From Thermoanaerobaculia bacterium (lineage in GTDB: Bacteria > Acidobacteriota > Thermoanaerobaculia > Multivoradales > UBA5704): a DNA stretch of 48,675 nucleotides. Below are positions 1-48,675 of this stretch, piece after piece (within the stretch, counting starts at the first letter, position 1; every line of letters starts with the position of its first letter). Where the stretch lies: contig DASQEB010000617.1 in the NCBI GenBank assembly GCA_035633875.1, positions 1-48,675 of the forward strand. Reading direction: 5' to 3'. The notes beneath the pieces are model-generated. The model ran no database searches. It was not told where the DNA came from and saw only the letters and a list, made by a program, of their open reading frames with translations. A program made the translations under genes and the position numbers.

Positions 1-977
1 GTCTTCTCCGAAGGCACAGACCTCATGCGACCTCCCTGCGGGCGGCGCCCAGCATGGGGGCGAGGTCGCGCCAGGCGGGGATCGTCCCGTCCTCGGCGCG
101 CAACGGGGGGAGATGGCGGCCGTCCAGGGGGGCTGCGGGAGCGCCCAGGCCCTCCTCCAGGCGGTCGATCCAGGCCGGTTCCTGTTCGGGCGGGGCCACC
201 AGCAGCGCGGGACCGAGCGCCGAGCCCGGGTAATGCTCGTCGAGGAAGTTCCGGGTGAGCCGCAGGTCGCGGCCGACGAAGCCCGCCCGTGCCTCCTCCG
301 GGAGCGTTCCCGAAAAGCCCTTGTAGCGATGGAGGACCGGCTCGCCGCCGCGGGCGAAGATCAGGGTGTATCCCTCGTCGCCTACGACGACCAGGGCCGC
401 GATGCCGTCCCCCGCCAAGCCCTGGACGGCCGAGAGCAGCGAGAGGCTGATGTTCGAGACGTGGCCGAGGCGGACGCCGGACGCCGCGAAAGCCTCCTCG
501 ACCTGGGCCAGAAGCTGTTCGATGGCGAAGCCCAGCAGGAGCCGGCGGGGCTCGGCCTGGCCCGGGAGCGGCTCGACCTCGGCGGCGTTGATCCGCAGGT
601 CGTCCACCCGGAAGGGCACGAGCCGGCGCAGCTTCCAGCGCAGCACCTCGTCCCGGGCGTCGGCCGCCTTGGGCAGGTCGCCGCTCTCGGCGAAGGTCAC
701 GCGCAGCCAGGTGTCGGGCACGACCAGAGAGGCGTCCCGCACCCCGCCCGGGATCTGCTGGACGAGGCTGGCCACCAGGGTCTGGAAGGCCGCCGGATCG
801 CGCAGCGGCCCGCCGAGGATGCCGTGCTGGAACGGGTCGCGCCCCAGGGGAGCTTCGCGCCAGGCGCGGACGCGGAAGCCGTGCCGGTCGCGGGGGAACT
901 GGGCGTAGCGCAGCCGTTCGCCGTCCAGCAGGAAGACGTGCGGGGGCGCCGGCACCGGCTCCAGGCCGGCGAGCCGC

Positions 978-2636
<1,659 letters not shown>

Positions 2637-2662
2637 CGAAAACGCTCCTCAATCTTCCAGTG

Positions 2663-3886
2663 CTAGAACTGCGATGAACCGAGCATGCTGAACATCGGCA
2701 GGTAGATCGCGATCAGCAGGATCGCGATGATGATGCCCATGAACACCAGCATCATCGGCTCGACCAGGGTCAGCAGCCGCTGCATCCGCGTCTCGATCTG
2801 CTCGTCGAGGAAGTCCGAAACGTTGCTCAACATGTCGTCGAGCGAGCCCGTCGCCTCCCCGACCTTGACCATGTCGATGGCCATGTCGGTGAAGACCTCG
2901 CTCTTCTCCAGCGCCGCGTGGAAGGGCTTGCCCTCCCGCACCATCTGGATCGTCGGCTCGAGCTTGCTCCGCACCCACGCGTTGCCCACCGCCGAGACGC
3001 CGATCTCGAACGCCGGCACCAGCGGAATGCCGCCCGACAGCAACGTCGCGAGGGAGCGGCAGAATTCCGCCTGGGCGAAGCGATGGAGCACCGGCCCCAT
3101 CAGGGGGAGGCGGACCTTGAATCCGTCCAGAGCGAGCCGCCCGCTCTCCGTGCGTCCCCACGAGCGCAGCGCCAGGGCCCCGCCGACCACCGCCAGGGCC
3201 AGCACCAGCCAGTTGTTGTTGGCAAAGGAGGAGATGGCGAGCACGATCTGCGTGATCAGCGGCAGCTCCGCGTCCAACTCCGAGAAGAAGCCCATGAACT
3301 TCGGAACCACGTAGATCGCCATGATGGAGATCATGGTGACCGACAGCACCACCAGCACGGCCGGGTAGATCAGGGCCGAGACGACCCGCCGGCGCGCCTC
3401 GAGCACCAGCTTCATGTAGCGGATGAAGCGCCGGATGACCGACTCGAGCTCGCCGCTGCGCTCGCCGGCCTTGAGCGACGAGGGATAGAGCCGCGGGAAC
3501 AGGTCGCCGTGGGCGGCGAACGCCTCCGAGAGGTCCTCGCCGCTCTTGACCCGGTCGCGCACGTCGGTCAGCACCGCCTTGAAGTGCTGGTTGTGCATCC
3601 GCTCCAGCATCAGGTCCAGGGCCTGGAGCAGGGGGAGGCCCGCCCGCAGCAGGGCCGCCAGCTCCTGGTTGAAGATCATGAACTCCTGGACGGGGATCCG
3701 CCGGCGCCTCCGGCTGACCGCCGGCAGGGCGAGGCCCCGCCCTCCCCCCAGACCCCGGCGCCGCACCTCGAACAGGTGGTACCCGCGCTTGTTGAGGTCC
3801 TGGCGGAGGGACGTTTCGTCGCTGGCGGTGAAGACCTCCTCCAGCACCCTGCCGTCCGGCGTTCCGACGCGACACTGAAACTGCAT
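2663..3886 (-). CDS. GspF/PilC-family inner-membrane platform protein
   Basis: The true start is taken as MQFQCRVG (ATG at 3886), inside the longer 644-aa track ORF, giving 407 aa. It shows the duplicated GspF-type domain with hydrophobic segments and the typical C-terminal IAIYLPMF. Confidence 0.9.
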   Translation of the reverse strand: MQFQCRVGTPDGRVLEEVFTASDETSLRQDLNKRGYHLFEVRRRGLGGGRGLALPAVSRRRRRIPVQEFMIFNQELAALLRAGLPLLQALDLMLERMHNQHFKAVLTDVRDRVKSGEDLSEAFAAHGDLFPRLYPSSLKAGERSGELESVIRRFIRYMKLVLEARRRVVSALIYPAVLVVLSVTMISIMAIYVVPKFMGFFSELDAELPLITQIVLAISSFANNNWLVLALAVVGGALALRSWGRTESGRLALDGFKVRLPLMGPVLHRFAQAEFCRSLATLLSGGIPLVPAFEIGVSAVGNAWVRSKLEPTIQMVREGKPFHAALEKSEVFTDMAIDMVKVGEATGSLDDMLSNVSDFLDEQIETRMQRLLTLVEPMMLVFMGIIIAILLIAIYLPMFSMLGSSQF

Positions 3887-3891
3887 GTCTC

Positions 3892-4623
3892 TTAAGGCTC
3901 CACTTTCCGCGGGAGACGCTGAACCTCGACGTCCCGCAAGGTCATCACGACCATCAGCGCCTCCCGGCTCGTCTCGCTCTTGGCGAGACCCAGGTTCACC
4001 GTCTGCTCCACCCAGAGGTTCAGGTTCGTGTGGATGAGGCTCTTGGCCCGTCCTTCCGATTTCCGGGAGATCCGGAAGTCCGAGAGCTTGACCCGCTGCC
4101 CGTTGAGCAGCGTGCCGAAGCGGAACCTCACTTCGAAGTCGTCGCCCAGCCCGTAGACCACCGACTGACCCTCCATCGCCCAGAGCTGGGCCTGCGCGGC
4201 CACCTCGTACACGTCGTAGTTCAGCACCTGGCGCAGGTTGCGGGTGATCGGCTCGGGCAGGTCCGAGCGCCGCATCGTCGGAGACACCACGTCCCGGCTC
4301 GCCTTGACGACGTAGATGTCCAGCCGCAGCGGCCGTGCAGGGTGGTCGAAGCTCTGCAGCACCGGCGCGATCCGGCTCTGCGCCGCAAGCGTATCGCGGA
4401 TGACCAGCGTATTGCCTCCCTTCGGGAGCTCGACCGATCCCCGCGAGGTCAGCAGCGGATAGACCAGTTGGTAGGCGTCGCTCGCCCGCTGGTGTTTCAA
4501 GGTGTAGACGTGCATGACCAGCTCTTCCTGGCCGCGCGGTGCCGGCCGCCCTTGCGCGGCGAGCATCGGGGCCAGGACCAGCATCCACAGAAGGCACGCG
4601 ACCGTGCGGCGAGGCAGCAGCAT
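3892..4623 (-). CDS. short secretin-like outer-membrane protein (one Secretin_N-like domain plus a truncated secretin-core-like C-terminus)
   Basis: Start taken at MLLPRRTVACLLWMLVLAPMLAAQG, a signal peptide. The segment VYTLKHQRASDAYQLVYPLL..GGNTLVIRDTLAAQSRIAPVLQSFD fits the secretin N-domain pattern. The C-terminal EGQSVVYGLG ... LNLWVEQTVNLGL ... LMVVMTLR resembles a secretin beta-core. The stop lies 5 nt upstream of the GspF start. Confidence 0.6.
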   Translation of the reverse strand: MLLPRRTVACLLWMLVLAPMLAAQGRPAPRGQEELVMHVYTLKHQRASDAYQLVYPLLTSRGSVELPKGGNTLVIRDTLAAQSRIAPVLQSFDHPARPLRLDIYVVKASRDVVSPTMRRSDLPEPITRNLRQVLNYDVYEVAAQAQLWAMEGQSVVYGLGDDFEVRFRFGTLLNGQRVKLSDFRISRKSEGRAKSLIHTNLNLWVEQTVNLGLAKSETSREALMVVMTLRDVEVQRLPRKVEP

Positions 4624-4718
4624 GGAGAAGCTCAAGAGTTTACCGCGAGAGGGGTCCGGATCGCTCGGCGTGCGGCGGAACCCGGGAAGCACGATCCGCC
4701 CAGGCATTGGAGACTCGC

Positions 4719-5255
4719 TCAGACATCCAGAAGGGTCTCGAAGCTCTCGTCGTAGACCATGAGGACTCGAAACTCTTCATCATCAACCTGATAGACCCGC
4801 GCATCCGGGAGGTCCAGCCCTTCGTGCAGCGGCGGCTTCGGCCCGCTCACCGGCTGTCCCCCCAATTCGGGGACGGAAGAGGTCGCGACCGCCTCGGCCC
4901 GGTCCAGGGTGGGGCCGCCGTCGCGCCCGAGCGACAGCGCGGCCAGGGCCAGCACCGCGGCCGCCGCCCACCGCCGCCAGCCGGCGAAGGAGCGCTGGGA
5001 GGCCTCGATCCGGCTCGCCGAGCGCATCGCCGCCACGGCCTGGCGCATGGAGTGGACCTCGGCCTCCTCGTCGTCGGGCGTCCTGGCGATCTCGGGAAGC
5101 CTGCGGAAAAGCAGAGTGGGATCGGCCGCGAGGGCCTCGCGCCGGCACGCCGGGCAGGAGTCGAAGTGCTCCAGGGCCGTCTGCCAGCCGTCCGGCTCGA
5201 CACCCCGGCGGTCGTGGCGGTGCGCTGCGAGCGCGGTCCAGTCAGGGCAGCTCAC
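4719..5255 (-). CDS. zinc-finger (ZAS-type) anti-sigma factor, single-pass membrane
   Basis: 178 aa. H-x3-C-x2-C motif (HFDSCPAC), a central hydrophobic helix (WAAAAVLALAALSL), and a 4-nt overlap with the upstream ECF sigma gene. Confidence 0.75.
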   Translation of the reverse strand: MSCPDWTALAAHRHDRRGVEPDGWQTALEHFDSCPACRREALAADPTLLFRRLPEIARTPDDEEAEVHSMRQAVAAMRSASRIEASQRSFAGWRRWAAAAVLALAALSLGRDGGPTLDRAEAVATSSVPELGGQPVSGPKPPLHEGLDLPDARVYQVDDEEFRVLMVYDESFETLLDV

Positions 5256-5911
5256 AGCGCCTCCTCCGGCCCGTCGCTGCCGAAGCCGGCGGCGTACTCG
5301 GGGTAGCGCCGCACGAGCTCGCGCCGCAGGTGCCTCCGGGCGTTGAACAGGTGGTTGCGGACGGTCGACTCCCGGCAGCTTAGGATCTCGGCGACCTCCT
5401 GGGAGGAGAGCCCCTCGATCTCGCGGAGGAGGAACGCCATCCTCTGCTTCTCGGAGAGGCCGGCGGAGAGCTCGCGGAAGATGGCGGCCACCTCCCCGTG
5501 GTGCAGGCGGGACATGTCGTTCTCCGCCGCCGAGCCCAGGATCTGCCGCAGGTGCTGGCGCACCGGCTCGTGGCTGCGCTCCCGGCTCTTCCTCGACCGT
5601 AGATGGTCGATCGCCAGGTTGCTCGCGATGCGGTAGATCCAGGTGTTGGGGCTCCAGCGCTGGTCGAACTTGTGCCGGTTCTCCCAGACCTTGAAGAAGG
5701 TGACCTGCACCACGTCCCGCGCCTCCTCGACGTCGCCGAGGATGCGCTGGCAGAGCTGAAGCAGGGGTTTGGTCTTGCGGCCGATCAGCTCGTCCAAGGC
5801 CGCCTCGCTTCCGTCGCGGACGGCCATCAGGAGGTCGCGGTCGGACGCCTCGGCCCAGGGCGTGCGTTGGGGCATGCTGGACGGTCGGCTGGAGTGGACG
5901 AGCTTGAGCAT
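5252..5911 (-). CDS. ECF-type RNA polymerase sigma-70 factor
   Basis: This is the C-terminal 219 aa of the long 5252..7156 track ORF, starting at MLKLVH (alternative start MPQRTPW at 5875). Region 2 (VVQVTFFKVWENRHKF..WIYRIASNLAIDHLR) and region 4 (LSEKQRMAFLLREIEGLSSQEVAEILSCRESTVRNHL) are both present. Confidence 0.9.
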   Translation of the reverse strand: MLKLVHSSRPSSMPQRTPWAEASDRDLLMAVRDGSEAALDELIGRKTKPLLQLCQRILGDVEEARDVVQVTFFKVWENRHKFDQRWSPNTWIYRIASNLAIDHLRSRKSRERSHEPVRQHLRQILGSAAENDMSRLHHGEVAAIFRELSAGLSEKQRMAFLLREIEGLSSQEVAEILSCRESTVRNHLFNARRHLRRELVRRYPEYAAGFGSDGPEEAL

Positions 5912-6100
5912 AGTCAATCCATATATACGGGGGGGAGCGCGTCCGCGTCTACGAGGCGTCACTCCCCTGGTTTCGGCCGGCTTCGCCCGCACGAACCCCG
6001 CTCCCGGCGGCCTCCTGACCCGGCCTCCCTTCCAACCGCCGGAGACCACAGAGCATTCCGGGGGGCTGGCACACGGCAAGTCATTATACTGCCGCCCGAG

Positions 6101-7396
6101 ATGCGCTCCGTCCTTTGGGGTCTCTACCAGCTTGCGGCCGGTGCCGCCCTGCTCACGGCGGGGCCGTTCCTGCTCGCCCGGCGGGGGAGCCACTACCTGC
6201 CGACCCTTCCCGGCCGTCTCGGCCGCCCGTCCGGCGCGAGCCCGGGTCCTCCGGTGAAGGGGGCCCTCTGGATCCACGCCGTCTCGGTCGGGGAGGTCGG
6301 GGTCGCCGCCACCCTGGTGCGGGCCCTGCCTCCCGAGGTGCCTCTCCTGGTCACCACCGTGACCCCCACCGGACAGGCCCGGGCGCGGACAGCCTTTGCC
6401 GGCCGCGCCGAGGTCGCCTACCTCCCCTTCGACCTGGGGTTTGCCGTCTCCCGCTTCTTCCGCCGGTTCGAGCCGGGGGCCCTGGTCCTCGTCGAGGGGG
6501 ACTACTGGCCGCTCCTCCTGCGGGAGGCCCGGCGCCGCGGCCTCCCCGTGGCCGTGGTGAACGGCCGGGTGGGCGACCGGAGCTTCCGCCGGATGCGGCG
6601 CCTGCGTCCTCTCCTCTCCCCTCTCTTCTCCGGCGTCGGCCGGTTCGGCGTCCAGAGCCCCGAGGACCGGGACCGGCTGGTCCGCCTCGGCGTCGGCGCC
6701 GAGCGGGTCACGGTCACCGGCAATCTCAAGTACGAGACCCCCGAGCCGGAGAGGAAACCCGAATTGGAGGAGACCTTCCGGTCTCTCGCGGCCGGCCGGC
6801 CCCTCCTCCTCGCCGGCTCCACCATGGCGGGGGAGGAGAGCCAGGTCCTGGACGCCTTCGAGACCCTGGGCGGCGGCGACCGGGCCCTCCTCGTCCTTGC
6901 CCCCCGCCATCCCGAGCGCTGGGACGAGGTGGACGCCCTCCTCCGCTCGCGGGGGGTCGACGCCGTCCGGCGCAGCCGGCTTGCGGGCGGCGCCCGGCCG
7001 GCCGCCGTCCTCCTCGACAGCCTGGGCGAGCTCGCGGGGACTTACCGTCTCGCCGCGGCGGCGTTCATCGGCGGCACCCTCGTCCCCACCGGCGGCCACA
7101 ACCCTCTGGAAGCCGCCCGGTTCGGGGTGCCCGTGGCCGTGGGGCCTTCCATGCACAACTTCCGGGAGATGGCCGAGGCCTTCGACCGCACCGCGGCCTG
7201 GCGCCGGGTGGCGGACGCCGGGGAGCTGGCGGACGCCTGGAGGGGATGGCTCGACGATCCCGCCGCCGCCCGCGAGCAGGGAGCGCGCGCCCTGCGGCTC
7301 CTGGACGAGAACCGGGGGGCGCTCGCGCGGACGCTCGAGATGCTGGGGCCGATCCTGGGGCTCTATCTGAAGACCAGGGTCAAGGAGGGTCGATGA
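6101..7396 (+). CDS. waaA: 3-deoxy-D-manno-octulosonic acid (Kdo) transferase
   Basis: Start taken at MRSVLWGLYQ, giving 431 aa. It has the WIHAVSVGEV motif and the C-terminal GGTLVPTGGHNPLEAA motif typical of KdtA/WaaA. The stop overlaps the lpxK start (ATGA). Confidence 0.9.
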   Translation: MRSVLWGLYQLAAGAALLTAGPFLLARRGSHYLPTLPGRLGRPSGASPGPPVKGALWIHAVSVGEVGVAATLVRALPPEVPLLVTTVTPTGQARARTAFAGRAEVAYLPFDLGFAVSRFFRRFEPGALVLVEGDYWPLLLREARRRGLPVAVVNGRVGDRSFRRMRRLRPLLSPLFSGVGRFGVQSPEDRDRLVRLGVGAERVTVTGNLKYETPEPERKPELEETFRSLAAGRPLLLAGSTMAGEESQVLDAFETLGGGDRALLVLAPRHPERWDEVDALLRSRGVDAVRRSRLAGGARPAAVLLDSLGELAGTYRLAAAAFIGGTLVPTGGHNPLEAARFGVPVAVGPSMHNFREMAEAFDRTAAWRRVADAGELADAWRGWLDDPAAAREQGARALRLLDENRGALARTLEMLGPILGLYLKTRVKEGR

Positions 7397-8412
7397 GATC
7401 CCCCTCCCCCCCCACCTCCCCCTGGCAGCTCCTCTACGGCGGCGCGCACCGCCTGCGTCAGCGGTGGTACGGCCCCCGGGCCCACCGCCTCCCGCGTCCC
7501 GTGGTGAGCGTCGGCAACCTCCACTGGGGAGGCGCCGGCAAGACGCCCCTCGTGGCCGCGGTCGCCGCCCATCTCCGGGATCGCGGCCTCGCCGTCTGCA
7601 TCCTCTCCCGCGGCTACGCGAGCCGGGGGCGGGGCGTGCGGGTGGTGAGCACGGGGGACGGGCCTCTCCTCGGTCCCCTCGTGGCGGGGGATGAGCCGGT
7701 CCTCCTCGCCGGCGAGCTGCCGGGGGTCTCCGTGGTCGTGGGGCCCGAGCGCTACCGGGCCGGCCTCCACGCCTTCCGCCGGCTTCCCGTCCCGCCGGAC
7801 CTCTTTCTCCTCGACGACGCCTTCTCCCACCTGGCCCTCCGCCGGGACCTGGACCTCGTCGCCTTCCCGGCGGCAGACCCGTTCGCCGGCGGGCGCCTCC
7901 TCCCTTCCGGCCGCCTGCGCGAGCCCCTCGCCTCCATGGCCCGTGCCCACGCCGCGATCCTCACCGGCGCGGCCGGGACCCCGGGGGAGGGCGCCGCCCT
8001 GGCCGCGGCCCTCCGCCCGTACGGCTTCACCGGTCCCGGCTTCGCCAGCGCAACCCGTCCCGGAGAGCCGCGCCTGGCGGACGGCACCCTGCTCCCCCCG
8101 GAAAGCCGGGTCTTCCTGGTCTCCGCCATCGCCCGGCCCGAAAGCTTCGCCGCCACCGTCCGCAGCCTCGGGCTCGACATCGTGGGAGAGCTCCGTTTCC
8201 CCGACCATCACCGCTACCCGGGAGCGAGCGTCGCCCGGATCGAGGAAGCCTGGACCGCCAGCGGCGCTGCCGCCGTGCTCACCACCACCAAGGACCGCGT
8301 CAAGCTCCACGGGCGCCTCGCCCTCCCACTGGCCGAGCTGCCCATCCGTGCCGAGCCCGAGCCGGCCTTCTGGGAGTGGCTGGATGGGGAGGTGGGGAGG
8401 ATGCGGGGATGA
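7393..8412 (+). CDS. lpxK: tetraacyldisaccharide 4'-kinase
   Basis: C-terminal 339 aa of the 6115..8412 track ORF. It has the P-loop VGNLHWGGAGKTPLV, the LSRGY motif and DDAFSH, and is translationally coupled to waaA. Confidence 0.9.
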   Translation: MRSPSPPTSPWQLLYGGAHRLRQRWYGPRAHRLPRPVVSVGNLHWGGAGKTPLVAAVAAHLRDRGLAVCILSRGYASRGRGVRVVSTGDGPLLGPLVAGDEPVLLAGELPGVSVVVGPERYRAGLHAFRRLPVPPDLFLLDDAFSHLALRRDLDLVAFPAADPFAGGRLLPSGRLREPLASMARAHAAILTGAAGTPGEGAALAAALRPYGFTGPGFASATRPGEPRLADGTLLPPESRVFLVSAIARPESFAATVRSLGLDIVGELRFPDHHRYPGASVARIEEAWTASGAAAVLTTTKDRVKLHGRLALPLAELPIRAEPEPAFWEWLDGEVGRMRG

Positions 8413-8413
8413 T

Positions 8414-8479
8414 CCTCACTCCCTGTCCCCCTCTCCTGTCGCCCTCCCTCCAGCCGGGAGAGGGGGACAGGGGGTGAGG
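8414..8479. repeat. GC-rich palindromic intergenic element, complete copy
   Basis: The left arm CCTCACTCCCTGTCCCCCTCTCC (8414-8436) is complementary, with one mismatch, to the right arm GGAGAGGGGGACAGGGGGTGAGG (8457-8479). The loop is 20 nt. It lies between lpxK and the acyltransferase gene. Related copies are at 13702-13755 and 13836-13888. Confidence 0.85.
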
Positions 8480-8483
8480 CCTC

Positions 8484-9389
8484 ATGAAGAACCGCCCCCT
8501 CCGCCACCGGATCGAGTACGGCCTCTATCTGGCCCTCAAGGGGTTCCTCCGCGCTCTGCCCCACGCCGGGGCGCGCCGGGTCGGCCGGGCGGTGGGGAGC
8601 CTCGCCCATGCCCTCGACCGGCGGCATCGGGAGGTGGCCCTCCGCAACATGGCACTGGCCCTTCCGGATCTCGGGGCCGAGGAGCGGCGCCGCCTCGTGC
8701 GCGACTGCTTTCGCCACTTCGGCTCGGCCCTCTGCGACGTCGTCTCCTCCACCCGCTTCGACGCCACCGAGCTCTGCCACCTGTACACCCTGGAGGGCTG
8801 GGAGAACCTTCATGCAGCCGAAGGGCACGGCAAAGGGATCTTCATCCTCTCCGCCCACGTCGGCTTCTGGGAGATGGTCCCCCCGATGATCGGCCTCACC
8901 CGTGGACGGATGGACATCGTCGTCCGCCCGGCGGACAACCCGTGGCTCGACCGGGAGCTGCGGGCCCTGCGCGAGCGCTTCGGCAACGCGGTGATCCCCA
9001 AGCGGGGCGCCGCGCGCCGGATGCTGGAGGTCCTGAAGGAGAAAGGCCGGGTCGGCATCCTCATCGACCAGCGGGTCCAGCCCAGGGAGGGGATCGCCGT
9101 CCCCTTCTTCGGCCGCCCTGCCCTGACCAGCCCGGTCCTTGCCCGTCTCTCGTTGCGCACCGGCGCCGCGGTCGTCCCCATCGCCGCCTACCCCCTCCCT
9201 GGCGGCCGCTATCGGCTGGTCGTCCGTCCGCCGATCCTCCCGCCTGAGGGCGAGAAGGACAGCGAGGAGGCCGTTGCCGCCCTCACCCGCCGCTATCTGG
9301 AAGCTGCCGAGGAGGACATCCGGGCGCGTCCGGAGCAGTGGCTGTGGATGCACCGGCGGTGGGGCGAGGAACGGAAGGAGAGCACGTAG
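8484..9389 (+). CDS. lipid A biosynthesis late acyltransferase (LpxL/HtrB/MsbB family)
   Basis: 301 aa with the HVGFWE (H-x4-E) active-site motif, in the context of waaA-lpxK. Confidence 0.85.
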   Translation: MKNRPLRHRIEYGLYLALKGFLRALPHAGARRVGRAVGSLAHALDRRHREVALRNMALALPDLGAEERRRLVRDCFRHFGSALCDVVSSTRFDATELCHLYTLEGWENLHAAEGHGKGIFILSAHVGFWEMVPPMIGLTRGRMDIVVRPADNPWLDRELRALRERFGNAVIPKRGAARRMLEVLKEKGRVGILIDQRVQPREGIAVPFFGRPALTSPVLARLSLRTGAAVVPIAAYPLPGGRYRLVVRPPILPPEGEKDSEEAVAALTRRYLEAAEEDIRARPEQWLWMHRRWGEERKEST

Positions 9390-9397
9390 CGCTTTCG

Positions 9398-10240
9398 CTA
9401 CACGAACCAGTCCAGCGCCTCCTTGGCGATCTCCTCCGGCACGGTATGGGGGCCGTCGAACTCGTGGTAGAGCACGTCGTAGCCGGCCCGCTTCAGGCGG
9501 GGGACCAGGCGCCGGCTGCAGGAGTCGATGGGGAGCACCGCGTCCCGCGTGCCGTGGGAGACGTAGATCCGGGGGGAGCCCTCCTGGCCGCCCGGGGCCA
9601 TGAATCCCGGCGAGAAGGCGATCACGTGGGTGAAGAGATCGCCGTTCGTGATGCCGATCGAGAGGGCGTAGGACGCACCGTCGGAAAAGCCCTCGGCCGC
9701 GATGTGCGCGGGATCGACGGCGTAGCGCTCGAACGTCCAGGCCAGTGCCCGGTCGAGAAAGGTGACATCCGGACCGAACTCGCTCTGGACGATGATGTCC
9801 CACGACCGCAGGCGGGAATCCGGGGCGAGCAGAATCATCCCCGTCTCGTCGGCCAGCGGCTGCAGATGGTGCAGATGGGGCCGGCCGCTGCCGCCAGCGC
9901 CGTGGAGCATCACCACGAGCGGGGCGGGACGGTCCGCCCGGTAGCCGGCCGGGACGTAGACGAAGGCGTCCCGGCGGCGTTCCAGCCCCAGGGGATGAAG
10001 GCCCCGGGGGCCTGTTGCCCGCGGCTGCCCCGGCCGGGCCAGCAGCCTTCCTTGCGCGGCGGCCTGTTCCTGGATCGGGCTGCCCGGTCTCCCCTGTCCG
10101 TGTCCTGCCATGGTCGGATTCTCCTCGAGACGTGCGCGACAAGCCGCCGAGATCGCCGCGGGGATTCCCATTCCAAGAGCGAGGAGATCCCGCCGTGTGA
10201 GTCGTGGCCCGGTGCCGCTGATCCGTTTCCTCCTCATCAT
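9398..10240 (-). CDS. Tat-exported alpha/beta hydrolase (phospholipase/carboxylesterase-like esterase)
   Basis: 280 aa. Twin-arginine signal (RRDLLALGMG), nucleophile elbow GFSDG, and C-terminal D and H residues arranged as in a serine hydrolase triad. Confidence 0.75.
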   Translation of the reverse strand: MMRRKRISGTGPRLTRRDLLALGMGIPAAISAACRARLEENPTMAGHGQGRPGSPIQEQAAAQGRLLARPGQPRATGPRGLHPLGLERRRDAFVYVPAGYRADRPAPLVVMLHGAGGSGRPHLHHLQPLADETGMILLAPDSRLRSWDIIVQSEFGPDVTFLDRALAWTFERYAVDPAHIAAEGFSDGASYALSIGITNGDLFTHVIAFSPGFMAPGGQEGSPRIYVSHGTRDAVLPIDSCSRRLVPRLKRAGYDVLYHEFDGPHTVPEEIAKEALDWFV

Positions 10241-10392
10241 GCCTCCTCGCCGGTGCCAGGCTCATGCAACCCATGCACCGTTTTGGCGCCATGGCCGGAA
10301 ACCGGCCCTGAAATTGCATGAATGGAAAACTTCCCCGGGCCGCCAGGTCCAGGAGGCGAGAGAGCAGACCGATTCAGCAGCTCGGAGGCCCG

Positions 10393-11037
10393 ATGCAGTC
10401 CGGACAATACCCGTCGCGAACGAACCACACCCGCCGCAACCAGCTCCTTCTCTTCGCCCTGAATTTCTTCAAGCATCCGAAGATGCTGGGGTCTCTGATC
10501 CCCAGCTCCCGGTATCTCACCGACCGCCTGCTGCGCCGGATCGACTGGAAGCGCGCGCGGGTAATCGTCGAGTACGGCCCGGGGGTCGGAACCTTCACCG
10601 CGGAGGTCCTTCAGAGAATGAGCCCGGAAGCGACCCTCGTGGTGTTCGAGACCAACGAGGACTTCGTGCAATTCCTCCAGGAGTCGCTCCCCGACCCCCG
10701 GCTGCACGTCGTCCACGGGTCGGCGGAGGACGTGGGGGTGGTCCTCGCGCGGCTGGGATGCGGCTCCGCCGACTACGTGATCTCGGGCATTCCGTTCAGC
10801 ACCATGCCGGACGACCTGCGGGACCGCATCCTCGGCGCCACCCGCGCGGTGCTCCGCCCCGACGGCCAGTTCCTGGTCTATCAGTTCTCCGCGAAGGTCT
10901 GGCCGGACCTCCAACGGGTGTTCCGGCACGTCCATCGCGACTTCGAGCCTTTGAACGTCCTGCCGGCCCAGGTGTTCTACTGCGCCCGGAACGGCACGCC
11001 GGTGGAGACGGCGCGCAGGGCCGTCCAGGATCATTAA
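10393..11037 (+). CDS. class I SAM-dependent methyltransferase, phospholipid N-methyltransferase-like (COG3963 type)
   Basis: It carries the FFKHPKMLGSLIPSSRYL motif typical of PmtA-like enzymes, followed by the VEYGPGVGTFT SAM-binding loop. The start is uncertain: ATG at 10393 (MQSGQYP) or 10318. Confidence 0.8.
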   Translation: MQSGQYPSRTNHTRRNQLLLFALNFFKHPKMLGSLIPSSRYLTDRLLRRIDWKRARVIVEYGPGVGTFTAEVLQRMSPEATLVVFETNEDFVQFLQESLPDPRLHVVHGSAEDVGVVLARLGCGSADYVISGIPFSTMPDDLRDRILGATRAVLRPDGQFLVYQFSAKVWPDLQRVFRHVHRDFEPLNVLPAQVFYCARNGTPVETARRAVQDH

Positions 11038-11052
11038 AGGAGACATCGTTTC

Positions 11053-11202
11053 ATGGCAAACGGGGTTCAGGTCCGGGGTTGCTGTTGCGGGATTCCCTTC
11101 GGCTGCGGCACGGTGCTGTTCTTCGGCACGGTCGCGCTCTGGGTGTTCGGCCTGCCGGAGTGGTTTGACTTTCTGGTCAGCGTGGTGCTCACCGCGCGGT
11201 GA
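11053..11202 (+). CDS. possible 49-aa small membrane protein
   Basis: This ORF is not in the track. I read it as MANGVQVRGCCCGIPFGCGTVLFFGTVALWVFGLPEWFDFLVSVVLTAR. It has a Cys cluster plus one hydrophobic helix and fills the gap between two methyltransferase genes. Confidence 0.3.
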   Translation: MANGVQVRGCCCGIPFGCGTVLFFGTVALWVFGLPEWFDFLVSVVLTAR

Positions 11203-11223
11203 GCCACCCGAAGTCTGCGATAC

Positions 11224-11847
11224 TTGCCGTCCATGCTCCGGGACGATCGCAACGTTTCCCGCAAGTTCTCGTTCGACGCGGCCTACTACCGAAAGTATTA
11301 TCAAAACCCCCGCACGCGTGTTGCCGATCCGGAGAGTTGCGCGGTTCTGGCCGACTTCGTGCTCGCCTACCTGAAGCTGCTGCAGGTGCCGGTGGCGCGG
11401 GTGCTGGACATCGGCTGCGGGATCGGGCTGTGGCGCCGGGAGGTCCTGCGGATCAACCCTGCCGCGCAGTACGTGGGCGTCGAGAAGAGCGAGTACGCCT
11501 GCCGCAAGTACGGATGGCAGCAAGGGTGCCTCACGAGCTACCGGCCGGCGGAGGGCTTCGACCTGGTCGTCTGCCAGGGCGTGCTGCAGTACCTGGACGA
11601 TGATGAGGCGGAGACGGCACTGCGGAACCTGCCCAGGCTCGCCCCGTCCGCCCTCTACCTCGAGATCCTCACCCTGGAAGACTGGGAGCGCAACTGCAAC
11701 CGGGAGACCACCGACGGGCAGGTCTACCTGCGGCCCGTCGCCTGGTATCGCAAGCGACTCCGGCGCTGCTTCCGGGCCTGTGGAGGAGGCCTCTTCCTCG
11801 CCCGGAGCTCGCCGGCCGTGCTCTACGAGCTGGAACATCTGGCGTAA
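11224..11847 (+). CDS. class I SAM-dependent methyltransferase
   Basis: 207 aa with the VLDIGCGIGLW SAM motif I and a downstream DLVVCQGVLQYL motif. Confidence 0.8.
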   Translation: MPSMLRDDRNVSRKFSFDAAYYRKYYQNPRTRVADPESCAVLADFVLAYLKLLQVPVARVLDIGCGIGLWRREVLRINPAAQYVGVEKSEYACRKYGWQQGCLTSYRPAEGFDLVVCQGVLQYLDDDEAETALRNLPRLAPSALYLEILTLEDWERNCNRETTDGQVYLRPVAWYRKRLRRCFRACGGGLFLARSSPAVLYELEHLA

Positions 11848-11896
11848 TCGCCAGGCCGCTCCACGCTATGATCCCCACCGGAAAGAGAGCGCCACT

Positions 11897-12928
11897 TTGC
11901 TGAATATCCTGAAAGACCTCTTCAAGAAGGAGTCTTCCCCGGCGGAAGGGATGACCCCGGACGGCCGTCTCGCGTCCGACCTCTGGGTGGACCAGCCGGA
12001 TGCCCATCAGCGGCTCCAGCGGATGACCCGGAAGGGGGAGGTCCGGCCGGAGCAGGCGGAGCGGCTGGCCCATTTCGTGGACAAGGGGTATCTCACCTTC
12101 TCCCTCGATCTGCCGGAGCGGGTCTACAGCCAGGTCCAGGCGGACGTGGACCGGGTGTGGCGGGAGAAGCCCGGGGATCTCGCCTGGGCCAACCAGGGGC
12201 CGCTCCGCTCCTTCGTGGAGGCCGACGAGGCGCGGGACCGCAAGCCGTCCTACCGCATCGCCGACCTCTTCACCCACAGCGAGGCCGCCCTCGAGCTCTA
12301 CCTCTCCCGGACGGTGTTCGAGCACGTCGAGCTCATCCTCGGCCAACCGGCGGTGGCCACCCAGGCGCTCTACTTCGAGTACGGCAGCCAGCAGGGCCTC
12401 CACCGCGACCCGGTTTTCGTCCAGGCGAAACCCGCGAGCCACCTCGTGGCGGCGTGGATCGCTCTGGAGGACATCAGCCCCCGGTGCGGCCCCCTGGTCT
12501 ACGTTCCCGGGTCCCACCGGCTGCCGTACTACCAGTTCGAGCCGGGGGAGCATCGCTACGACCAGGGCCGGTACGGGGAGGCCGAGACCCGGGCCATGGC
12601 GGAGTTCGACCGCCAGCAGGTGGCGGACCGCAGCCTTGCCTCCGAGGTCTTCACCTGCAAGCGGGGAGATGTGCTGATCTGGCACGCCTCGCTCCTCCAC
12701 GGCGGCTCGATCGTCGAGGACACGTCCCTCACCCGGAGGAGCTACGTGGTCCACTTCTCGACGCTCGCCCACCATAAGATGCGCAAGCAGCGCATCCTCG
12801 AGCGCGTCCTGCTGGAAAACCGCGAGGCCGTCGACCGGCCGCGGATTTTCGAGACGGACCGCCTCCTCACCCGCAACGGCTGCCACGGGCTGGACAACCC
12901 CATGCGGGGATACGAGCCCCCTCTCTGA
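11897..12928 (+). CDS. phytanoyl-CoA dioxygenase (PhyH) family Fe(II)/2-oxoglutarate oxygenase
   Basis: It has a HRD facial-triad segment (QQGLHRDPVF), a distal H (LIWHASLLHGG) and an R (RRSYVVHF). The start is uncertain: TTG at 11897, preceded by GAAAGAGAG, or ATG at 11951. The upstream part of the 11600..12928 track ORF overlaps the previous gene and is not counted as coding. Confidence 0.85.
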   Translation: MLNILKDLFKKESSPAEGMTPDGRLASDLWVDQPDAHQRLQRMTRKGEVRPEQAERLAHFVDKGYLTFSLDLPERVYSQVQADVDRVWREKPGDLAWANQGPLRSFVEADEARDRKPSYRIADLFTHSEAALELYLSRTVFEHVELILGQPAVATQALYFEYGSQQGLHRDPVFVQAKPASHLVAAWIALEDISPRCGPLVYVPGSHRLPYYQFEPGEHRYDQGRYGEAETRAMAEFDRQQVADRSLASEVFTCKRGDVLIWHASLLHGGSIVEDTSLTRRSYVVHFSTLAHHKMRKQRILERVLLENREAVDRPRIFETDRLLTRNGCHGLDNPMRGYEPPL

Positions 12929-12941
12929 AGGACAGGTCCGC

Positions 12942-13676
12942 TCAGGTCCCGCGCACGCCCCGGCAGAGGAAGACCGCGCCCAGCCCCCCGACCGAGGCGA
13001 GGCGAGCGAGGGGGACCTCCTCGTAGCCGAAGTCCTCGGCCCGGAGCTTCGAGGGAGAGGGATCGGTGAAGTCCAGGGTCGCTCCCGCCGGGGAAAGGGC
13101 CTGAAAGAGCCGGATCTCCTGAAACCGTTTCCGGAAGAGCGACTCCCAGTCCCAGAGATAGAGATTGGACCGGTGGACGCCGGCCGCCCGGTGCTGCTCC
13201 ATCGTCCGGTCGTCCACGATGGGAGCGACCGAGGCGAGGAGGGCCCCCTCCGGAGAGAGGAGGCGCGCCACCGCGTCCACGGCCGCCGCCGGAGAGGCGA
13301 GGTGCGGCAGGAGGTTGGCCGCCACGACGAGGTCGAACGTTCCCAGGTCTCCCGGCAGCGCCTCGACCGAGCCCTGGACGAACCGCACGGCCGGCCCGGA
13401 GAAGCGCTTCCGGGCGTAGGCCAGGCTCTTCGCATCGGAATCGAGCCCCACGACCGAGCCCGCCCCCGCCCCGGCCATCCGGGCGCTGCCGTACCCGGTG
13501 CCGCATCCGAGATCCAGCACCCGCTTGCCCCGGGCGAGAGCGGCGGCGAAGACATAGAGGGCGAGATGCGCCTGGAAGAGGTCGTTCGGCACCTCGGGGG
13601 AGACCCCGCCCCGGGCCGGCAGACCGGCCTTCAGCCGGCGGAGGACGTTCACGGCGCGCTGGAGGGTGGGGGGCAT
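12942..13676 (-). CDS. class I SAM-dependent methyltransferase
   Basis: 244 aa with VLDLGCGTGYGS motif I and FDLVVAANLLPHL. It is convergent with the PhyH gene. Confidence 0.85.
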   Translation of the reverse strand: MPPTLQRAVNVLRRLKAGLPARGGVSPEVPNDLFQAHLALYVFAAALARGKRVLDLGCGTGYGSARMAGAGAGSVVGLDSDAKSLAYARKRFSGPAVRFVQGSVEALPGDLGTFDLVVAANLLPHLASPAAAVDAVARLLSPEGALLASVAPIVDDRTMEQHRAAGVHRSNLYLWDWESLFRKRFQEIRLFQALSPAGATLDFTDPSPSKLRAEDFGYEEVPLARLASVGGLGAVFLCRGVRGT

Positions 13677-13701
13677 GCGGGGGGAGAAAATAACATGAAG
13701 A

Positions 13702-13755
13702 CCTCACCCCCTGTCCCCCTCTCCCATCGCCCTCCCCCCAACCGGGAGAGGGGGA
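13702..13755. repeat. GC-rich palindromic element, copy with truncated right arm
   Basis: CCTCACCCCCTGTCCCCCTCTCC (13702-13724), a 20-nt loop, then only GGAGAGGGGGA of the right arm. It belongs to the same family as 8414-8479. Confidence 0.8.
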
Positions 13756-13835
13756 ACGCATGCCGATGGCTTTGCCGAGCTCAACGTCTCATCGGAGGAG
13801 ATGAAGCTTCCTCGTGAGAGGACGGTTCTGAATCG

Positions 13836-13888
13836 TCCCCCCTCTCCCGGGGGAAGGGAGGGCGCTGGGAGAGGGGACAGGGGTGAGG
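13836..13888. repeat. GC-rich palindromic element, copy with truncated left arm
   Basis: TCCCCCCTCTCC, a 20-nt loop, then the full right arm GGAGAGGGGACAGGGGTGAGG (13868-13888). The full arm here is complementary to the full arm at 13702-13724. Confidence 0.8.
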
Positions 13889-13943
13889 TCCGGAATTCCC
13901 CCGTCCCCCCGGGGCGTTGATCACCCATAGGAGTTTGTTTTTC

Positions 13944-15086
13944 ATGAGCAAAGACGTACCCGTCACCGGTGACACCGTCCCCACCAAATACTGGCACGCT
14001 CTGGACAACGGGCGGATCCAGTGCGACCTCTGCCCGCGGTTCTGCAGGCTGCTGGAAGGCCAGCGAGGGCTTTGCTTCGTGCGGGCTCGGCAGGACGATC
14101 AGATCGTGCTCACCACCTGGGGGCGGTCGAGCGGGTTCTGCGTCGATCCGATCGAGAAGAAGCCGCTCAACCATTTTCTGCCCGGCACGCCCGTGCTTTC
14201 CTTCGGCACGGCGGGGTGCAACCTGGCCTGCAAGTTCTGCCAGAACTGGGACATCAGCAAGTCCCGGGAGGTCGACACCCTGGCGGACCAGGCGACTCCG
14301 GAGGTCATCGCCCGGGCGGCCCAGCGTCTCGGATGCCGGAGCGTGGCGTTCACCTACAACGACCCGGTCATCTTCCATGAGTACGCCATCGACGTGGCCC
14401 AGGCCTGCCGCGAGGCAGGGATCAAGACCGTGGCCGTGACCGCCGGGGAGATCTGCCCCGAGCCCCGGGTGGAGTTCTACCGCCACATGGATGCGGCGAA
14501 CGTGGACCTCAAGGGGTTCACCGAGGACTTCTACCGCAAGATCTGCGGCGGCGATTTCCGGACGGTGCTCGACACGCTGGTCTATCTAAAGCACGAGACC
14601 GACGTCTGGTTCGAGATCACGACGCTCCTCATCCCGGGCGAGAACGACTCCGACGAGGAGCTCGACCGGATGACTCGCTGGGTGGCCGAGAACCTCGGGC
14701 CGGACGTGCCCCACCACTTCACGGCGTTCCATCCGGACTACAAGATGCTGGACACGCCGCCCACCCCGCCCTCCACCCTGCGGCGGGCCCGGCGCATCGC
14801 GATGGCCAACGGCCTCCGCTACGTCTACACCGGCAACGTCCACGACGAAGAGGGGGGCAGCACCTACTGCCACCAGTGCGGCGAGACCCTGATCGGCCGC
14901 GACTGGTACGTGCTGAGCGACTGGAACCTCACCCCCGAAGGCGCCTGCGCGACCTGCGGAACCCCCTGCGCCGGCCGCTTCGAAGCCATCCCCGGCACCT
15001 GGGGAGCCCGCCGTCAGCCCGTGCGCCTGCGCGACTTCGCCCTGCCCCGGGTGGAAGCCGCGGCGAGCCCCCTCCGCATTCTTTGA
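13944..15086 (+). CDS. amrS: AmmeMemoRadiSam system radical SAM enzyme
   Basis: Start taken at MSKDVPVTG. It has a C-x3-C-x2-C cluster (CNLACKFC), an N-terminal Cys motif (CDLCPRFC), C-terminal CHQCG...CATCG, and the HFTAFHPDYKM motif typical of this family. Confidence 0.9.
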   Translation: MSKDVPVTGDTVPTKYWHALDNGRIQCDLCPRFCRLLEGQRGLCFVRARQDDQIVLTTWGRSSGFCVDPIEKKPLNHFLPGTPVLSFGTAGCNLACKFCQNWDISKSREVDTLADQATPEVIARAAQRLGCRSVAFTYNDPVIFHEYAIDVAQACREAGIKTVAVTAGEICPEPRVEFYRHMDAANVDLKGFTEDFYRKICGGDFRTVLDTLVYLKHETDVWFEITTLLIPGENDSDEELDRMTRWVAENLGPDVPHHFTAFHPDYKMLDTPPTPPSTLRRARRIAMANGLRYVYTGNVHDEEGGSTYCHQCGETLIGRDWYVLSDWNLTPEGACATCGTPCAGRFEAIPGTWGARRQPVRLRDFALPRVEAAASPLRIL

Positions 15087-15115
15087 CCCGAGCCCCCCAA
15101 GGGGGCTGTTCGGAG

Positions 15116-15145
15116 AGCCCAGGGCGGAAGCCCCTGGGCTTTTTC
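15116..15145 (+). terminator. rho-independent terminator candidate after amrS
   Basis: AGCCCAGGG / CCCTGGGCT stem with a 7-nt loop, followed by TTTTT. A second small hairpin (AGCCCCC..GGGGGCT) lies at 15091-15107. Both sit between convergent genes. Confidence 0.6.
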
Positions 15146-15157
15146 GTCGGCCGCCCC

Positions 15158-16618
15158 CTACGGGAAGATCCCCAGATCCTGGTAGCAGATCGCGATCTTG
15201 TCGATCGCGTCGAGGAACGCCGCGGTCCTCAGGTCGATGTGGGCCCCCTTGTCGACGCGGGCCCGGTCGCGGATCTCGCGCAGGTTGTGGTAGGCGTTGA
15301 CCATCGTGTCTTCCAGGCCGGAGGTGACGAGGTCGGACTCGTCGGCGCCGTGGCCGAGGCGGGTCAGCTCTTCCTCGGTGAAGTCCCGCCCGGTCCGGTC
15401 GCCGACGGTCTTGAGGATGCGCCGGTAGGCCTGCTCCTCGAAGCGCTTCTCCAGGCGGCCGAAGCGGACGTGGGCGAGGTTCTTGAGCCACTCGAAGTAG
15501 GAGACGAGCACGCCGCCGGCGTTGGCGTAGTGGTCGGGCACGATGTAGACGCCCCGCTGGTCCAGCATCTCGCTCGCTCCGCTGGTGAGCGGGCCGTTGG
15601 CGCCCTCGACGATGATCTTCGCCTTGATCCGCGGCGCGTTCTCCTCGGTGATCTGGTTCTCGAGCGCTGCCGGGATCAGGATGTCGCAGTCGAGCTCCAG
15701 GCCTTCCCGTGGATTGGAGAGCCGGGTGACTCCGTCGGGCACGACCAGGCTGTGGATCGACTTCTTCGGGAGGCTCTGCCACTGCTTGACGATGTCGGCG
15801 GCGTCGAGGCCCCGGGGATCGTGGAGGACGCCGTCGAACTCGATGAGTCCCACGAGGATGGCCCCCATCTCCTGGAGGAACAGGGCGGTGAAGGAGCCGA
15901 CGTTGCCCAGGCCCTGGATCACCACCCGCTTGCCCTCGATCCCCAGGGAGAGGCCCAGGCGCTTCATGGTCGCCTCGACGCAGCAGACCTCACGGGTGAC
16001 GATGGCCACGCCGCGGCCGGTGGCCTCGGTGCGGCCGCGGATGCCTCCCTGGGCGACCGGTTTGCCGGTCACGCAGGCCGGCCCTTCGAGCTTGTCGGGG
16101 GCCAGGGCGGTAAAAGTGTCGACGATCCAGGCCATCTCCCGCGGGCCGGTGCCGAAGTCCGGGGCCGGCACGTCGATCCCCGGTCCGATGAAGTTCTTCT
16201 TGACCAGCTCGAAGGTGTACCGCCGGGTGATCCGCTCGAGCTCATCCCTGCTGTACGACTTGCTGTTGATCTTGATGCCTCCCTTGGCGCCGCCGAAGGG
16301 GACGTCCACCACGGCGCACTTGTAGGTCATCAGGGCCGCCAGGGCCATGACCTCGTCCTCGTTGACGCCCAGGCTGTAGCGGATGCCCCCCTTGGTGGGG
16401 AGCTTGTGATGGCTGTGCTCGGCGCGCCAGGCGTGGATCACCTGGATGGAGCCGTCGTCGCGCTCCAGGGGGAAGGTAAAGTGGTAGACGCTGTTGCAGG
16501 TCTTGATGAGGGCCAGGAGGTCCGGGTGATGGCTGGTCAGCGCCGCCGCCCGGTCGAAGTTGCGGTTGACCTGCTCGAAGAAGCTGACTTCCTGGACCGT
16601 GCGGGCTTCTTGGATCAT
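15158..16618 (-). CDS. Glu/Leu/Phe/Val dehydrogenase family protein (glutamate dehydrogenase-like)
   Basis: 486 aa with KGGIRY, PFGGAKGGI and the NAD(P) Rossmann GLGNVG motif. Confidence 0.92.
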   Translation of the reverse strand: MIQEARTVQEVSFFEQVNRNFDRAAALTSHHPDLLALIKTCNSVYHFTFPLERDDGSIQVIHAWRAEHSHHKLPTKGGIRYSLGVNEDEVMALAALMTYKCAVVDVPFGGAKGGIKINSKSYSRDELERITRRYTFELVKKNFIGPGIDVPAPDFGTGPREMAWIVDTFTALAPDKLEGPACVTGKPVAQGGIRGRTEATGRGVAIVTREVCCVEATMKRLGLSLGIEGKRVVIQGLGNVGSFTALFLQEMGAILVGLIEFDGVLHDPRGLDAADIVKQWQSLPKKSIHSLVVPDGVTRLSNPREGLELDCDILIPAALENQITEENAPRIKAKIIVEGANGPLTSGASEMLDQRGVYIVPDHYANAGGVLVSYFEWLKNLAHVRFGRLEKRFEEQAYRRILKTVGDRTGRDFTEEELTRLGHGADESDLVTSGLEDTMVNAYHNLREIRDRARVDKGAHIDLRTAAFLDAIDKIAICYQDLGIFP

Positions 16619-16750
16619 GCGACTTTTTCCTTGGGGATTGCCGCCCGATCAGGGTTCGCAGGGCGACCGGGCGACGGGGAGTGATAGCATTGTTCCCGGC
16701 GGCCGGCAAGACCCGGAGGGGAGTCGCCGTGCCGTCTTCGGGAGACGACC

Positions 16751-16972
16751 ATGGCGACCCGGCCCCTCGGACTTCTGCTCGTGGCCCTCGGCGTGGCCGC
16801 GGTGATGGTGGGCCTCCTGGTCTGGGCGGGCTGGCTCTCCTGGTTCGGCCGCCTGCCGGGGGACATCCGGATCGAACGGGAGAGCGTACGGTTCTACTTC
16901 CCCCTCGCCTCCATGATCCTCGTCTCCCTCGTGCTCACCCTGATCCTGAACCTGTTGCGGCGTTTCTTCTAA
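16751..16972 (+). CDS. DUF2905 family small membrane protein
   Basis: 73 aa, two hydrophobic helices flanking the GRLPGDIRIE signature. Confidence 0.8.
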   Translation: MATRPLGLLLVALGVAAVMVGLLVWAGWLSWFGRLPGDIRIERESVRFYFPLASMILVSLVLTLILNLLRRFF

Positions 16973-16984
16973 AGACCCATCTGA

Positions 16985-18082
16985 ATGCGCTGGCTCGAAA
17001 GAACCCTGCTGGTCGGCGTTCCGCTGCTGACGGCCCTCGGCGTGACCGTGCTCGTCTTCTTCGGGCTGCTCCTCGTCCGGCGGCTGATCGTCCAGCGCGC
17101 CGCGAAGCTCGCCGAGAGGACGCCGACCGAGGTGGACAACCTCCTCGTCGATTTCGCGCGCCGGACGCGGCCCCTGCTGATCGCGGTGGTGGCGGTCTAC
17201 CTGGGGAGCCTCGTTCTGGAGCCCCCACCCCGGGTCGTCGGCTCGCTCCGGGTGGCGATGGTCCTCGCCGTCGCCTTCCAAGCGGGGCTCTGGGTCTCGG
17301 CGGGCATCGACTTCTGGGTGGCGCGGAGCCGCAAGCGGCTGATGACGCAGGACGTCACCACGGCGAGCCTGCTGGGGGTGCTCCGGTTCGCCGCCAAGCT
17401 GGTGCTCTGGTCGGTCGTCCTGCTGGTCGGCCTGGACAACCTCGGAGTGGACATCACCGCTCTGATCGCCGGCCTGGGGATCGGCGGCGTGGCCGTGGCC
17501 CTGGCCCTCCAGAACATTCTGGGCGACCTCCTCGCCTCCCTGTCGATCGTCCTCGACAAGCCGTTCGTGATCGGCGACACGATTACGGTGGACACCCTCA
17601 CCGGCACCGTGGAAAACATCGGCTTGAAGACCACCCGCCTGCGGGCCACCTCCGGCGAGCAGATCGTCCTTTCGAACGGCGAGCTCCTGAAGAGCCGCAT
17701 CCGCAACTGGGCCCGGCTCCAGGAGCGGCAGGTCACCCTCACCTTCGGCGTGGCCTACCCCGTGACGGCCGACGAGCTGGCGAAGATCCCCGGTCTGCTC
17801 CAGGGCATCATCGAGTCCCAGGACCAGGTCCGCTTCGACCGGGCTCATTTGAAGGGTTTCGGGCCGTCGTCCCTGGACTTCGAAGCGGTCTACAAGGTCC
17901 TCTCCCCCGACTTCAAGCTCCACATGGATCGCCAGCAGGCGATCCTCCTGGAGCTGCTGCGCGCCCTGGAACGGGAGGGGATCGAGCTGGCCCTCGGCAG
18001 CCGGATGACGCTCGTGGGACCGGTGGCCCCGGAGGGTGAAGAAAGAGAGGGGGAGGAGCATGCTACGGTGAAAGCCCGATGA
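16985..18082 (+). CDS. mechanosensitive ion channel (MscS family)
   Basis: 365 aa. N-terminal transmembrane helices, the pore-helix segment GLGIGGVAVALALQNILGDLLA, the PFVIGDTI beta-domain and a C-terminal alpha/beta domain. Confidence 0.9.
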   Translation: MRWLERTLLVGVPLLTALGVTVLVFFGLLLVRRLIVQRAAKLAERTPTEVDNLLVDFARRTRPLLIAVVAVYLGSLVLEPPPRVVGSLRVAMVLAVAFQAGLWVSAGIDFWVARSRKRLMTQDVTTASLLGVLRFAAKLVLWSVVLLVGLDNLGVDITALIAGLGIGGVAVALALQNILGDLLASLSIVLDKPFVIGDTITVDTLTGTVENIGLKTTRLRATSGEQIVLSNGELLKSRIRNWARLQERQVTLTFGVAYPVTADELAKIPGLLQGIIESQDQVRFDRAHLKGFGPSSLDFEAVYKVLSPDFKLHMDRQQAILLELLRALEREGIELALGSRMTLVGPVAPEGEEREGEEHATVKAR

Positions 18083-18342
18083 GGCCCCAATCCCCCGACA
18101 CCCCTCCGGAGATCGAGGAGATGATCCTCGAGCGCTACCGCCGGATGACCCCGGGCGAGAAGCTCCGGATCGTCGAGGACCTCAACCGCGCGGCCCTGGC
18201 CATGGCCGCGGCGAGGATTCGCGCCCAGTATGGCCCGGACCTCTCCGACCGCGAGCTCGGCCTCCGCCTGGCCGCCCTCTGGCGGGACCGCGAGACGATG
18301 ATCAAGGTCTTCGGCTGGGACCCGGAGCGGGAGGGCTACTGA
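18079..18342 (+). CDS. hypothetical small helical protein, putative antitoxin partner of the downstream nucleotidyltransferase
   Basis: 87 aa. ATGA overlap with the MscS stop, and its own stop abuts the GTG start of the next gene. I recognise no family motif. Confidence 0.5.
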   Translation: MRPQSPDTPPEIEEMILERYRRMTPGEKLRIVEDLNRAALAMAAARIRAQYGPDLSDRELGLRLAALWRDRETMIKVFGWDPEREGY

Positions 18343-18924
18343 GTGGACCCGGGGGGCGTCCTGCAAGCCCTTGGGGAGGTCGTGAGGACGCTTGAAGATC
18401 TCCGGATTCCCTACCTCGTGGGCGGATCGCTCGCCAGCTCCGCGTACGGAATCCCCCGCACGACACAGGATGGAGACGTGGTCGCCGACTTGCGGCCCGA
18501 GCACGTTCAATCAGTTGTCGAGGCGCTCTCGAGCCGGTTCTATCTCGATGCCGAGCGGATGGCGGATGCGATCCGGCGAAAGGCTTCCTTCAACGTCATC
18601 CACCTCGGCACAGCGGCCAAGGTGGACATCTTCGTTCAGAGGGACGACCCCTGGTCCCTCGCGGAGATGAGCCGGCGGCGGCCCTACGCGATCTCGGAAG
18701 GCCTGACCTTCATTCTCGGCAGCCCTGAGGACATCGTCCTCGAAAAGCTCCGCTGGTTCCGGGTGGGGGGCGGCATGTCCGACCGGCAGTGGGACGACGT
18801 GTTGGGAGTCCTCAAGGTCCAGCGCGGAAAGCTTGATCTCGACTACCTGAAGCGCTGGGCGTCCGACCTCGGCCTCGGGGATCTCCTCGAAAAAGCCGTG
18901 GAGGATGCGGGAAGCCGCTCCTGA
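18343..18924 (+). CDS. nucleotidyltransferase-fold protein (pol-beta superfamily, AbiEii/MNT-like)
   Basis: 193 aa with a GTG start. The motif YLVGGSLASSAYGIPRTTQDGDVV matches the G-S ... D-x-D nucleotidyltransferase signature. Confidence 0.65.
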   Translation: MDPGGVLQALGEVVRTLEDLRIPYLVGGSLASSAYGIPRTTQDGDVVADLRPEHVQSVVEALSSRFYLDAERMADAIRRKASFNVIHLGTAAKVDIFVQRDDPWSLAEMSRRRPYAISEGLTFILGSPEDIVLEKLRWFRVGGGMSDRQWDDVLGVLKVQRGKLDLDYLKRWASDLGLGDLLEKAVEDAGSRS

Positions 18925-19061
18925 AGCGGCGTCAAGTCTCCTCCGGAGCGACATCTCTCGACGCAACGCCGCCGGCGCGCCACCGGAAGCCGGAATCACG
19001 CCCTTTTCCCTCCCTCGGCCCTGGCCGAAAAAGGCAAAACCAGCCATTCATGGGTGTTTGC

Positions 19062-19510
19062 GGAGCATTCCCCCTCCCGCGAGCCATCGGAAGGGGAGGG
19101 AATGCCTCATTCCCCGTTCTTCGCGTGATCCGCAGAGGAGCTGACGCCCCATTCCCCCGAGGGAACGCTCCTCGAACAGCCCTGCATACTGCGCGAAGGA
19201 CTGAAAAAATCGCATTCCCCCCTTCACGAGAGATTCGAACGACGGGGAAAGCCTCATTCCCCGCAGGGAATGCCCTGTCGATCGGTCTTCGTACGTCGCG
19301 AAGAGGAGGGAACGCTCCATTCCCCTCGGGGAACGTGTCCTGTCAGGCTCTCGCGAGCGAGAGCAAGGGGACGGAAGGTTGTACTCATTGCACTGCGCGA
19401 AGCTAGAAAAGGAGGGAATGCCCCATTCCCTGGAGGGAAAGGGGCTTTTTCCCGGTTGCGGGAGACTCGTCAAGGAAAGAAGAAGGCATGATAGGAGGGA
19501 ATGGCTCGCT
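19062..19510. repeat. array of short hairpin palindromes (GGGAATGCCYCATTCCC and half-sites) phased at multiples of 21 bp
   Basis: CATTCC starts at 19066, 19108, 19150, 19213, 19255, 19318 and 19424. The successive differences are 42, 42, 63, 42, 63 and 106. Full palindromes lie at 19098-19115, 19244-19262, 19308-19325 and 19414-19430. Extra GGAACGCTCC / GGAATGCCC half-sites lie at 19162, 19267 and 19329. The overlapping track ORFs on both strands have repeat-driven, non-protein-like translations. Confidence 0.8.
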
Positions 19511-19596
19511 TTGAGTCTCGTCCGCTTGGAAAACACCAGAAAATCCTTTCTGGAGTCCAAGAGGGCCGCAAGGCAGACCTTTCCGGATGAATAGGG

Positions 19597-20913
19597 CTAC
19601 GACTCCCTCCTGTACCACCTTCGCCGAAGGATCATCGCAAGCTCCCGGAAGGCACTTGCCTGTACACTTCTTCGCTCAACCCCCTCCTGGAGGATCCGCC
19701 ACGAGCGCAGGATGTCACCGTGGAGCTTCCAGGCTTCGAGGATCGGGTAGACGTGGGAGAGTATCTGTGCTGACTCCGCGACTCGTGCCTGAGAGGCGAG
19801 CACTTCCGCCAGATCGAGGGAAGCCAGGATCAGATCGAGCTCGAAGCTGTTCTCTACGTAGAGCTCTACAAGCTCGCGGAAGAAGCGCTCTGCCGTGCGT
19901 AGATCACCCTCGGTCCGCGCGATGTTGGCTTTCAGATGCAACAGGCGACCCGTCCAGAACACGTCCGTAAACCTGTCGTAGAGATAGCGGTAGGTTGCGA
20001 GAATCTGGGCGGCCTCTTCCGGGTTCCCCAACTCGTTGGTCCAGAATGCGAGCAGGTGTCTCCCGACGAGATCGAGGTGAGGGTCTTTGTCCGGCTCCAG
20101 GAGCAAGATTCCTTTCTCGGCCAAATCCAGTCCCAGGGCCGGATCGACAAAGCCGATGAATGAGGATTGTTTCAGGACGAGTCGACCCTCGAGCTGGCGA
20201 TCCTGGATACGGCGGGCACACCTGATTCCCCGGCTCAAAATCTTGGCCGCATCCTCCAGATAACCGAGGTCTGCCCTCAAAGAGGAGAAGATGGAGATGA
20301 GATTGGCTCTTCCATAGAGATCTCCAGTTCCCTTGTCGAGCCGCTCCTTTGCGGACTCCAGAGCCGCTTCTGCTCCCGCGAAATCGCCTGCCAGTCTCTT
20401 TGCGTTCCCGAGGACAATGTATGCGCCTGCCTTGAAATCACAGATTCTTTCCTGCCCGTATGCTTCTATGTCCAACTGCTCCGCAATCGCCAGAGCAAGA
20501 TGGGCAAGGTCGACCCCTTGGAGAGGATCATTCCGGGCGGTTGTTCTTGCCTGGTCTACTACCCGCTCGTACATGCCCCATGTGCGATAGCTGTCGACAT
20601 TCTTGATGATGAACAGACGGCTCTCTGGTGGTTCGCTCAGGAGCTTGGGCCACAACTCATCAGCAATCCGCCGCTCGGCCTGGACCTCGTTTTGAGCGAC
20701 CACATAGGCGAGCTCGAGGCGGCGGAGGAGCGCGGTATAGTCCGGCTCCTGGTTCCCTGGAGCGACTGCCGCTCGTACCAACTCAAGACACGGCTTACAC
20801 CTTGAGAGGAGATGACGCACGATCCGTTGCTTCTCCTCGGGAGGCAAGGTCTCAGCCAAGAGACGATCTACTTGCTCCCTCGATGCATGGGCATGATTCT
20901 TCGCCATTTCCAT
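19597..20913 (-). CDS. cytoplasmic zf-HC2 (anti-sigma-like zinc finger) plus TPR-like helical repeat protein
   Basis: 438 aa. N-terminal H-x3-C-x2-C (HLLSRCKPC), no transmembrane helix, and a long all-helical repeat region. It is clearly more A/T-rich than the flanking genes. Confidence 0.75.
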   Translation of the reverse strand: MEMAKNHAHASREQVDRLLAETLPPEEKQRIVRHLLSRCKPCLELVRAAVAPGNQEPDYTALLRRLELAYVVAQNEVQAERRIADELWPKLLSEPPESRLFIIKNVDSYRTWGMYERVVDQARTTARNDPLQGVDLAHLALAIAEQLDIEAYGQERICDFKAGAYIVLGNAKRLAGDFAGAEAALESAKERLDKGTGDLYGRANLISIFSSLRADLGYLEDAAKILSRGIRCARRIQDRQLEGRLVLKQSSFIGFVDPALGLDLAEKGILLLEPDKDPHLDLVGRHLLAFWTNELGNPEEAAQILATYRYLYDRFTDVFWTGRLLHLKANIARTEGDLRTAERFFRELVELYVENSFELDLILASLDLAEVLASQARVAESAQILSHVYPILEAWKLHGDILRSWRILQEGVERRSVQASAFRELAMILRRRWYRRES

Positions 20914-21101
20914 CCCGGCATCCCATGATGAAAGTCGTTCTCGCCAGAATCGCTCTCAAGAGCCCGGACCTATGGACGCGAGTGGCATCCGGCGGCCCCG
21001 CAGCCTGGAAGCCGTGTCGTGCCTGGAGGAGAATCATACACCAAAGGAAGAAACGCCGGGGAGCCCCCGGCGCAAGAGGACACGACTCCAGGATGCAGGG
21101 T

Positions 21102-21416
21102 TCAGCTACCGCAGGCGGTCGCCCCGTCAGGGTCGCAAGCCCCCCGGCCGTCACTGTCGACGGTCAGCCCATTCGGGTCTGCTGCTCCCCGTCCATCCGT
21201 GGTTTCGATTTCTCCGAGGGGGGCAAGCGTGAGTCCTCCATCCATTTCATCTGCTGCCCAGAGGGACGCGATTGGGGTGTACAGGCATTCCCAGAGGGCA
21301 GAGAAGAAGCTGGAGAGGGTGTCCACGCGCCCGTCCCCCGTCTGAGCCTGTAGAGGCAGGCACAGGACCAGGGAGAGGCAGAGGACGGCGAGGGTGCAGC
21401 GGGTACGATTGGACAT
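21102..21416 (-). CDS. small secreted protein with Asp/Gly-rich tandem motif
   Basis: 104 aa. Signal peptide MSNRTRCTLAVLCLSLVLCLPLQAQT. The C-terminus has a duplicated DGRGA(A/C)DP(N/D)G motif and ends in ATACGS. It lies 188 nt upstream of the zf-HC2/TPR gene on the same strand. Confidence 0.6.
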   Translation of the reverse strand: MSNRTRCTLAVLCLSLVLCLPLQAQTGDGRVDTLSSFFSALWECLYTPIASLWAADEMDGGLTLAPLGEIETTDGRGAADPNGLTVDSDGRGACDPDGATACGS

Positions 21417-21565
21417 GCTGATTTCCTTCCAGGAGGGATGGGCACCACGGGCGGGATTGCCGAGGGTGCGGAGCTCCTCCTAGAGAGGAAGTGAACACCA
21501 AGAGCAACCAGTTGACCGTGTGGCGGTGGCGCTCCAGGCACGGCGGTACGAAACAAAAGCTGGCC

Positions 21566-21960
21566 GGAGTGTTCCGCAAATCCCGTGGAATGCTCCACCG
21601 CCACCGCGGAATGCTCCGCAACCTCTCCGGAGCCTTTCCGGCCCCTTCGGAAGGTTCCGTTGCCCTCGCGGAACGCTCCTCGACCTCCTGGAGCATTCCC
21701 GACCTCTCCCGGAACGCTCCGCGGCCTCTCGGGAACGTTCCGCGGCGGCTCCGGACGCCCATGACCCTTCCGGAAGTCTTCCGGAGCGCTTCTCGAACGT
21801 TCCGCGGCGCCCGCGGAGCGTTCCAGAAGCCCTTCCGAACGTTCCGCAGCCCTTCCGAAGGTTCCCCGGCGACTGCAAAGCGTTCCGTGGAGAGGCCGGA
21901 GCGTTCCGCGATCCTTCTGGAATGCTCCGGGACTTGGGCGGAGTGCTCCGCGGCAGGGGC
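21566..21960 (+). repeat. about 19 head-to-tail 21-bp tandem repeats with palindromic GGAAYGYTCC core
   Basis: Core starts read at 21566, 21587, 21608, 21629, 21649, 21670, 21690, 21711, 21732, 21753 (degenerate), 21772, 21794, 21815, 21836, 21856, 21877, 21898, 21919 and 21940. Spacing is 19-22 bp, mostly 21. Approximate consensus is GGAAYGYTCCGCGRCCYCTCC. The unit at 21732 carries the perfect palindrome GGAACGTTCC. Confidence 0.9.
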
Positions 21961-22020
21961 GGATAGACAGTCGATCGCGCGCGGATATACCCCTTGGGCA
22001 GGATGCTATTCTCTTCTGCC

Positions 22021-22263
22021 ATGTCCGAACGAGTCACGATCCGTCTGCCTGCAGATCTGAGCCAAGCTCTTGAGGCCGCCTCGGCCCGCCTGCGGTGCAG
22101 GAGGTCGGATGTCGTCCGGCTGGCCCTCTATCAGTTCTTGGGCCTTGTTTCGGAGGATGACGGGATGCCTTCAGCCCGGGTCCAACACCTGATTGGTTCT
22201 CTGGAAACGGGTATCCCCGAGTTGGCTGAGAATCATCGCGCGTATATCCTGGAAGCTCTTTAA
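22021..22263 (+). CDS. ribbon-helix-helix (CopG/Arc/MetJ-type) DNA-binding protein
   Basis: Start taken at MSERVTIRLPADLSQALE.., the classic RHH beta-strand plus helix A, followed by RSDVVRLALYQFL (helix B). The track ORF begins at 21994. The start codon lies about 60 bp after the end of the 21-bp array. Confidence 0.7.
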   Translation: MSERVTIRLPADLSQALEAASARLRCRRSDVVRLALYQFLGLVSEDDGMPSARVQHLIGSLETGIPELAENHRAYILEAL

Positions 22264-22393
22264 GTTGTCCTCCTCTTCTCACGGCAGCGGCGGGACGGCT
22301 CGGAAAGGGGGAACCGGGGAGATGAGTTCCCGATCAAGGTATACTTTCCTCGGTGACGTGCTTTTCGGGAATCCGACATCAGAGGAAGGACCA

Positions 22394-22609
22394 GTGACTT
22401 TCCACGTAACGCTTGAACAGGCCGAAGACGGTTGGATCGTGGCGGAGTGCCCGGCACTGCCGGGATGTGTTTCGCAGGGCCGGGACGAGAAGGAGGCTCT
22501 CGAAAACATCCGGGAGGCGATCACCGCCTGGTTGTGGGCGGAAGACCAGAAGGCGGTCGCCGCTCTCCCGAAGCGCGAAGGGCATCTGCCCGTGGTGGTC
22601 GCCGTCTAG
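22394..22609 (+). CDS. HicB-family (UPF0150) antitoxin-like protein
   Basis: The segment FHVTLEQAEDGWIVAECPALPGCVSQGRDEKEALENIREAI is the canonical HicB N-domain pattern. GTG at 22394 is preceded by AGAGGAAGGA. An alternative ATG is at 22322. No hicA is visible on either side. Confidence 0.75.
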   Translation: MTFHVTLEQAEDGWIVAECPALPGCVSQGRDEKEALENIREAITAWLWAEDQKAVAALPKREGHLPVVVAV

Positions 22610-22723
22610 AATCCCCCGGGAACACCCCGGCCCCCGGGAACGTTTTCCTCTCGGCGCAAAACTTCCGCCCGGGGCCGACGTAGATGGCCTCGGGGAGATC
22701 CTGTCTCTGAAAGGAGCCTTTGT

Positions 22724-25700
22724 GTGCGCAAACTGACTCTCGTTCTGGCTTTCCTCCTCCTGCCGGCGGCGGCTTCGGCCCAGGCCGGCGGGGAGACGCG
22801 CCTTCTGCGCTTTCCCGACATCTGTGGCGACACGGTCGTCTTCACCTATGGGGGCGACCTCTGGCTCACCGGCGCCGAGGGCGGGCTGGCCCGGCGGCTG
22901 ACCTCGGACCGCGGCGAGGAGCTGTTCCCGAAGCTCTCGCCGGACTGCAGGCAGGTCGCCTTCACCGGTCAGTACAGCGGCACCCGCCAGATCCATGTGA
23001 TCAGCGTGGACGGCGGCGCGCCCCGCCAGCTCACGTTCCGCAACGACGTCGGCACGCTGCCGCCCCGCGGCGGCATCGACAATCAGGTCTTCGGGTGGAC
23101 CCCGGACGGCAAGAGCATCCTGTTCAAGTCCCACCGGGCGCCCTGGAGCGAGCGGATCGGGCGGCCGTACCTGGTGCCGGTCAACGGCGGCATGGAGAAG
23201 CCGCTGCCGCTCCGGGAGACTTCGACCGGCACGCTGTCCCCGGATGGCAACCGGTACGCCTTCGCCCCGGTGATGAACGAGTTCCGCGGCTGGAAGCGCT
23301 ACTACGGCGGCCGGGCCTCGGACATCTGGATCTACGACCTCCGCAACGACACGGCCGAGCAGATCACGAAGGAGCCCAGCATCGACGACCAGCCGGTCTG
23401 GATCGGCAACACCGTCTATTTCGTCTCGAACCGGGACAGGACCGCCAACCTCTTCGCCTATGACACCAACGCCAAGGCGGTCCGCAAGGTGACCAACCAC
23501 ACCGACTTCGACGTGTTCTGGCCGAGCGGCGACGACCGCCGCATCGTGTATGAGAACGGCGGGTGGATCTATCTCTTCGATCCGGCCACGGGCCGCAGCA
23601 ACAAGGTCCCGGTCCGCGTCGAGGGCGACCTGCCCCACACCCTGCCCTACTTCAAGAACGTGGTCGAGGACATCCAGGTCTTCGGCATCTCTCCCACCGG
23701 CAAGCGGGCCGTCTTCGGCGCCCGCGGCGACGTCTTCACCGTGCCGGCGGAGAAGGGCGAGATCCGCAACCTCACCAACTCTCCCGGAGTGCGGGAGATG
23801 GACCCGACCTGGTCGCCCGACGGCCGCTGGGTCGCCTATCTCTCCGACCGGACGGGCGAGTACGAGATCTGGGTCCGCCCCGGCGACGGCTCGGGCGAAG
23901 AGCGCCGGGTCACCAAGGACGGCACCATCTGGCGCTTCCCCCCGGTCTGGTCCCCCGACTCGAAGAAGCTCGCCTTTGGCGACCAGAACTGGAAGGTCCT
24001 CTGGGCCGACGTCGAGAGCGGCAAGGTCACCGAGGTCGACCGCGACGAGGAAGGCTCCATCACCGATTACACCTGGGCGCCCGACAGCCGCTGGCTCGCC
24101 TACACCAAGGTCGGAGCCTCGCAGATGCCGTCCATCTGGCTCTACAACCTGGACGACCGCAAGGCCCGCCAGCTCACGAGCGACCTCACGGCGGAGTTCT
24201 CGCCGGTGTTCGAGCCCAACGGGCGCTACATCTACTTCCTCTCGAACCGCGACTTCAACCTGACCTTCAGCGGCTACGAGTTCGCCTACGTCTACACCAA
24301 CCCCACCCGGGTCTACGTCGGCGTCCTCTCCAAGGAGGGCCCGGCCCTGTTCCTGCCGCAGAGCGACGAAGAGGAGCCGAAGAAGCCGGAGACGGTCGGG
24401 CTCCGGATCGCGGACGCGCAGGAGGGGCCGGCGCCGGCCGGCAAGGGTGGAAGCTCCACGGACGAGGCCAAGGGGGACTCCACCAAGAAGACGGCCGTGC
24501 GGGTGAAGGTCGACTTCGACGGCTTCGAGACCCGGGTGCGGGCCATCCCCGCCGCGCCCGGCAACTATCAGGACCTCTCCGCCAACGCCGACGCCGTCTT
24601 TTACCGCTCGGGAGGCAACGGCGGCGGCCCGCCGGCCCTCAAAATGTTCAGCCTCAAGGACGAGAAGGAGGCTACGATCCTCGAGGGCGTCCAGGCCTAC
24701 GAGCTGTCGGCCGACGGCAAGAAGATCCTCTACAACCAGAGGGACACCTACGGCATCGTCGACGCCAAGCCGGGCGTGAAGCCGGGGGACGGCAAGATCG
24801 CCCTCGACAACATGGAGCTCCAGATCCATCCGCGCGAGGAGTGGCGTCAGATGTACGTGGATGCCTGGCGCACCATGCGCGACTGGTTCTACGACCCGGC
24901 CATGCATGGGACGGACTGGAAGGCGATGCGCGACCGGTACGCCGAGATGCTGCCCTTCATATCCACCCGCTCGGATCTCGACTACCTGCTGACCGAGCTG
25001 GGAGGCGAGCTCTCCGCCGGCCACGTCTACGTCCAGCCCGGCAACGCGCCCGGCCCGGAGCGGGTCGAGAACGGCCTCTTGGGTGCCGAGGTCGAACTGC
25101 ACTCGTCCGGCTACTACCGCGTTGCCCACATCTACCCGGGGGAGAACTGGCACGCGAATTTCCGTTCGCCGCTGACCGAGCCGGGCGTCAACGTCAAGGT
25201 GGGCCACTACATCCTGGCCGTGGACGGCCAGCCCACGAACAAGGTGGACAACTTCTACCGGCTGCTCCAGAACAAGGCCGACCGGGTGGTGACCCTGCAG
25301 GTCAACACCGAGCCTTCACTGAAGGGAGCGTGGGAGGAGAGGGTGCGGCCGATCAGCAACGAGCAGAACCTGTACTACCTGGACTGGGTGGTGAAGACCC
25401 GGGAGAAGGTGGAGAAGGCCTCCAACGGCCGGATCGGCTACATCCACCTGCCCAACACGGCCGTCGAGGGCAACCGCGAGCTGTTCAAGTACTTCTACCC
25501 GCAGGCCAACAAGGACGCTCTCATCCTCGACGACCGCTACAACGGCGGCGGCTTCATCCCCGACCAGATGATCCAGTTGCTCAGCCGTCCGCATCTCAAC
25601 TACTGGGTCATCCGCAGCGGGTCTGCCGGGACGACGCCGGTGTTCGTCAACACCGGCCCCAAGGTCGCCCTGATCAACGGCCAGGCGGGCTCGGGCGGCG

Positions 25701-26038
25701 ACGCCTTCCCGTACTACTTCAAAAAGACGGGCCTGGGCCCGCTGATCGGCACTGCCACCTGGGGCGGTCTCATCGGCCTTTCCGGCAGCCCGAGCCTCGT
25801 CGATGGCGGCTCCCTCAGCACGCCGACCTTCCGTTTCCTCACCACCGAGGGGGAGTGGGCCGTCGAGGCGGAGGGCGTCAAGCCCGACATCGAGGTCGTC
25901 GACCGGCCCGACGCCCTGGCCCGGGGAGAGGACCCGACCCTCGAAGCGGGCATCGCGTACCTCCTGAAGGAGCTCGAGAAGAGCCCGCCGAAGGAACTGG
26001 TCGTCCCGCCGCCCCCCAAGGGCGGGGCGCCGCGGTAG
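22724..26038 (+). CDS. tricorn protease homolog (S41 family, beta-propeller + PDZ + peptidase domains)
   Basis: 1104 aa. GTG start 7 nt after AAGGAG, and a signal peptide. The N-terminal FPDICGDTVVFTYGGDLW is typical of tricorn. TolB-like propeller repeats (WSPDG.., ..YLSDR) are present, as is a C-terminal S41 domain with the GQAGSGGDAFP serine motif. Confidence 0.9.
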   Translation: MRKLTLVLAFLLLPAAASAQAGGETRLLRFPDICGDTVVFTYGGDLWLTGAEGGLARRLTSDRGEELFPKLSPDCRQVAFTGQYSGTRQIHVISVDGGAPRQLTFRNDVGTLPPRGGIDNQVFGWTPDGKSILFKSHRAPWSERIGRPYLVPVNGGMEKPLPLRETSTGTLSPDGNRYAFAPVMNEFRGWKRYYGGRASDIWIYDLRNDTAEQITKEPSIDDQPVWIGNTVYFVSNRDRTANLFAYDTNAKAVRKVTNHTDFDVFWPSGDDRRIVYENGGWIYLFDPATGRSNKVPVRVEGDLPHTLPYFKNVVEDIQVFGISPTGKRAVFGARGDVFTVPAEKGEIRNLTNSPGVREMDPTWSPDGRWVAYLSDRTGEYEIWVRPGDGSGEERRVTKDGTIWRFPPVWSPDSKKLAFGDQNWKVLWADVESGKVTEVDRDEEGSITDYTWAPDSRWLAYTKVGASQMPSIWLYNLDDRKARQLTSDLTAEFSPVFEPNGRYIYFLSNRDFNLTFSGYEFAYVYTNPTRVYVGVLSKEGPALFLPQSDEEEPKKPETVGLRIADAQEGPAPAGKGGSSTDEAKGDSTKKTAVRVKVDFDGFETRVRAIPAAPGNYQDLSANADAVFYRSGGNGGGPPALKMFSLKDEKEATILEGVQAYELSADGKKILYNQRDTYGIVDAKPGVKPGDGKIALDNMELQIHPREEWRQMYVDAWRTMRDWFYDPAMHGTDWKAMRDRYAEMLPFISTRSDLDYLLTELGGELSAGHVYVQPGNAPGPERVENGLLGAEVELHSSGYYRVAHIYPGENWHANFRSPLTEPGVNVKVGHYILAVDGQPTNKVDNFYRLLQNKADRVVTLQVNTEPSLKGAWEERVRPISNEQNLYYLDWVVKTREKVEKASNGRIGYIHLPNTAVEGNRELFKYFYPQANKDALILDDRYNGGGFIPDQMIQLLSRPHLNYWVIRSGSAGTTPVFVNTGPKVALINGQAGSGGDAFPYYFKKTGLGPLIGTATWGGLIGLSGSPSLVDGGSLSTPTFRFLTTEGEWAVEAEGVKPDIEVVDRPDALARGEDPTLEAGIAYLLKELEKSPPKELVVPPPPKGGAPR

Positions 26039-26047
26039 GGGCTCTGT

Positions 26048-26084
26048 CCCTGGGAGCGCCGGCGTCTCGCCGGCGCTCCCAGGG
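26048..26084 (+). terminator. strong hairpin after the tricorn-like gene
   Basis: CCCTGGGAGCGCCGGCG / CGCCGGCGCTCCCAGGG is a perfect 17-bp inverted repeat with a 3-nt centre, followed by only a weak T/A tract (GTTAAAAT). Confidence 0.55.
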
Positions 26085-26136
26085 GTTAAAATCCCCCCCT
26101 CCGATTGATCTGCTGTCTGTGTCCCAAGGAGAGCCC

Positions 26137-28458
26137 ATGCCCACGACCGTCCTGGAACCCCGGTTCATCGAGATCATCGCTTCGGAGGTGGGGTGCAGGC
26201 CCCAGCAGGTGACCGCTGCCGCGGACCTGTTCGCGGAGGGGGCGACCGTCCCGTTCGTCGCCCGCTATCGCAAGGAGGCCACCGGGGGACTCGAAGACCT
26301 CCAGCTCGAAAACATCTTCAAGCGCCGGGAGTACTTCCTGGAGCTGACCGACCGCCGCGATGCCATCCTGGAAAGCATCCGCGAGCAGGGCAAGCTCACC
26401 GAGGAGCTGGAGGCGGCCCTCCGCGCCGCCACGACCAAGCAGGAGCTGGAGGATCTCTACCTCCCCTACAAGCCGAAGCGCCGCACCCGGGCCCAGATCG
26501 CCCAGGAAAAGGGCCTGGAGCCCCTGGCCGACGCCCTCCTGGCCAACGCCGCCACTCGCGCTTTCCCCGAGGAGCTGGCCCGGCCGTTCATCGATGCGGA
26601 GAAGGGGGTCGCGGATGCCGCTGCGGCCCTGGCCGGGGCGCGGGACATCCTGGCCGAGCGGATGTCGGAGAGCGCCGAGATCCGCGCCGACCTGCGCAAG
26701 GTCCTGGCCACCGAGGGCGTCCTGCGCGTGCGCGTCCTCCCTGACAAAGAGAAGGATCCTGAGGCCGCCACCTACCGCGACTACTTCGAGCACGACGAGC
26801 CGGGCAAGGACATCCCCTCGCACCGCCTGCTCGCGGTGCTTCGCGGCGAGCGCGAGGGTTTCCTGATCTCCGATCTCCGCATCGACGACGAGCGGGAGGT
26901 CGAGAGCCTCGGCCGCACCTGGGGCGTGCCCCTGGACACCCCCTGCGGCAAGGAGATCGCCGCCGCCACCGCGGACGGCTACAAGCGGCTGCTGCGCCCC
27001 TCGATCACCAACGAGGTCCGGTCCGAGATGCGCGAGCGTGCCGAGGCGCAGGCCATCGCCGTCTTCCGGGCCAACCTGGAGGCTCTCCTGCTCCAGGCTC
27101 CCCTGGGCCAGGTGCCCGTGATGGGGCTCGATCCCGGCTACCGGACCGGCTGCAAGCTGGCGGTGGTGGACGGCACCGGCCGGATGGTGGCCACGGACAT
27201 CATCCATCCCATTCAGCCCCATGCGGACGAGGCCGGGGCCGCCCGCACCGTGGTCGGGTTGATCAAGAAGCACGGCGTCCACGCCGTGGCCGTGGGCAAC
27301 GGCACGGCGAGCCGCGAGACCGAGGCCTTCGCCCGCAAGGCCGTCCAGGAGGCGGGCCTCGAAAAGGTCGTCGTGGCGATCGTCCCCGAGACCGGCGCCT
27401 CCGTCTATTCGGCCTCGGCCGTGGCCCGGGAGGAGCTGCCGCAGCTCGATGTCTCCCTGCGGGGCGCCGTCTCCATCGCCCGCCGCCTGCAGGACCCCCT
27501 GGCCGAGCTGGTCAAGATCGAGCCCCGCTCCATGGGCGTGGGCCAGTACCAGCACGACGTGGACCAGAAGTCCCTGGACAAGGAGCTGGACACCGCCGTC
27601 GAGGGCGCGGTCAACCGCGTGGGCGTGGAGCTGAATACCGCCTCGGCCTCCCTGCTGCGGCGGGTCTCGGGCCTCTCCGAGCGGCTGGCCAACAACATCG
27701 TGGCCCACCGGGACACCAACGGCCCGTTCCGCTCCAGGAAGTCGCTCCTCAAGGTGACCGGCTTCGGCCCCAAGACCTTCGAGCTCTCCGCCGGCTTCCT
27801 CCGCATCCGCGAAGGGGAGAACCCCCTGGACCGTACGGCCGTCCACCCCGAGCGCTACGAGGTGGTGGAGAAGATGGCTGAGGCCGTGAAGGTCCCGGTC
27901 TCCGACCTGGTGGGCAACCGCGACGTGGTCGGCAAGCTGGACTTCTCGCGCTTCGCCGACGAGAGCCACGGCCTGGGCAGGTTCACCCTGGAGGACATCC
28001 GCAACGAGCTCCTCCGCCCGGGCCGCGACCCGCGCCCCGAGTTCAAGACCCCCGAGTGGCGGGCGGACGTCACCACGGTCAAGGACATCCAGCCCGGCAT
28101 GGTCCTGGAGGGCCGGGTCTCGAACGTCGCCAATTTCGGAGCCTTCGTGGACATCGGGGTCCACCGCGACGGCCTCGTCCACGTCTCCGAGCTCACCCAC
28201 CGCTGGGTGGCGGACCCCCGCGACGCCGTCAAGGTGGGGGAGATCGTCAAGGTGAAGGTCCTGGAGGTGGACTACCAGCGCGAGCGCATCAGCCTCTCCA
28301 TCAAGGCCCTCCAGCAGCCTCCGGCCGAAGGCCGCCCCGCCACCGGCAGCGCCGGCCGCGGCGGCCGCCCCGGAGGCCCTCCCCCGGCAAAGCCGCAGCC
28401 GCCGAAACCGGGGTCGACGGTCGAGGATTTGATGCGGAAGTTCAACCGGGGGCGGTAG
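26137..28458 (+). CDS. tex: Tex-like transcription accessory protein (YqgF/RuvC-like, HhH and S1 domains)
   Basis: 773 aa starting at MPTTVLEPRF. It has the VPFVARYRKE motif, DLYLPYKPKRRTRA, GLDPGYRTGCK (YqgF), and the C-terminal S1 domain GRVSNVANFGAFVDIG. The 1631-aa track ORF (23563..28458) is an out-of-frame shadow of the tricorn gene fused to tex. Confidence 0.93.
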   Translation: MPTTVLEPRFIEIIASEVGCRPQQVTAAADLFAEGATVPFVARYRKEATGGLEDLQLENIFKRREYFLELTDRRDAILESIREQGKLTEELEAALRAATTKQELEDLYLPYKPKRRTRAQIAQEKGLEPLADALLANAATRAFPEELARPFIDAEKGVADAAAALAGARDILAERMSESAEIRADLRKVLATEGVLRVRVLPDKEKDPEAATYRDYFEHDEPGKDIPSHRLLAVLRGEREGFLISDLRIDDEREVESLGRTWGVPLDTPCGKEIAAATADGYKRLLRPSITNEVRSEMRERAEAQAIAVFRANLEALLLQAPLGQVPVMGLDPGYRTGCKLAVVDGTGRMVATDIIHPIQPHADEAGAARTVVGLIKKHGVHAVAVGNGTASRETEAFARKAVQEAGLEKVVVAIVPETGASVYSASAVAREELPQLDVSLRGAVSIARRLQDPLAELVKIEPRSMGVGQYQHDVDQKSLDKELDTAVEGAVNRVGVELNTASASLLRRVSGLSERLANNIVAHRDTNGPFRSRKSLLKVTGFGPKTFELSAGFLRIREGENPLDRTAVHPERYEVVEKMAEAVKVPVSDLVGNRDVVGKLDFSRFADESHGLGRFTLEDIRNELLRPGRDPRPEFKTPEWRADVTTVKDIQPGMVLEGRVSNVANFGAFVDIGVHRDGLVHVSELTHRWVADPRDAVKVGEIVKVKVLEVDYQRERISLSIKALQQPPAEGRPATGSAGRGGRPGGPPPAKPQPPKPGSTVEDLMRKFNRGR

Positions 28459-28629
28459 GCTCTGGCTCTGGAAGGCATGCCGGAAGGAGTGGACCTTTCG
28501 GCGAGCGGCAATCCATCACGCTACTCGGGTACAGAGACTGATATACTTGTTGGTATGCGACACGGACACGAGCGGCTCGAAGCCCAAGAGAACCTTGCGA
28601 CACCGGAGGTGGGGGCCTATCCTGAGTCC

Positions 28630-28878
28630 ATGAAGAAAACGGTCCGGCTGGATGACGACGTTGCCGCCCTCGTCGAGCAGGCCGGTCGGGAGCGCTCGAT
28701 GAATCCGGAGGAAGTCGTCAACCAGGTCCTCCGGGAAGACTTGTCCCGCGTTCTGGTCACCCCTGGGAAGGGTGAGCGACGGGAGCCGAAAGTCTTCAAC
28801 CTTGGCCCCTGCTTCTTGGACAATCTGGACGACATCAGCGGAGTGTTGGCGATCACCGAAGGAGAAGACTACAAGTGA
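28630..28878 (+). CDS. VapB-like antitoxin
   Basis: 82 aa starting at MKKTVRLDDDVAALVEQ. GTGA 4-nt overlap with the PIN toxin gene. The longer track ORF begins at 28477. Confidence 0.65.
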   Translation: MKKTVRLDDDVAALVEQAGRERSMNPEEVVNQVLREDLSRVLVTPGKGERREPKVFNLGPCFLDNLDDISGVLAITEGEDYK

Positions 28879-29300
28879 TCGTGGTGGACGCCAATCTGCT
28901 GATCTACTCCTCGATCGGAACCCTGCCTCAGCACAAAGCTTCTTACAGATGGCTGCGGCGGCAGCTTGAAGAGTTGCCGCGGGTCGGTATGCCTTGGTCA
29001 TCCTTGTTGGCGTTCGTCCGGATCGCCAGCAATTCCAGGCTGTTTGCCAGCGCGTTGTCGATCAGGGCAGCTTGGGAACAAGTCGAGATCTGGCTTTCGT
29101 GGCCTTCCGTCTGGATTCCGGTACCGACCCACAGGCACCCCGAGATTCTCGGCTCTCTCCTGTGCCTTCCAGGAATGAGCCCCAGGCATGTGCCGGACGC
29201 CCATATTGCGGCTCTCGCGATCGAGCACGATCTCACTTTGTGTAGCAACGACGGAGGCTTCTCCAAGTTCCCCGGCTTGCGGTGGCAGAACCCGATCTAG
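28875..29300 (+). CDS. vapC: PIN-domain ribonuclease toxin (VapC family)
   Basis: 141 aa. N-terminal VVDANLLIY (first acidic residue), DAHIAALAIEH, and a C-terminal SNDGGF motif. Confidence 0.85.
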   Translation: MIVVDANLLIYSSIGTLPQHKASYRWLRRQLEELPRVGMPWSSLLAFVRIASNSRLFASALSIRAAWEQVEIWLSWPSVWIPVPTHRHPEILGSLLCLPGMSPRHVPDAHIAALAIEHDLTLCSNDGGFSKFPGLRWQNPI

Positions 29301-29330
29301 ATCCATCCAGACAGACCGGCGCCGGCTGGC

Positions 29331-29684
29331 TCAGTGCACCGTCTCGGAATCGTCGTCGAAGCAGAGGTCGATGGGGACGGCGCAGAGCTCGATCTCGAAC
29401 CACTCGAGGAAGGTCTCGAAGTCCCTCTCCTCGGGCCAGGTCGCCTCGTCCTCGTCCCAGCTCGCGAGCTCGTGCTCGAAGATCATGGGGAAGTACTCCT
29501 CCAGGACCTGCATGCCCTGCTCGGTGGAGTCGAACTCGGGGACGAGATAGAGGAAGGCCTCTCCGTTCGGATCGGGCGTCATCCCATCTCCATTTTCAAC
29601 GGCCCAGTCGATGTACGGCTGCTTGGGCCGGACGATGACGGCGGAGCGGCTCGGGGAGTACATGGCAGGACATTCTATGTCCAT
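29331..29684 (-). CDS. hypothetical acidic protein
   Basis: 117 aa, with a possible later start at MYSPSRS. It is very acidic (EFDSTEQG.., WDEDEATWPEERDFETFLEWFE). I recognise no family. It is convergent with vapC. Confidence 0.5.
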   Translation of the reverse strand: MDIECPAMYSPSRSAVIVRPKQPYIDWAVENGDGMTPDPNGEAFLYLVPEFDSTEQGMQVLEEYFPMIFEHELASWDEDEATWPEERDFETFLEWFEIELCAVPIDLCFDDDSETVH

Positions 29685-29972
29685 CAGGAGCGCCGTTTGT
29701 CTCTGGTTGCTTGACAGCTCACGGGAGGAGGGGCCGGGCCGGGGTGGGAGCGATGCGATGCTCCACCCCGGCTCCGGTTTGGGGAGGGAGGCTATGGGCG
29801 GAACGGAGGTCGCTGGGGAGCAAGGGCTGCGTCCCCACCTCCTTGAAAACCGTCTTCATGCCTCTTCATACGAATCGAGGAAGCGAAAGGTTTATGCTTT
29901 CTTGTTTCGAAAATCATCGGGAACTTTTCCTCGCTTCGAGCGTTTTGAACGATTCGGGATACGATCCTCCCC

Positions 29973-31511
29973 ATGCGCCTCTCCGATCTCGTCGCAACCT
30001 CCCGCCGCGTCGCCGAGACCCGGTCCCGCGCGGAGAAGATCGGAGCGCTGGCGGACCTCCTGCGGCGCCTTGGCCCCGAGGAGATCGACATCGCCGTCGC
30101 TTTCCTCTCGGGCCACCTGCGACAGGGGCGGATCGGCCTCGGGGGCGCCGCGGTGCGCAACGCCCTGCCAGGGACGGCCGCCCAGGAGCCATCCCTCCCA
30201 CTGCGAGAGGTGGATGCCGCCTTCGAGCGGATCGCCGGGGTGATCGGTACGGGCTCCACGGCAGAGCGGGCCCGCCTCCTCTCCGATCTGCTGTCCCGGG
30301 CGACCCGGGAGGAGCAGGACTTCCTGGCGCGCCTGATTTTCGGTGAGCTGCGCCAGGGCGCCCTGGCGGGCCTCATGGCCGAGGCTCTGGCCGCCGCGGC
30401 GGAGGTTCCGGCGGACGAGGTGCGGCGGGCGCTCATGCTCGCCGGAGAGCTGCCGGCCGTGGCTCGGGCCGTCCTGACCGAGGGCCGGGCCGGCCTCGGC
30501 TGTTTCCATCTCCAGCTCTTCCGCCCCCTCCAGCCCATGCTCGCCCAGCCGGCCGGGGACGTCTCCGAGGCCCTGGGGCGTCTCGGCGAGGCTGCCCTGG
30601 AGCTCAAGCTCGACGGCGCCCGCATCCAGGTCCACAAGGCGGAGGACGACGTCCGCGTCTTCTCCCGCCGCGGCCATGACGTCACTCAGGCCGTGCCGGA
30701 GCTCGTCGAAACCGTCCAGGCGCTTCCGCCCCGGCAGCTCCTCCTGGACGGCGAGGTCATCGCCCTGCGGCCGGACGGCGCGCCCCATCCCTTCCCGATC
30801 ACCATGCGCCGCTTCGGCCGGAAGCTGGACGTCCCCCGTCTCCGGGGTGAGCTCCCCCTGACCCCCTTCTTCTTCGACCTCCTCCATGTGGATGGCGAGG
30901 ACCTGATCGACCGGCCGGCCGGCGAACGCTTCGCAGCCCTGGGGGAGGCCACCCCCGGGCTCGCCGTGCCGCGCATCGTGACCGCCGATCCCGAGGAGGC
31001 CGACGCCTTCTTCGAAAGTGCGCTCGCCGGTGGCCACGAGGGGATCATGGCCAAGGCCGTGGACGCCCCCTACGAGGCGGGCCGGCGCGGCTCCTCCTGG
31101 CTCAAGATCAAGCCCGCCCACACCCTGGACCTGGTCGTCCTCGCCGCCGAGTGGGGTCACGGCCGGAGACAGGGATGGCTGTCGAACCTCCATCTCGGCG
31201 CGCGCGATCCCGAGCACGGCGGTTTCGTCATGCTCGGCAAGACCTTCAAGGGCTTGACCGACGAGATGCTCGCCTGGCAGACGAAGAGATTCCAGGAGCT
31301 GGCCCTCGGAACCGACGGCTGGACCGTCCACCTCCGCCCGGAGATCGTCGCGGAGATCGCCTTCAGCGACGTCCAGGAGAGCCCCCAATACCCCGCCGGC
31401 ATGGCCCTCCGCTTCGCCCGCGTCAAGCGCTACCGCGAGGACAAGACGGCGGCGGAGGCGGACACGATCGAAACGGTGCGGAAGATCTTCGGTGTGGGGC
31501 GGGAGGGCTGA
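29973..31511 (+). CDS. ATP-dependent DNA ligase (Lig1/LigB-like, three-domain)
   Basis: 512 aa. Adenylation motif I ELKLDGARIQ (KxDG), motif EGIMAK, WLKIKP, and OB-fold C-terminal motifs. Confidence 0.9.
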   Translation: MRLSDLVATSRRVAETRSRAEKIGALADLLRRLGPEEIDIAVAFLSGHLRQGRIGLGGAAVRNALPGTAAQEPSLPLREVDAAFERIAGVIGTGSTAERARLLSDLLSRATREEQDFLARLIFGELRQGALAGLMAEALAAAAEVPADEVRRALMLAGELPAVARAVLTEGRAGLGCFHLQLFRPLQPMLAQPAGDVSEALGRLGEAALELKLDGARIQVHKAEDDVRVFSRRGHDVTQAVPELVETVQALPPRQLLLDGEVIALRPDGAPHPFPITMRRFGRKLDVPRLRGELPLTPFFFDLLHVDGEDLIDRPAGERFAALGEATPGLAVPRIVTADPEEADAFFESALAGGHEGIMAKAVDAPYEAGRRGSSWLKIKPAHTLDLVVLAAEWGHGRRQGWLSNLHLGARDPEHGGFVMLGKTFKGLTDEMLAWQTKRFQELALGTDGWTVHLRPEIVAEIAFSDVQESPQYPAGMALRFARVKRYREDKTAAEADTIETVRKIFGVGREG

Positions 31512-31565
31512 GGTCGATTCCAGCGGAGCGGCCCGGAACGCTCCGATTCCTGATACCTTTTTCCC

Positions 31566-32249
31566 GTGCGCCGGGCCGACCGCCTGTTCCAGATCGTCCA
31601 GATCCTCCGCCGAAGGCGGCTGACCACCGCCCGCCATCTGGCGGAGAGCCTGGAGATCTCCGAGCGGACGGTCTATCGCGACATCCGCGATCTCGCGGCC
31701 TCGGGGGTGCCCATCGAGGGGGAGGCCGGGGTCGGATACCGGCTCCGGGGGTTCGACCTCCCTCCCCTGATGTTCAACCGGGAAGAGGTGGAAGCCCTGG
31801 TGCTCGGGGCGCGGATCGTCCAGTCGTGGACCGACCCGGAGCTCGCCCGGGCCGCGTCCGAAGCCCTTGCCAAGATCGAGGCCGCCCTTCCGCAGGACCG
31901 GAGCCACCTCGTCGATGGCACGCCGCTTTTCGCGCCGAGGGACCACTGGCGCATCGAGACCGCCGTGGACCTCCCCACGCTGCGTCGGGCCATCCGAGAA
32001 TCCCGGAAGCTCCGCTTCCGCTACATCGATGCCGGGGGGACGCCGTCCGAGCGGACGGTGCGCCCCCTCGGCCTCTCCTTCTATGGTCCGGTGTGGATCC
32101 TCGCCGCCTGGTGCGAGTTGCGGCAGGATTTCCGCGCGTTCCGCTTGGACCGCATCCAGGACCTGGAGGTGCTCCCCGGCAGCTTCCCGCCCGAGCCGGG
32201 GCGCACGCTCCAGGACTTCATCACGGCGATGAACGTGACGCCGGCCTAG
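31566..32249 (+). CDS. YafY-family transcriptional regulator (HTH + WYL domain)
   Basis: 227 aa with a GTG start. N-terminal RLFQIVQILRRRRLTTARHLAESLEISERTVYRDIRDL, then a WYL-type domain (RFRYID..ERTVRPLGLSFYGPVWILAAWCELRQDFRAFRLDRI). Confidence 0.85.
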   Translation: MRRADRLFQIVQILRRRRLTTARHLAESLEISERTVYRDIRDLAASGVPIEGEAGVGYRLRGFDLPPLMFNREEVEALVLGARIVQSWTDPELARAASEALAKIEAALPQDRSHLVDGTPLFAPRDHWRIETAVDLPTLRRAIRESRKLRFRYIDAGGTPSERTVRPLGLSFYGPVWILAAWCELRQDFRAFRLDRIQDLEVLPGSFPPEPGRTLQDFITAMNVTPA

Positions 32250-32380
32250 TTTTGTGGGGGGAAAGGCTCGTCACCAGTCGGGAGGGCCTCCTCCCCACTC
32301 GAAAATCGCCCTCCCCGGTGGGAAGAAAGGGATGGACCGGGATTGAGGGGGCGTCTGCTTGGCCACGGACAGAGGGAGAG

Positions 32381-32869
32381 TCAGGCCGTCACCGGGGAAG
32401 GCTCCTCCATGTAGGGCATGGCCGGCACGCGGCCGAGGAGGCGGGAGTAGACCGTCAGCGCTCCACGGTGGTGGGCCGTGTGGTCCACGAGCGCGCCCAC
32501 GATGGCGGCGCGGGGTCCGTCCATGATGCCGGGCGGCAGCGGCTGCGAGAGCTCCTCGGCCGAGCTCGAGCCGATCTTCCGGATGGCCCGGTCGAACGCG
32601 GCATCCAGCCAGGCCCGCGCCTCGGTCAGCGAGCGGGCTTCCGCGATCTCCCGCCCGAGCTTGTCCCAATCCATGTCGAAGCCTTCCGGCCGGAAGGCTC
32701 CCTCGAGGAACCAGTCCACCGTCTGGGCCGCGTGGGCCACCTGTTGCGCCACCGTCCACGTCCCTTCTACCGGGGAGAACGTCGAATCCTCCTCCCGCAG
32801 GCAGCTCGTGGACGTGTCGAAGAACTTCTTGGTCGACTTCAGCTCGGCAACCAGTGTTTCCGGGGTCAT
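32381..32869 (-). CDS. DinB-family (DinB_2-like) four-helix-bundle metalloprotein
   Basis: 162 aa. His triad pattern: VAHAAQTVDWF ... LVDHTAHHRGAL. Confidence 0.8.
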   Translation of the reverse strand: MTPETLVAELKSTKKFFDTSTSCLREEDSTFSPVEGTWTVAQQVAHAAQTVDWFLEGAFRPEGFDMDWDKLGREIAEARSLTEARAWLDAAFDRAIRKIGSSSAEELSQPLPPGIMDGPRAAIVGALVDHTAHHRGALTVYSRLLGRVPAMPYMEEPSPVTA

Positions 32870-33006
32870 CTCATCTCCTCCTTCATCGTTCTCTCGGGTT
32901 GGTTCCTGCGACCAAGGAGAGTCTCGCTCAGGGCTCCTGACAGCGTCGTGTCAGGAGCGTAAACGGGACGTTTGTTCCGCCTGTTGTTTCCGGAAGGACC
33001 TTCTGG

Positions 33007-33033
33007 CGCAAACAAGGGGTGGCCTTGTTTGCG
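33007..33033 (-). terminator. hairpin downstream of the TIR-like gene (terminator candidate)
   Basis: CGCAAACAAGG / CCTTGTTTGCG is a perfect 11-bp stem with a 5-nt loop, about 25 nt past the stop at 33059. There is no clear U tract. A second 10-bp hairpin lies at 32933-32958. Confidence 0.35.
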
Positions 33034-33058
33034 TCGGCGAAAACAAACCTTCGTGCGG

Positions 33059-34156
33059 TCAGAGCCGGTTCGTCCACCTCAGACGGGCATGCTGGCGAAG
33101 GATCTGTGTGTAGGCGTCGAGATAGGCGCCGAAGAGGCTGCCCGGGTCTTCCCGTTGCTCGAGGAGGAGAGACGGGAGCTCCTGGGATTCCAGGCCGCCG
33201 CAGGCGGAGATGATCATCCGGTGGTCGAAGCGGAGGAGGGAGGGGCAGGGGGCCAGCGGGGAGACGTAGAGGCTCACGGTCGCCCTGGCGCGGTCGCCCA
33301 CAAGGGTCCCGAGGGCTTCGATGGTTTCGGCCAGGTCTGCGGCGGAGCCGGGCCGGAGGACGCGGGCCAGGTCGCTTCCGGGATCGAGGACGAGGAGGTT
33401 GGCCTCCCCTCTCGTCTCGCGGGCGAAGCGCCGCAGCCCGCCGAGCACGGACCTCAGCGTGGAAGAAGGGAGGAAGGCGACGTCGACGCGCTCCCGGGCC
33501 GAGTCGACGAGCCCCTCGATGTCCAGGCCTCCGGGCCGCGGTGCCACGTCCCGCAGGCCGAGCGCGGAGAGCCGCGCGAGACCGAGCCCTCCGCGGGCGA
33601 GAGCCTCCTCGTCGATCTGCACGAAGGCGGGCGGGCGGGCCGGCCGGGTCTCTCCGGAGATCTCCCCAACCCACCGGTCGATCAGCTCCCGGACGCCGGA
33701 GTCGCTCTGGTAAGGCCAGTGCAGATCCTTGATGAGATCGAAGGGGACCTGGGGAAGGGAGGCGTGCCTCAGGATCAGGCAGCTCTTCCGCTGCAGGTGC
33801 ATCATCCCGAGCTCGTAGGCGACGTTGGGGCTGAAGGCCTGGCCTTCCTCGGGCTCGTCGAACAGGGCGAGGCCGTACTTGCAGCAGGAGAGGACGGCGA
33901 CGGGGTTGTAGACGTTGCCGGTGATGTTCCACTCGGGCTGATCGGCCCTCACCCCCTGGAAGCCGTGCCGCGCGAGGGTCTCGATGATGTGGTCGGACAG
34001 GTCCGCGTTCGCGGTGCGGAACCGGAGCATCAGGAAGACGTTGCGCTCGTAGGGGAAGCGCTCGAGCCGCGAGAGGATCTCGGCCTTGAAGCCCACGAGG
34101 GGCTTCAAAAGCGGGAAGGTCCCCTCGCCAGGGATGTACAGCGCGTCCTGCAACAT
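33059..34156 (-). CDS. TIR-like / nucleoside deoxyribosyltransferase-like Rossmannoid domain protein with unknown Arg/Leu-rich C-terminal domain
   Basis: 365 aa. The N-terminal approx. 150 aa follow the TIR-like/NDT pattern: VFLMLRF ... GVRAD ... ALFD ... SPNVAYELGMMHLQRKSCLIL ... PFDL. The last approx. 200 aa match no family I recognise. It is the last gene of a three-gene minus-strand operon. Confidence 0.7.
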   Translation of the reverse strand: MLQDALYIPGEGTFPLLKPLVGFKAEILSRLERFPYERNVFLMLRFRTANADLSDHIIETLARHGFQGVRADQPEWNITGNVYNPVAVLSCCKYGLALFDEPEEGQAFSPNVAYELGMMHLQRKSCLILRHASLPQVPFDLIKDLHWPYQSDSGVRELIDRWVGEISGETRPARPPAFVQIDEEALARGGLGLARLSALGLRDVAPRPGGLDIEGLVDSARERVDVAFLPSSTLRSVLGGLRRFARETRGEANLLVLDPGSDLARVLRPGSAADLAETIEALGTLVGDRARATVSLYVSPLAPCPSLLRFDHRMIISACGGLESQELPSLLLEQREDPGSLFGAYLDAYTQILRQHARLRWTNRL

Positions 34157-34935
34157 TCCGACGGCCTTGCCAGCTCATGACCGATGTCGGTCAGCCCTGC
34201 GAAGAGGTGGAGCCAGAGGCTCGCGAGGGCATCGGCCACGGCCTCCTGCCGTTCGAACGCCACGAGCTCCTCGGGCGCCAGCCACCGGGGATCCAGGCCG
34301 TAGCTCGAGTTGGGCCGGTGACCGAGGGCGTGATGGGCCAGCTCGTGGCAGACGCACAGAGCCTGATGGCCCGGCCTAAGGTTTCTTTTGAGATAGATGA
34401 CGGATCGCGATCGGGTCTGGAGGAGGAAGGCGTCCATTTCGTCGAGGGAGCCCGGCTCGACTTCGATGCCCCAATGGCTCGCCAGGCTCCTGGCCCAGGG
34501 GAGCAAGGCGCCTTCCGTCCCCGATCCATGGCCCCGGATCTCCAGCTCCAAAGGTTTGGATGCCAGGCTCCTGGTGATCTGTTTCCAGGCGAAGCCCAGC
34601 GCCCGGGGAGGTCCGCCGAGGAGGAAGAGCCCGTCCTCATGCTCCCGAAGCTGCCGGTCCGGATAGGAGCGGAGCCGGTTTCGAAGGAAGCCGTGCCGGT
34701 CCAGAGCACGCCCGCCCGGGGCGGGCGTGCCGGCGTGGAAGCGCAGGAGCAGTGTTCGGGAGGACCTGGACGTCTCGATGGAGAGCGACGAGAGATCGTC
34801 GGTGAACGAGGCTGGGGCTCGCGAGGCGGTGTGCGGCGCTGGCGGCTTGCCGAACCAGCTTCGAAACCGGTGGAGCATGCCGGTCTGCCCCAGAGACCCG
34901 GGACGGCGGTCTGCCAGATTGGAGATGTCCATCAC
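34105..34935 (-). CDS. ImmA/IrrE-family (M78) zinc metallopeptidase
   Basis: 276 aa. HExxH motif in the typical context VIYLKRNLRPGHQALCVCHELAHHALGH. ATGA overlap with the upstream HTH gene. Its 3' end overlaps the downstream ORF by 52 nt. Confidence 0.75.
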   Translation of the reverse strand: MMDISNLADRRPGSLGQTGMLHRFRSWFGKPPAPHTASRAPASFTDDLSSLSIETSRSSRTLLLRFHAGTPAPGGRALDRHGFLRNRLRSYPDRQLREHEDGLFLLGGPPRALGFAWKQITRSLASKPLELEIRGHGSGTEGALLPWARSLASHWGIEVEPGSLDEMDAFLLQTRSRSVIYLKRNLRPGHQALCVCHELAHHALGHRPNSSYGLDPRWLAPEELVAFERQEAVADALASLWLHLFAGLTDIGHELARPSECCRTRCTSLARGPSRF

Positions 34936-35570
34936 ACCTTCCCCTCCTTCCGCAGGTCTTCCCAGCGGAGATCCTCGAGCTTGCGGAGGATCTCGTCCCG
35001 TTTGGTCTGGCTGAGGCGCCGTACCCGCGACATCGTGAAGACCCTCCCGTAGCCCAGATCGTCATACCGAAAAATTCGCCGGAGCGAGTAGTCCGGTCCG
35101 TAGGAGCCTCCCTGCCGGAAATAGCCCTCCGGGAGCAGCAGCGCGCGCTCGAGGGCATTCAGGTACTCCGGGCGAGGGACGAGGCTCTGAAACCGGGAGA
35201 AGACCCAGAGCGCCGCGAGAGGAATACCCGCCTCCCTGGAGATGTCGCGGAGCGTCAGGTCCAGGAGGAGGCGGTGCGTCCGCAAGGCGCCCCGGTAATG
35301 GGGATGCTCCGCGGCGGCCTTCTCCTGGTCCCGGTGGAGCCACGAGGACAGCAGGAGGCAGCCGGCCCGCCAGAGGAGCCGGCGAGCCCGAGGGCCGCGG
35401 ACCAGGAGGACCGCGCTCAGAACCGCGAGACCGTAAACTGCCGTGGCCTCGCCCCAGGCCGGCAGGCCGCCGGCCCCCGACTGGTTAATGAGGATGGCTG
35501 CAATGGCGAGCGCGATCCCTGCAGCCTCGAATCGGCTCTTCTCGGAATCGCCCAGGTGCGCGTGCTTCAA
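34932..35570 (-). CDS. XRE-like helix-turn-helix protein with hydrophobic N-terminal segments
   Basis: 212 aa. It has two or three hydrophobic stretches (AAGIALAIAAILI, AVYGLAVLSAVLLV, AGCLLLSSWL), then the HTH-like LLLDLTLRDISREAGIPLAALWVFSRF. The start codon is not verified. Confidence 0.6.
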   Translation of the reverse strand: MKHAHLGDSEKSRFEAAGIALAIAAILINQSGAGGLPAWGEATAVYGLAVLSAVLLVRGPRARRLLWRAGCLLLSSWLHRDQEKAAAEHPHYRGALRTHRLLLDLTLRDISREAGIPLAALWVFSRFQSLVPRPEYLNALERALLLPEGYFRQGGSYGPDYSLRRIFRYDDLGYGRVFTMSRVRRLSQTKRDEILRKLEDLRWEDLRKEGKV

Positions 35571-35825
35571 GGGGTCCCCTTTTCAGTCCCGGACTCGCGG
35601 TGCCGGAAACCTTCCCCCCAACCGACGCGATGGAAAGCTGCAACTGCTGACAGCCTGCTTGCAAGTGGCGAGCCCGGTGGGAGCCCGGTCCCGCGGCGGC
35701 CGTGAGCATCATGTCTGTCAACCATCGAGCCCGCATTCGGAAACACTCCTCCATAAAATAAGGACGCTCGAGCGGGGGAAAAGGGGACAGGGGGCGGGGC
35801 AAAGAGCCCCGATGGCGGGACATCT

Positions 35826-36179
35826 TTACTTGATCCGGGGGCCTCCGCCCGGAGGGAAAAGGGTCACCACGGGGAAGGTGCGGATGGACGACTCCTTTTC
35901 CACGCTCGAGCGGACGCGGGCGGGACCCTCGCGCTCGACCTCCTCGATGCGGATGACGGAGTGCAGGGGCAGAAAGAGCCGCTTGGCGTGGCCGAACTCG
36001 GACCGCAGGCTCTCTTCGGCCGGGTCGACCACGACCTCGGTGCGGCCGCCAAAGACGAGGTCCTCGACCTCGATGAAGCCGAAGAGGTTTCCCTGCGAGA
36101 CCTGGCGCGCGTAGAGCTCGACGATGTCACCCTGGTTGATGAAGATGACCTTGTACATGCGGTCCTTGTCCGTGCTCAT
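35826..36179 (-). CDS. DUF1820 family protein
   Basis: 117 aa. YKVIFINQGDIVELYARQVSQGNLFGFIEVEDLVFG ... VVDPAEESLRSEFGHAKRLFLPLHSVIRIEEVE matches the DUF1820 pattern. Confidence 0.75.
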   Translation of the reverse strand: MSTDKDRMYKVIFINQGDIVELYARQVSQGNLFGFIEVEDLVFGGRTEVVVDPAEESLRSEFGHAKRLFLPLHSVIRIEEVEREGPARVRSSVEKESSIRTFPVVTLFPPGGGPRIK

Positions 36180-36289
36180 TTTTTACTCCGTCGCGTGCCC
36201 GATCCGGTGGCTGTCGCCCGCGGATGGTATCAGATCTCCTCCTCTTTCGACCGGGGAGGGTCGGGAGAGGAGGCCGGGGAGGTGAGAGC

Positions 36290-36685
36290 CTACTCCTCCC
36301 GGAAAATCACCCGCACGCCGTCGGGATCGTGGGTCTCGAACAGGAGGACGCCCTCCGCGTCCTGGCGGAGGCCGCCGGGGATGTTCTTTTCGCGGAAGAA
36401 GATCTCGTCATAGGCCTTCTGGGCGGAGGGGACCTGCAGGACGAGGACGAGCTTCTGCTCGGGACCGACGTAGTCGTAGGTCTCGTCGAAGGCCAGGGGG
36501 CCTTCGGACGCGGCGGGACGGCCGAGGACCTCGACGACGGCCGAGCCGGCCTGGAACCGGACGCCGCGGCTGTCGTCCCGGTCCCAGCTCTGGAGCCGCG
36601 GCAGCGCCAGGGATTCTCCGTAGAACCTGCACGTGCGATCGAAGCGCTTCGCACGGATCACGACCCGAAACTGGCGGATCTCCAT
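36290..36685 (-). CDS. VOC (glyoxalase/bleomycin resistance) family protein
   Basis: 131 aa with paired beta-alpha-beta-beta-beta modules. FYGESLALP near the N-terminus and ETHDPDGVRVIF near the C-terminus. Confidence 0.8.
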   Translation of the reverse strand: MEIRQFRVVIRAKRFDRTCRFYGESLALPRLQSWDRDDSRGVRFQAGSAVVEVLGRPAASEGPLAFDETYDYVGPEQKLVLVLQVPSAQKAYDEIFFREKNIPGGLRQDAEGVLLFETHDPDGVRVIFREE

Positions 36686-36809
36686 CGCTCACTCCTCTCC
36701 TCTCGGAAACCAAGGGCCGCCGGCCGGCGGCAGCTAGAGCATTACCACACTCCGCGACGGAGTTTCAAAGGCGAGCGGCCCCGCGGGTTCCGGTGGTATC
36801 CTCTCCGCC

Positions 36810-38423
36810 GTGAAAGACCGCAGTTTCTGGGCCTCTCTCGCGTTCGCCTGTGTGCTGCTCCCGATGCTCGTCGCCGCCCAGGGCGAGCGTCCACAGCCCC
36901 CTTCCGACCCTCCGGCCGCCGCCACGCCCGCCGACCGGGTCTCGGTCGTGCTGGAAGGGCGGGAGATCCCGGTGCCGGTGACGATCACTCCCAACGGGCC
37001 CCTGGTCGGCCTGGAGCCGCTGACCGAAGCTCTGGGGGGCGAGCTGACCAGCGACGAGTCGGGCGAGAGCCTGACGCTCCGGCTCGCCGATAGGGAGGTG
37101 GTGATCGGGGTCGGCAGCGCCATCATCACCGTGGGTGACACGATCGTCTCCCTGCCTCAGCCGGTGGCCCCCGGCGAGGGAGGGGTCCAGGTCCCTGTCG
37201 AGTTCCTGCGAAAGACCTTCGGGGACCTCCTGGGGTACTCCTTCGACTGGCGTCCCGAGACGGCCCGGCTCACCATCGCACGCCGCGGGGCCCGGGAGTT
37301 GCCGGTCTCCGTCGATGTCGTCCATCTCCAGGGCGTGACCACGGTCGTGCTCCAGTTCCCCGAGACGCCCCGCTACCGGGTGTACCGGCAGCCGGGCCAG
37401 ATCGAGGTGCAGATGCTGGCCGACCGGCTCACTCCGCCCACGCCGCCGCCCGCGATGCAGGATCCCCTCGTCCAGGGTGTCTCGATCGATCCTCAGAAGG
37501 TCCTGGTCCAACTCGCGCCGGGAGCGGAGACGGAGAGCTACATCCTGGAGAACCCGTTCCGCCTGGTCTTCGACATCCACCGGCCGGCGTCCGTGGAGAC
37601 GGCGCCCACGACCCCGACCCTGACCCCGGAGGAGCGGGTGCGGGGGATCCGCACGATCGTGATCGACCCCGGCCACGGGGGGACGGAGACGGGGGCCATC
37701 GGCCCGAGCGGCATCGCGGAGAAGGAGCTGACGCTCACCCTCGCCCGGGACCTGGAGGCGCGCCTGGAGTCGACGATGCCGGTCCGGGTCGTCCTCACCC
37801 GCAACGAGGACGCGAACCTCCCTCACGACACCCGGACGTCCATCGCGAACCAGAACAAGGCGGACCTGTTCATTTCGATCCACCTGAACTCTTCGTTGGG
37901 CTCCGGAGCGCACGGCGCGGAGACCTACTTCCTGAGCACCGACGCCTCGGACCCGCGAGCGGCGCGGGCTGCGGCCGAGGAGAACCTCTCCCCGGGCGCC
38001 GCAGGTGAGATTCCCGAGGACCTGCAGTTCATCCTCTGGGACCTGGCCCAGACGCACCACCTTTCGGAGAGCCAGCGCTTCGCCGGCATGGTCCAGGCGG
38101 AGCTCAACCAGGCGCTCCAGCTCCGGGACCGCGGGGTCAAGCAGGCCCCCTTCCGGGTGCTCAAGGGCGCGGCCATGCCCGCCGTGCTGGTGGAGCTGGG
38201 ATTCCTCAACAACCCGGACGAGGAGAAGAAGCTGCAGGATCCCGGGTATCGCGGTGAGCTGATCGGGGCGCTGGCGCGGGCGATCCAACGCTACAAGGCC
38301 CTGGTGGAGAACCGGGAGCTGCCGCAGCAGGCTCCGCAGCAGGGGAAGCCGGCCGATCCCCAGGCCCCGGCGGCCGGGGCGCAGCCCGCGAGGCCGGGGC
38401 GGGGAGCTGGATCCCCTCCATGA
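36810..38423 (+). CDS. N-acetylmuramoyl-L-alanine amidase (Amidase_3, AmiC-like with N-terminal AMIN-type domains)
   Basis: 537 aa with a GTG start and a signal peptide. It has VIDPGHGGTETGA, LFISIHLNS and AVLVELGFLNNPDEE. The C-terminal tail is low-complexity and Pro/Gln-rich. Confidence 0.9.
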   Translation: MKDRSFWASLAFACVLLPMLVAAQGERPQPPSDPPAAATPADRVSVVLEGREIPVPVTITPNGPLVGLEPLTEALGGELTSDESGESLTLRLADREVVIGVGSAIITVGDTIVSLPQPVAPGEGGVQVPVEFLRKTFGDLLGYSFDWRPETARLTIARRGARELPVSVDVVHLQGVTTVVLQFPETPRYRVYRQPGQIEVQMLADRLTPPTPPPAMQDPLVQGVSIDPQKVLVQLAPGAETESYILENPFRLVFDIHRPASVETAPTTPTLTPEERVRGIRTIVIDPGHGGTETGAIGPSGIAEKELTLTLARDLEARLESTMPVRVVLTRNEDANLPHDTRTSIANQNKADLFISIHLNSSLGSGAHGAETYFLSTDASDPRAARAAAEENLSPGAAGEIPEDLQFILWDLAQTHHLSESQRFAGMVQAELNQALQLRDRGVKQAPFRVLKGAAMPAVLVELGFLNNPDEEKKLQDPGYRGELIGALARAIQRYKALVENRELPQQAPQQGKPADPQAPAAGAQPARPGRGAGSPP

Positions 38424-38983
38424 ACCGGCGGGCGGCGAGCTTCATCCTCGGCATCGCGCTGGCGCTGCTCGTGAGCGCCGGGCTGTGGTGGTTCCTCGCC
38501 GGCCGCTCCGAGCGGCGGGCGGGGCCCGTGGACCGGCCGGAGGAGGCCGGACCGACGGAGAAGGTGGTGTTCAACCTCTACTTTGCAGAAGGCGGGCAGC
38601 TCCGGACCGAGCCCCGGGAGCTGGAGGTCACCGAGTCCCCCAAGGACCGCATCCGCAAGATCGTTCAGGCGCTTCTCGAGGGACCGCGGCAGAGGGGGCT
38701 CGCCCCCCTGTTTCCCAAGGAGGTGACCCTCGGGAGCGTGCAACTCGGCGACGACGGCACGGCGTACCTGGACCTGCGCGGGCCGGAGCACAACGAGCCT
38801 CCCGCGAGCGGCTCCACCGAGGAGATCCAGCGGGTCTACGGCATCGTGAACTCGGTGGCGTACAACGTTCCCCAGGCCTCGCAGGTCGTGTTGCTGTGGA
38901 ACGGACTCCAGCGGGCCACCTTCTCCGGCCACCTGGACACCAGCCGACCGCTCCCCCCGGACCGTTCCATCCTGGCCCGCTGA
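38420..38983 (+). CDS. GerMN domain-containing membrane-anchored protein
   Basis: 187 aa. 4-nt overlap with the amidase gene, an N-terminal transmembrane anchor, and GerMN-like motifs (VVFNLYF.., IRKIVQALLEGP, VTLGSVQLGDDGTAYLDL, VNSVAYNVPQ). Amidase-GerMN pairing is common. Confidence 0.75.
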   Translation: MNRRAASFILGIALALLVSAGLWWFLAGRSERRAGPVDRPEEAGPTEKVVFNLYFAEGGQLRTEPRELEVTESPKDRIRKIVQALLEGPRQRGLAPLFPKEVTLGSVQLGDDGTAYLDLRGPEHNEPPASGSTEEIQRVYGIVNSVAYNVPQASQVVLLWNGLQRATFSGHLDTSRPLPPDRSILAR

Positions 38984-39004
38984 TCACAGGGAGAGGAAAA
39001 GAAA

Positions 39005-39784
39005 ATGGACGCGATCGGGGTCTTCGACTCTGGGGTGGGAGGGCTGACCGTGGTCTCGGCGCTGCGGCGGCGGCTGCCGGGCGAGTCCATCCTCTACCTG
39101 GGAGACACGGCGCGCCTCCCCTACGGCAGCAAGTCCCCCGAGACGGTCACCCGCTACACCCGGCGGAACATCGAGTTCCTGACCGAGCGGGGGGTCAAGG
39201 CGGTGGTGGTGGCCTGCAACACGGCCTCGGCCCTCGCCCTGCCGCACCTCGAGTCTCCCGTGCCCACCTGGGGGGTGATCGAGCCGGGCGCCCGCAAGGC
39301 CGCTGCGGTGAGCCGCGGAAGGGTGGGGGTGATCGCGACCGAGGCCACGGTCCGCTCGGACGCCTACCCCCACGCCCTGCGCGCCCTGCGGCCGGACCTG
39401 GAGATCCTCTCCCAGGCCTGCCCCCTCTTCGTTCCCCTCGTGGAGGAGGGCTGGTACGACGACCCGATCACCGAGGAGGTGGCCGAGCGCTATCTCCGCT
39501 CCCTCCTGGAGGCGGGGATCGACACCCTCGTCCTGGGTTGCACCCACTATCCCCTCCTGAAGCCGGTGCTCCTTCGCGTGGCCGGCCCGGACGTCACCCT
39601 GGTGGACTCCGCCGAGGTGGTGGCGGAGATGGTGGCCGAGGGAATCGAAGCGGGCGGCCTCACGGCCACACATTCTCCGGAGCACCACTTCTGCGTGACC
39701 GACGCCGGGGCGGGTTTCCGGAAGCTGGCGAGCCGGATCCTGGGGGAAGCGGACGTGTCGCTGGAGTGGGTGGAGGTGGTGTAG
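39005..39784 (+). CDS. murI: glutamate racemase
   Basis: 259 aa with IGVFDSGVGGLTV, LGDTARLPYG, VVACNTAS and VLGCTHYPLL. Confidence 0.93.
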   Translation: MDAIGVFDSGVGGLTVVSALRRRLPGESILYLGDTARLPYGSKSPETVTRYTRRNIEFLTERGVKAVVVACNTASALALPHLESPVPTWGVIEPGARKAAAVSRGRVGVIATEATVRSDAYPHALRALRPDLEILSQACPLFVPLVEEGWYDDPITEEVAERYLRSLLEAGIDTLVLGCTHYPLLKPVLLRVAGPDVTLVDSAEVVAEMVAEGIEAGGLTATHSPEHHFCVTDAGAGFRKLASRILGEADVSLEWVEVV

Positions 39785-39793
39785 GAGCCGCCC

Positions 39794-41005
39794 CTACAGA
39801 CCGATCGCCTTCACCGCCAGGCTCCCCACCCGCACCCGCGACACCTCCCCATCCTCCACCCAGGCCACGTACAGGTTGCCGTGGGAGAGGGCCGTCCGGG
39901 GGAATCCGCTGTTGCGGGAGGCGCTGGTGGAGGCCAGGGTCAGGGGCTTGCCGGCTTTGCCGTTCGGGGAGAAACGACGGAGGCGGACCTGGGCCTCCTC
40001 GCCCGCCAGGGCGAGCCAGCTCACGAGGGCGGAGCCGTCCCTGTCCAGCGCGAGGTCGACCCTCCCCAGGGGCTTGTCGCCGTCCACCAGAATGGCCGGG
40101 CCGAACGTGGCGCCGCCATCCCGGGAGAACACGATCTGCACCTTGGGCGAAGGCGGCGCGGCGGTAAACCAGGCCACGGCCACGTTCTTACCGGAGGCCC
40201 CGATGGCCGGGCCGTTGACCGGGCAGCCGGGGATCTTCCAGTCGTCCGCGTGGACGCGGACCGGCTGGCTCCATCCCCGGGCGGTCCTGCGGACTACGGA
40301 AATGTCCCGGATCTCGTCCTTCGTATGGTCCCGGTAGGCGACGACCGGCCCTCCGGCGGCCAGGGCGGCATCGGTCTGACAGCAGGTGCAGACATCGGCG
40401 TCCACCACCTCGCCGGGGCCGGTCTTGCCACCGACGATCGCGGTGCGCAGGGACATCCGCCCCCCCTCGGGCGTCATCTCGCGGCCGTCGAGCCAGAAGG
40501 CGCGGACGCCGTCCATCCCGGCGGGGAGCCAGGAGACGAAGCCGTGCTCGCCGGGGGTCTCCTCGTGGAGCATCCCCGCCTGCCTCCAGGTGGCGCCGCG
40601 GTCGGTGGAACGGGCGAGGAAGACGGAATAGGAGTATTGATCGTCCCCCGTGTTGGCCAGCCAGTGGAGCGTGAGGGAGCCGTCCGGTGCCTGGACGACT
40701 CCGGGGAAGTCCGCCCAGTTGGCGAAGAAGTCCTTTCCGGAGACCACCGTCACCGGCTTGGACCAGCGCCCTTCGGACAGGCGGACGAAGCGGAGACGGT
40801 GCCCCTTGGAACGCTGCTTTGGGTCGAGGGGCTCGAGCCAGGTGAGCAGGAGGTCGTCGCCCGCGACGGTCAGGTTGGGAGCCATGGCTCCCGGACCGGC
40901 AGGCGGATCGAGGCTCCGGAGGTTGGGGCGGGACGGCGCGGCCCCGCCCACCACCAGGAGGAGGGCCAGGGCCGCCGATCCGAAGCAGAGGGTCCGGGGA
41001 CGCAA
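39794..41005 (-). CDS. secreted BNR/Asp-box repeat (sialidase-like beta-propeller) protein
   Basis: 403 aa with a signal peptide and Asp-box motifs STDRGATW and SRDGGATF. Confidence 0.8.
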   Translation of the reverse strand: MRPRTLCFGSAALALLLVVGGAAPSRPNLRSLDPPAGPGAMAPNLTVAGDDLLLTWLEPLDPKQRSKGHRLRFVRLSEGRWSKPVTVVSGKDFFANWADFPGVVQAPDGSLTLHWLANTGDDQYSYSVFLARSTDRGATWRQAGMLHEETPGEHGFVSWLPAGMDGVRAFWLDGREMTPEGGRMSLRTAIVGGKTGPGEVVDADVCTCCQTDAALAAGGPVVAYRDHTKDEIRDISVVRRTARGWSQPVRVHADDWKIPGCPVNGPAIGASGKNVAVAWFTAAPPSPKVQIVFSRDGGATFGPAILVDGDKPLGRVDLALDRDGSALVSWLALAGEEAQVRLRRFSPNGKAGKPLTLASTSASRNSGFPRTALSHGNLYVAWVEDGEVSRVRVGSLAVKAIGL

Positions 41006-41009
41006 GGGG

Positions 41010-41660
41010 CTATTGCTGCCCCCCCTGCGCCGTCACCACGCCACAGGCGAGGCGGTCGCCGGCGTTGCCCGTCGGCTGCGTCTTGCAGTCGTCCGGGTTG
41101 GCGTGGAGGATGATCGCCTTCCCGATCACCGAGTTGGGACCGGAGAGCGAGAGCCCAGTGACAGCCAACTCCATGCGGGCGGAGCCGTTGGCGCCGACCT
41201 CGATGTTGCCCAGGTCCCCTGCGTGCCGGGGATCGGTGGGAGGGCAGGCATGCTCCACGCCGGTCGGGTTGAAGTGGCCCCCGGCCGAGCTGAAGTGCGT
41301 CTCTCCCTGGTGATCGCACTGCCCGTTCTCGTGCACGTGGAACCCGTGCTTGCCCGCGCCGTCCACGCCCTGGACCTCGGCGACGACGTGGACGCCGTCG
41401 TCGGTCGCATGGAAGGTCACCGTCCCGGAGATGTCATCCCCCGGAGCGCCCTGCAGGGTCGCAGTGGCGCTGGACGGGCCGCCAGCCGGGGTGCCGGTCG
41501 CGGGGGTGGTCGAGGACGGCTCTTCGGCGGCCGTCGGAATCGCGGTGTTCTCCTGCGCGTTGGTGCCGCGCCCCTCCTCCTCGCCCTTCCTCTGGCAACC
41601 GGCGCCGAGCGCGAGCACGGCGGCCAGGCACAGCATGCCTACGATCTTGAGTCGATTCAT
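41010..41660 (-). CDS. sodC: Cu/Zn superoxide dismutase lipoprotein
   Basis: Start taken at MNRLKIVGML, preceded by GAGGAGG, with the lipobox LGAGC. It has GFHVHENGQC, GGHFNP and HAGDLGN. The track ORF starts 13 codons earlier. Confidence 0.9.
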   Translation of the reverse strand: MNRLKIVGMLCLAAVLALGAGCQRKGEEEGRGTNAQENTAIPTAAEEPSSTTPATGTPAGGPSSATATLQGAPGDDISGTVTFHATDDGVHVVAEVQGVDGAGKHGFHVHENGQCDHQGETHFSSAGGHFNPTGVEHACPPTDPRHAGDLGNIEVGANGSARMELAVTGLSLSGPNSVIGKAIILHANPDDCKTQPTGNAGDRLACGVVTAQGGQQ

Positions 41661-41708
41661 GCCACTCTCCTCCTCATGTCCGTTGAGCTCCGACTGCAAG
41701 AACCCTTC

Positions 41709-42401
41709 TCAGCGAGGCGATTGTAATTCCAGATGGACGTCGGCCAGGTTGCGGGAGAGGAGGATCTCAACCGGAGTCGCAGCCTCGTCCCGGGCCAGCC
41801 AGAGGTCGAGCTTCCCTTTCCACTTGCGACGCCCCGGGAGGTTGATCCCCCGGATCGAATAGTGGCGCACCTCCATCTTCTGGCTCCCGTTCCCGACCTT
41901 CCGCATCTCCGTCCCCATGGGGATCACCACGACGGGGTAGATCTTGCCGTCGGACCAGATCTCCATCCGCCGGGACTTCTCCGGAGGATCGTTCCGGATG
42001 GCGTAGATGCCGGAGGCGATGTCGAGAACGCCGTCCTGCTCGATCGGCGAGCTCTTCTGCTTGGACTCCCCGCGCCACGAGTACGCGCTCCAGGCCCGGA
42101 TGGGCTGGAGGGTGCGGATGTCCACCTCGGAGCCGTACTTGAAGAACTCCCCCTGCCGGCTCGCGCTGGAGGTGATCATCAGCTCGCTCCGCAGGTGCCC
42201 GTTCTGCTGCTTGAACGTGAGCTCGCCCACCCCCTGGTTGGGGAGGAACAATCCGGCGACGCTCCCCATGAAGTTGCGGAGCTGCCAGCGGTAGCGGAAC
42301 TCCTCGTCCAAGGGTTTCACCTGGGCGAATCCGGGCCGGGCGGAGACCAGAAGGGCCAGGGCCGCGGCGGTCGCAAGGAGTCTACGAATCCTGAAGTCCA
42401 T
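41709..42401 (-). CDS. DUF3108 domain-containing secreted protein
   Basis: C-terminal 230 aa of the 41709..44894 track ORF, starting at MDFRIRRLLATAAALALLV (signal peptide). It shows an all-beta pattern with the typical ending LDLWLARDEAATPVEILL. Confidence 0.75.
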   Translation of the reverse strand: MDFRIRRLLATAAALALLVSARPGFAQVKPLDEEFRYRWQLRNFMGSVAGLFLPNQGVGELTFKQQNGHLRSELMITSSASRQGEFFKYGSEVDIRTLQPIRAWSAYSWRGESKQKSSPIEQDGVLDIASGIYAIRNDPPEKSRRMEIWSDGKIYPVVVIPMGTEMRKVGNGSQKMEVRHYSIRGINLPGRRKWKGKLDLWLARDEAATPVEILLSRNLADVHLELQSPR

Positions 42402-42593
42402 CGCGAGCACCGATCTTTCGGTTGATCTGGAGCGGGTCATCCACTCCAAAGAACCCGGCTCCGGGACATGCATCCTCGACAGGGATACGCCCGATGACGG
42501 GTGCCGTATCCCCCCATAACAATAGCAAGCCGTCTGCCATGCCCGGAAATCGAGCTGCGGTAGACTCCGGGCGCACGTCGAGGAGGAGAGCCC

Positions 42594-45203
42594 ATGCGCC
42601 GCATCCGTCTGCTCTTGTATACGCTCTGTCTGACGATCCTGGCCTTCGCGGAAACGTCCCAGGCCGCCGAGGTCCCGACGCCGGAGAAGTTCCTGGGCCA
42701 CCGGGTCGGCGAGGACCGGAAACTGGCCCCCTGGCCCCGGGTGGTGGAGTACCTCCGCCTCGTGGACGCCGCGTCGGACCGGATCAGCATCGAGTCGGCG
42801 GGCACCTCGACCCAGGGCAACGAGATGCTGGTCGTGGTGCTGACCTCGGAGGAGAACCAGAAGAACCTGGACCGGTTCCGGGAGATCTCCCGGCGTCTCG
42901 CCAACCCCGACGGTCTCTCGGACGAGGAGGCCCGCCGGCTCGCGGCCGAAGGCAAGACCATCGCCCTCGTCACCTGCACCATCCACTCCACCGAGGTGGG
43001 GTCCACCCAGATGGCCATGGAATTCGTCCACGACGTGGCCACCACCCGGGACCCCGCGATGCTCTCCTGGCTCAATGATGTCGTCCTCCTGCTCATGCCC
43101 TCCATCAACCCGGACGGGCAGGTCATGGTGATCGACTGGTACAACAAGTATCTGGGGACAGACTACGAGGGCGGGCCCATGCCGTGGCTCTACCACGTCT
43201 ACGTGGGGCACGACGACAACCGCGATTTCTACATGCTCACCCAGAAGGAGACGCAGGCGGTCAACGGCGTCCTCTACCACCGCTGGTTCCCCCAGATCTT
43301 CGTGGACGAGCATCAGATGGGCTCCACCGGGCCGCGGATGTTTGTGCCGCCCCAGACCAACCCCCTGGCCCCGGAGGTCCACTCGCTGATCTTCCGCCAG
43401 GCCGACCTCCTGGGGACGGTGATGAGCATGCGCCTGGAGGAGGCGGGCAAGCTGGGCGTGGGCCACGACATGATCTTCGACAGCTACTGGCCCGGGGGCA
43501 CCCGCAACACCGCCTGGTGGAAGAACATCACAGGGCTCCTGACCGAGGTGGCGAGCGCCAACATCGCGTCCCCCCTGTATATCGATCCCGGCGAGCTGCG
43601 CGGAGGGACCAAGGGGCTCCCCGAATACGACCGGCGGTCCAACTTCCCCTCTCCCTGGCCGGGCGGCTGGTGGCGCCTGCGGGACATCGTGGAGTACGAG
43701 CTGGTCGCCACGCGGGCGTTCCTGGAGTCGGCTGCCATGTATCGCGAAAGCCTCTTGTGGAACGTCTACCGGATGGCCCGGGAGTCGATCGAGCGGGGCT
43801 CCTCCGAGCCCCCCTACGCGTTCATCGTGCCGGTCGATCAGCACGACCCGGTGGCGGCGGCCCTCCTGGTGGACCTCCTCCTCCGCCACGGTGTCCGGGT
43901 GGAGCGGGCTCGGGCGCCGTTCACCCTGGGGCGGGAGACCTACGCCGAGGGGACGTACGTGATTTCCGCCGCCCAGCCCTACCGGGCCTTCCTCCTCACC
44001 ATGCTCCGCCCGCAGCGCTATCCGGAGGTCATCCCGCACGTAGGCGGTCCGGTGCTCCCGCCCTATGACGTGACCTCGTGGTCCCTCCCCATCGCCATGG
44101 GCGTGGAGGTGGTGGAGGCGGCGGGGCCGATCGCGGGCACGACGGTGCTCGCCCCCATCGACGCCCCACAATGGCCCGGCGGCGAGGTAGCCCCGGGGGC
44201 TGGCGGCTATTTGATCTCCCATCGGGACGACTCGGCCTTCACCGCTCTCAACCGGCTGATGAAGGAGGGGAAAAAGGTCTACTGGCTGAAGCAGGCCCCC
44301 GAGGGCGGCCACCCGGGCGACCTCTACATCCCGCCGGGGGAGGCCACTCCGGAGGCTCTCACCCGACTCTCGCGGGACGTGCGGGTGCCGATCCGGCCCC
44401 TGGCCCAGGCCCCCCGGGGCCCGTCCTTCCGGGTCAAGCCCGTCCGCGTGGGCCTCTACAAGCCCTGGGTGGCGAGCATGGACGAGGGGTGGACCCGGTT
44501 CCTGCTGGAGCGCTACGGCTTCGCGTTCGAGAATCTGGAGAACGCGGAGATGAAGGACGGCTCCTACCGCGGCAAGGTGGACGTGATCCTGCTCCCCGCC
44601 GTGGAGGCGGACATCCTGGAGGCTGGGGAGCCCTCCTCGGCGGAGGCGCGCCGCTTCTTCGAGCCGCTGCCTCCCCCCTATGCCGGCGGGATCGGCAAGG
44701 ACGGCGGGGAGAAGCTCAAGAGGTGGATTCAGGAGGGCGGGACGCTCGTGGCCATGGACTCCTCGACGGAGTACGTCATCGACCTGCTGGGGCTGCCGGT
44801 CCGCAACGTCCTCTCCGGGGTGCGGCAGGATCAGTTCCACGCCCCCGGCTCCATGCTCCGCATCCGGCTGGACCCGGAGCACCCCCTGAGTCACGGCCTG
44901 AAACCCGAGGAGGCCGCCTACTTCGCCGACTCACCCGCCTTCCAGACGAGCCCGCCGGACGCCCGCTTCGGACGCCGGGTGGTGGCCTCCTACCCGGAGC
45001 ACGAGCGGGACATCCTGATCAGCGGCTACCTCGAAGGGGGCGAGCGCCTGGAGAGGAAGGCGGCCGTCGTCGAATATCAGGTAGGCAAGGGCCGGGTGGT
45101 CCTCATCGGCTTTCGGCCGCAGCACCGCGCCCAACCGCACCGGACGTTCAAGCTGCTGTGGAACGCGCTCTATCTGCCCGGGCTGGTGGAGGAGGAGCTC
45201 TAA
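42594..45203 (+). CDS. M14-family zinc metallocarboxypeptidase-like protein (large, secreted)
   Basis: 869 aa with a signal peptide, an HxxE zinc motif (IHSTEVG), NPDG, and the distal EHQMG region. Confidence 0.85.
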   Translation: MRRIRLLLYTLCLTILAFAETSQAAEVPTPEKFLGHRVGEDRKLAPWPRVVEYLRLVDAASDRISIESAGTSTQGNEMLVVVLTSEENQKNLDRFREISRRLANPDGLSDEEARRLAAEGKTIALVTCTIHSTEVGSTQMAMEFVHDVATTRDPAMLSWLNDVVLLLMPSINPDGQVMVIDWYNKYLGTDYEGGPMPWLYHVYVGHDDNRDFYMLTQKETQAVNGVLYHRWFPQIFVDEHQMGSTGPRMFVPPQTNPLAPEVHSLIFRQADLLGTVMSMRLEEAGKLGVGHDMIFDSYWPGGTRNTAWWKNITGLLTEVASANIASPLYIDPGELRGGTKGLPEYDRRSNFPSPWPGGWWRLRDIVEYELVATRAFLESAAMYRESLLWNVYRMARESIERGSSEPPYAFIVPVDQHDPVAAALLVDLLLRHGVRVERARAPFTLGRETYAEGTYVISAAQPYRAFLLTMLRPQRYPEVIPHVGGPVLPPYDVTSWSLPIAMGVEVVEAAGPIAGTTVLAPIDAPQWPGGEVAPGAGGYLISHRDDSAFTALNRLMKEGKKVYWLKQAPEGGHPGDLYIPPGEATPEALTRLSRDVRVPIRPLAQAPRGPSFRVKPVRVGLYKPWVASMDEGWTRFLLERYGFAFENLENAEMKDGSYRGKVDVILLPAVEADILEAGEPSSAEARRFFEPLPPPYAGGIGKDGGEKLKRWIQEGGTLVAMDSSTEYVIDLLGLPVRNVLSGVRQDQFHAPGSMLRIRLDPEHPLSHGLKPEEAAYFADSPAFQTSPPDARFGRRVVASYPEHERDILISGYLEGGERLERKAAVVEYQVGKGRVVLIGFRPQHRAQPHRTFKLLWNALYLPGLVEEEL

Positions 45204-45305
45204 AAAGAACCAAAGGACCTAAAGGACCAAAGGACGAAAAGGACCTGAAGGCCGTGCTGATCATCCTTTTGGTCCTTTAGGTCCCTTAGGTCCTTTTTTC
45301 TGGTT
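45204..45305. terminator. long A/T-rich palindrome built from AAAGGACC-type repeats; probable bidirectional terminator
   Basis: The left arm AAAAGAACCAAAGGACCTAAAGGACCAAAGGACGAAAAGGACC is largely complementary to the right arm ATCCTTTTGGTCCTTTAGGTCCCTTAGGTCCTTTTTTCTGGTT. It sits between the convergent M14 and kinase genes. T runs follow the stem on the plus strand. Confidence 0.6.
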
Positions 45306-45313
45306 TTCTGGGC

Positions 45314-46564
45314 CTAGTCCCCGCTCTCCAGCACCTCCCGGATCTTCGCGGCGAGCTCGCGGGGGGTGAACGGCTTCTTGAGCAGAGGGGTGTTCTCGGT
45401 GAGGTGGGGGCGCTCGGAAACGCCCGCGGGGTAGCCGGTGGCGTAGAGGACCTTCATCTCCGGGCGCTTGAAGGCGAGCCGCTCGGCCAGCTCGACGCCG
45501 TCCATCCCCTGCATCAGGAGGTCGGTCACCATGAGGTGGATGGGGCCGGGGTGGCTCTGGCTGATCCGGATGGCCTCGTTGCCGTCCGCGGCCTCCAGCA
45601 CGGTGTAGCCGTGGCTGGCGAGGCTCTCGACGAGGGGCTTGCGGATGTTCTCCTCGTCCTCCACCACCAGGAGGGTCTGCCAGTTTCCTTCCTCCCGGGA
45701 GAGATCCAGTCCCGCGCTGGCCTCCTCGGCGCTGGGCAGGAAGATAAGGAAGCGGGAGCCCTTGCCCGGCTCGCTGTCCGCCAGGATGTAGCCGCCGCTC
45801 TGGGTGACGATCCCGTAGGCGATGGAGAGACCCAGCCCGGTGATCTCGCCGTCCTTGGTGGTGAAGAAGGGCTCGAAGGCGTGCCGGCGGACGTCCTCCT
45901 GCATCCCGGGTCCGGTGTCGCTCACCTTGAGGAGGATGTAGCGGCCCGGGTGCGACCGGAGGGGATGGGTCAGATTGCCCGGCTGGACGTCCAGGTTCTG
46001 GGTCTCCAGCGTCAGCGTCCCGCCCTCGGGCATGGCGTCACGGGCGTTGGAAGCCATGTTCAGGAGCACCTGCTCGAACTGCTCGGCGTCGAGGCTGACC
46101 CGGTCCAGATCCGGATGGAGGTCGAGCTTCAGCTCGATGTCGTCCCCCAGGAACCGACGGAGTTTGTCTTCCAGGCCCGTCAAAACGTGGTTGAGCTGCA
46201 GGACCTTCGGATGGAGCACCTGGCGTCCGCTGAAGGCGAGGAGCTGCCGTGCCAGGGCAGCGCCCCGCTCGCGCGCCTTTTCGATCTCCCGCAGGTGCTT
46301 GCGAGCGGGCTCCTCCGCAGGCAGGCGGCTCAGGGCCAGCTCGGTCTCGAAAGCGATGGCGGTGAGGAGGTTGTTGAAGACGTGGGCGATCCCCCCCGCC
46401 AGCCTCCCCATGGCATCCATGCTCTGCGCCTGCGCCGGAAGCTCTTCGCCAACCCGGAGCAGACGGCGGGTCTCCGCTCCCTTGGAGGAGTTGGCGTCCT
46501 CCCGGGGGAGACCCTCGACAGCCCTGACCAGACCACTGTTGGGAGCGTGTGTTCGCATGGCCAC
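45314..46564 (-). CDS. hybrid histidine kinase / response regulator without recognisable sensor domain
   Basis: 416 aa. H-box GGIAHVFNNLLTAI, N box LLNMASNARDAM, G1 DTGPGM, G2 GLGLSI, then a REC domain (LLVVEDEE, DLLMQGMDG, KKPF). Only about 50 aa precede the H-box. Confidence 0.88.
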   Translation of the reverse strand: MAMRTHAPNSGLVRAVEGLPREDANSSKGAETRRLLRVGEELPAQAQSMDAMGRLAGGIAHVFNNLLTAIAFETELALSRLPAEEPARKHLREIEKARERGAALARQLLAFSGRQVLHPKVLQLNHVLTGLEDKLRRFLGDDIELKLDLHPDLDRVSLDAEQFEQVLLNMASNARDAMPEGGTLTLETQNLDVQPGNLTHPLRSHPGRYILLKVSDTGPGMQEDVRRHAFEPFFTTKDGEITGLGLSIAYGIVTQSGGYILADSEPGKGSRFLIFLPSAEEASAGLDLSREEGNWQTLLVVEDEENIRKPLVESLASHGYTVLEAADGNEAIRISQSHPGPIHLMVTDLLMQGMDGVELAERLAFKRPEMKVLYATGYPAGVSERPHLTENTPLLKKPFTPRELAAKIREVLESGD

Positions 46565-46692
46565 TCTTCTTTCGGCTCCCCGGGGCGGCGGGAAATCCGC
46601 TGCGCAGTCGGCGGAGCAATGCCGGGAGATACACCCGGACTTCTGTCCCGCAGGTTATATGCAGGTTCCGGTCCAGGGCGGCCGACGGCCGG

Positions 46693-47304
46693 TCAGGGAC
46701 GGGAGGGGGGTGACGGGTCCTCGGCCAGGTGCTTCTGGAGACGCTGCAGGCACCGCCGGAGGAGCTTCCGCATGGTCGCCGGGTAGTAGCCCAGCGCCCG
46801 GGCCACCTCGGAGGTCGAGAGGCCCACGCCATACCGGAGCCAGAGCGCCATCCGATGGTCTCTCCTGAGCAGGCGGGCGATGCTTTCAAATTCCTGCACA
46901 AGCTCCACCCTTTCCTGGGAAGGGGGCTGGGGTCGGCAAAGGCTCTCCAGGTCCGCGGCATCCATGGACTCCTCGCGGAGGTCCCGCTGCCGTTTCCAGT
47001 AGAGCACGCAACGGTAGCGGACGGTGCCGAGGAGCCAGTACTGCTGGTTGTAGACCGTGTCCCACTTCTGGAAGGCCACGGTGAACGCCTCCTGGAGGAT
47101 GTCTTCCGCATCCTGGGGAGGGATCCGATAGTGGGAGAGGATCTTTTTGAGACGGGGACGGAGGCGTTGGAAGAGATCTTCCAGGGACTCAGGGTCAACG
47201 TCCGGAGAGGGGTTTGGGGGAGTCTGGTTCACGGGCGTTCGGAAGGACGCGGCGCAGGATCGCGCCGGGCCGCACGCCCGCAACTTTATCACCTGAAATG
47301 ACAA
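46693..47304 (-). CDS. ECF-type sigma-70 factor
   Basis: It has a region 2-like segment (EDILQEAFTVAFQKW ... WLLGTVRYRCVLYWKRQ) and a region 4 HTH (LSTSEVARALGYYPATMRKLLRRCLQRL). The start is uncertain, with an alternative GTG at 47232. Confidence 0.8.
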   Translation of the reverse strand: MSFQVIKLRACGPARSCAASFRTPVNQTPPNPSPDVDPESLEDLFQRLRPRLKKILSHYRIPPQDAEDILQEAFTVAFQKWDTVYNQQYWLLGTVRYRCVLYWKRQRDLREESMDAADLESLCRPQPPSQERVELVQEFESIARLLRRDHRMALWLRYGVGLSTSEVARALGYYPATMRKLLRRCLQRLQKHLAEDPSPPSRP

Positions 47305-47318
47305 CAGAGTCCGTCAGG

Positions 47319-47681
47319 TCAGAACATTCCAAGCTGAAGGCGTGCCGCCTCCGACATCATGGAGGGGTTCCAGGCCGGGTCCCAGACCAGATCCACCTGG
47401 GCGGAGGTCACCCCTGCAACTTTTTCCACCTTGCTCTGGACCTCGCCCGGGAGGGAGCCCGCCACGGGGCAGCCGGGGGAGGTCAGGGTCATCTTGACGA
47501 GGACGGCCCCGTTCTCCTCGATGTCGACGTCGTAGATCAGGCCCAGCTCATAGATGTTCACCGGGATCTCCGGATCGAAGACGGTCTTCAGGGCCTCGAC
47601 GATCCCGTTCTCGATGTCCGACACATCGGCCGGCTGGGTGGCGACCGGCGTCTGCTGGGTCTCCTCGTTCGGCTCGGACAT
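47319..47681 (-). CDS. sufT: Fe-S cluster assembly protein SufT (DUF59/MIP18 family)
   Basis: 120 aa with DPEIPVNIYELGLIY and TLTSPGCP motifs, in a suf context. Confidence 0.85.
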   Translation of the reverse strand: MSEPNEETQQTPVATQPADVSDIENGIVEALKTVFDPEIPVNIYELGLIYDVDIEENGAVLVKMTLTSPGCPVAGSLPGEVQSKVEKVAGVTSAQVDLVWDPAWNPSMMSEAARLQLGMF

Positions 47682-47691
47682 GGTTGCCTCC

Positions 47692-48141
47692 TTACTCGGT
47701 CGAGACCGGTCGGTCTCTCTGGTCCAGGGCGGCTTGCAAGGTGTGCCAGGCGAGAGTGGCGCACTTGACCCGCATGGGATATTCGCGGACTCCGGTGAAG
47801 ACGGCCAGCTTGCCCAGCTCCGGTGCGCCCGCCCCCTCCCCCGTGGTCACCAGCCTGTGGAACTCCTGGAACAGCTCCCGGGCCTCCTCGACGCTCCGGC
47901 CCTTGAGCGCCTCCGTCATGAGGGAGGCCGAGGCCGTGGAGATGGCGCAGCCCGCGCCCTCGAAGGAGATGCCTTGGATCCGTCCCGCCCCATCCACGTC
48001 CAGGAACACGGTCACACGATCGCCGCAGAGGGGGTTGTGCCCCTCCGCCGAGCGGTTGGCTCCGGGCAGGACCCCGAAGTTGCGGGGGCGCTTGTTGTGG
48101 TCGAGGATGACCTCCTGGTAGAGGTCGCGCAGGTCGTCCAT
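47692..48141 (-). CDS. sufU: SufU-type Fe-S cluster assembly sulfur-transfer/scaffold protein
   Basis: 149 aa with NPLCGD, GAGCAIS and RVKCATLAW motifs. Confidence 0.9.
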   Translation of the reverse strand: MDDLRDLYQEVILDHNKRPRNFGVLPGANRSAEGHNPLCGDRVTVFLDVDGAGRIQGISFEGAGCAISTASASLMTEALKGRSVEEARELFQEFHRLVTTGEGAGAPELGKLAVFTGVREYPMRVKCATLAWHTLQAALDQRDRPVSTE

Positions 48142-48675
48142 CAGGCGAAGAGCTCCAGGGCCCGCTCGATGCCGGTGGCCAGGGCCTCGACCTCGGCGGG
48201 CGTGTTGTAGAGGGCGAAGGAGGCCCGGCTGGTGGCGGGCACGCGGAAGAACTCCATCACCGGCTGCGCGCAGTGATGCCCGGCCCGGACGGCGATCCCC
48301 TCCCGGTCCAGGATGGTCCCCACGTCATGGGGATGGATCCCCTGCAGGGTAAAGGAGAGGACGGACGCCTTGTGCCGCGCCGTGCCCACGAGCCGCACTC
48401 CCGGGACGCCCGAGAGGCGCTCCGTGGCCAGCGCGAGGAGCTCGCTCTCCCAGGCGGCGATCGCCGGCAGCCCCAGGGCCGTCACGTACTCCAGGGCCGC
48501 CGTGAGGCCGATGGCCGCCTCGATGGCCGGGGTGCCCGCCTCGAAGCGGTGGGGCGGCGGCGCGTAGGTCGTCCCCTCGAAGCAGACGGTGCGGATCATC
48601 CCGCCGCCCCCCTGCCACGGGGGCATCCGGGCGAGAAGCTCCGCCTTGCCCCAGAGCGCGCCGATGCCGGAGGGG
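48141..48675 (-). CDS. sufS: SufS-type cysteine desulfurase, C-terminal part (5' end outside window)
   Basis: The frame stays open to the window edge (..PSGIGALWGKAELLARMPPWQGGGGMI ... RFEAGTP ... RAGHHCAQP ... ASFALYNT), all typical of group II desulfurases. It overlaps the sufU start by 1 nt. Confidence 0.9.
   Translation of the reverse strand, partial: PSGIGALWGKAELLARMPPWQGGGGMIRTVCFEGTTYAPPPHRFEAGTPAIEAAIGLTAALEYVTALGLPAIAAWESELLALATERLSGVPGVRLVGTARHKASVLSFTLQGIHPHDVGTILDREGIAVRAGHHCAQPVMEFFRVPATSRASFALYNTPAEVEALATGIERALELFA

Follow-up and report, generated by a model that had tools for sequence, protein, structure and literature searches.

What kind of element is an array of short palindromic repeats that stands immediately upstream of a ribbon-helix-helix (RHH) gene? 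The question is raised by a 48.7-kb stretch of Thermoanaerobaculia DNA (here called the window, 48,675 nucleotides in all), in which a reading made from the sequence only had described such an array and had linked it to the protein encoded next door.

A helix-phased dyad array

The main array (21566..21960, assigned to neither strand) is composed of 19 head-to-tail units of 19-22 bp, each of which combines a 10-bp dyad core, GGA-RYRY-TCC (usually CGGAAYGYTCCG), with a spacer of about 11 bp. Cut at the 19 core positions of the sequence-only reading, the units have a mean spacing of 20.78 bp, and core-to-core spacing is exactly 21 bp in 13 of the 18 intervals. The description of about 19 head-to-tail 21-bp repeats was upheld by this unit count, by the 21-bp period that Tandem Repeats Finder reported at 21607-21755 (7.2 copies, 62% matches) and at 21779-21865 (4.2 copies), and by a self-match peak at lag 21 (0.50). 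The same program found a 62-bp superperiod at 21587-21743, and the self-match signal peaks again at lag 62 (0.49). The second TCC that had been described for every half period left only a weak signal (lag 11 = 0.41). A perfect GGA[AG][CT][AG][CT]TCC core occurs in 11 of the 19 units and a core with at most one mismatch in 14; the unit consensus is CGGAACGCTCCGCGGCCTCTC and the extended core consensus CGGAAYRYTCCGC. The array is degenerate, with indels at 6-8% of positions. Allowed at most one mismatch and counted over both strands, GGAAYGYTCC matches the window 52 times; shuffling leaves 18.7 +/- 5.2 matches, 0 of 100 shuffles reached the observed count, and the matches cluster in 21566-21949. 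The perfect 10-bp palindrome claimed at 21732 is indeed there (GGAACGTTCC).

Two sub-arrays, neither assigned to a strand, make up most of this length. The left one (21566..21752) has nine units, mostly of the GGAAYGCTCC type, and the right one (21794..21918) has six, for the most part with GGAGCGTTCC / CGAACGTTCC cores, the left type in reverse complement. Two GGARTGCTCC units follow the right sub-array at 21919 and 21940. Opposite orientation tends to hold between the left and right parts, and the two sub-arrays are 71-80% complementary (inverted-repeat pairs I1-I6). A separate assembly, Logan SRR6517654, is 100% identical to the window over 18385-21904, where its contig ends within the array.

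The array is noncoding

The main array is noncoding because its changes in unit length break every reading frame. Since 21 bp correspond to seven codons, since three frames stay open through the whole array and since gene calling on the Logan contig put an ORF there, one might suppose that it encodes a real heptad-repeat (7-residue) protein. That supposition is scarcely credible: the frame is shifted time and again by units 19, 20 or 22 bp long, none of the six frames is free of stop codons in the related arrays (479 units), conservation tracks the 3+4+3 pattern of the dyad and not codon positions, and the translated ORFs found no Pfam match and no homologue among 5.8 billion proteins. Flanks common to copies within one genome likewise have no codon periodicity, their variable columns falling 9/10/10 and 26/30/28 by codon phase. 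With no single conserved open frame and no codon-position-biased variation, a heptad-repeat gene was rejected. The overlapping ORFs exist because the repeat is G+C-rich and has no stop codons, in agreement with their earlier dismissal as noise; as a practical point for annotation, ORFs called over such arrays are spurious.

The adjacent RHH gene is a neighbour, not a partner

The RHH gene (22021..22263, forward strand) lies outside the element, starting about 60 bp after the end of the array. RHH dimers read short palindromes via one major groove, and omega, ParR, ParG and CopG bind tandem repeats. On these grounds the array could serve the protein next to it as a decoy, as an orphan centromere or as an operator of unusual length, a possibility that the homologues of that protein (60-81% identical) make very unlikely. 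Their contexts were read at four distinct loci. An overlapping PIN gene follows the homologue in three of the four, with only short ORFs of no assigned family at the fourth; the upstream gap measures 47-160 bp at all four, and at none of them is there a repeat array or an upstream GGARYRYTCC site. What all four carry instead, between the -10 region and the ATG, is a palindrome of the GCAGTGCAATGCACTGC type, from which two of the loci depart by one or two bases; this palindrome bears no relation to GGAAYGYTCC. In the window copy of the locus neither this palindrome, which is deleted, nor a PIN remnant was found, and tblastn detected no RHH homologue near any of 107 other arrays. Judged by its homologues, the gene is the remnant of a VapB-type antitoxin, lacking both its PIN partner and the operator palindrome that the family carries. 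The earlier link to an RHH binder thus falls, since the homologous loci are of vapBC type, use a different operator and lack arrays. We rejected the RHH protein as the binder of the array on these contexts and on the absence of RHH genes near other arrays, and rejected an autoregulatory operator of the vapB gene on the palindrome of the homologues; the main array is not the operator or centromere of the RHH gene. The window, moreover, contains no ParA, ParM or Rep gene, and its setting is one of chromosomal housekeeping (glutamate dehydrogenase, MscS channel, tricorn protease).

Synteny with relatives breaks at both edges of the segment that holds the array. On the left (flank 21516..21565, no strand), the similarity of a peptide-TPR cassette to the loci L002 and L003 ends at 21515/21516; on the right (flank 21961..22000, no strand), similarity to the vapB-type promoter of the RHH homologues (tgCTATTCT) starts at about 22004. 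As placed by these breakpoints, the main array fills a lineage-specific segment of 480 bp between the cassette and the vapB remnant, both of them accessory modules, and stands between their promoters. The cassette (19597..21416, reverse strand), a conserved neighbour, consists of two genes, one for a secreted repeat peptide of 104 aa (21102-21416) and one for a TPR protein of 438 aa that contains the motif H..H-x4-C-x2-C (19597-20913). G+C is 57-60% in 19000-21000, around the cassette, and in 22000-22500, around the RHH gene, against about 67% in the surrounding genes and in the array itself. Pfam and NCBIfam annotated the neighbours as TPR, RHH (VapB type), HicB-like, tricorn protease, MscS and GdhA.

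A dispersed family of arrays in Thermoanaerobaculia

Reference genomes, one per species, were scanned with a three-unit pattern that imposed both the core and the spacing, and 107 loci were obtained. Seven lie in one Thermoanaerobaculia MAG (SMAG_U4328) and three to six in several others. A unit scattered genome-wide was an outcome that the sequence-only reading had counted against itself; it is what the relatives show, at no more than seven loci per Thermoanaerobaculia MAG. Closely similar unit consensus sequences come from unrelated loci of Thermoanaerobaculia MAGs, for example L031 (GCGGAACACTCCGCGGCTCCT), L025 and L078, which have the core, the spacing and the extended consensus in common with the main array. 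Spacing in the family is stricter than in the main array, nearly all intervals being 21 bp. From these comparisons, the main array is a partly decayed, noncoding member of a dispersed tandem-array family in Thermoanaerobaculia (Acidobacteriota); its multi-copy status rests on relatives, the window itself holding the main array and a related lattice at 19066-19432.

On viral contigs the GGA-RYRY-TCC scan returned 16 loci, while two scrambled control cores of equal degeneracy, run on the same contigs, returned 2 and 0. Because the pattern imposed core and spacing, matches outside Acidobacteriota may be unrelated; those in Firmicutes are sets of 3 x 22-bp sites within phage terS genes. The genes adjoining the arrays are heterogeneous and unrelated between loci, and neither Pfam on 150 small ORFs beside arrays nor all-against-all clustering of flanking ORFs turned up a recurrent neighbour family. 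DUF433 proteins stand beside arrays in L004, L072/L020 and L137, and DUF4351 ORFs in L006 and L031, both too sporadically for a link. One ORF beside the L002 array looks like a RAYT when inspected by eye; Pfam and PDB gave no match for it, and it does not recur beside arrays. Flanks are 77-86% identical between copies within one genome, which also fits a mobile or duplicated element. Conserved flanks of this kind occur in some sub-families; sensitive blastn of the main-array flanks against all array loci gave no match.

Six positions are held across species

Position by position, 277 phase-cut units from 20 arrays keep GGA in 272-275 and TCC in 273-275 cases (1.84-1.94 bits). The four central bases carry 0.67-0.93 bits, and 83-90% of their minor alleles are transitions; the transversion fraction in the unit flanks is 0.2-0.9. 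The unit is built of two abutting GGARY half-sites, so placed that a dyad recurs every 21 bp, or two helical turns.

The arrays persist at orthologous sites across species, as recognised from flanking proteins that are 61-87% identical. Three MAGs have them downstream of a XerC/D-like recombinase (neighbour 86-87% identical), three have them upstream of a Calx-beta protein (69-87%), and further orthologous-site sets have neighbours 61-86% identical. Of the 96 GGA/TCC columns in a three-species alignment, 92 do not vary, against 18 of 64 centre columns and 56 of 162 spacer columns. Orthologous arrays differ in length by whole units (42-bp indels). No Watson-Crick covariation was seen within the unit or between neighbouring units; Watson-Crick combinations are in fact depleted (chi-square p = 0.019 and 4.5e-5), opposite to what pairing would give. 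The missing covariation argues for action as double-stranded DNA rather than as a hairpin, and the retention of the dyad across species suggests a candidate DNA-binding protein.

Discussion

The reading that we favour on balance is that the main array is a degenerate member of a dispersed family of double-stranded DNA binding lattices, whose protein would be encoded elsewhere. The array would act as double-stranded DNA with one dyad per two helical turns, all dyads facing one side of the helix; a putative dimeric protein, the product of a gene elsewhere in the genome, would read the dyads and fill the array cooperatively, and the bound array would then serve as an architectural, insulating or titrating element. 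The earlier suggestion that a dyad every two turns points to protein binding on double-stranded DNA is to this extent supported, by the GGA/TCC constraint and by the lack of pairing covariation. The main array is more degenerate than its family and may be a decaying, non-functional copy.

Two rival explanations dispense with such a protein on DNA. The arrays might be a dispersed minisatellite, neutral or selfish, comparable to MIRU, REP/BIME or MITE elements, with no specific binder or host function, spread by duplication or mobilisation, lengthened by slippage and kept uniform by concerted evolution. Their multi-copy, intergenic distribution among unrelated neighbours in all gene orientations would suit this, as would the resemblance of noncoding flanks among copies in one genome, the whole-unit copy-number differences between species and a tendency towards accessory DNA, of which the lower G+C of the cassette and RHH regions is a sign. 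We nevertheless consider a minisatellite unlikely. Arrays persist at orthologous sites while the proteins beside them have diverged to 61-69% identity, and their units correspond one to one, with 96% of GGA/TCC columns invariant against 35% of spacer columns; homogenisation that spares six positions and randomises the rest is implausible. The centre, furthermore, is restricted to RYRY while the flanks are rich in transversions, and no transposase recurs beside the arrays. Concerted evolution could still contribute to the uniformity of GGA and TCC.

The arrays might alternatively act as RNA, in the form of transcribed GGA/UCC hairpins or a sponge for an RNA-binding protein, as CsrB/RsmZ do. GGA is invariant in CsrA-binding RNAs as it is here, the units within most arrays have one orientation in common, and the predicted fold of the main array is far better than that of shuffles (z = -8.7 and -7.4). 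This fold, however, is predicted with the same strength for either strand, because the sub-arrays are inverted in this copy. Base-pair covariation is absent, and wobble and mismatch combinations are equally common on both strands. GGA and TCC are, moreover, equally invariant, which fits a double-stranded dyad and speaks against an RNA. A promoter scan of 18900-22700 found no sigma-70-like promoter, and Rfam 15 at gathering score gave no match in the window; among 16 array loci it matched no array, its sole hit being an unrelated Acido-Lenti-1. With Rfam empty and covariation negative for stems within and between units, a known RNA was rejected, and an RNA-level role of any kind seems to us improbable.

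Comparison with known systems places the arrays among several without making them a case of any. Intergenic repeats that occur in dispersed copies are already known, REP/BIME and MIRU among them. Mycobacterial interspersed repetitive units (MIRU) are, like the arrays, short-unit tandem repeats at many intergenic loci per chromosome that vary in copy number by whole units; their units, however, measure 46-101 bp, are not known to contain a dyad core and are linked to operon junctions, whereas the unit of the arrays is 21 bp long and its GGA-N4-TCC dyad, nearly invariant, is kept across species. REP/BIME elements of enterobacteria and pseudomonads are also multi-copy, intergenic, palindromic and sometimes tandem, and are bound by host proteins (gyrase, IHF). 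REP units, in contrast, are 35-40 bp long, form hairpins, alternate in orientation and are linked to a RAYT transposase; the arrays have a 10-bp palindrome, no pairing covariation and a strict 21-bp period, and no RAYT with Pfam or PDB support was found beside them. Membership in REP/BIME was rejected on the hairpin, which the depleted Watson-Crick combinations show not to be kept by compensatory changes.

The closest mechanistic analogue is the plasmid centromere, exemplified by F sopC (12 x 43 bp), by pSK41 parC, whose 20-bp repeats are bound by the RHH protein ParR, and by R1 parC. Like the main array, these are head-to-tail, helix-phased repeats with dyad symmetry, and their phasing permits cooperative coating by a dimeric protein. 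Centromeres, however, occur once per replicon, beside parA/parM and the gene of the binder, whereas the arrays occupy several loci per chromosome; Pfam and NCBIfam annotation of the neighbours recognised no partition NTPase (ParA, ParM, TubZ) and no cognate binder gene. Iteron arrays of plasmid origins (for example R6K, 7 x 22 bp) are likewise direct repeats of 17-22 bp spaced at about two turns, and iterons can titrate their binder. The main array departs from them in its 19 copies, its 67% G+C, its lack of an A+T-rich unwinding region and the multiple chromosomal loci of its relatives. Set against an adjacent rep gene, an A+T-rich element and DnaA boxes, an iteron origin was rejected: no Rep family was annotated among the neighbours, and G+C is 0.64-0.67 across 21000-22000. 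The centromere and iteron readings offered earlier thus do not hold, their defining partner genes being absent and the context chromosomal.

The dyad core also occurs in a LacI-family operator and in pac-like phage sites. CelR/CebR, of the LacI family, reads the operator TGGGAGCGCTCCCA and its variant TGGGA(A/T)CG(A/T)TCCCA, and the central 10 bp of CelR sites (GGAGCGCTCC / GGAACGTTCC) match the array core base for base (PMC3377646); such a dyad can therefore be read by a dimeric regulator in bacteria. CelR sites, however, stand singly, as 14-bp operators in front of cellulase and transporter genes, and depend on the outer G and C, whereas the bases flanking the array core are C...G in the window or differ on the two sides, and only about 11-12% of array units have CG as their central step. 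We take the likeness as a lead, not as membership. Phage pac-like sites in terS of Firmicutes prophages and viral contigs (3 x 22 bp, GGAGTACTCC / GGAGCGCTCC) also repeat the dyad core at two-turn spacing, and it is a reasonable inference that a ring-shaped small terminase wraps them. They number three or four copies within a coding gene beside terL and have A+T-rich spacers; the main array, with its 19 copies, lies between genes, none of the nearby ones being of phage type.

The literature searched, which concerned the motif, tandem repeats of 21 bp and repeats in Thermoanaerobaculia, contained nothing relevant except the CelR sites, and no description of a family of helix-phased dyad arrays. 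Measured against that literature, what would be new is strict helix phasing of dyads together with six nearly invariant positions held across species. If a protein coats the arrays, Acidobacteriota, a soil phylum that is abundant and little studied, would have a new layer of architecture or regulation, and the array would be a natural high-copy binding array comparable to the engineered lacO and tetO arrays. The 21-bp unit would be a ready bait for identifying the coating protein.

A wider reading can be put forward tentatively, and we hold it to be possible though doubtful. Thermoanaerobaculia, and possibly other phyla, would have a genome-wide system of dyad arrays with a 21-bp period, each family coated by its own protein, in which the arrays of the window bracket a peptide-TPR signalling cassette. 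The sequence families of 21-bp dyad arrays include GGA-RYRY-TCC, CATTCCCC, TGACAGCCGTCA, GGGAAASSTTTCCC, TCCTTTGAAAGGA and others. The coats would be members of an unrecognised family of architectural DNA-binding proteins, and the bound arrays would organise, insulate or titrate, as a bacterial counterpart of protein-bound satellite DNA.

The second array of the window, which the sequence-only reading did not mention, is sparse. It extends over 19066..19432 (no strand), on the far side of the two-gene cassette from the main array, and consists of seven CATTCC(C) sites on one 21-bp lattice, with spacings of 42, 42, 63, 42, 63 and 106. Four of the seven sites carry the palindrome GGGAATG-CCY-CATTCCC, and the half-site GGAAYG/CRTTCC is common to this array and the main one. 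Comparable 21-bp arrays of CATTCCCCCC occur in L016 and L107.

A noncoding, helix-phased array

At 21566-21960 the array comprises 19 units in head-to-tail order, 19-22 bp long and spaced 20.78 bp apart on average, which confirms the copy number and the period of about 21 bp that a reading of the sequence alone had proposed. Tandem Repeats Finder reported the 21-bp period over 21607-21755 and 21779-21865, together with a 62-bp superperiod, and self-match maxima lay at lags 21 (0.50) and 62 (0.49). Every unit opens with a 10-bp dyad, which is a perfect GGA[AG][CT][AG][CT]TCC in 11 of the 19 units and carries at most one mismatch in 14. GGAAYGYTCC with at most one mismatch gave 52 strand-matches in the window vs 18.7 ± 5.2 in shuffles, and the excess was located in the array interval. 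An independent Logan assembly (SRR6517654) is identical to the window over 18385-21904 and ends within the array. Left units are of the GGAAYGCTCC type and right units of the GGAGCGTTCC type; because one type tends to be the reverse complement of the other, either strand was predicted to fold much better than shuffled sequence (z = -8.7 and -7.4). This copy is more degenerate than most arrays of its family and may be decaying.

Unit lengths of 19, 20 and 22 bp shift the frame repeatedly, ORF translations over the array had no Pfam match and no homologue among 5.8 billion proteins, and stops fall in all six frames of related arrays with a lower G+C content (479 units; 39, 185 and 62 stops in the sense frames, 105, 59 and 32 in the antisense frames). 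On these grounds a coding reading was rejected. The overlapping ORFs, already dismissed as spurious in the sequence-only reading, exist only because the repeat, at 67% G+C, happens to contain no stops, and that reading's view of a noncoding, helix-phased dyad array was right.

Local setting

A conserved cassette of two genes flanks the array on its left side (19597-21416, minus strand). Its first gene encodes a secreted 104-aa protein with a signal peptide and DGRGACDPNG-type repeats, and its second a 438-aa TPR_MalT-like protein whose N-terminus holds invariant H9, H34, C39 and C42. This N-terminus is similar to the anti-sigma-factor zinc motif, except for its H-x4-C spacing. An HTH_31 gene precedes the cassette in the related loci L002, L003, L113, L170 and L171, and the two cassette genes may form a regulatory pair that senses a peptide. 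Likeness to the relatives' cassette loci stops at 21515 and likeness to vapB promoters begins near 22004; the array with 35-50 bp per side therefore forms a lineage-specific segment of ~480 bp, placed between two accessory modules. The wider neighbours in the window (radical SAM, glutamate dehydrogenase, MscS channel, tricorn protease) make up a chromosomal setting. Genes for partition or replication are absent around the array in the window, bearing out the previously noted absence of a ParA or Rep partner.

A dispersed family under constraint

A scan for three cores in a row with gaps of 10-12 bp, run on one genome per species, recovered 107 loci. Many lay in Thermoanaerobaculia/Acidobacteriota MAGs, several per genome (7 in SMAG_U4328, 6 in cluster4_bin.160, 4 each in SMAG_U11143 and La6_metabat2.203), and some on long-read contigs of 1-1.5 Mb. 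The search of related genomes that had been suggested from the sequence alone thus shows arrays of this type to be multi-locus in related MAGs. Tandem Repeats Finder found 3-22 copies with 21-bp periods at the scanned loci. In a G+C-rich subset the unit is near that of the window (GCGGAACACTCCGCGGCTCCT at L031 vs CGGAACGCTCCGCGGCCTCTC in the window), with similar units at L025 and L078. Flanking genes were unrelated and in all orientations, and no Pfam family recurred among 150 small ORFs beside arrays. Some copies within a genome have noncoding flanks of 150-200 bp in common, with 77-86% identity and no codon periodicity; the flanks of the window's array did not match those common to other arrays.

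To assess constraint we pooled 277 units from 20 arrays, cut by phase alone. GGA was present in 272-275 units (1.84-1.93 bits) and TCC in 273-275 (1.89-1.94 bits), with minor alleles too few to classify at either block. The four central bases carried 0.67-0.93 bits, and 83-90% of their minor alleles were transitions that keep RYRY; conservation was lower at the flanking positions of the unit, where the transversion fraction was 0.2-0.9. Between species, family arrays also occupy orthologous positions: three MAGs have an array downstream of a XerC/D-like recombinase (neighbour 86-87% identical), three have one upstream of a Calx-beta protein (69-87%), and further sets have neighbours 61-86% identical. 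When the recombinase-linked array was aligned across three species, the units corresponded one to one, invariant columns numbered 92 of 96 in GGA/TCC, 18 of 64 in the centre and 56 of 162 in the spacer, and the sole indels were of 42 bp, i.e. two units. Watson-Crick covariation was absent within units and between adjacent units, paired combinations being depleted if anything. Together, unit conservation, orthologous retention and the lack of covariation point to selection that acts on the double-stranded dyad and on helical phase rather than on any hairpin or reading frame. Comparative support is good for a sequence-specific function of the family in double-stranded DNA.

ORFs whose C-terminal region is DUF4351-like (Rpn-type) adjoin two arrays (L006:609-1451 and L031:5813-6034); one of them has a Pfam match, and they are 41% identical over 71 aa. 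An ORF beside the L002 array (3200-3694, minus) looks by eye like a Y1-transposase fragment, without database support.

The adjacent RHH gene

The product of the RHH gene at 22021-22263 (plus strand) had been suggested as a possible binder of the array, and this link proved wrong. The 80-aa protein has a borderline Pfam RHH_3 match and many homologues at 60-81% identity, for which we examined four distinct contexts (L164/L165, L166/L167, L168 and L169). An overlapping PIN (VapC) gene follows the homologue in three of them, only short unassigned ORFs lie downstream at L166/L167, the upstream gap is just 47-160 bp, and none of the four has a repeat array. The homologue loci have in common tgCTATTCT, then the palindrome GCAGTGCAATGCACTGC, before the start codon. 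The window gene keeps tgCTATTCT at 22004-22012, and since only 8 nt separate it from the ATG at 22021, the palindrome is missing. No PIN remnant was found in the window, and tblastn found no RHH relatives near other arrays. With a palindrome of its own family and array-free homologue loci, the RHH protein was rejected as array partner; the gene is a decayed vapB, and its closeness to the array looks incidental. It could be a dead remnant or be expressed from a leaderless mRNA. The next gene, at 22394-22609, encodes a HicB-like antitoxin, and no HicA gene was seen.

The 21-bp period in other arrays

A second, sparse array of seven CATTCC(C) sites lies at 19066-19432, just 3' of the TPR gene. 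The sites, at 19066-19424, share one 21-bp phase (spacings 42, 42, 63, 42, 63 and 106), and four are GGGAATG-CCY-CATTCCC palindromes, of which that at 19413-19431 also has a terminator-like score (minus strand). Similar 21-bp CATTCCCCCC arrays occur at L016 and L107. All cassette loci with at least 60% identity and enough flank have a 20-, 21- or 42-bp palindrome array within ~3 kb (L002:2700-3200; L170:1596-1991; L113:242-426; L003:3689-3838 / L171:6679-6770; L004:7850-8350). Their cores differ (GGAGCGGCTCC, GGGAAASSTTTCCC, TCCTTTGAAAGGA, GTCGGGTTGAACCCGAC, GAACAATGTTC), and the DNA outside the cassette is non-homologous. Among tandem repeats without the search core in the fetched loci, 21 bp was by far the commonest period (19 of 37 regions, including L031:6069-6315 with a TGACAGCCGTCA core, L029:2097-2301, L058:6865-7144 and L106:1049-1420). 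Several array families in these genomes therefore seem to have the two-turn period as a general feature.

Possible mechanism and relation to known systems

In the simplest model, two abutting 5-bp half-sites (GGARY/RYTCC) per 21 bp would place all sites on one helix face, and a dimeric protein encoded elsewhere would coat the array cooperatively, with insulation, nucleoid architecture or titration as possible roles. Short abutting half-sites suit one-major-groove readers, e.g. RHH-type beta-ribbons. LacI-family CelR/CebR regulators recognise TGGGAGCGCTCCCA, whose centre is the array core (PMC3377646). Both parallels are leads only, and no candidate binder emerged from the gene neighbourhoods of arrays.

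The closest likeness in mechanism is to tandem-repeat centromeres (sopC, parC) and iteron arrays, and in distribution to dispersed minisatellites and REP/BIME elements. When the defining features of these systems were tested against the array, at least one failed for each, the centromeres and iterons of the sequence-only reading included. No published description of the family turned up in the literature searched, and the array is best placed with dispersed intergenic repeats, as a form of its own.

Viral and other arrays

The three-core scan of viral contigs gave 16 loci, whereas two control cores gave 2 and 0. In Firmicutes prophages (L009, L043, L079, L084) and the viral loci L147-L161, a 22-bp repeat with a GGAGTACTCC, GGAGCGCTCC or GGAACGTTCC core is present in three or four copies. 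At the loci examined for gene context (L009, L043, L084), these copies fall within the small-terminase gene (terS, PF10668), followed at L009 by a terL gene (Terminase_6N). They look like a pac-type packaging site, and the viral and Firmicutes matches are a phenomenon separate from the dispersed family.

In Cellulomonadaceae, each genome has 20-21-bp GTGGAGCGYTCC arrays at 3-7 loci (Cellulomonas sp. APG4: L012, L063, L067, L070; Actinotalea: L019, L039, L112, L034, L042, L049, L059, L087, L101, L061), whose core is identical to the middle of TGGGAGCGCTCCCA, the CelR/CebR operator. Termite-gut MAGs assigned to different phyla (Bacteroidales, Treponema, Spirochaetaceae, Planctomycetaceae) have 21-bp GGAACGTTCC arrays in common (L008, L013, L017, L023, L026, L040, L051, L053, L056, L082, L090, L111), some with shared flanks (L013/L056); mobile DNA in common, mis-binning or host DNA may account for this. 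On a viral contig recovered with a control pattern (L162:570-1416), a 21-bp unit that has a GGGAGACGTCTC dyad is repeated 40 times, and on a metagenome contig a distant TPR paralogue has a CRISPR array with a 61-bp period downstream of it (L141:4049-5420).

Follow-up and report, generated by a model that had tools for sequence, protein, structure and literature searches.

A co-inherited three-gene cassette joining a candidate HTH-M78 proteolytic switch to a predicted N-glycosidase-type effector in an uncultured Acidobacteria genome

We describe a self-contained cassette of ~2.8 kb (33059 to ~35830, minus strand) in an uncultured, Thermoanaerobaculia-like Acidobacteria genome, in which a proteolytic switch would control an enzymatic effector, a reading to which we assign a probability of about 0.5. 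All positions refer to the window, i.e., the whole 48,675-nucleotide (nt) stretch of DNA that was analyzed. In its makeup, the triad resembles an inducible module for self-poisoning or against viruses, with a putative role in defense and putative control by derepression.

Three genes inherited as one unit

The cassette consists of three minus-strand open reading frames, found where a preliminary description of this DNA had placed them: g1 (34932-35570), encoding a regulator candidate of 212 amino acids (aa) from a TTG start; g2 (34105-34935), encoding an M78 (ImmA/IrrE-type) zinc metallopeptidase of 276 aa; and g3 (33059-34156), encoding a two-domain, enzyme-like protein of 365 aa. Their GC3 values (0.84, 0.80, and 0.91, respectively, versus a GC2 of ~0.5) are like those of neighboring host genes, and all three, for which conserved homologues exist, look like genuine coding sequences. 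Using HMMs of g1 and g2, we found homologues of both upstream of full-length g3 (domain X plus a phospholipase D [PLD]-fold domain, see below) in all seven loci with this architecture and in none of the 59 other loci encoding domain X, which bears out the proposed synteny of the triad. These triad loci occupy at least three distinct genomic contexts, the flanks differing between the window and locus L001, locus L003, and locus L004. Similarity between loci extends from ~260 nt upstream of g1 to the stop codon of g3, and the three genes are strictly co-inherited.

The genes are translationally coupled. The g1/g2 junction, previously read as an ATGA overlap, is in fact GTGA (4-nt overlap), or TGATG with an overlap of 1 nt if the ATG one codon later is used. 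The overlap of 52 nt at the g2/g3 junction proved real: the start of g3 at the ATG at 34156 is supported by the conserved stretch "IPGEG.F.LIKPL.GF," which precedes the alternative TTG at 34108 and which even fusion proteins retain, at an internal position. The g2 tail within this overlap is unconserved in the homologue alignment; g2 and g3 are coupled or overlapping in most loci, and their orthologues in L004 have zero overlap.

Upstream of g1, an alignment of six loci defines a conserved leader and putative promoter region (35571..35830, minus strand), with similarity starting ~260 nt 5' of the gene. It contains an AT-rich block (TCCTTATTTTAT), an RBS-like element (AAAGGGGA), and a conserved TTG start context, and TGAAAAGrGGACCCCTTGAAGCA is invariant in all six loci. 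Searches of the leader returned no sigma-70-like site, no inverted or operator-like repeat, and no Rfam family. On the 3' side of g3, the hairpin noted earlier (33007..33033, minus strand) exists, with an 11-bp stem, but lacks a T-tract, and its 64-nt region has a z-score of just -1.56; it is absent or unconserved in orthologous loci (absent in L001) and probably does not belong to the conserved cassette.

The variable contexts and the indels at the cassette borders would also fit a remnant or minimal immunity or addiction module of a mobile element, in which the Xre-COG2856 (ImmR/ImmA-like) pair forms a selfish toxin-antitoxin-like core and g3 is unlinked cargo. Xre-COG2856 pairs are predicted toxin-antitoxin-like modules, and the order of HTH, M78, and third gene is that of immR-immA-int in ICEBs1, where repressor and protease likewise follow each other in one operon. 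The window also contains a pair of PIN genes and a variable region. Unlike at ImmR/ImmA loci, however, no integrase or other mobile-element gene was seen near the triad: out to 6 kb, neither integrase nor phage genes appear in the list of syntenic genes of L001 or among ten scanned window ORFs, and no tRNA gene was found in the whole window. In the data examined, g1, g2, and the C-terminal domain of g3 occur only ever together (7/7), which favors a co-evolved function over g3 as cargo, and the coupling of g2 and g3 at most loci points the same way. We consider this origin improbable.

A candidate repressor and an M78 peptidase

The regulator candidate is rare, with just 7 homologues among 5.8 billion clusters, six of them full length (54 to 92% identity) and the seventh matching at 86% over 20% of the query, and it reaches the threshold of no Pfam, PADLOC, or NCBIfam family. 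Its TTG start is conserved in all orthologues. Two hydrophobic helices (residues 14-60; 35391..35531, minus strand) were assigned by Kyte-Doolittle hydropathy, with 19-residue maxima of 1.54 and 1.64 for g1 itself and 1.44 to 2.44 for seven orthologues; of the "two or three" such segments suggested before, these two are conserved, while the third helix is not hydrophobic. Their hydropathy is kept although their sequence varies, and helix 2 is followed by the positively charged RGPRARR. Judged by this hydropathy, the pair probably forms a membrane hairpin that anchors g1.

Residues 94-151 (35118..35291, minus strand) probably carry an XRE-type HTH, as claimed earlier, according to a PDB profile search and to Foldseek comparison of an AlphaFold2 (AF2) model. 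The best sequence-profile match in the PDB is the CapH N-terminal domain (7t5u, E value of 0.3, entire domain covered), which also ranks second in Foldseek (33% identity, root mean square deviation [RMSD] of 2.3 Å), and further fold matches are DdrO, 434 Cro, and C.Esp1396I. All of these matches fall short of statistical significance (Foldseek E values of 0.2 to 1.6, CapH included), and the AF2 model has a mean pLDDT of 54.6, with ~55 to 69 across the HTH. The most conserved stretch of g1 is its C-terminal part (residues 152-212; 34935..35117, minus strand), where 8 sequences agree in most columns. We propose it as a candidate region for oligomerization and cleavage, in analogy to the domains at the C termini of DdrO, CapH, and ImmR. 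The protein would bind DNA and act as a repressor.

The peptidase assignment of g2 is firmer. It scores 25.0 bits against Pfam PF06114 (gathering score of 22; E value of 1.7e-5) and 1.3e-7 against the PADLOC capP model, and it contains CHELAHHALGH, in agreement with the ImmA/IrrE-type call in the preliminary description. The HExxH motif for zinc binding and catalysis (H196, E197, and H200; 34336..34350, minus strand) and the third zinc-ligand candidate, E230 (34246-34248, minus strand), are invariant in 12 homologues, and the H..H+30..E spacing equals that of CapP, H96/E97/H100/E129 (bioRxiv 10.1101/2022.04.27.489752). The protein is thus an M78 member whose active-site motif is intact. Its first 80 residues form a low-complexity extension missing from 216-aa orthologues, and only ~50 to 75 residues follow the HExxH motif at the C terminus, without a GAF sensor domain.

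Taken together, g1 and g2 most resemble known pairs in which an XRE-type repressor is the substrate of an M78 peptidase, as CapH and DdrO are, and g2 may cleave g1 in the same manner. Their gene order, HTH before M78, is also that of immR-immA, in line with such a switch. As in CapH-CapP, which regulates CBASS and other immune operons, an XRE-type HTH protein and an M78 HExxH peptidase lie beside a potentially toxic effector. PADLOC recognizes g2 as capP but neither g1 nor g3. The pairs differ in several respects. CapP has a central HTH-like domain and a C-terminal single-stranded DNA-binding GAF domain, and one third of CapP proteins carry a cysteine-switch loop; CapP and IrrE are activated through their GAF sensor domain, whereas g2 has none and is, like ImmA, a small M78 peptidase. 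The capH-capP genes are usually divergent from the operon that they control, whereas the triad is a single operon. CapH itself is small and soluble, and its HTH lies at the N terminus. In g1, ~90 residues with the two hydrophobic helices precede the HTH, and g1, unlike ImmR, CapH, and DdrO, is probably membrane anchored; a membrane-tethered repressor acting on its own operon, effector included, would be unusual, which counts against our reading. Finally, the downstream gene of the triad encodes an enzyme-like effector and not the excision or repair functions found with ImmR/ImmA and DdrO/IrrE.

A two-domain protein with an N-glycosidase-type fold

The N-terminal domain of g3, here called domain X (residues 1-172; 33641..34156, minus strand), has a Rossmann-like fold of the NDT/DNPH1/TIR type (AF2 pLDDT of ~90). 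Its best single-domain Foldseek matches are DNPH1/Rcl proteins (target-normalized TM scores of 0.62 to 0.66, RMSD of ~4 to 4.8 Å), TIR-STING is also among the matches, and a viral structure library returned a CMP hydrolase, an NDT, and a CAP12/Pycsar TIR protein. The fold agrees with the TIR/NDT-like assignment made from the sequence, and the motifs then quoted sit in an extremely conserved domain. At the sequence level the relationship is remote: PF05014 is matched weakly (E value of 0.15, below threshold), PF10137, PF01582, and PF13676 are not matched at an E value of ≤1, no Pfam, NCBIfam, or PADLOC model reaches threshold, and a domain X profile found no PDB sequence. Distant relatives of domain X, by comparison, match both PF10137 and PF05014 along the corresponding stretch, in one case PF10137 above its gathering score.

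The invariant set of domain X comprises D72, W76, N84, P85, C91, C92, D100, N111, Y114, E115, and D140. E115, in the motif NVAYELG (33812..33814, minus strand), is a candidate catalytic Glu; it is present in 63/63 domain sequences and opens the predicted helix that follows strand 3. By this place in the secondary structure, it would correspond to the nucleophile of DNPH1 and NDT and to the catalytic Glu of TIR domains, and YELG presumably mirrors the DNPH1 motif with its nucleophile Glu. Domain X is predicted to be an N-glycosidase-type effector domain, and g3 may be toxic, with NAD+ among its possible substrates.

With CAP12/Pycsar TIR-like (PF10137) proteins and TIR NADases, domain X shares the Rossmann-like (flavodoxin-like) fold, the Glu that opens the post-strand-3 helix, and the use as a swappable module, and its remote members match PF10137 over the full domain; g3 differs in lacking a cyclic-nucleotide sensor domain, and domain X has an invariant set of its own. 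It likewise shares its fold with DNPH1/Rcl, NDT, and the CMP/hmCMP hydrolases (NDT and CMP hydrolase in the viral library) but departs from the NDT superfamily in extra N-terminal elements, a beta-hairpin and a helix, in its fusion to a PLD-fold domain, and in associations (REC, TIR, SIR2, and integrases) that differ from those of salvage enzymes.

The C-terminal ~200 aa, earlier considered unrecognizable, can be placed by fold: residues 175-365 (33062..33634, minus strand) match Streptomyces PLD (E value of 3.5e-6), Nuc, the C-terminal domain of TrmB, and poxvirus F13 in Foldseek, with E values ranging to 9e-4 and the TrmB sugar-binding domain and TrmBL2 also among the matches. Unlike PLD and Nuc, the domain lacks an HxK(x)4D motif, and neither a His nor a Lys is invariant in the alignment, whose invariant residues include R309, D311, R313, and a C-terminal WTNRL. 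The PLD-like part of TrmB and TrmBL2 is likewise not known to carry the catalytic HKD residues. No Pfam family is matched at the sequence level, and an HMM of the domain finds triad proteins only. We presume the domain to be a noncatalytic sensor or binding domain.

Distribution and architectures of domain X

Domain X extends far beyond the triad, with 883 relatives at an E value of ≤1e-3 among 50%-identity representatives. The non-triad loci are 37 to 65% identical to the query and scattered patchily over about ten phyla and one archaeon; 60 of 185,579 species representatives, a lower bound, matched two search patterns. No match was found on plasmids (72,556) or in phage records (50,697). The domain is fused to REC, TIR, SIR2_2, NUDIX, guanylate-kinase-like, AEP-TOTE, ResIII, GAF, low-molecular-weight (LMW) phosphatase, and acylphosphatase domains and thus spreads modularly through other regulatory architectures, a modularity typical of conflict effectors. 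Some loci adjoin integrases together with PIN_12/FRG genes, or Type ISP restriction-modification (R-M), DNA methylase, or TIR_2 genes. An identity of 37 to 65% across phyla is, however, far higher than we would expect of a defense effector, and the association with NUDIX and kinase domains is also compatible with a metabolic or signaling enzyme.

The commonest architecture is REC-X, and histidine kinases account for six neighboring genes over the surveyed loci, including one upstream of REC-X in locus L006. Together with the GAF and phosphatase-type fusions and the very high conservation, this could mean that domain X is an ordinary output domain that makes or destroys a nucleotide-derived messenger, the triad being a transcriptionally controlled, physiological version without a role in conflict. 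We judge this very unlikely: integrases and PIN_12/FRG genes flank the REC-X locus examined, the TIR, SIR2_2, and AEP-TOTE fusions exist, and a two-component system with N-glycosidase output, Detocs, has been proven to act in defense, so that a REC fusion is no argument against a role in conflict. Like Detocs, the REC-X paralogues combine a receiver with an N-glycosidase-type output next to a histidine kinase, one of them in the integrase/PIN/FRG region; unlike it, they do not use a PNP-fold ATP nucleosidase domain, and the buffer receiver protein DtcB was not seen in L006. The input of the triad itself is an HTH protein and a protease, not phosphotransfer.

Genomic neighborhood

The neighbors of the cassette in the window are housekeeping genes (amidase, VOC, DUF1820, DinB, WYL, and ligase). 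The proximity to other conflict genes claimed before is weak, since the PIN pair lies ~4 kb away, with genes for DinB, WYL, and ligase in between; nor is the window a defense island, and no known defense system adjoins the cassette. This setting counts against our preferred reading, as do the host-like GC3 of the cassette, the searches that found no integrase or tRNA gene, and the absence of domain X matches from the plasmid and phage records.

The same neighbors invite a different explanation, in which an IrrE/DdrO-like switch responds to DNA or envelope damage and induces a beneficial, DNPH1-like cleaner of the nucleotide pool that hydrolyzes damaged or modified (d)NMPs, helping rather than poisoning the cell. 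In both the window and L001, the cassette sits beside genes for a DinB-family protein, a WYL/PafC-like regulator, and an ATP-dependent DNA ligase; the structural neighbor DNPH1/Rcl is a dNMP N-glycosidase; relatives are tied to NUDIX and nucleotide-kinase-like domains of nucleotide metabolism; and Deinococcus DNA-damage regulons are under M78/XRE pairs (PMC12828697). The high conservation of domain X and a cassette GC3 near the host value also fit. However, the DinB, WYL, and ligase neighbors are absent from the contexts of L003 and L004, the spread is patchy, unlike that of a general repair function, and sequence comparison reaches neither the Pfam NDT/DNPH1 family nor any PDB entry. Together with the TIR, SIR2, AEP-TOTE, and ResIII fusions and the integrase, R-M, or FRG neighbors at some loci, this leaves the explanation unlikely in our view.

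Proposed mechanism

In the switch-and-effector reading that we prefer, g1 would be a repressor-like XRE-HTH protein held at the membrane by its N-terminal two-helix hairpin, g2 the ImmA-like M78 zinc peptidase of the switch, and g3 the payload, combining an N-glycosidase-type TIR-like/NDT/DNPH1-fold domain with a noncatalytic PLD-fold domain. In the resting state, g1 would restrain transcription of its own operon, with the conserved, weak TTG start additionally holding its level low. Upon a trigger such as infection, envelope stress, or DNA stress, g2 would cut g1 within its conserved C-terminal part and expression would rise; the PLD-fold domain could then serve as a second gate that depends on a ligand or partner. 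Once released, g3 would break NAD+ or a nucleotide at its N-glycosidic bond, leading to cell arrest or phage starvation, so that the triad would most likely serve in abortive infection or another conflict function.

Three coinherited genes form a delimited cassette

The three minus-strand genes of the cassette, to which we refer as g1 (34932-35570; 212 amino acids, TTG start), g2 (34105-34935; 276 amino acids), and g3 (33059-34156; 365 amino acids), lie at exactly the positions at which a preliminary description, made from the sequence alone, had placed three ORFs. All three have conserved homologues, showing that they are real genes and not chance ORFs. Their GC3 values of 0.84, 0.80, and 0.91, with a GC2 of ~0.5, follow the same pattern as the surrounding genes in a window of 68% GC, and the nearest named relatives are metagenome bins of Thermoanaerobaculia (Acidobacteriota). 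The genes are codirectional and overlapping, and the gene upstream of them (DUF1820) is on the same strand. At the junction of g1 and g2, the overlap is not the ATGA reported earlier but GTGA, or TGATG with an ATG one codon later. The 52-nt overlap of g2 and g3, for which a check of the start site had been advised, holds: the ATG at 34156 is the likely start of g3, given that the g3 N terminus is conserved, that the g2 tail within the overlap shows no conservation, and that 9 nt separate the end of g2 from g3 in the orthologous loci L004 and L005. An alternative TTG start at 34108 (TTGA with the g2 stop; GAGGGG upstream) was rejected because the segment “L.IPGEG.F.LIKPL.GF,” which is conserved in every g3 relative and is kept even inside fusion proteins, lies upstream of that TTG and would fall outside the protein. 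The overlap is thus likely a lineage-specific extension of g2.

DNA similarity between loci begins ~260 nt upstream of g1 and ends at the g3 stop codon, which delimits the cassette to ~33059-35830. Between loci, neither the g1 start codon (TTG) nor the preceding AAAGGGGA varies; otherwise, the region upstream of g1 holds conserved blocks only, with no sigma-70-like site, no operator-like or other inverted repeat, and no Rfam family. In the window, the DUF1820 gene (PF08850, E 4.8e-35; 35826-36179, minus strand) adjoins the upstream side of the cassette. At the orthologous loci L001 and L002, this gene is absent and a glyoxalase-fold gene lies only 375 nt from g1; its presence or absence is an indel exactly at the upstream border. 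On the other side, the hairpin described at 33007-33033 does have an 11-bp stem, but it lacks a T-run, is not significant (z-score of -1.56), and is either absent from the orthologous loci or altered there, so that we ruled it out as a terminator.

Full-length homologues of g3 (47 to 87% identity) were traced to their contigs. At L001/L002, L003, and L004/L005, g3 is preceded by a gene of 211 to 213 amino acids and an M78 peptidase gene; L001 and L002 share the context of the window, L003 differs on both sides, and the flanks of L004 and L005 are entirely different. When HMMs of g1 and g2 were run on 68 fetched loci plus the window, both genes were present in 7/7 loci with the full-length g3 architecture and in 0/59 of the remaining loci, which have the g3 N-terminal domain only. 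The synteny of the three genes, proposed at the outset as a check, is therefore kept across different genomic contexts. Matches to an HMM of the C-terminal half of g3 are confined to triad proteins, and among 5.8 billion clusters only 7 homologues of g1 and 14 of g2 were found. g1, g2, and g3 are one coinherited unit, and the cassette is restricted to uncultured bacteria of one small clade. This exclusive co-occurrence as three genes argues against the view of the cassette as a remnant of mobile-element immunity or addiction with g3 as its cargo, which we consider improbable.

g2 is an M78 peptidase that ends with its catalytic core

The assignment of g2 to the ImmA/IrrE-type peptidases is confirmed by Pfam, where it passes the Peptidase_M78 model PF06114 (25.0 bits versus a gathering score of 22; E 1.7e-5; residues 156-210), and several orthologues have a precomputed match to the same family. 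The HExxH residues H196, E197, and H200 and the downstream E230 are invariant in 12 sequences, and their spacing is the same as that of the zinc ligands of CapP, H96/E97/H100/E129 (bioRxiv 10.1101/2022.04.27.489752). The PADLOC capP model matches g2 at 1.3e-7 over model positions 26-110 of 242 only, and a g2 profile found no match among PDB sequences.

The architecture departs from that of CapP and IrrE, in which a C-terminal GAF domain (a sensor of ssDNA or ligand) comes after a central HTH-like linker. In contrast, g2 ends 76 residues past HExxH, only ~50 of which are conserved; it has no GAF match in Pfam and nothing beyond the peptidase core, resembling ImmA in this respect. Residues 1-80 form a low-complexity extension that is missing from orthologues of 216 amino acids. 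Whereas CapP in CBASS is typically divergent from the operon that it regulates, g2 is codirectional with g1 and g3.

g1 is a candidate membrane-tethered XRE regulator

The XRE-like HTH attributed earlier to g1 is probable, with the N-terminal domain (NTD) of CapH as its best match by sequence, but no library contains a match (none in Pfam, with no HTH at E<=1, in PADLOC, or in NCBIfam), and all scores are nonsignificant. The best match of a g1 family profile against all PDB sequences was the CapH N-terminal HTH domain (7t5u), the whole of which aligns with residues 94-151, at an E value of only 0.3. The AlphaFold (AF2) model of g1 predicts four short XRE-type helices at 95-143; because its confidence is low (mean pLDDT 54.6), fold matches are indicative only. 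XRE HTH domains dominate the top of the Foldseek list (rmsd ~2 to 2.5 Å, 57 to 66 columns, E 0.2 to 1.6), the nonsignificant matches including the CapH NTD (33% identity, rmsd 2.3 Å), DdrO, 434 Cro, P22 C2, C.Esp1396I, and SinR.

Two or three hydrophobic segments had been described ahead of this HTH. We found two, at ~14-36 and 38-60, but no third. Their hydropathy is kept while the sequence drifts (Kyte-Doolittle maxima of 1.4 to 2.4 in seven orthologues), and they are followed by a basic stretch. The sequence pattern is suggestive of a membrane hairpin that would place the HTH on the cytoplasmic side. Regulators of the ImmR/DdrO/CapH type, in contrast, are soluble, with an N-terminal HTH and a C-terminal dimerization domain, whereas the putative HTH of g1 lies at 94-151 behind the hydrophobic helices. 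Conservation within g1 is highest in residues 152-212, and the C-terminal fold is predicted without confidence.

g3 combines an NDT/DNPH1-like domain with an HKD-less PLD fold

The AlphaFold model of g3 has a mean pLDDT of 83.8 and shows two domains. The first, domain X (residues 1-172), consists of beta-alpha repeats, in an order typical of five-stranded Rossmann-like folds. Foldseek matched it in the PDB to DNPH1/Rcl (target-normalized TM-score of 0.62 to 0.66), TIR-STING, and Argonaute chains and in the viral library BFVD to CMP/hmCMP hydrolase, nucleoside 2-deoxyribosyltransferases (NDTs), and a CAP12/Pycsar TIR protein. In Pfam, the only family matched by g3 at E<=1 was PF05014 (E 0.15; 12.7 bits versus a gathering score of 28.8), with no match to the TIR models PF01582 and PF13676 or to PF10137. 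The same result set aside the DUF4062 TIR-like systems known from the literature (Swarozyc and Evangelion). A domain X profile found no match among PDB sequences, and the TIR matches of P0091 belong to a separate N-terminal domain fused to domain X.

E115 of g3 (“NVAYELG”) is invariant in 63/63 domain sequences and sits at the start of helix 110-121, which follows strand 3 (94-99). By topology and by resemblance to the DNPH1 motif, this position would correspond to those of the nucleophile Glu in DNPH1/NDT and the catalytic Glu in TIR NADases. In the triad clade, E115 is joined by many further invariant polar positions, including R47, D72, N77, N84, K93, D100, E101, E103, N111, and D140, which fits an enzyme. 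As modeled, domain X shares the NDT/DNPH1 superfamily fold and a conserved Glu after strand 3; the TIR/NDT-like character ascribed to this half of the protein is thus upheld for the fold and the invariant Glu, but not by any Pfam family at threshold.

The C-terminal half (residues 175-365; pLDDT mostly 75 to 95), which had been thought to resemble nothing recognizable, has a predicted PLD/Nuc fold, with Foldseek matches (E 3.5e-6 to 9e-4) to Streptomyces phospholipase D (PLD), Nuc (1byr; target-normalized TM-score of 0.60), TrmB-C, and poxvirus F13. Neither His nor Lys is invariant anywhere in these residues (orthologues have D in place of H312), and an HKD motif, HxK(x)4D, is therefore absent. 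We read this half as a noncatalytic binding or sensor domain.

The neighborhood of the cassette is of the housekeeping type

Upstream of the cassette, at higher coordinates, are the DUF1820 gene, a glyoxalase-fold gene, and an amidase. Downstream, at lower coordinates, lie an ATP-dependent DNA ligase (29973-31511, plus strand), a WYL/HTH_11 regulator (31566-32249, plus strand; weak PafC-HTH similarity, PADLOC WYL 1.1e-69), and a DinB-family gene (32381-32869, minus strand). These three genes also occur at L001 and are not kept at L003 or L004; the cluster (29973-32869) may represent a regulon for DNA damage that has no connection with the triad. A near-perfect hairpin, CTCCTGACACGACGCTGTCAGGAG (32937-32960, minus strand), lies ~70 nt upstream of the DinB-family gene and is kept at L001 with few substitutions.

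The preliminary description had pointed to conflict genes near the cassette. The PIN pair in question, a 133-amino-acid ORF and a 141-amino-acid PIN-domain ORF of VapBC-type appearance (28477-29300, plus strand; 4-nt overlap), is not adjacent, and PADLOC on eight window neighbors returned a generic WYL match only. With PADLOC-DB v2.0.0, no catalogued anti-phage system was found, the capP match of g2 being the only one in the cassette, with none for g1 or g3. Given the housekeeping-type neighbors and the nonadjacent PIN pair, the window lends no guilt-by-association support to a conflict role; any such support comes from other family members.

A mobile-element origin of the cassette was also considered and rejected: no domain X homologue was found in the plasmid and phage records searched, the window contains no tRNA, and the GC3 of the cassette is near that of the host. 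No Rfam family was found in the window. Elsewhere in the window, the region 26086-29300, which holds the PIN pair and a 704-amino-acid protein with no Pfam or PADLOC match (26086-28200, minus strand), has a GC3 of 0.70 to 0.75 versus ~0.9 elsewhere. The otherwise syntenic L001 carries a Tex-like gene in its place, showing that this region varies between close relatives. The lowest-GC patch of the window (19000-21000; 0.58), with a 438-amino-acid TPR-repeat ORF (19597-20913, minus strand) whose GC3 is only 0.68, may be a foreign insertion.

Domain X belongs to a widespread and modular family

A HMMER scan for domain X among 1.84 billion representatives yielded 883 matches at E<=1e-3, 199 at E<=1e-10, and 63 at E<=1e-30. 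Of 131 of these relatives (phmmer E values of 1e-13 to 1e-18) compared with Pfam, 14 match PF10137 (CAP12/Pycsar TIR-like) at E<=1e-3. All 10 remote members scanned singly match both PF10137 (E<=0.014) and PF05014 over the domain X region, and one exceeds the PF10137 gathering score (29.9 versus 24.7 bits). Because of these remote matches, the family appears to be a divergent branch of the TIR-like/NDT assemblage, through a link that is transitive only.

The GTDB was surveyed with two peptide patterns in one genome per species, making the count a lower bound. This yielded at least 60 domain X loci in Acidobacteriota, Desulfobacterota, Clostridia, Planctomycetota, Verrucomicrobiota, Bacteroidota, Chlorobiota, Chloroflexota, Nitrospirota, and one archaeon. 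The 59 nontriad loci are 37 to 65% identical to the query, and the sole triad-type locus is 59% identical. A domain X gene from “Candidatus Argoarchaeum ethanivorans” (L024, 6001-6594) is 51% identical to the copy in the window, implying horizontal transfer between domains.

The commonest architecture is REC plus domain X. Others are guanylate-kinase-like plus X, X with an unrelated C-terminal domain of ~130 amino acids, NUDIX fusions, and TIR plus X, and single cases of fusion involve SIR2_2, AEP-TOTE, ResIII/DEAD, GAF, LMW phosphatase, and acylphosphatase. Same-strand neighbors include NUDIX genes (10/84), histidine kinases (6), XRE (4), and MerR-type HTH genes (3); individual loci carry integrases with PIN_12 and FRG, a Type ISP restriction enzyme, a DNA methylase, or a TIR_2 gene. 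A patchy, modular, and horizontally spread distribution is the usual signature of conflict system effectors, and domain X shows this pattern.

The REC plus X pairs follow the same logic as Detocs, a two-component system of proven defensive function whose N-glycosidase output has a different fold. One such pair, on a 2.49-Mb contig of an uncultured acidobacteriote (L006, 4369-6996), has a histidine kinase (HATPase_c) followed by REC plus domain X, a two-component arrangement similar to Detocs with another effector fold, and sits between two integrase-like genes and PIN_12, HTH_19, and FRG genes. We think it improbable that domain X is a physiological signaling enzyme.

In Pyrinomonadaceae and gut Clostridia (L023, L033, and L036), a guanylate-kinase-like plus X gene (~365 to 385 amino acids; ~5350-6500) is followed by a gene for a protein of 440 to 490 amino acids with a central NUDIX domain (~6470-7940). 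This pair looks like a two-gene, nucleotide-centered module and is experimentally accessible, L033 being from the cultured mouse gut isolate Eubacterium sp. 14-2. Domain X proteins of ~300 amino acids at L016 (5762-6912), L025 (5742-6900), and L026 (1755-2913) carry the different ~130-amino-acid C-terminal domain. We rejected this as a truncated PLD-like domain, since the HMM of the g3 C-terminal half matched none. Each of these genes is preceded by an ORF of 65 to 70 amino acids, that of L016 matching MerR_1 weakly, and MerR_1 and HTH_17 matches are present among the surveyed neighbors. The two genes may be another HTH-controlled effector variant.

Several of these features would also fit a damage-induced nucleotide-sanitizing role for g3: domain X resembles DNPH1 and is strongly conserved, the family's partners are NUDIX and kinase domains, and DinB, WYL, and ligase genes are neighbors at two loci. 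However, the patchy distribution and the TIR, SIR2, and integrase associations of domain X weigh against such a role, which we regard as unlikely.

A proposed protease-controlled switch over a putative N-glycosidic enzyme

We propose that the cassette is a repressor and M78 protease pair controlling an N-glycosidic enzyme, a reading by analogy to which we assign a probability of about 0.5. It builds on the coinheritance of the three genes, the M78 membership and intact active site of g2, the two folds and the invariant Glu of g3, and the modular use of domain X. The analogy is with ImmR/ImmA, DdrO/IrrE, and CapH/CapP, in which an M78 partner cleaves the repressor. g1 would bind DNA and repress the operon while inserted in the membrane; upon a trigger, g2 would cleave g1; and g3 would be the payload, with domain X cleaving the N-glycosidic bond of NAD+ or a nucleotide to a toxic and, we infer, defensive end. 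An additional gate may come from the PLD-fold domain.

The general logic, an HTH repressor and M78 protease beside a TIR-like or NDT-like enzyme that is potentially toxic, is already known, and our reading of the cassette, as protease-controlled effector or as sanitizing enzyme alike, is computational. In contrast to the textbook HTH/M78 switch, repressor, protease, and effector here share one operon with no operator-like repeat found. Apparently new, as judged from profile matches, are the effector family, with no Pfam, NCBIfam, or PADLOC model at threshold for g3, and the pairing of a GAF-less protease with a probably membrane-tethered XRE protein; the fusion of domain X to an HKD-less PLD-fold domain, as predicted by the models, is also new. 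The literature searched contains no description of the domain X family or the triad.

A bolder extension, which we hold to be rather unlikely as a whole, is that domain X founds a new immune or conflict N-glycosidase family acting on a nucleotide (dNMP, NTP, or modified) and not on NAD+. A nucleotide substrate would explain the recurrent NUDIX and guanylate-kinase-like partners. The family would then be served by at least five input modules: a two-component kinase, a MerR-like HTH, guanylate-kinase-like plus NUDIX, a TIR fusion, and a membrane-anchored XRE/M78 pair sensing the envelope. With the last, an envelope event (phage adsorption, injection, or membrane stress) would trigger cleavage of g1 by the GAF-less g2, and the PLD-fold domain, lacking HKD, would act as a second gate that senses nucleic acid or phospholipid. 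To our knowledge, such a sensing route has not been described for CapH/CapP, ImmR/ImmA, or DdrO/IrrE.

If g3 were the sanitizing enzyme, the cassette would be an inducible nucleotide-cleaning system, in which bacteria would have a new counterpart of DNPH1 controlled in the manner of IrrE. If the preferred effector reading is true, it would add an enzyme family (883 clusters at 50% identity) to the nucleotide- and NAD-targeting immune effectors and would show that the repressor and M78 switch can do without a GAF/ssDNA sensor and can use a repressor tethered to the membrane. The REC fusions beside kinases and the guanylate-kinase-like and NUDIX pairs would then offer independent handles on the function of domain X.
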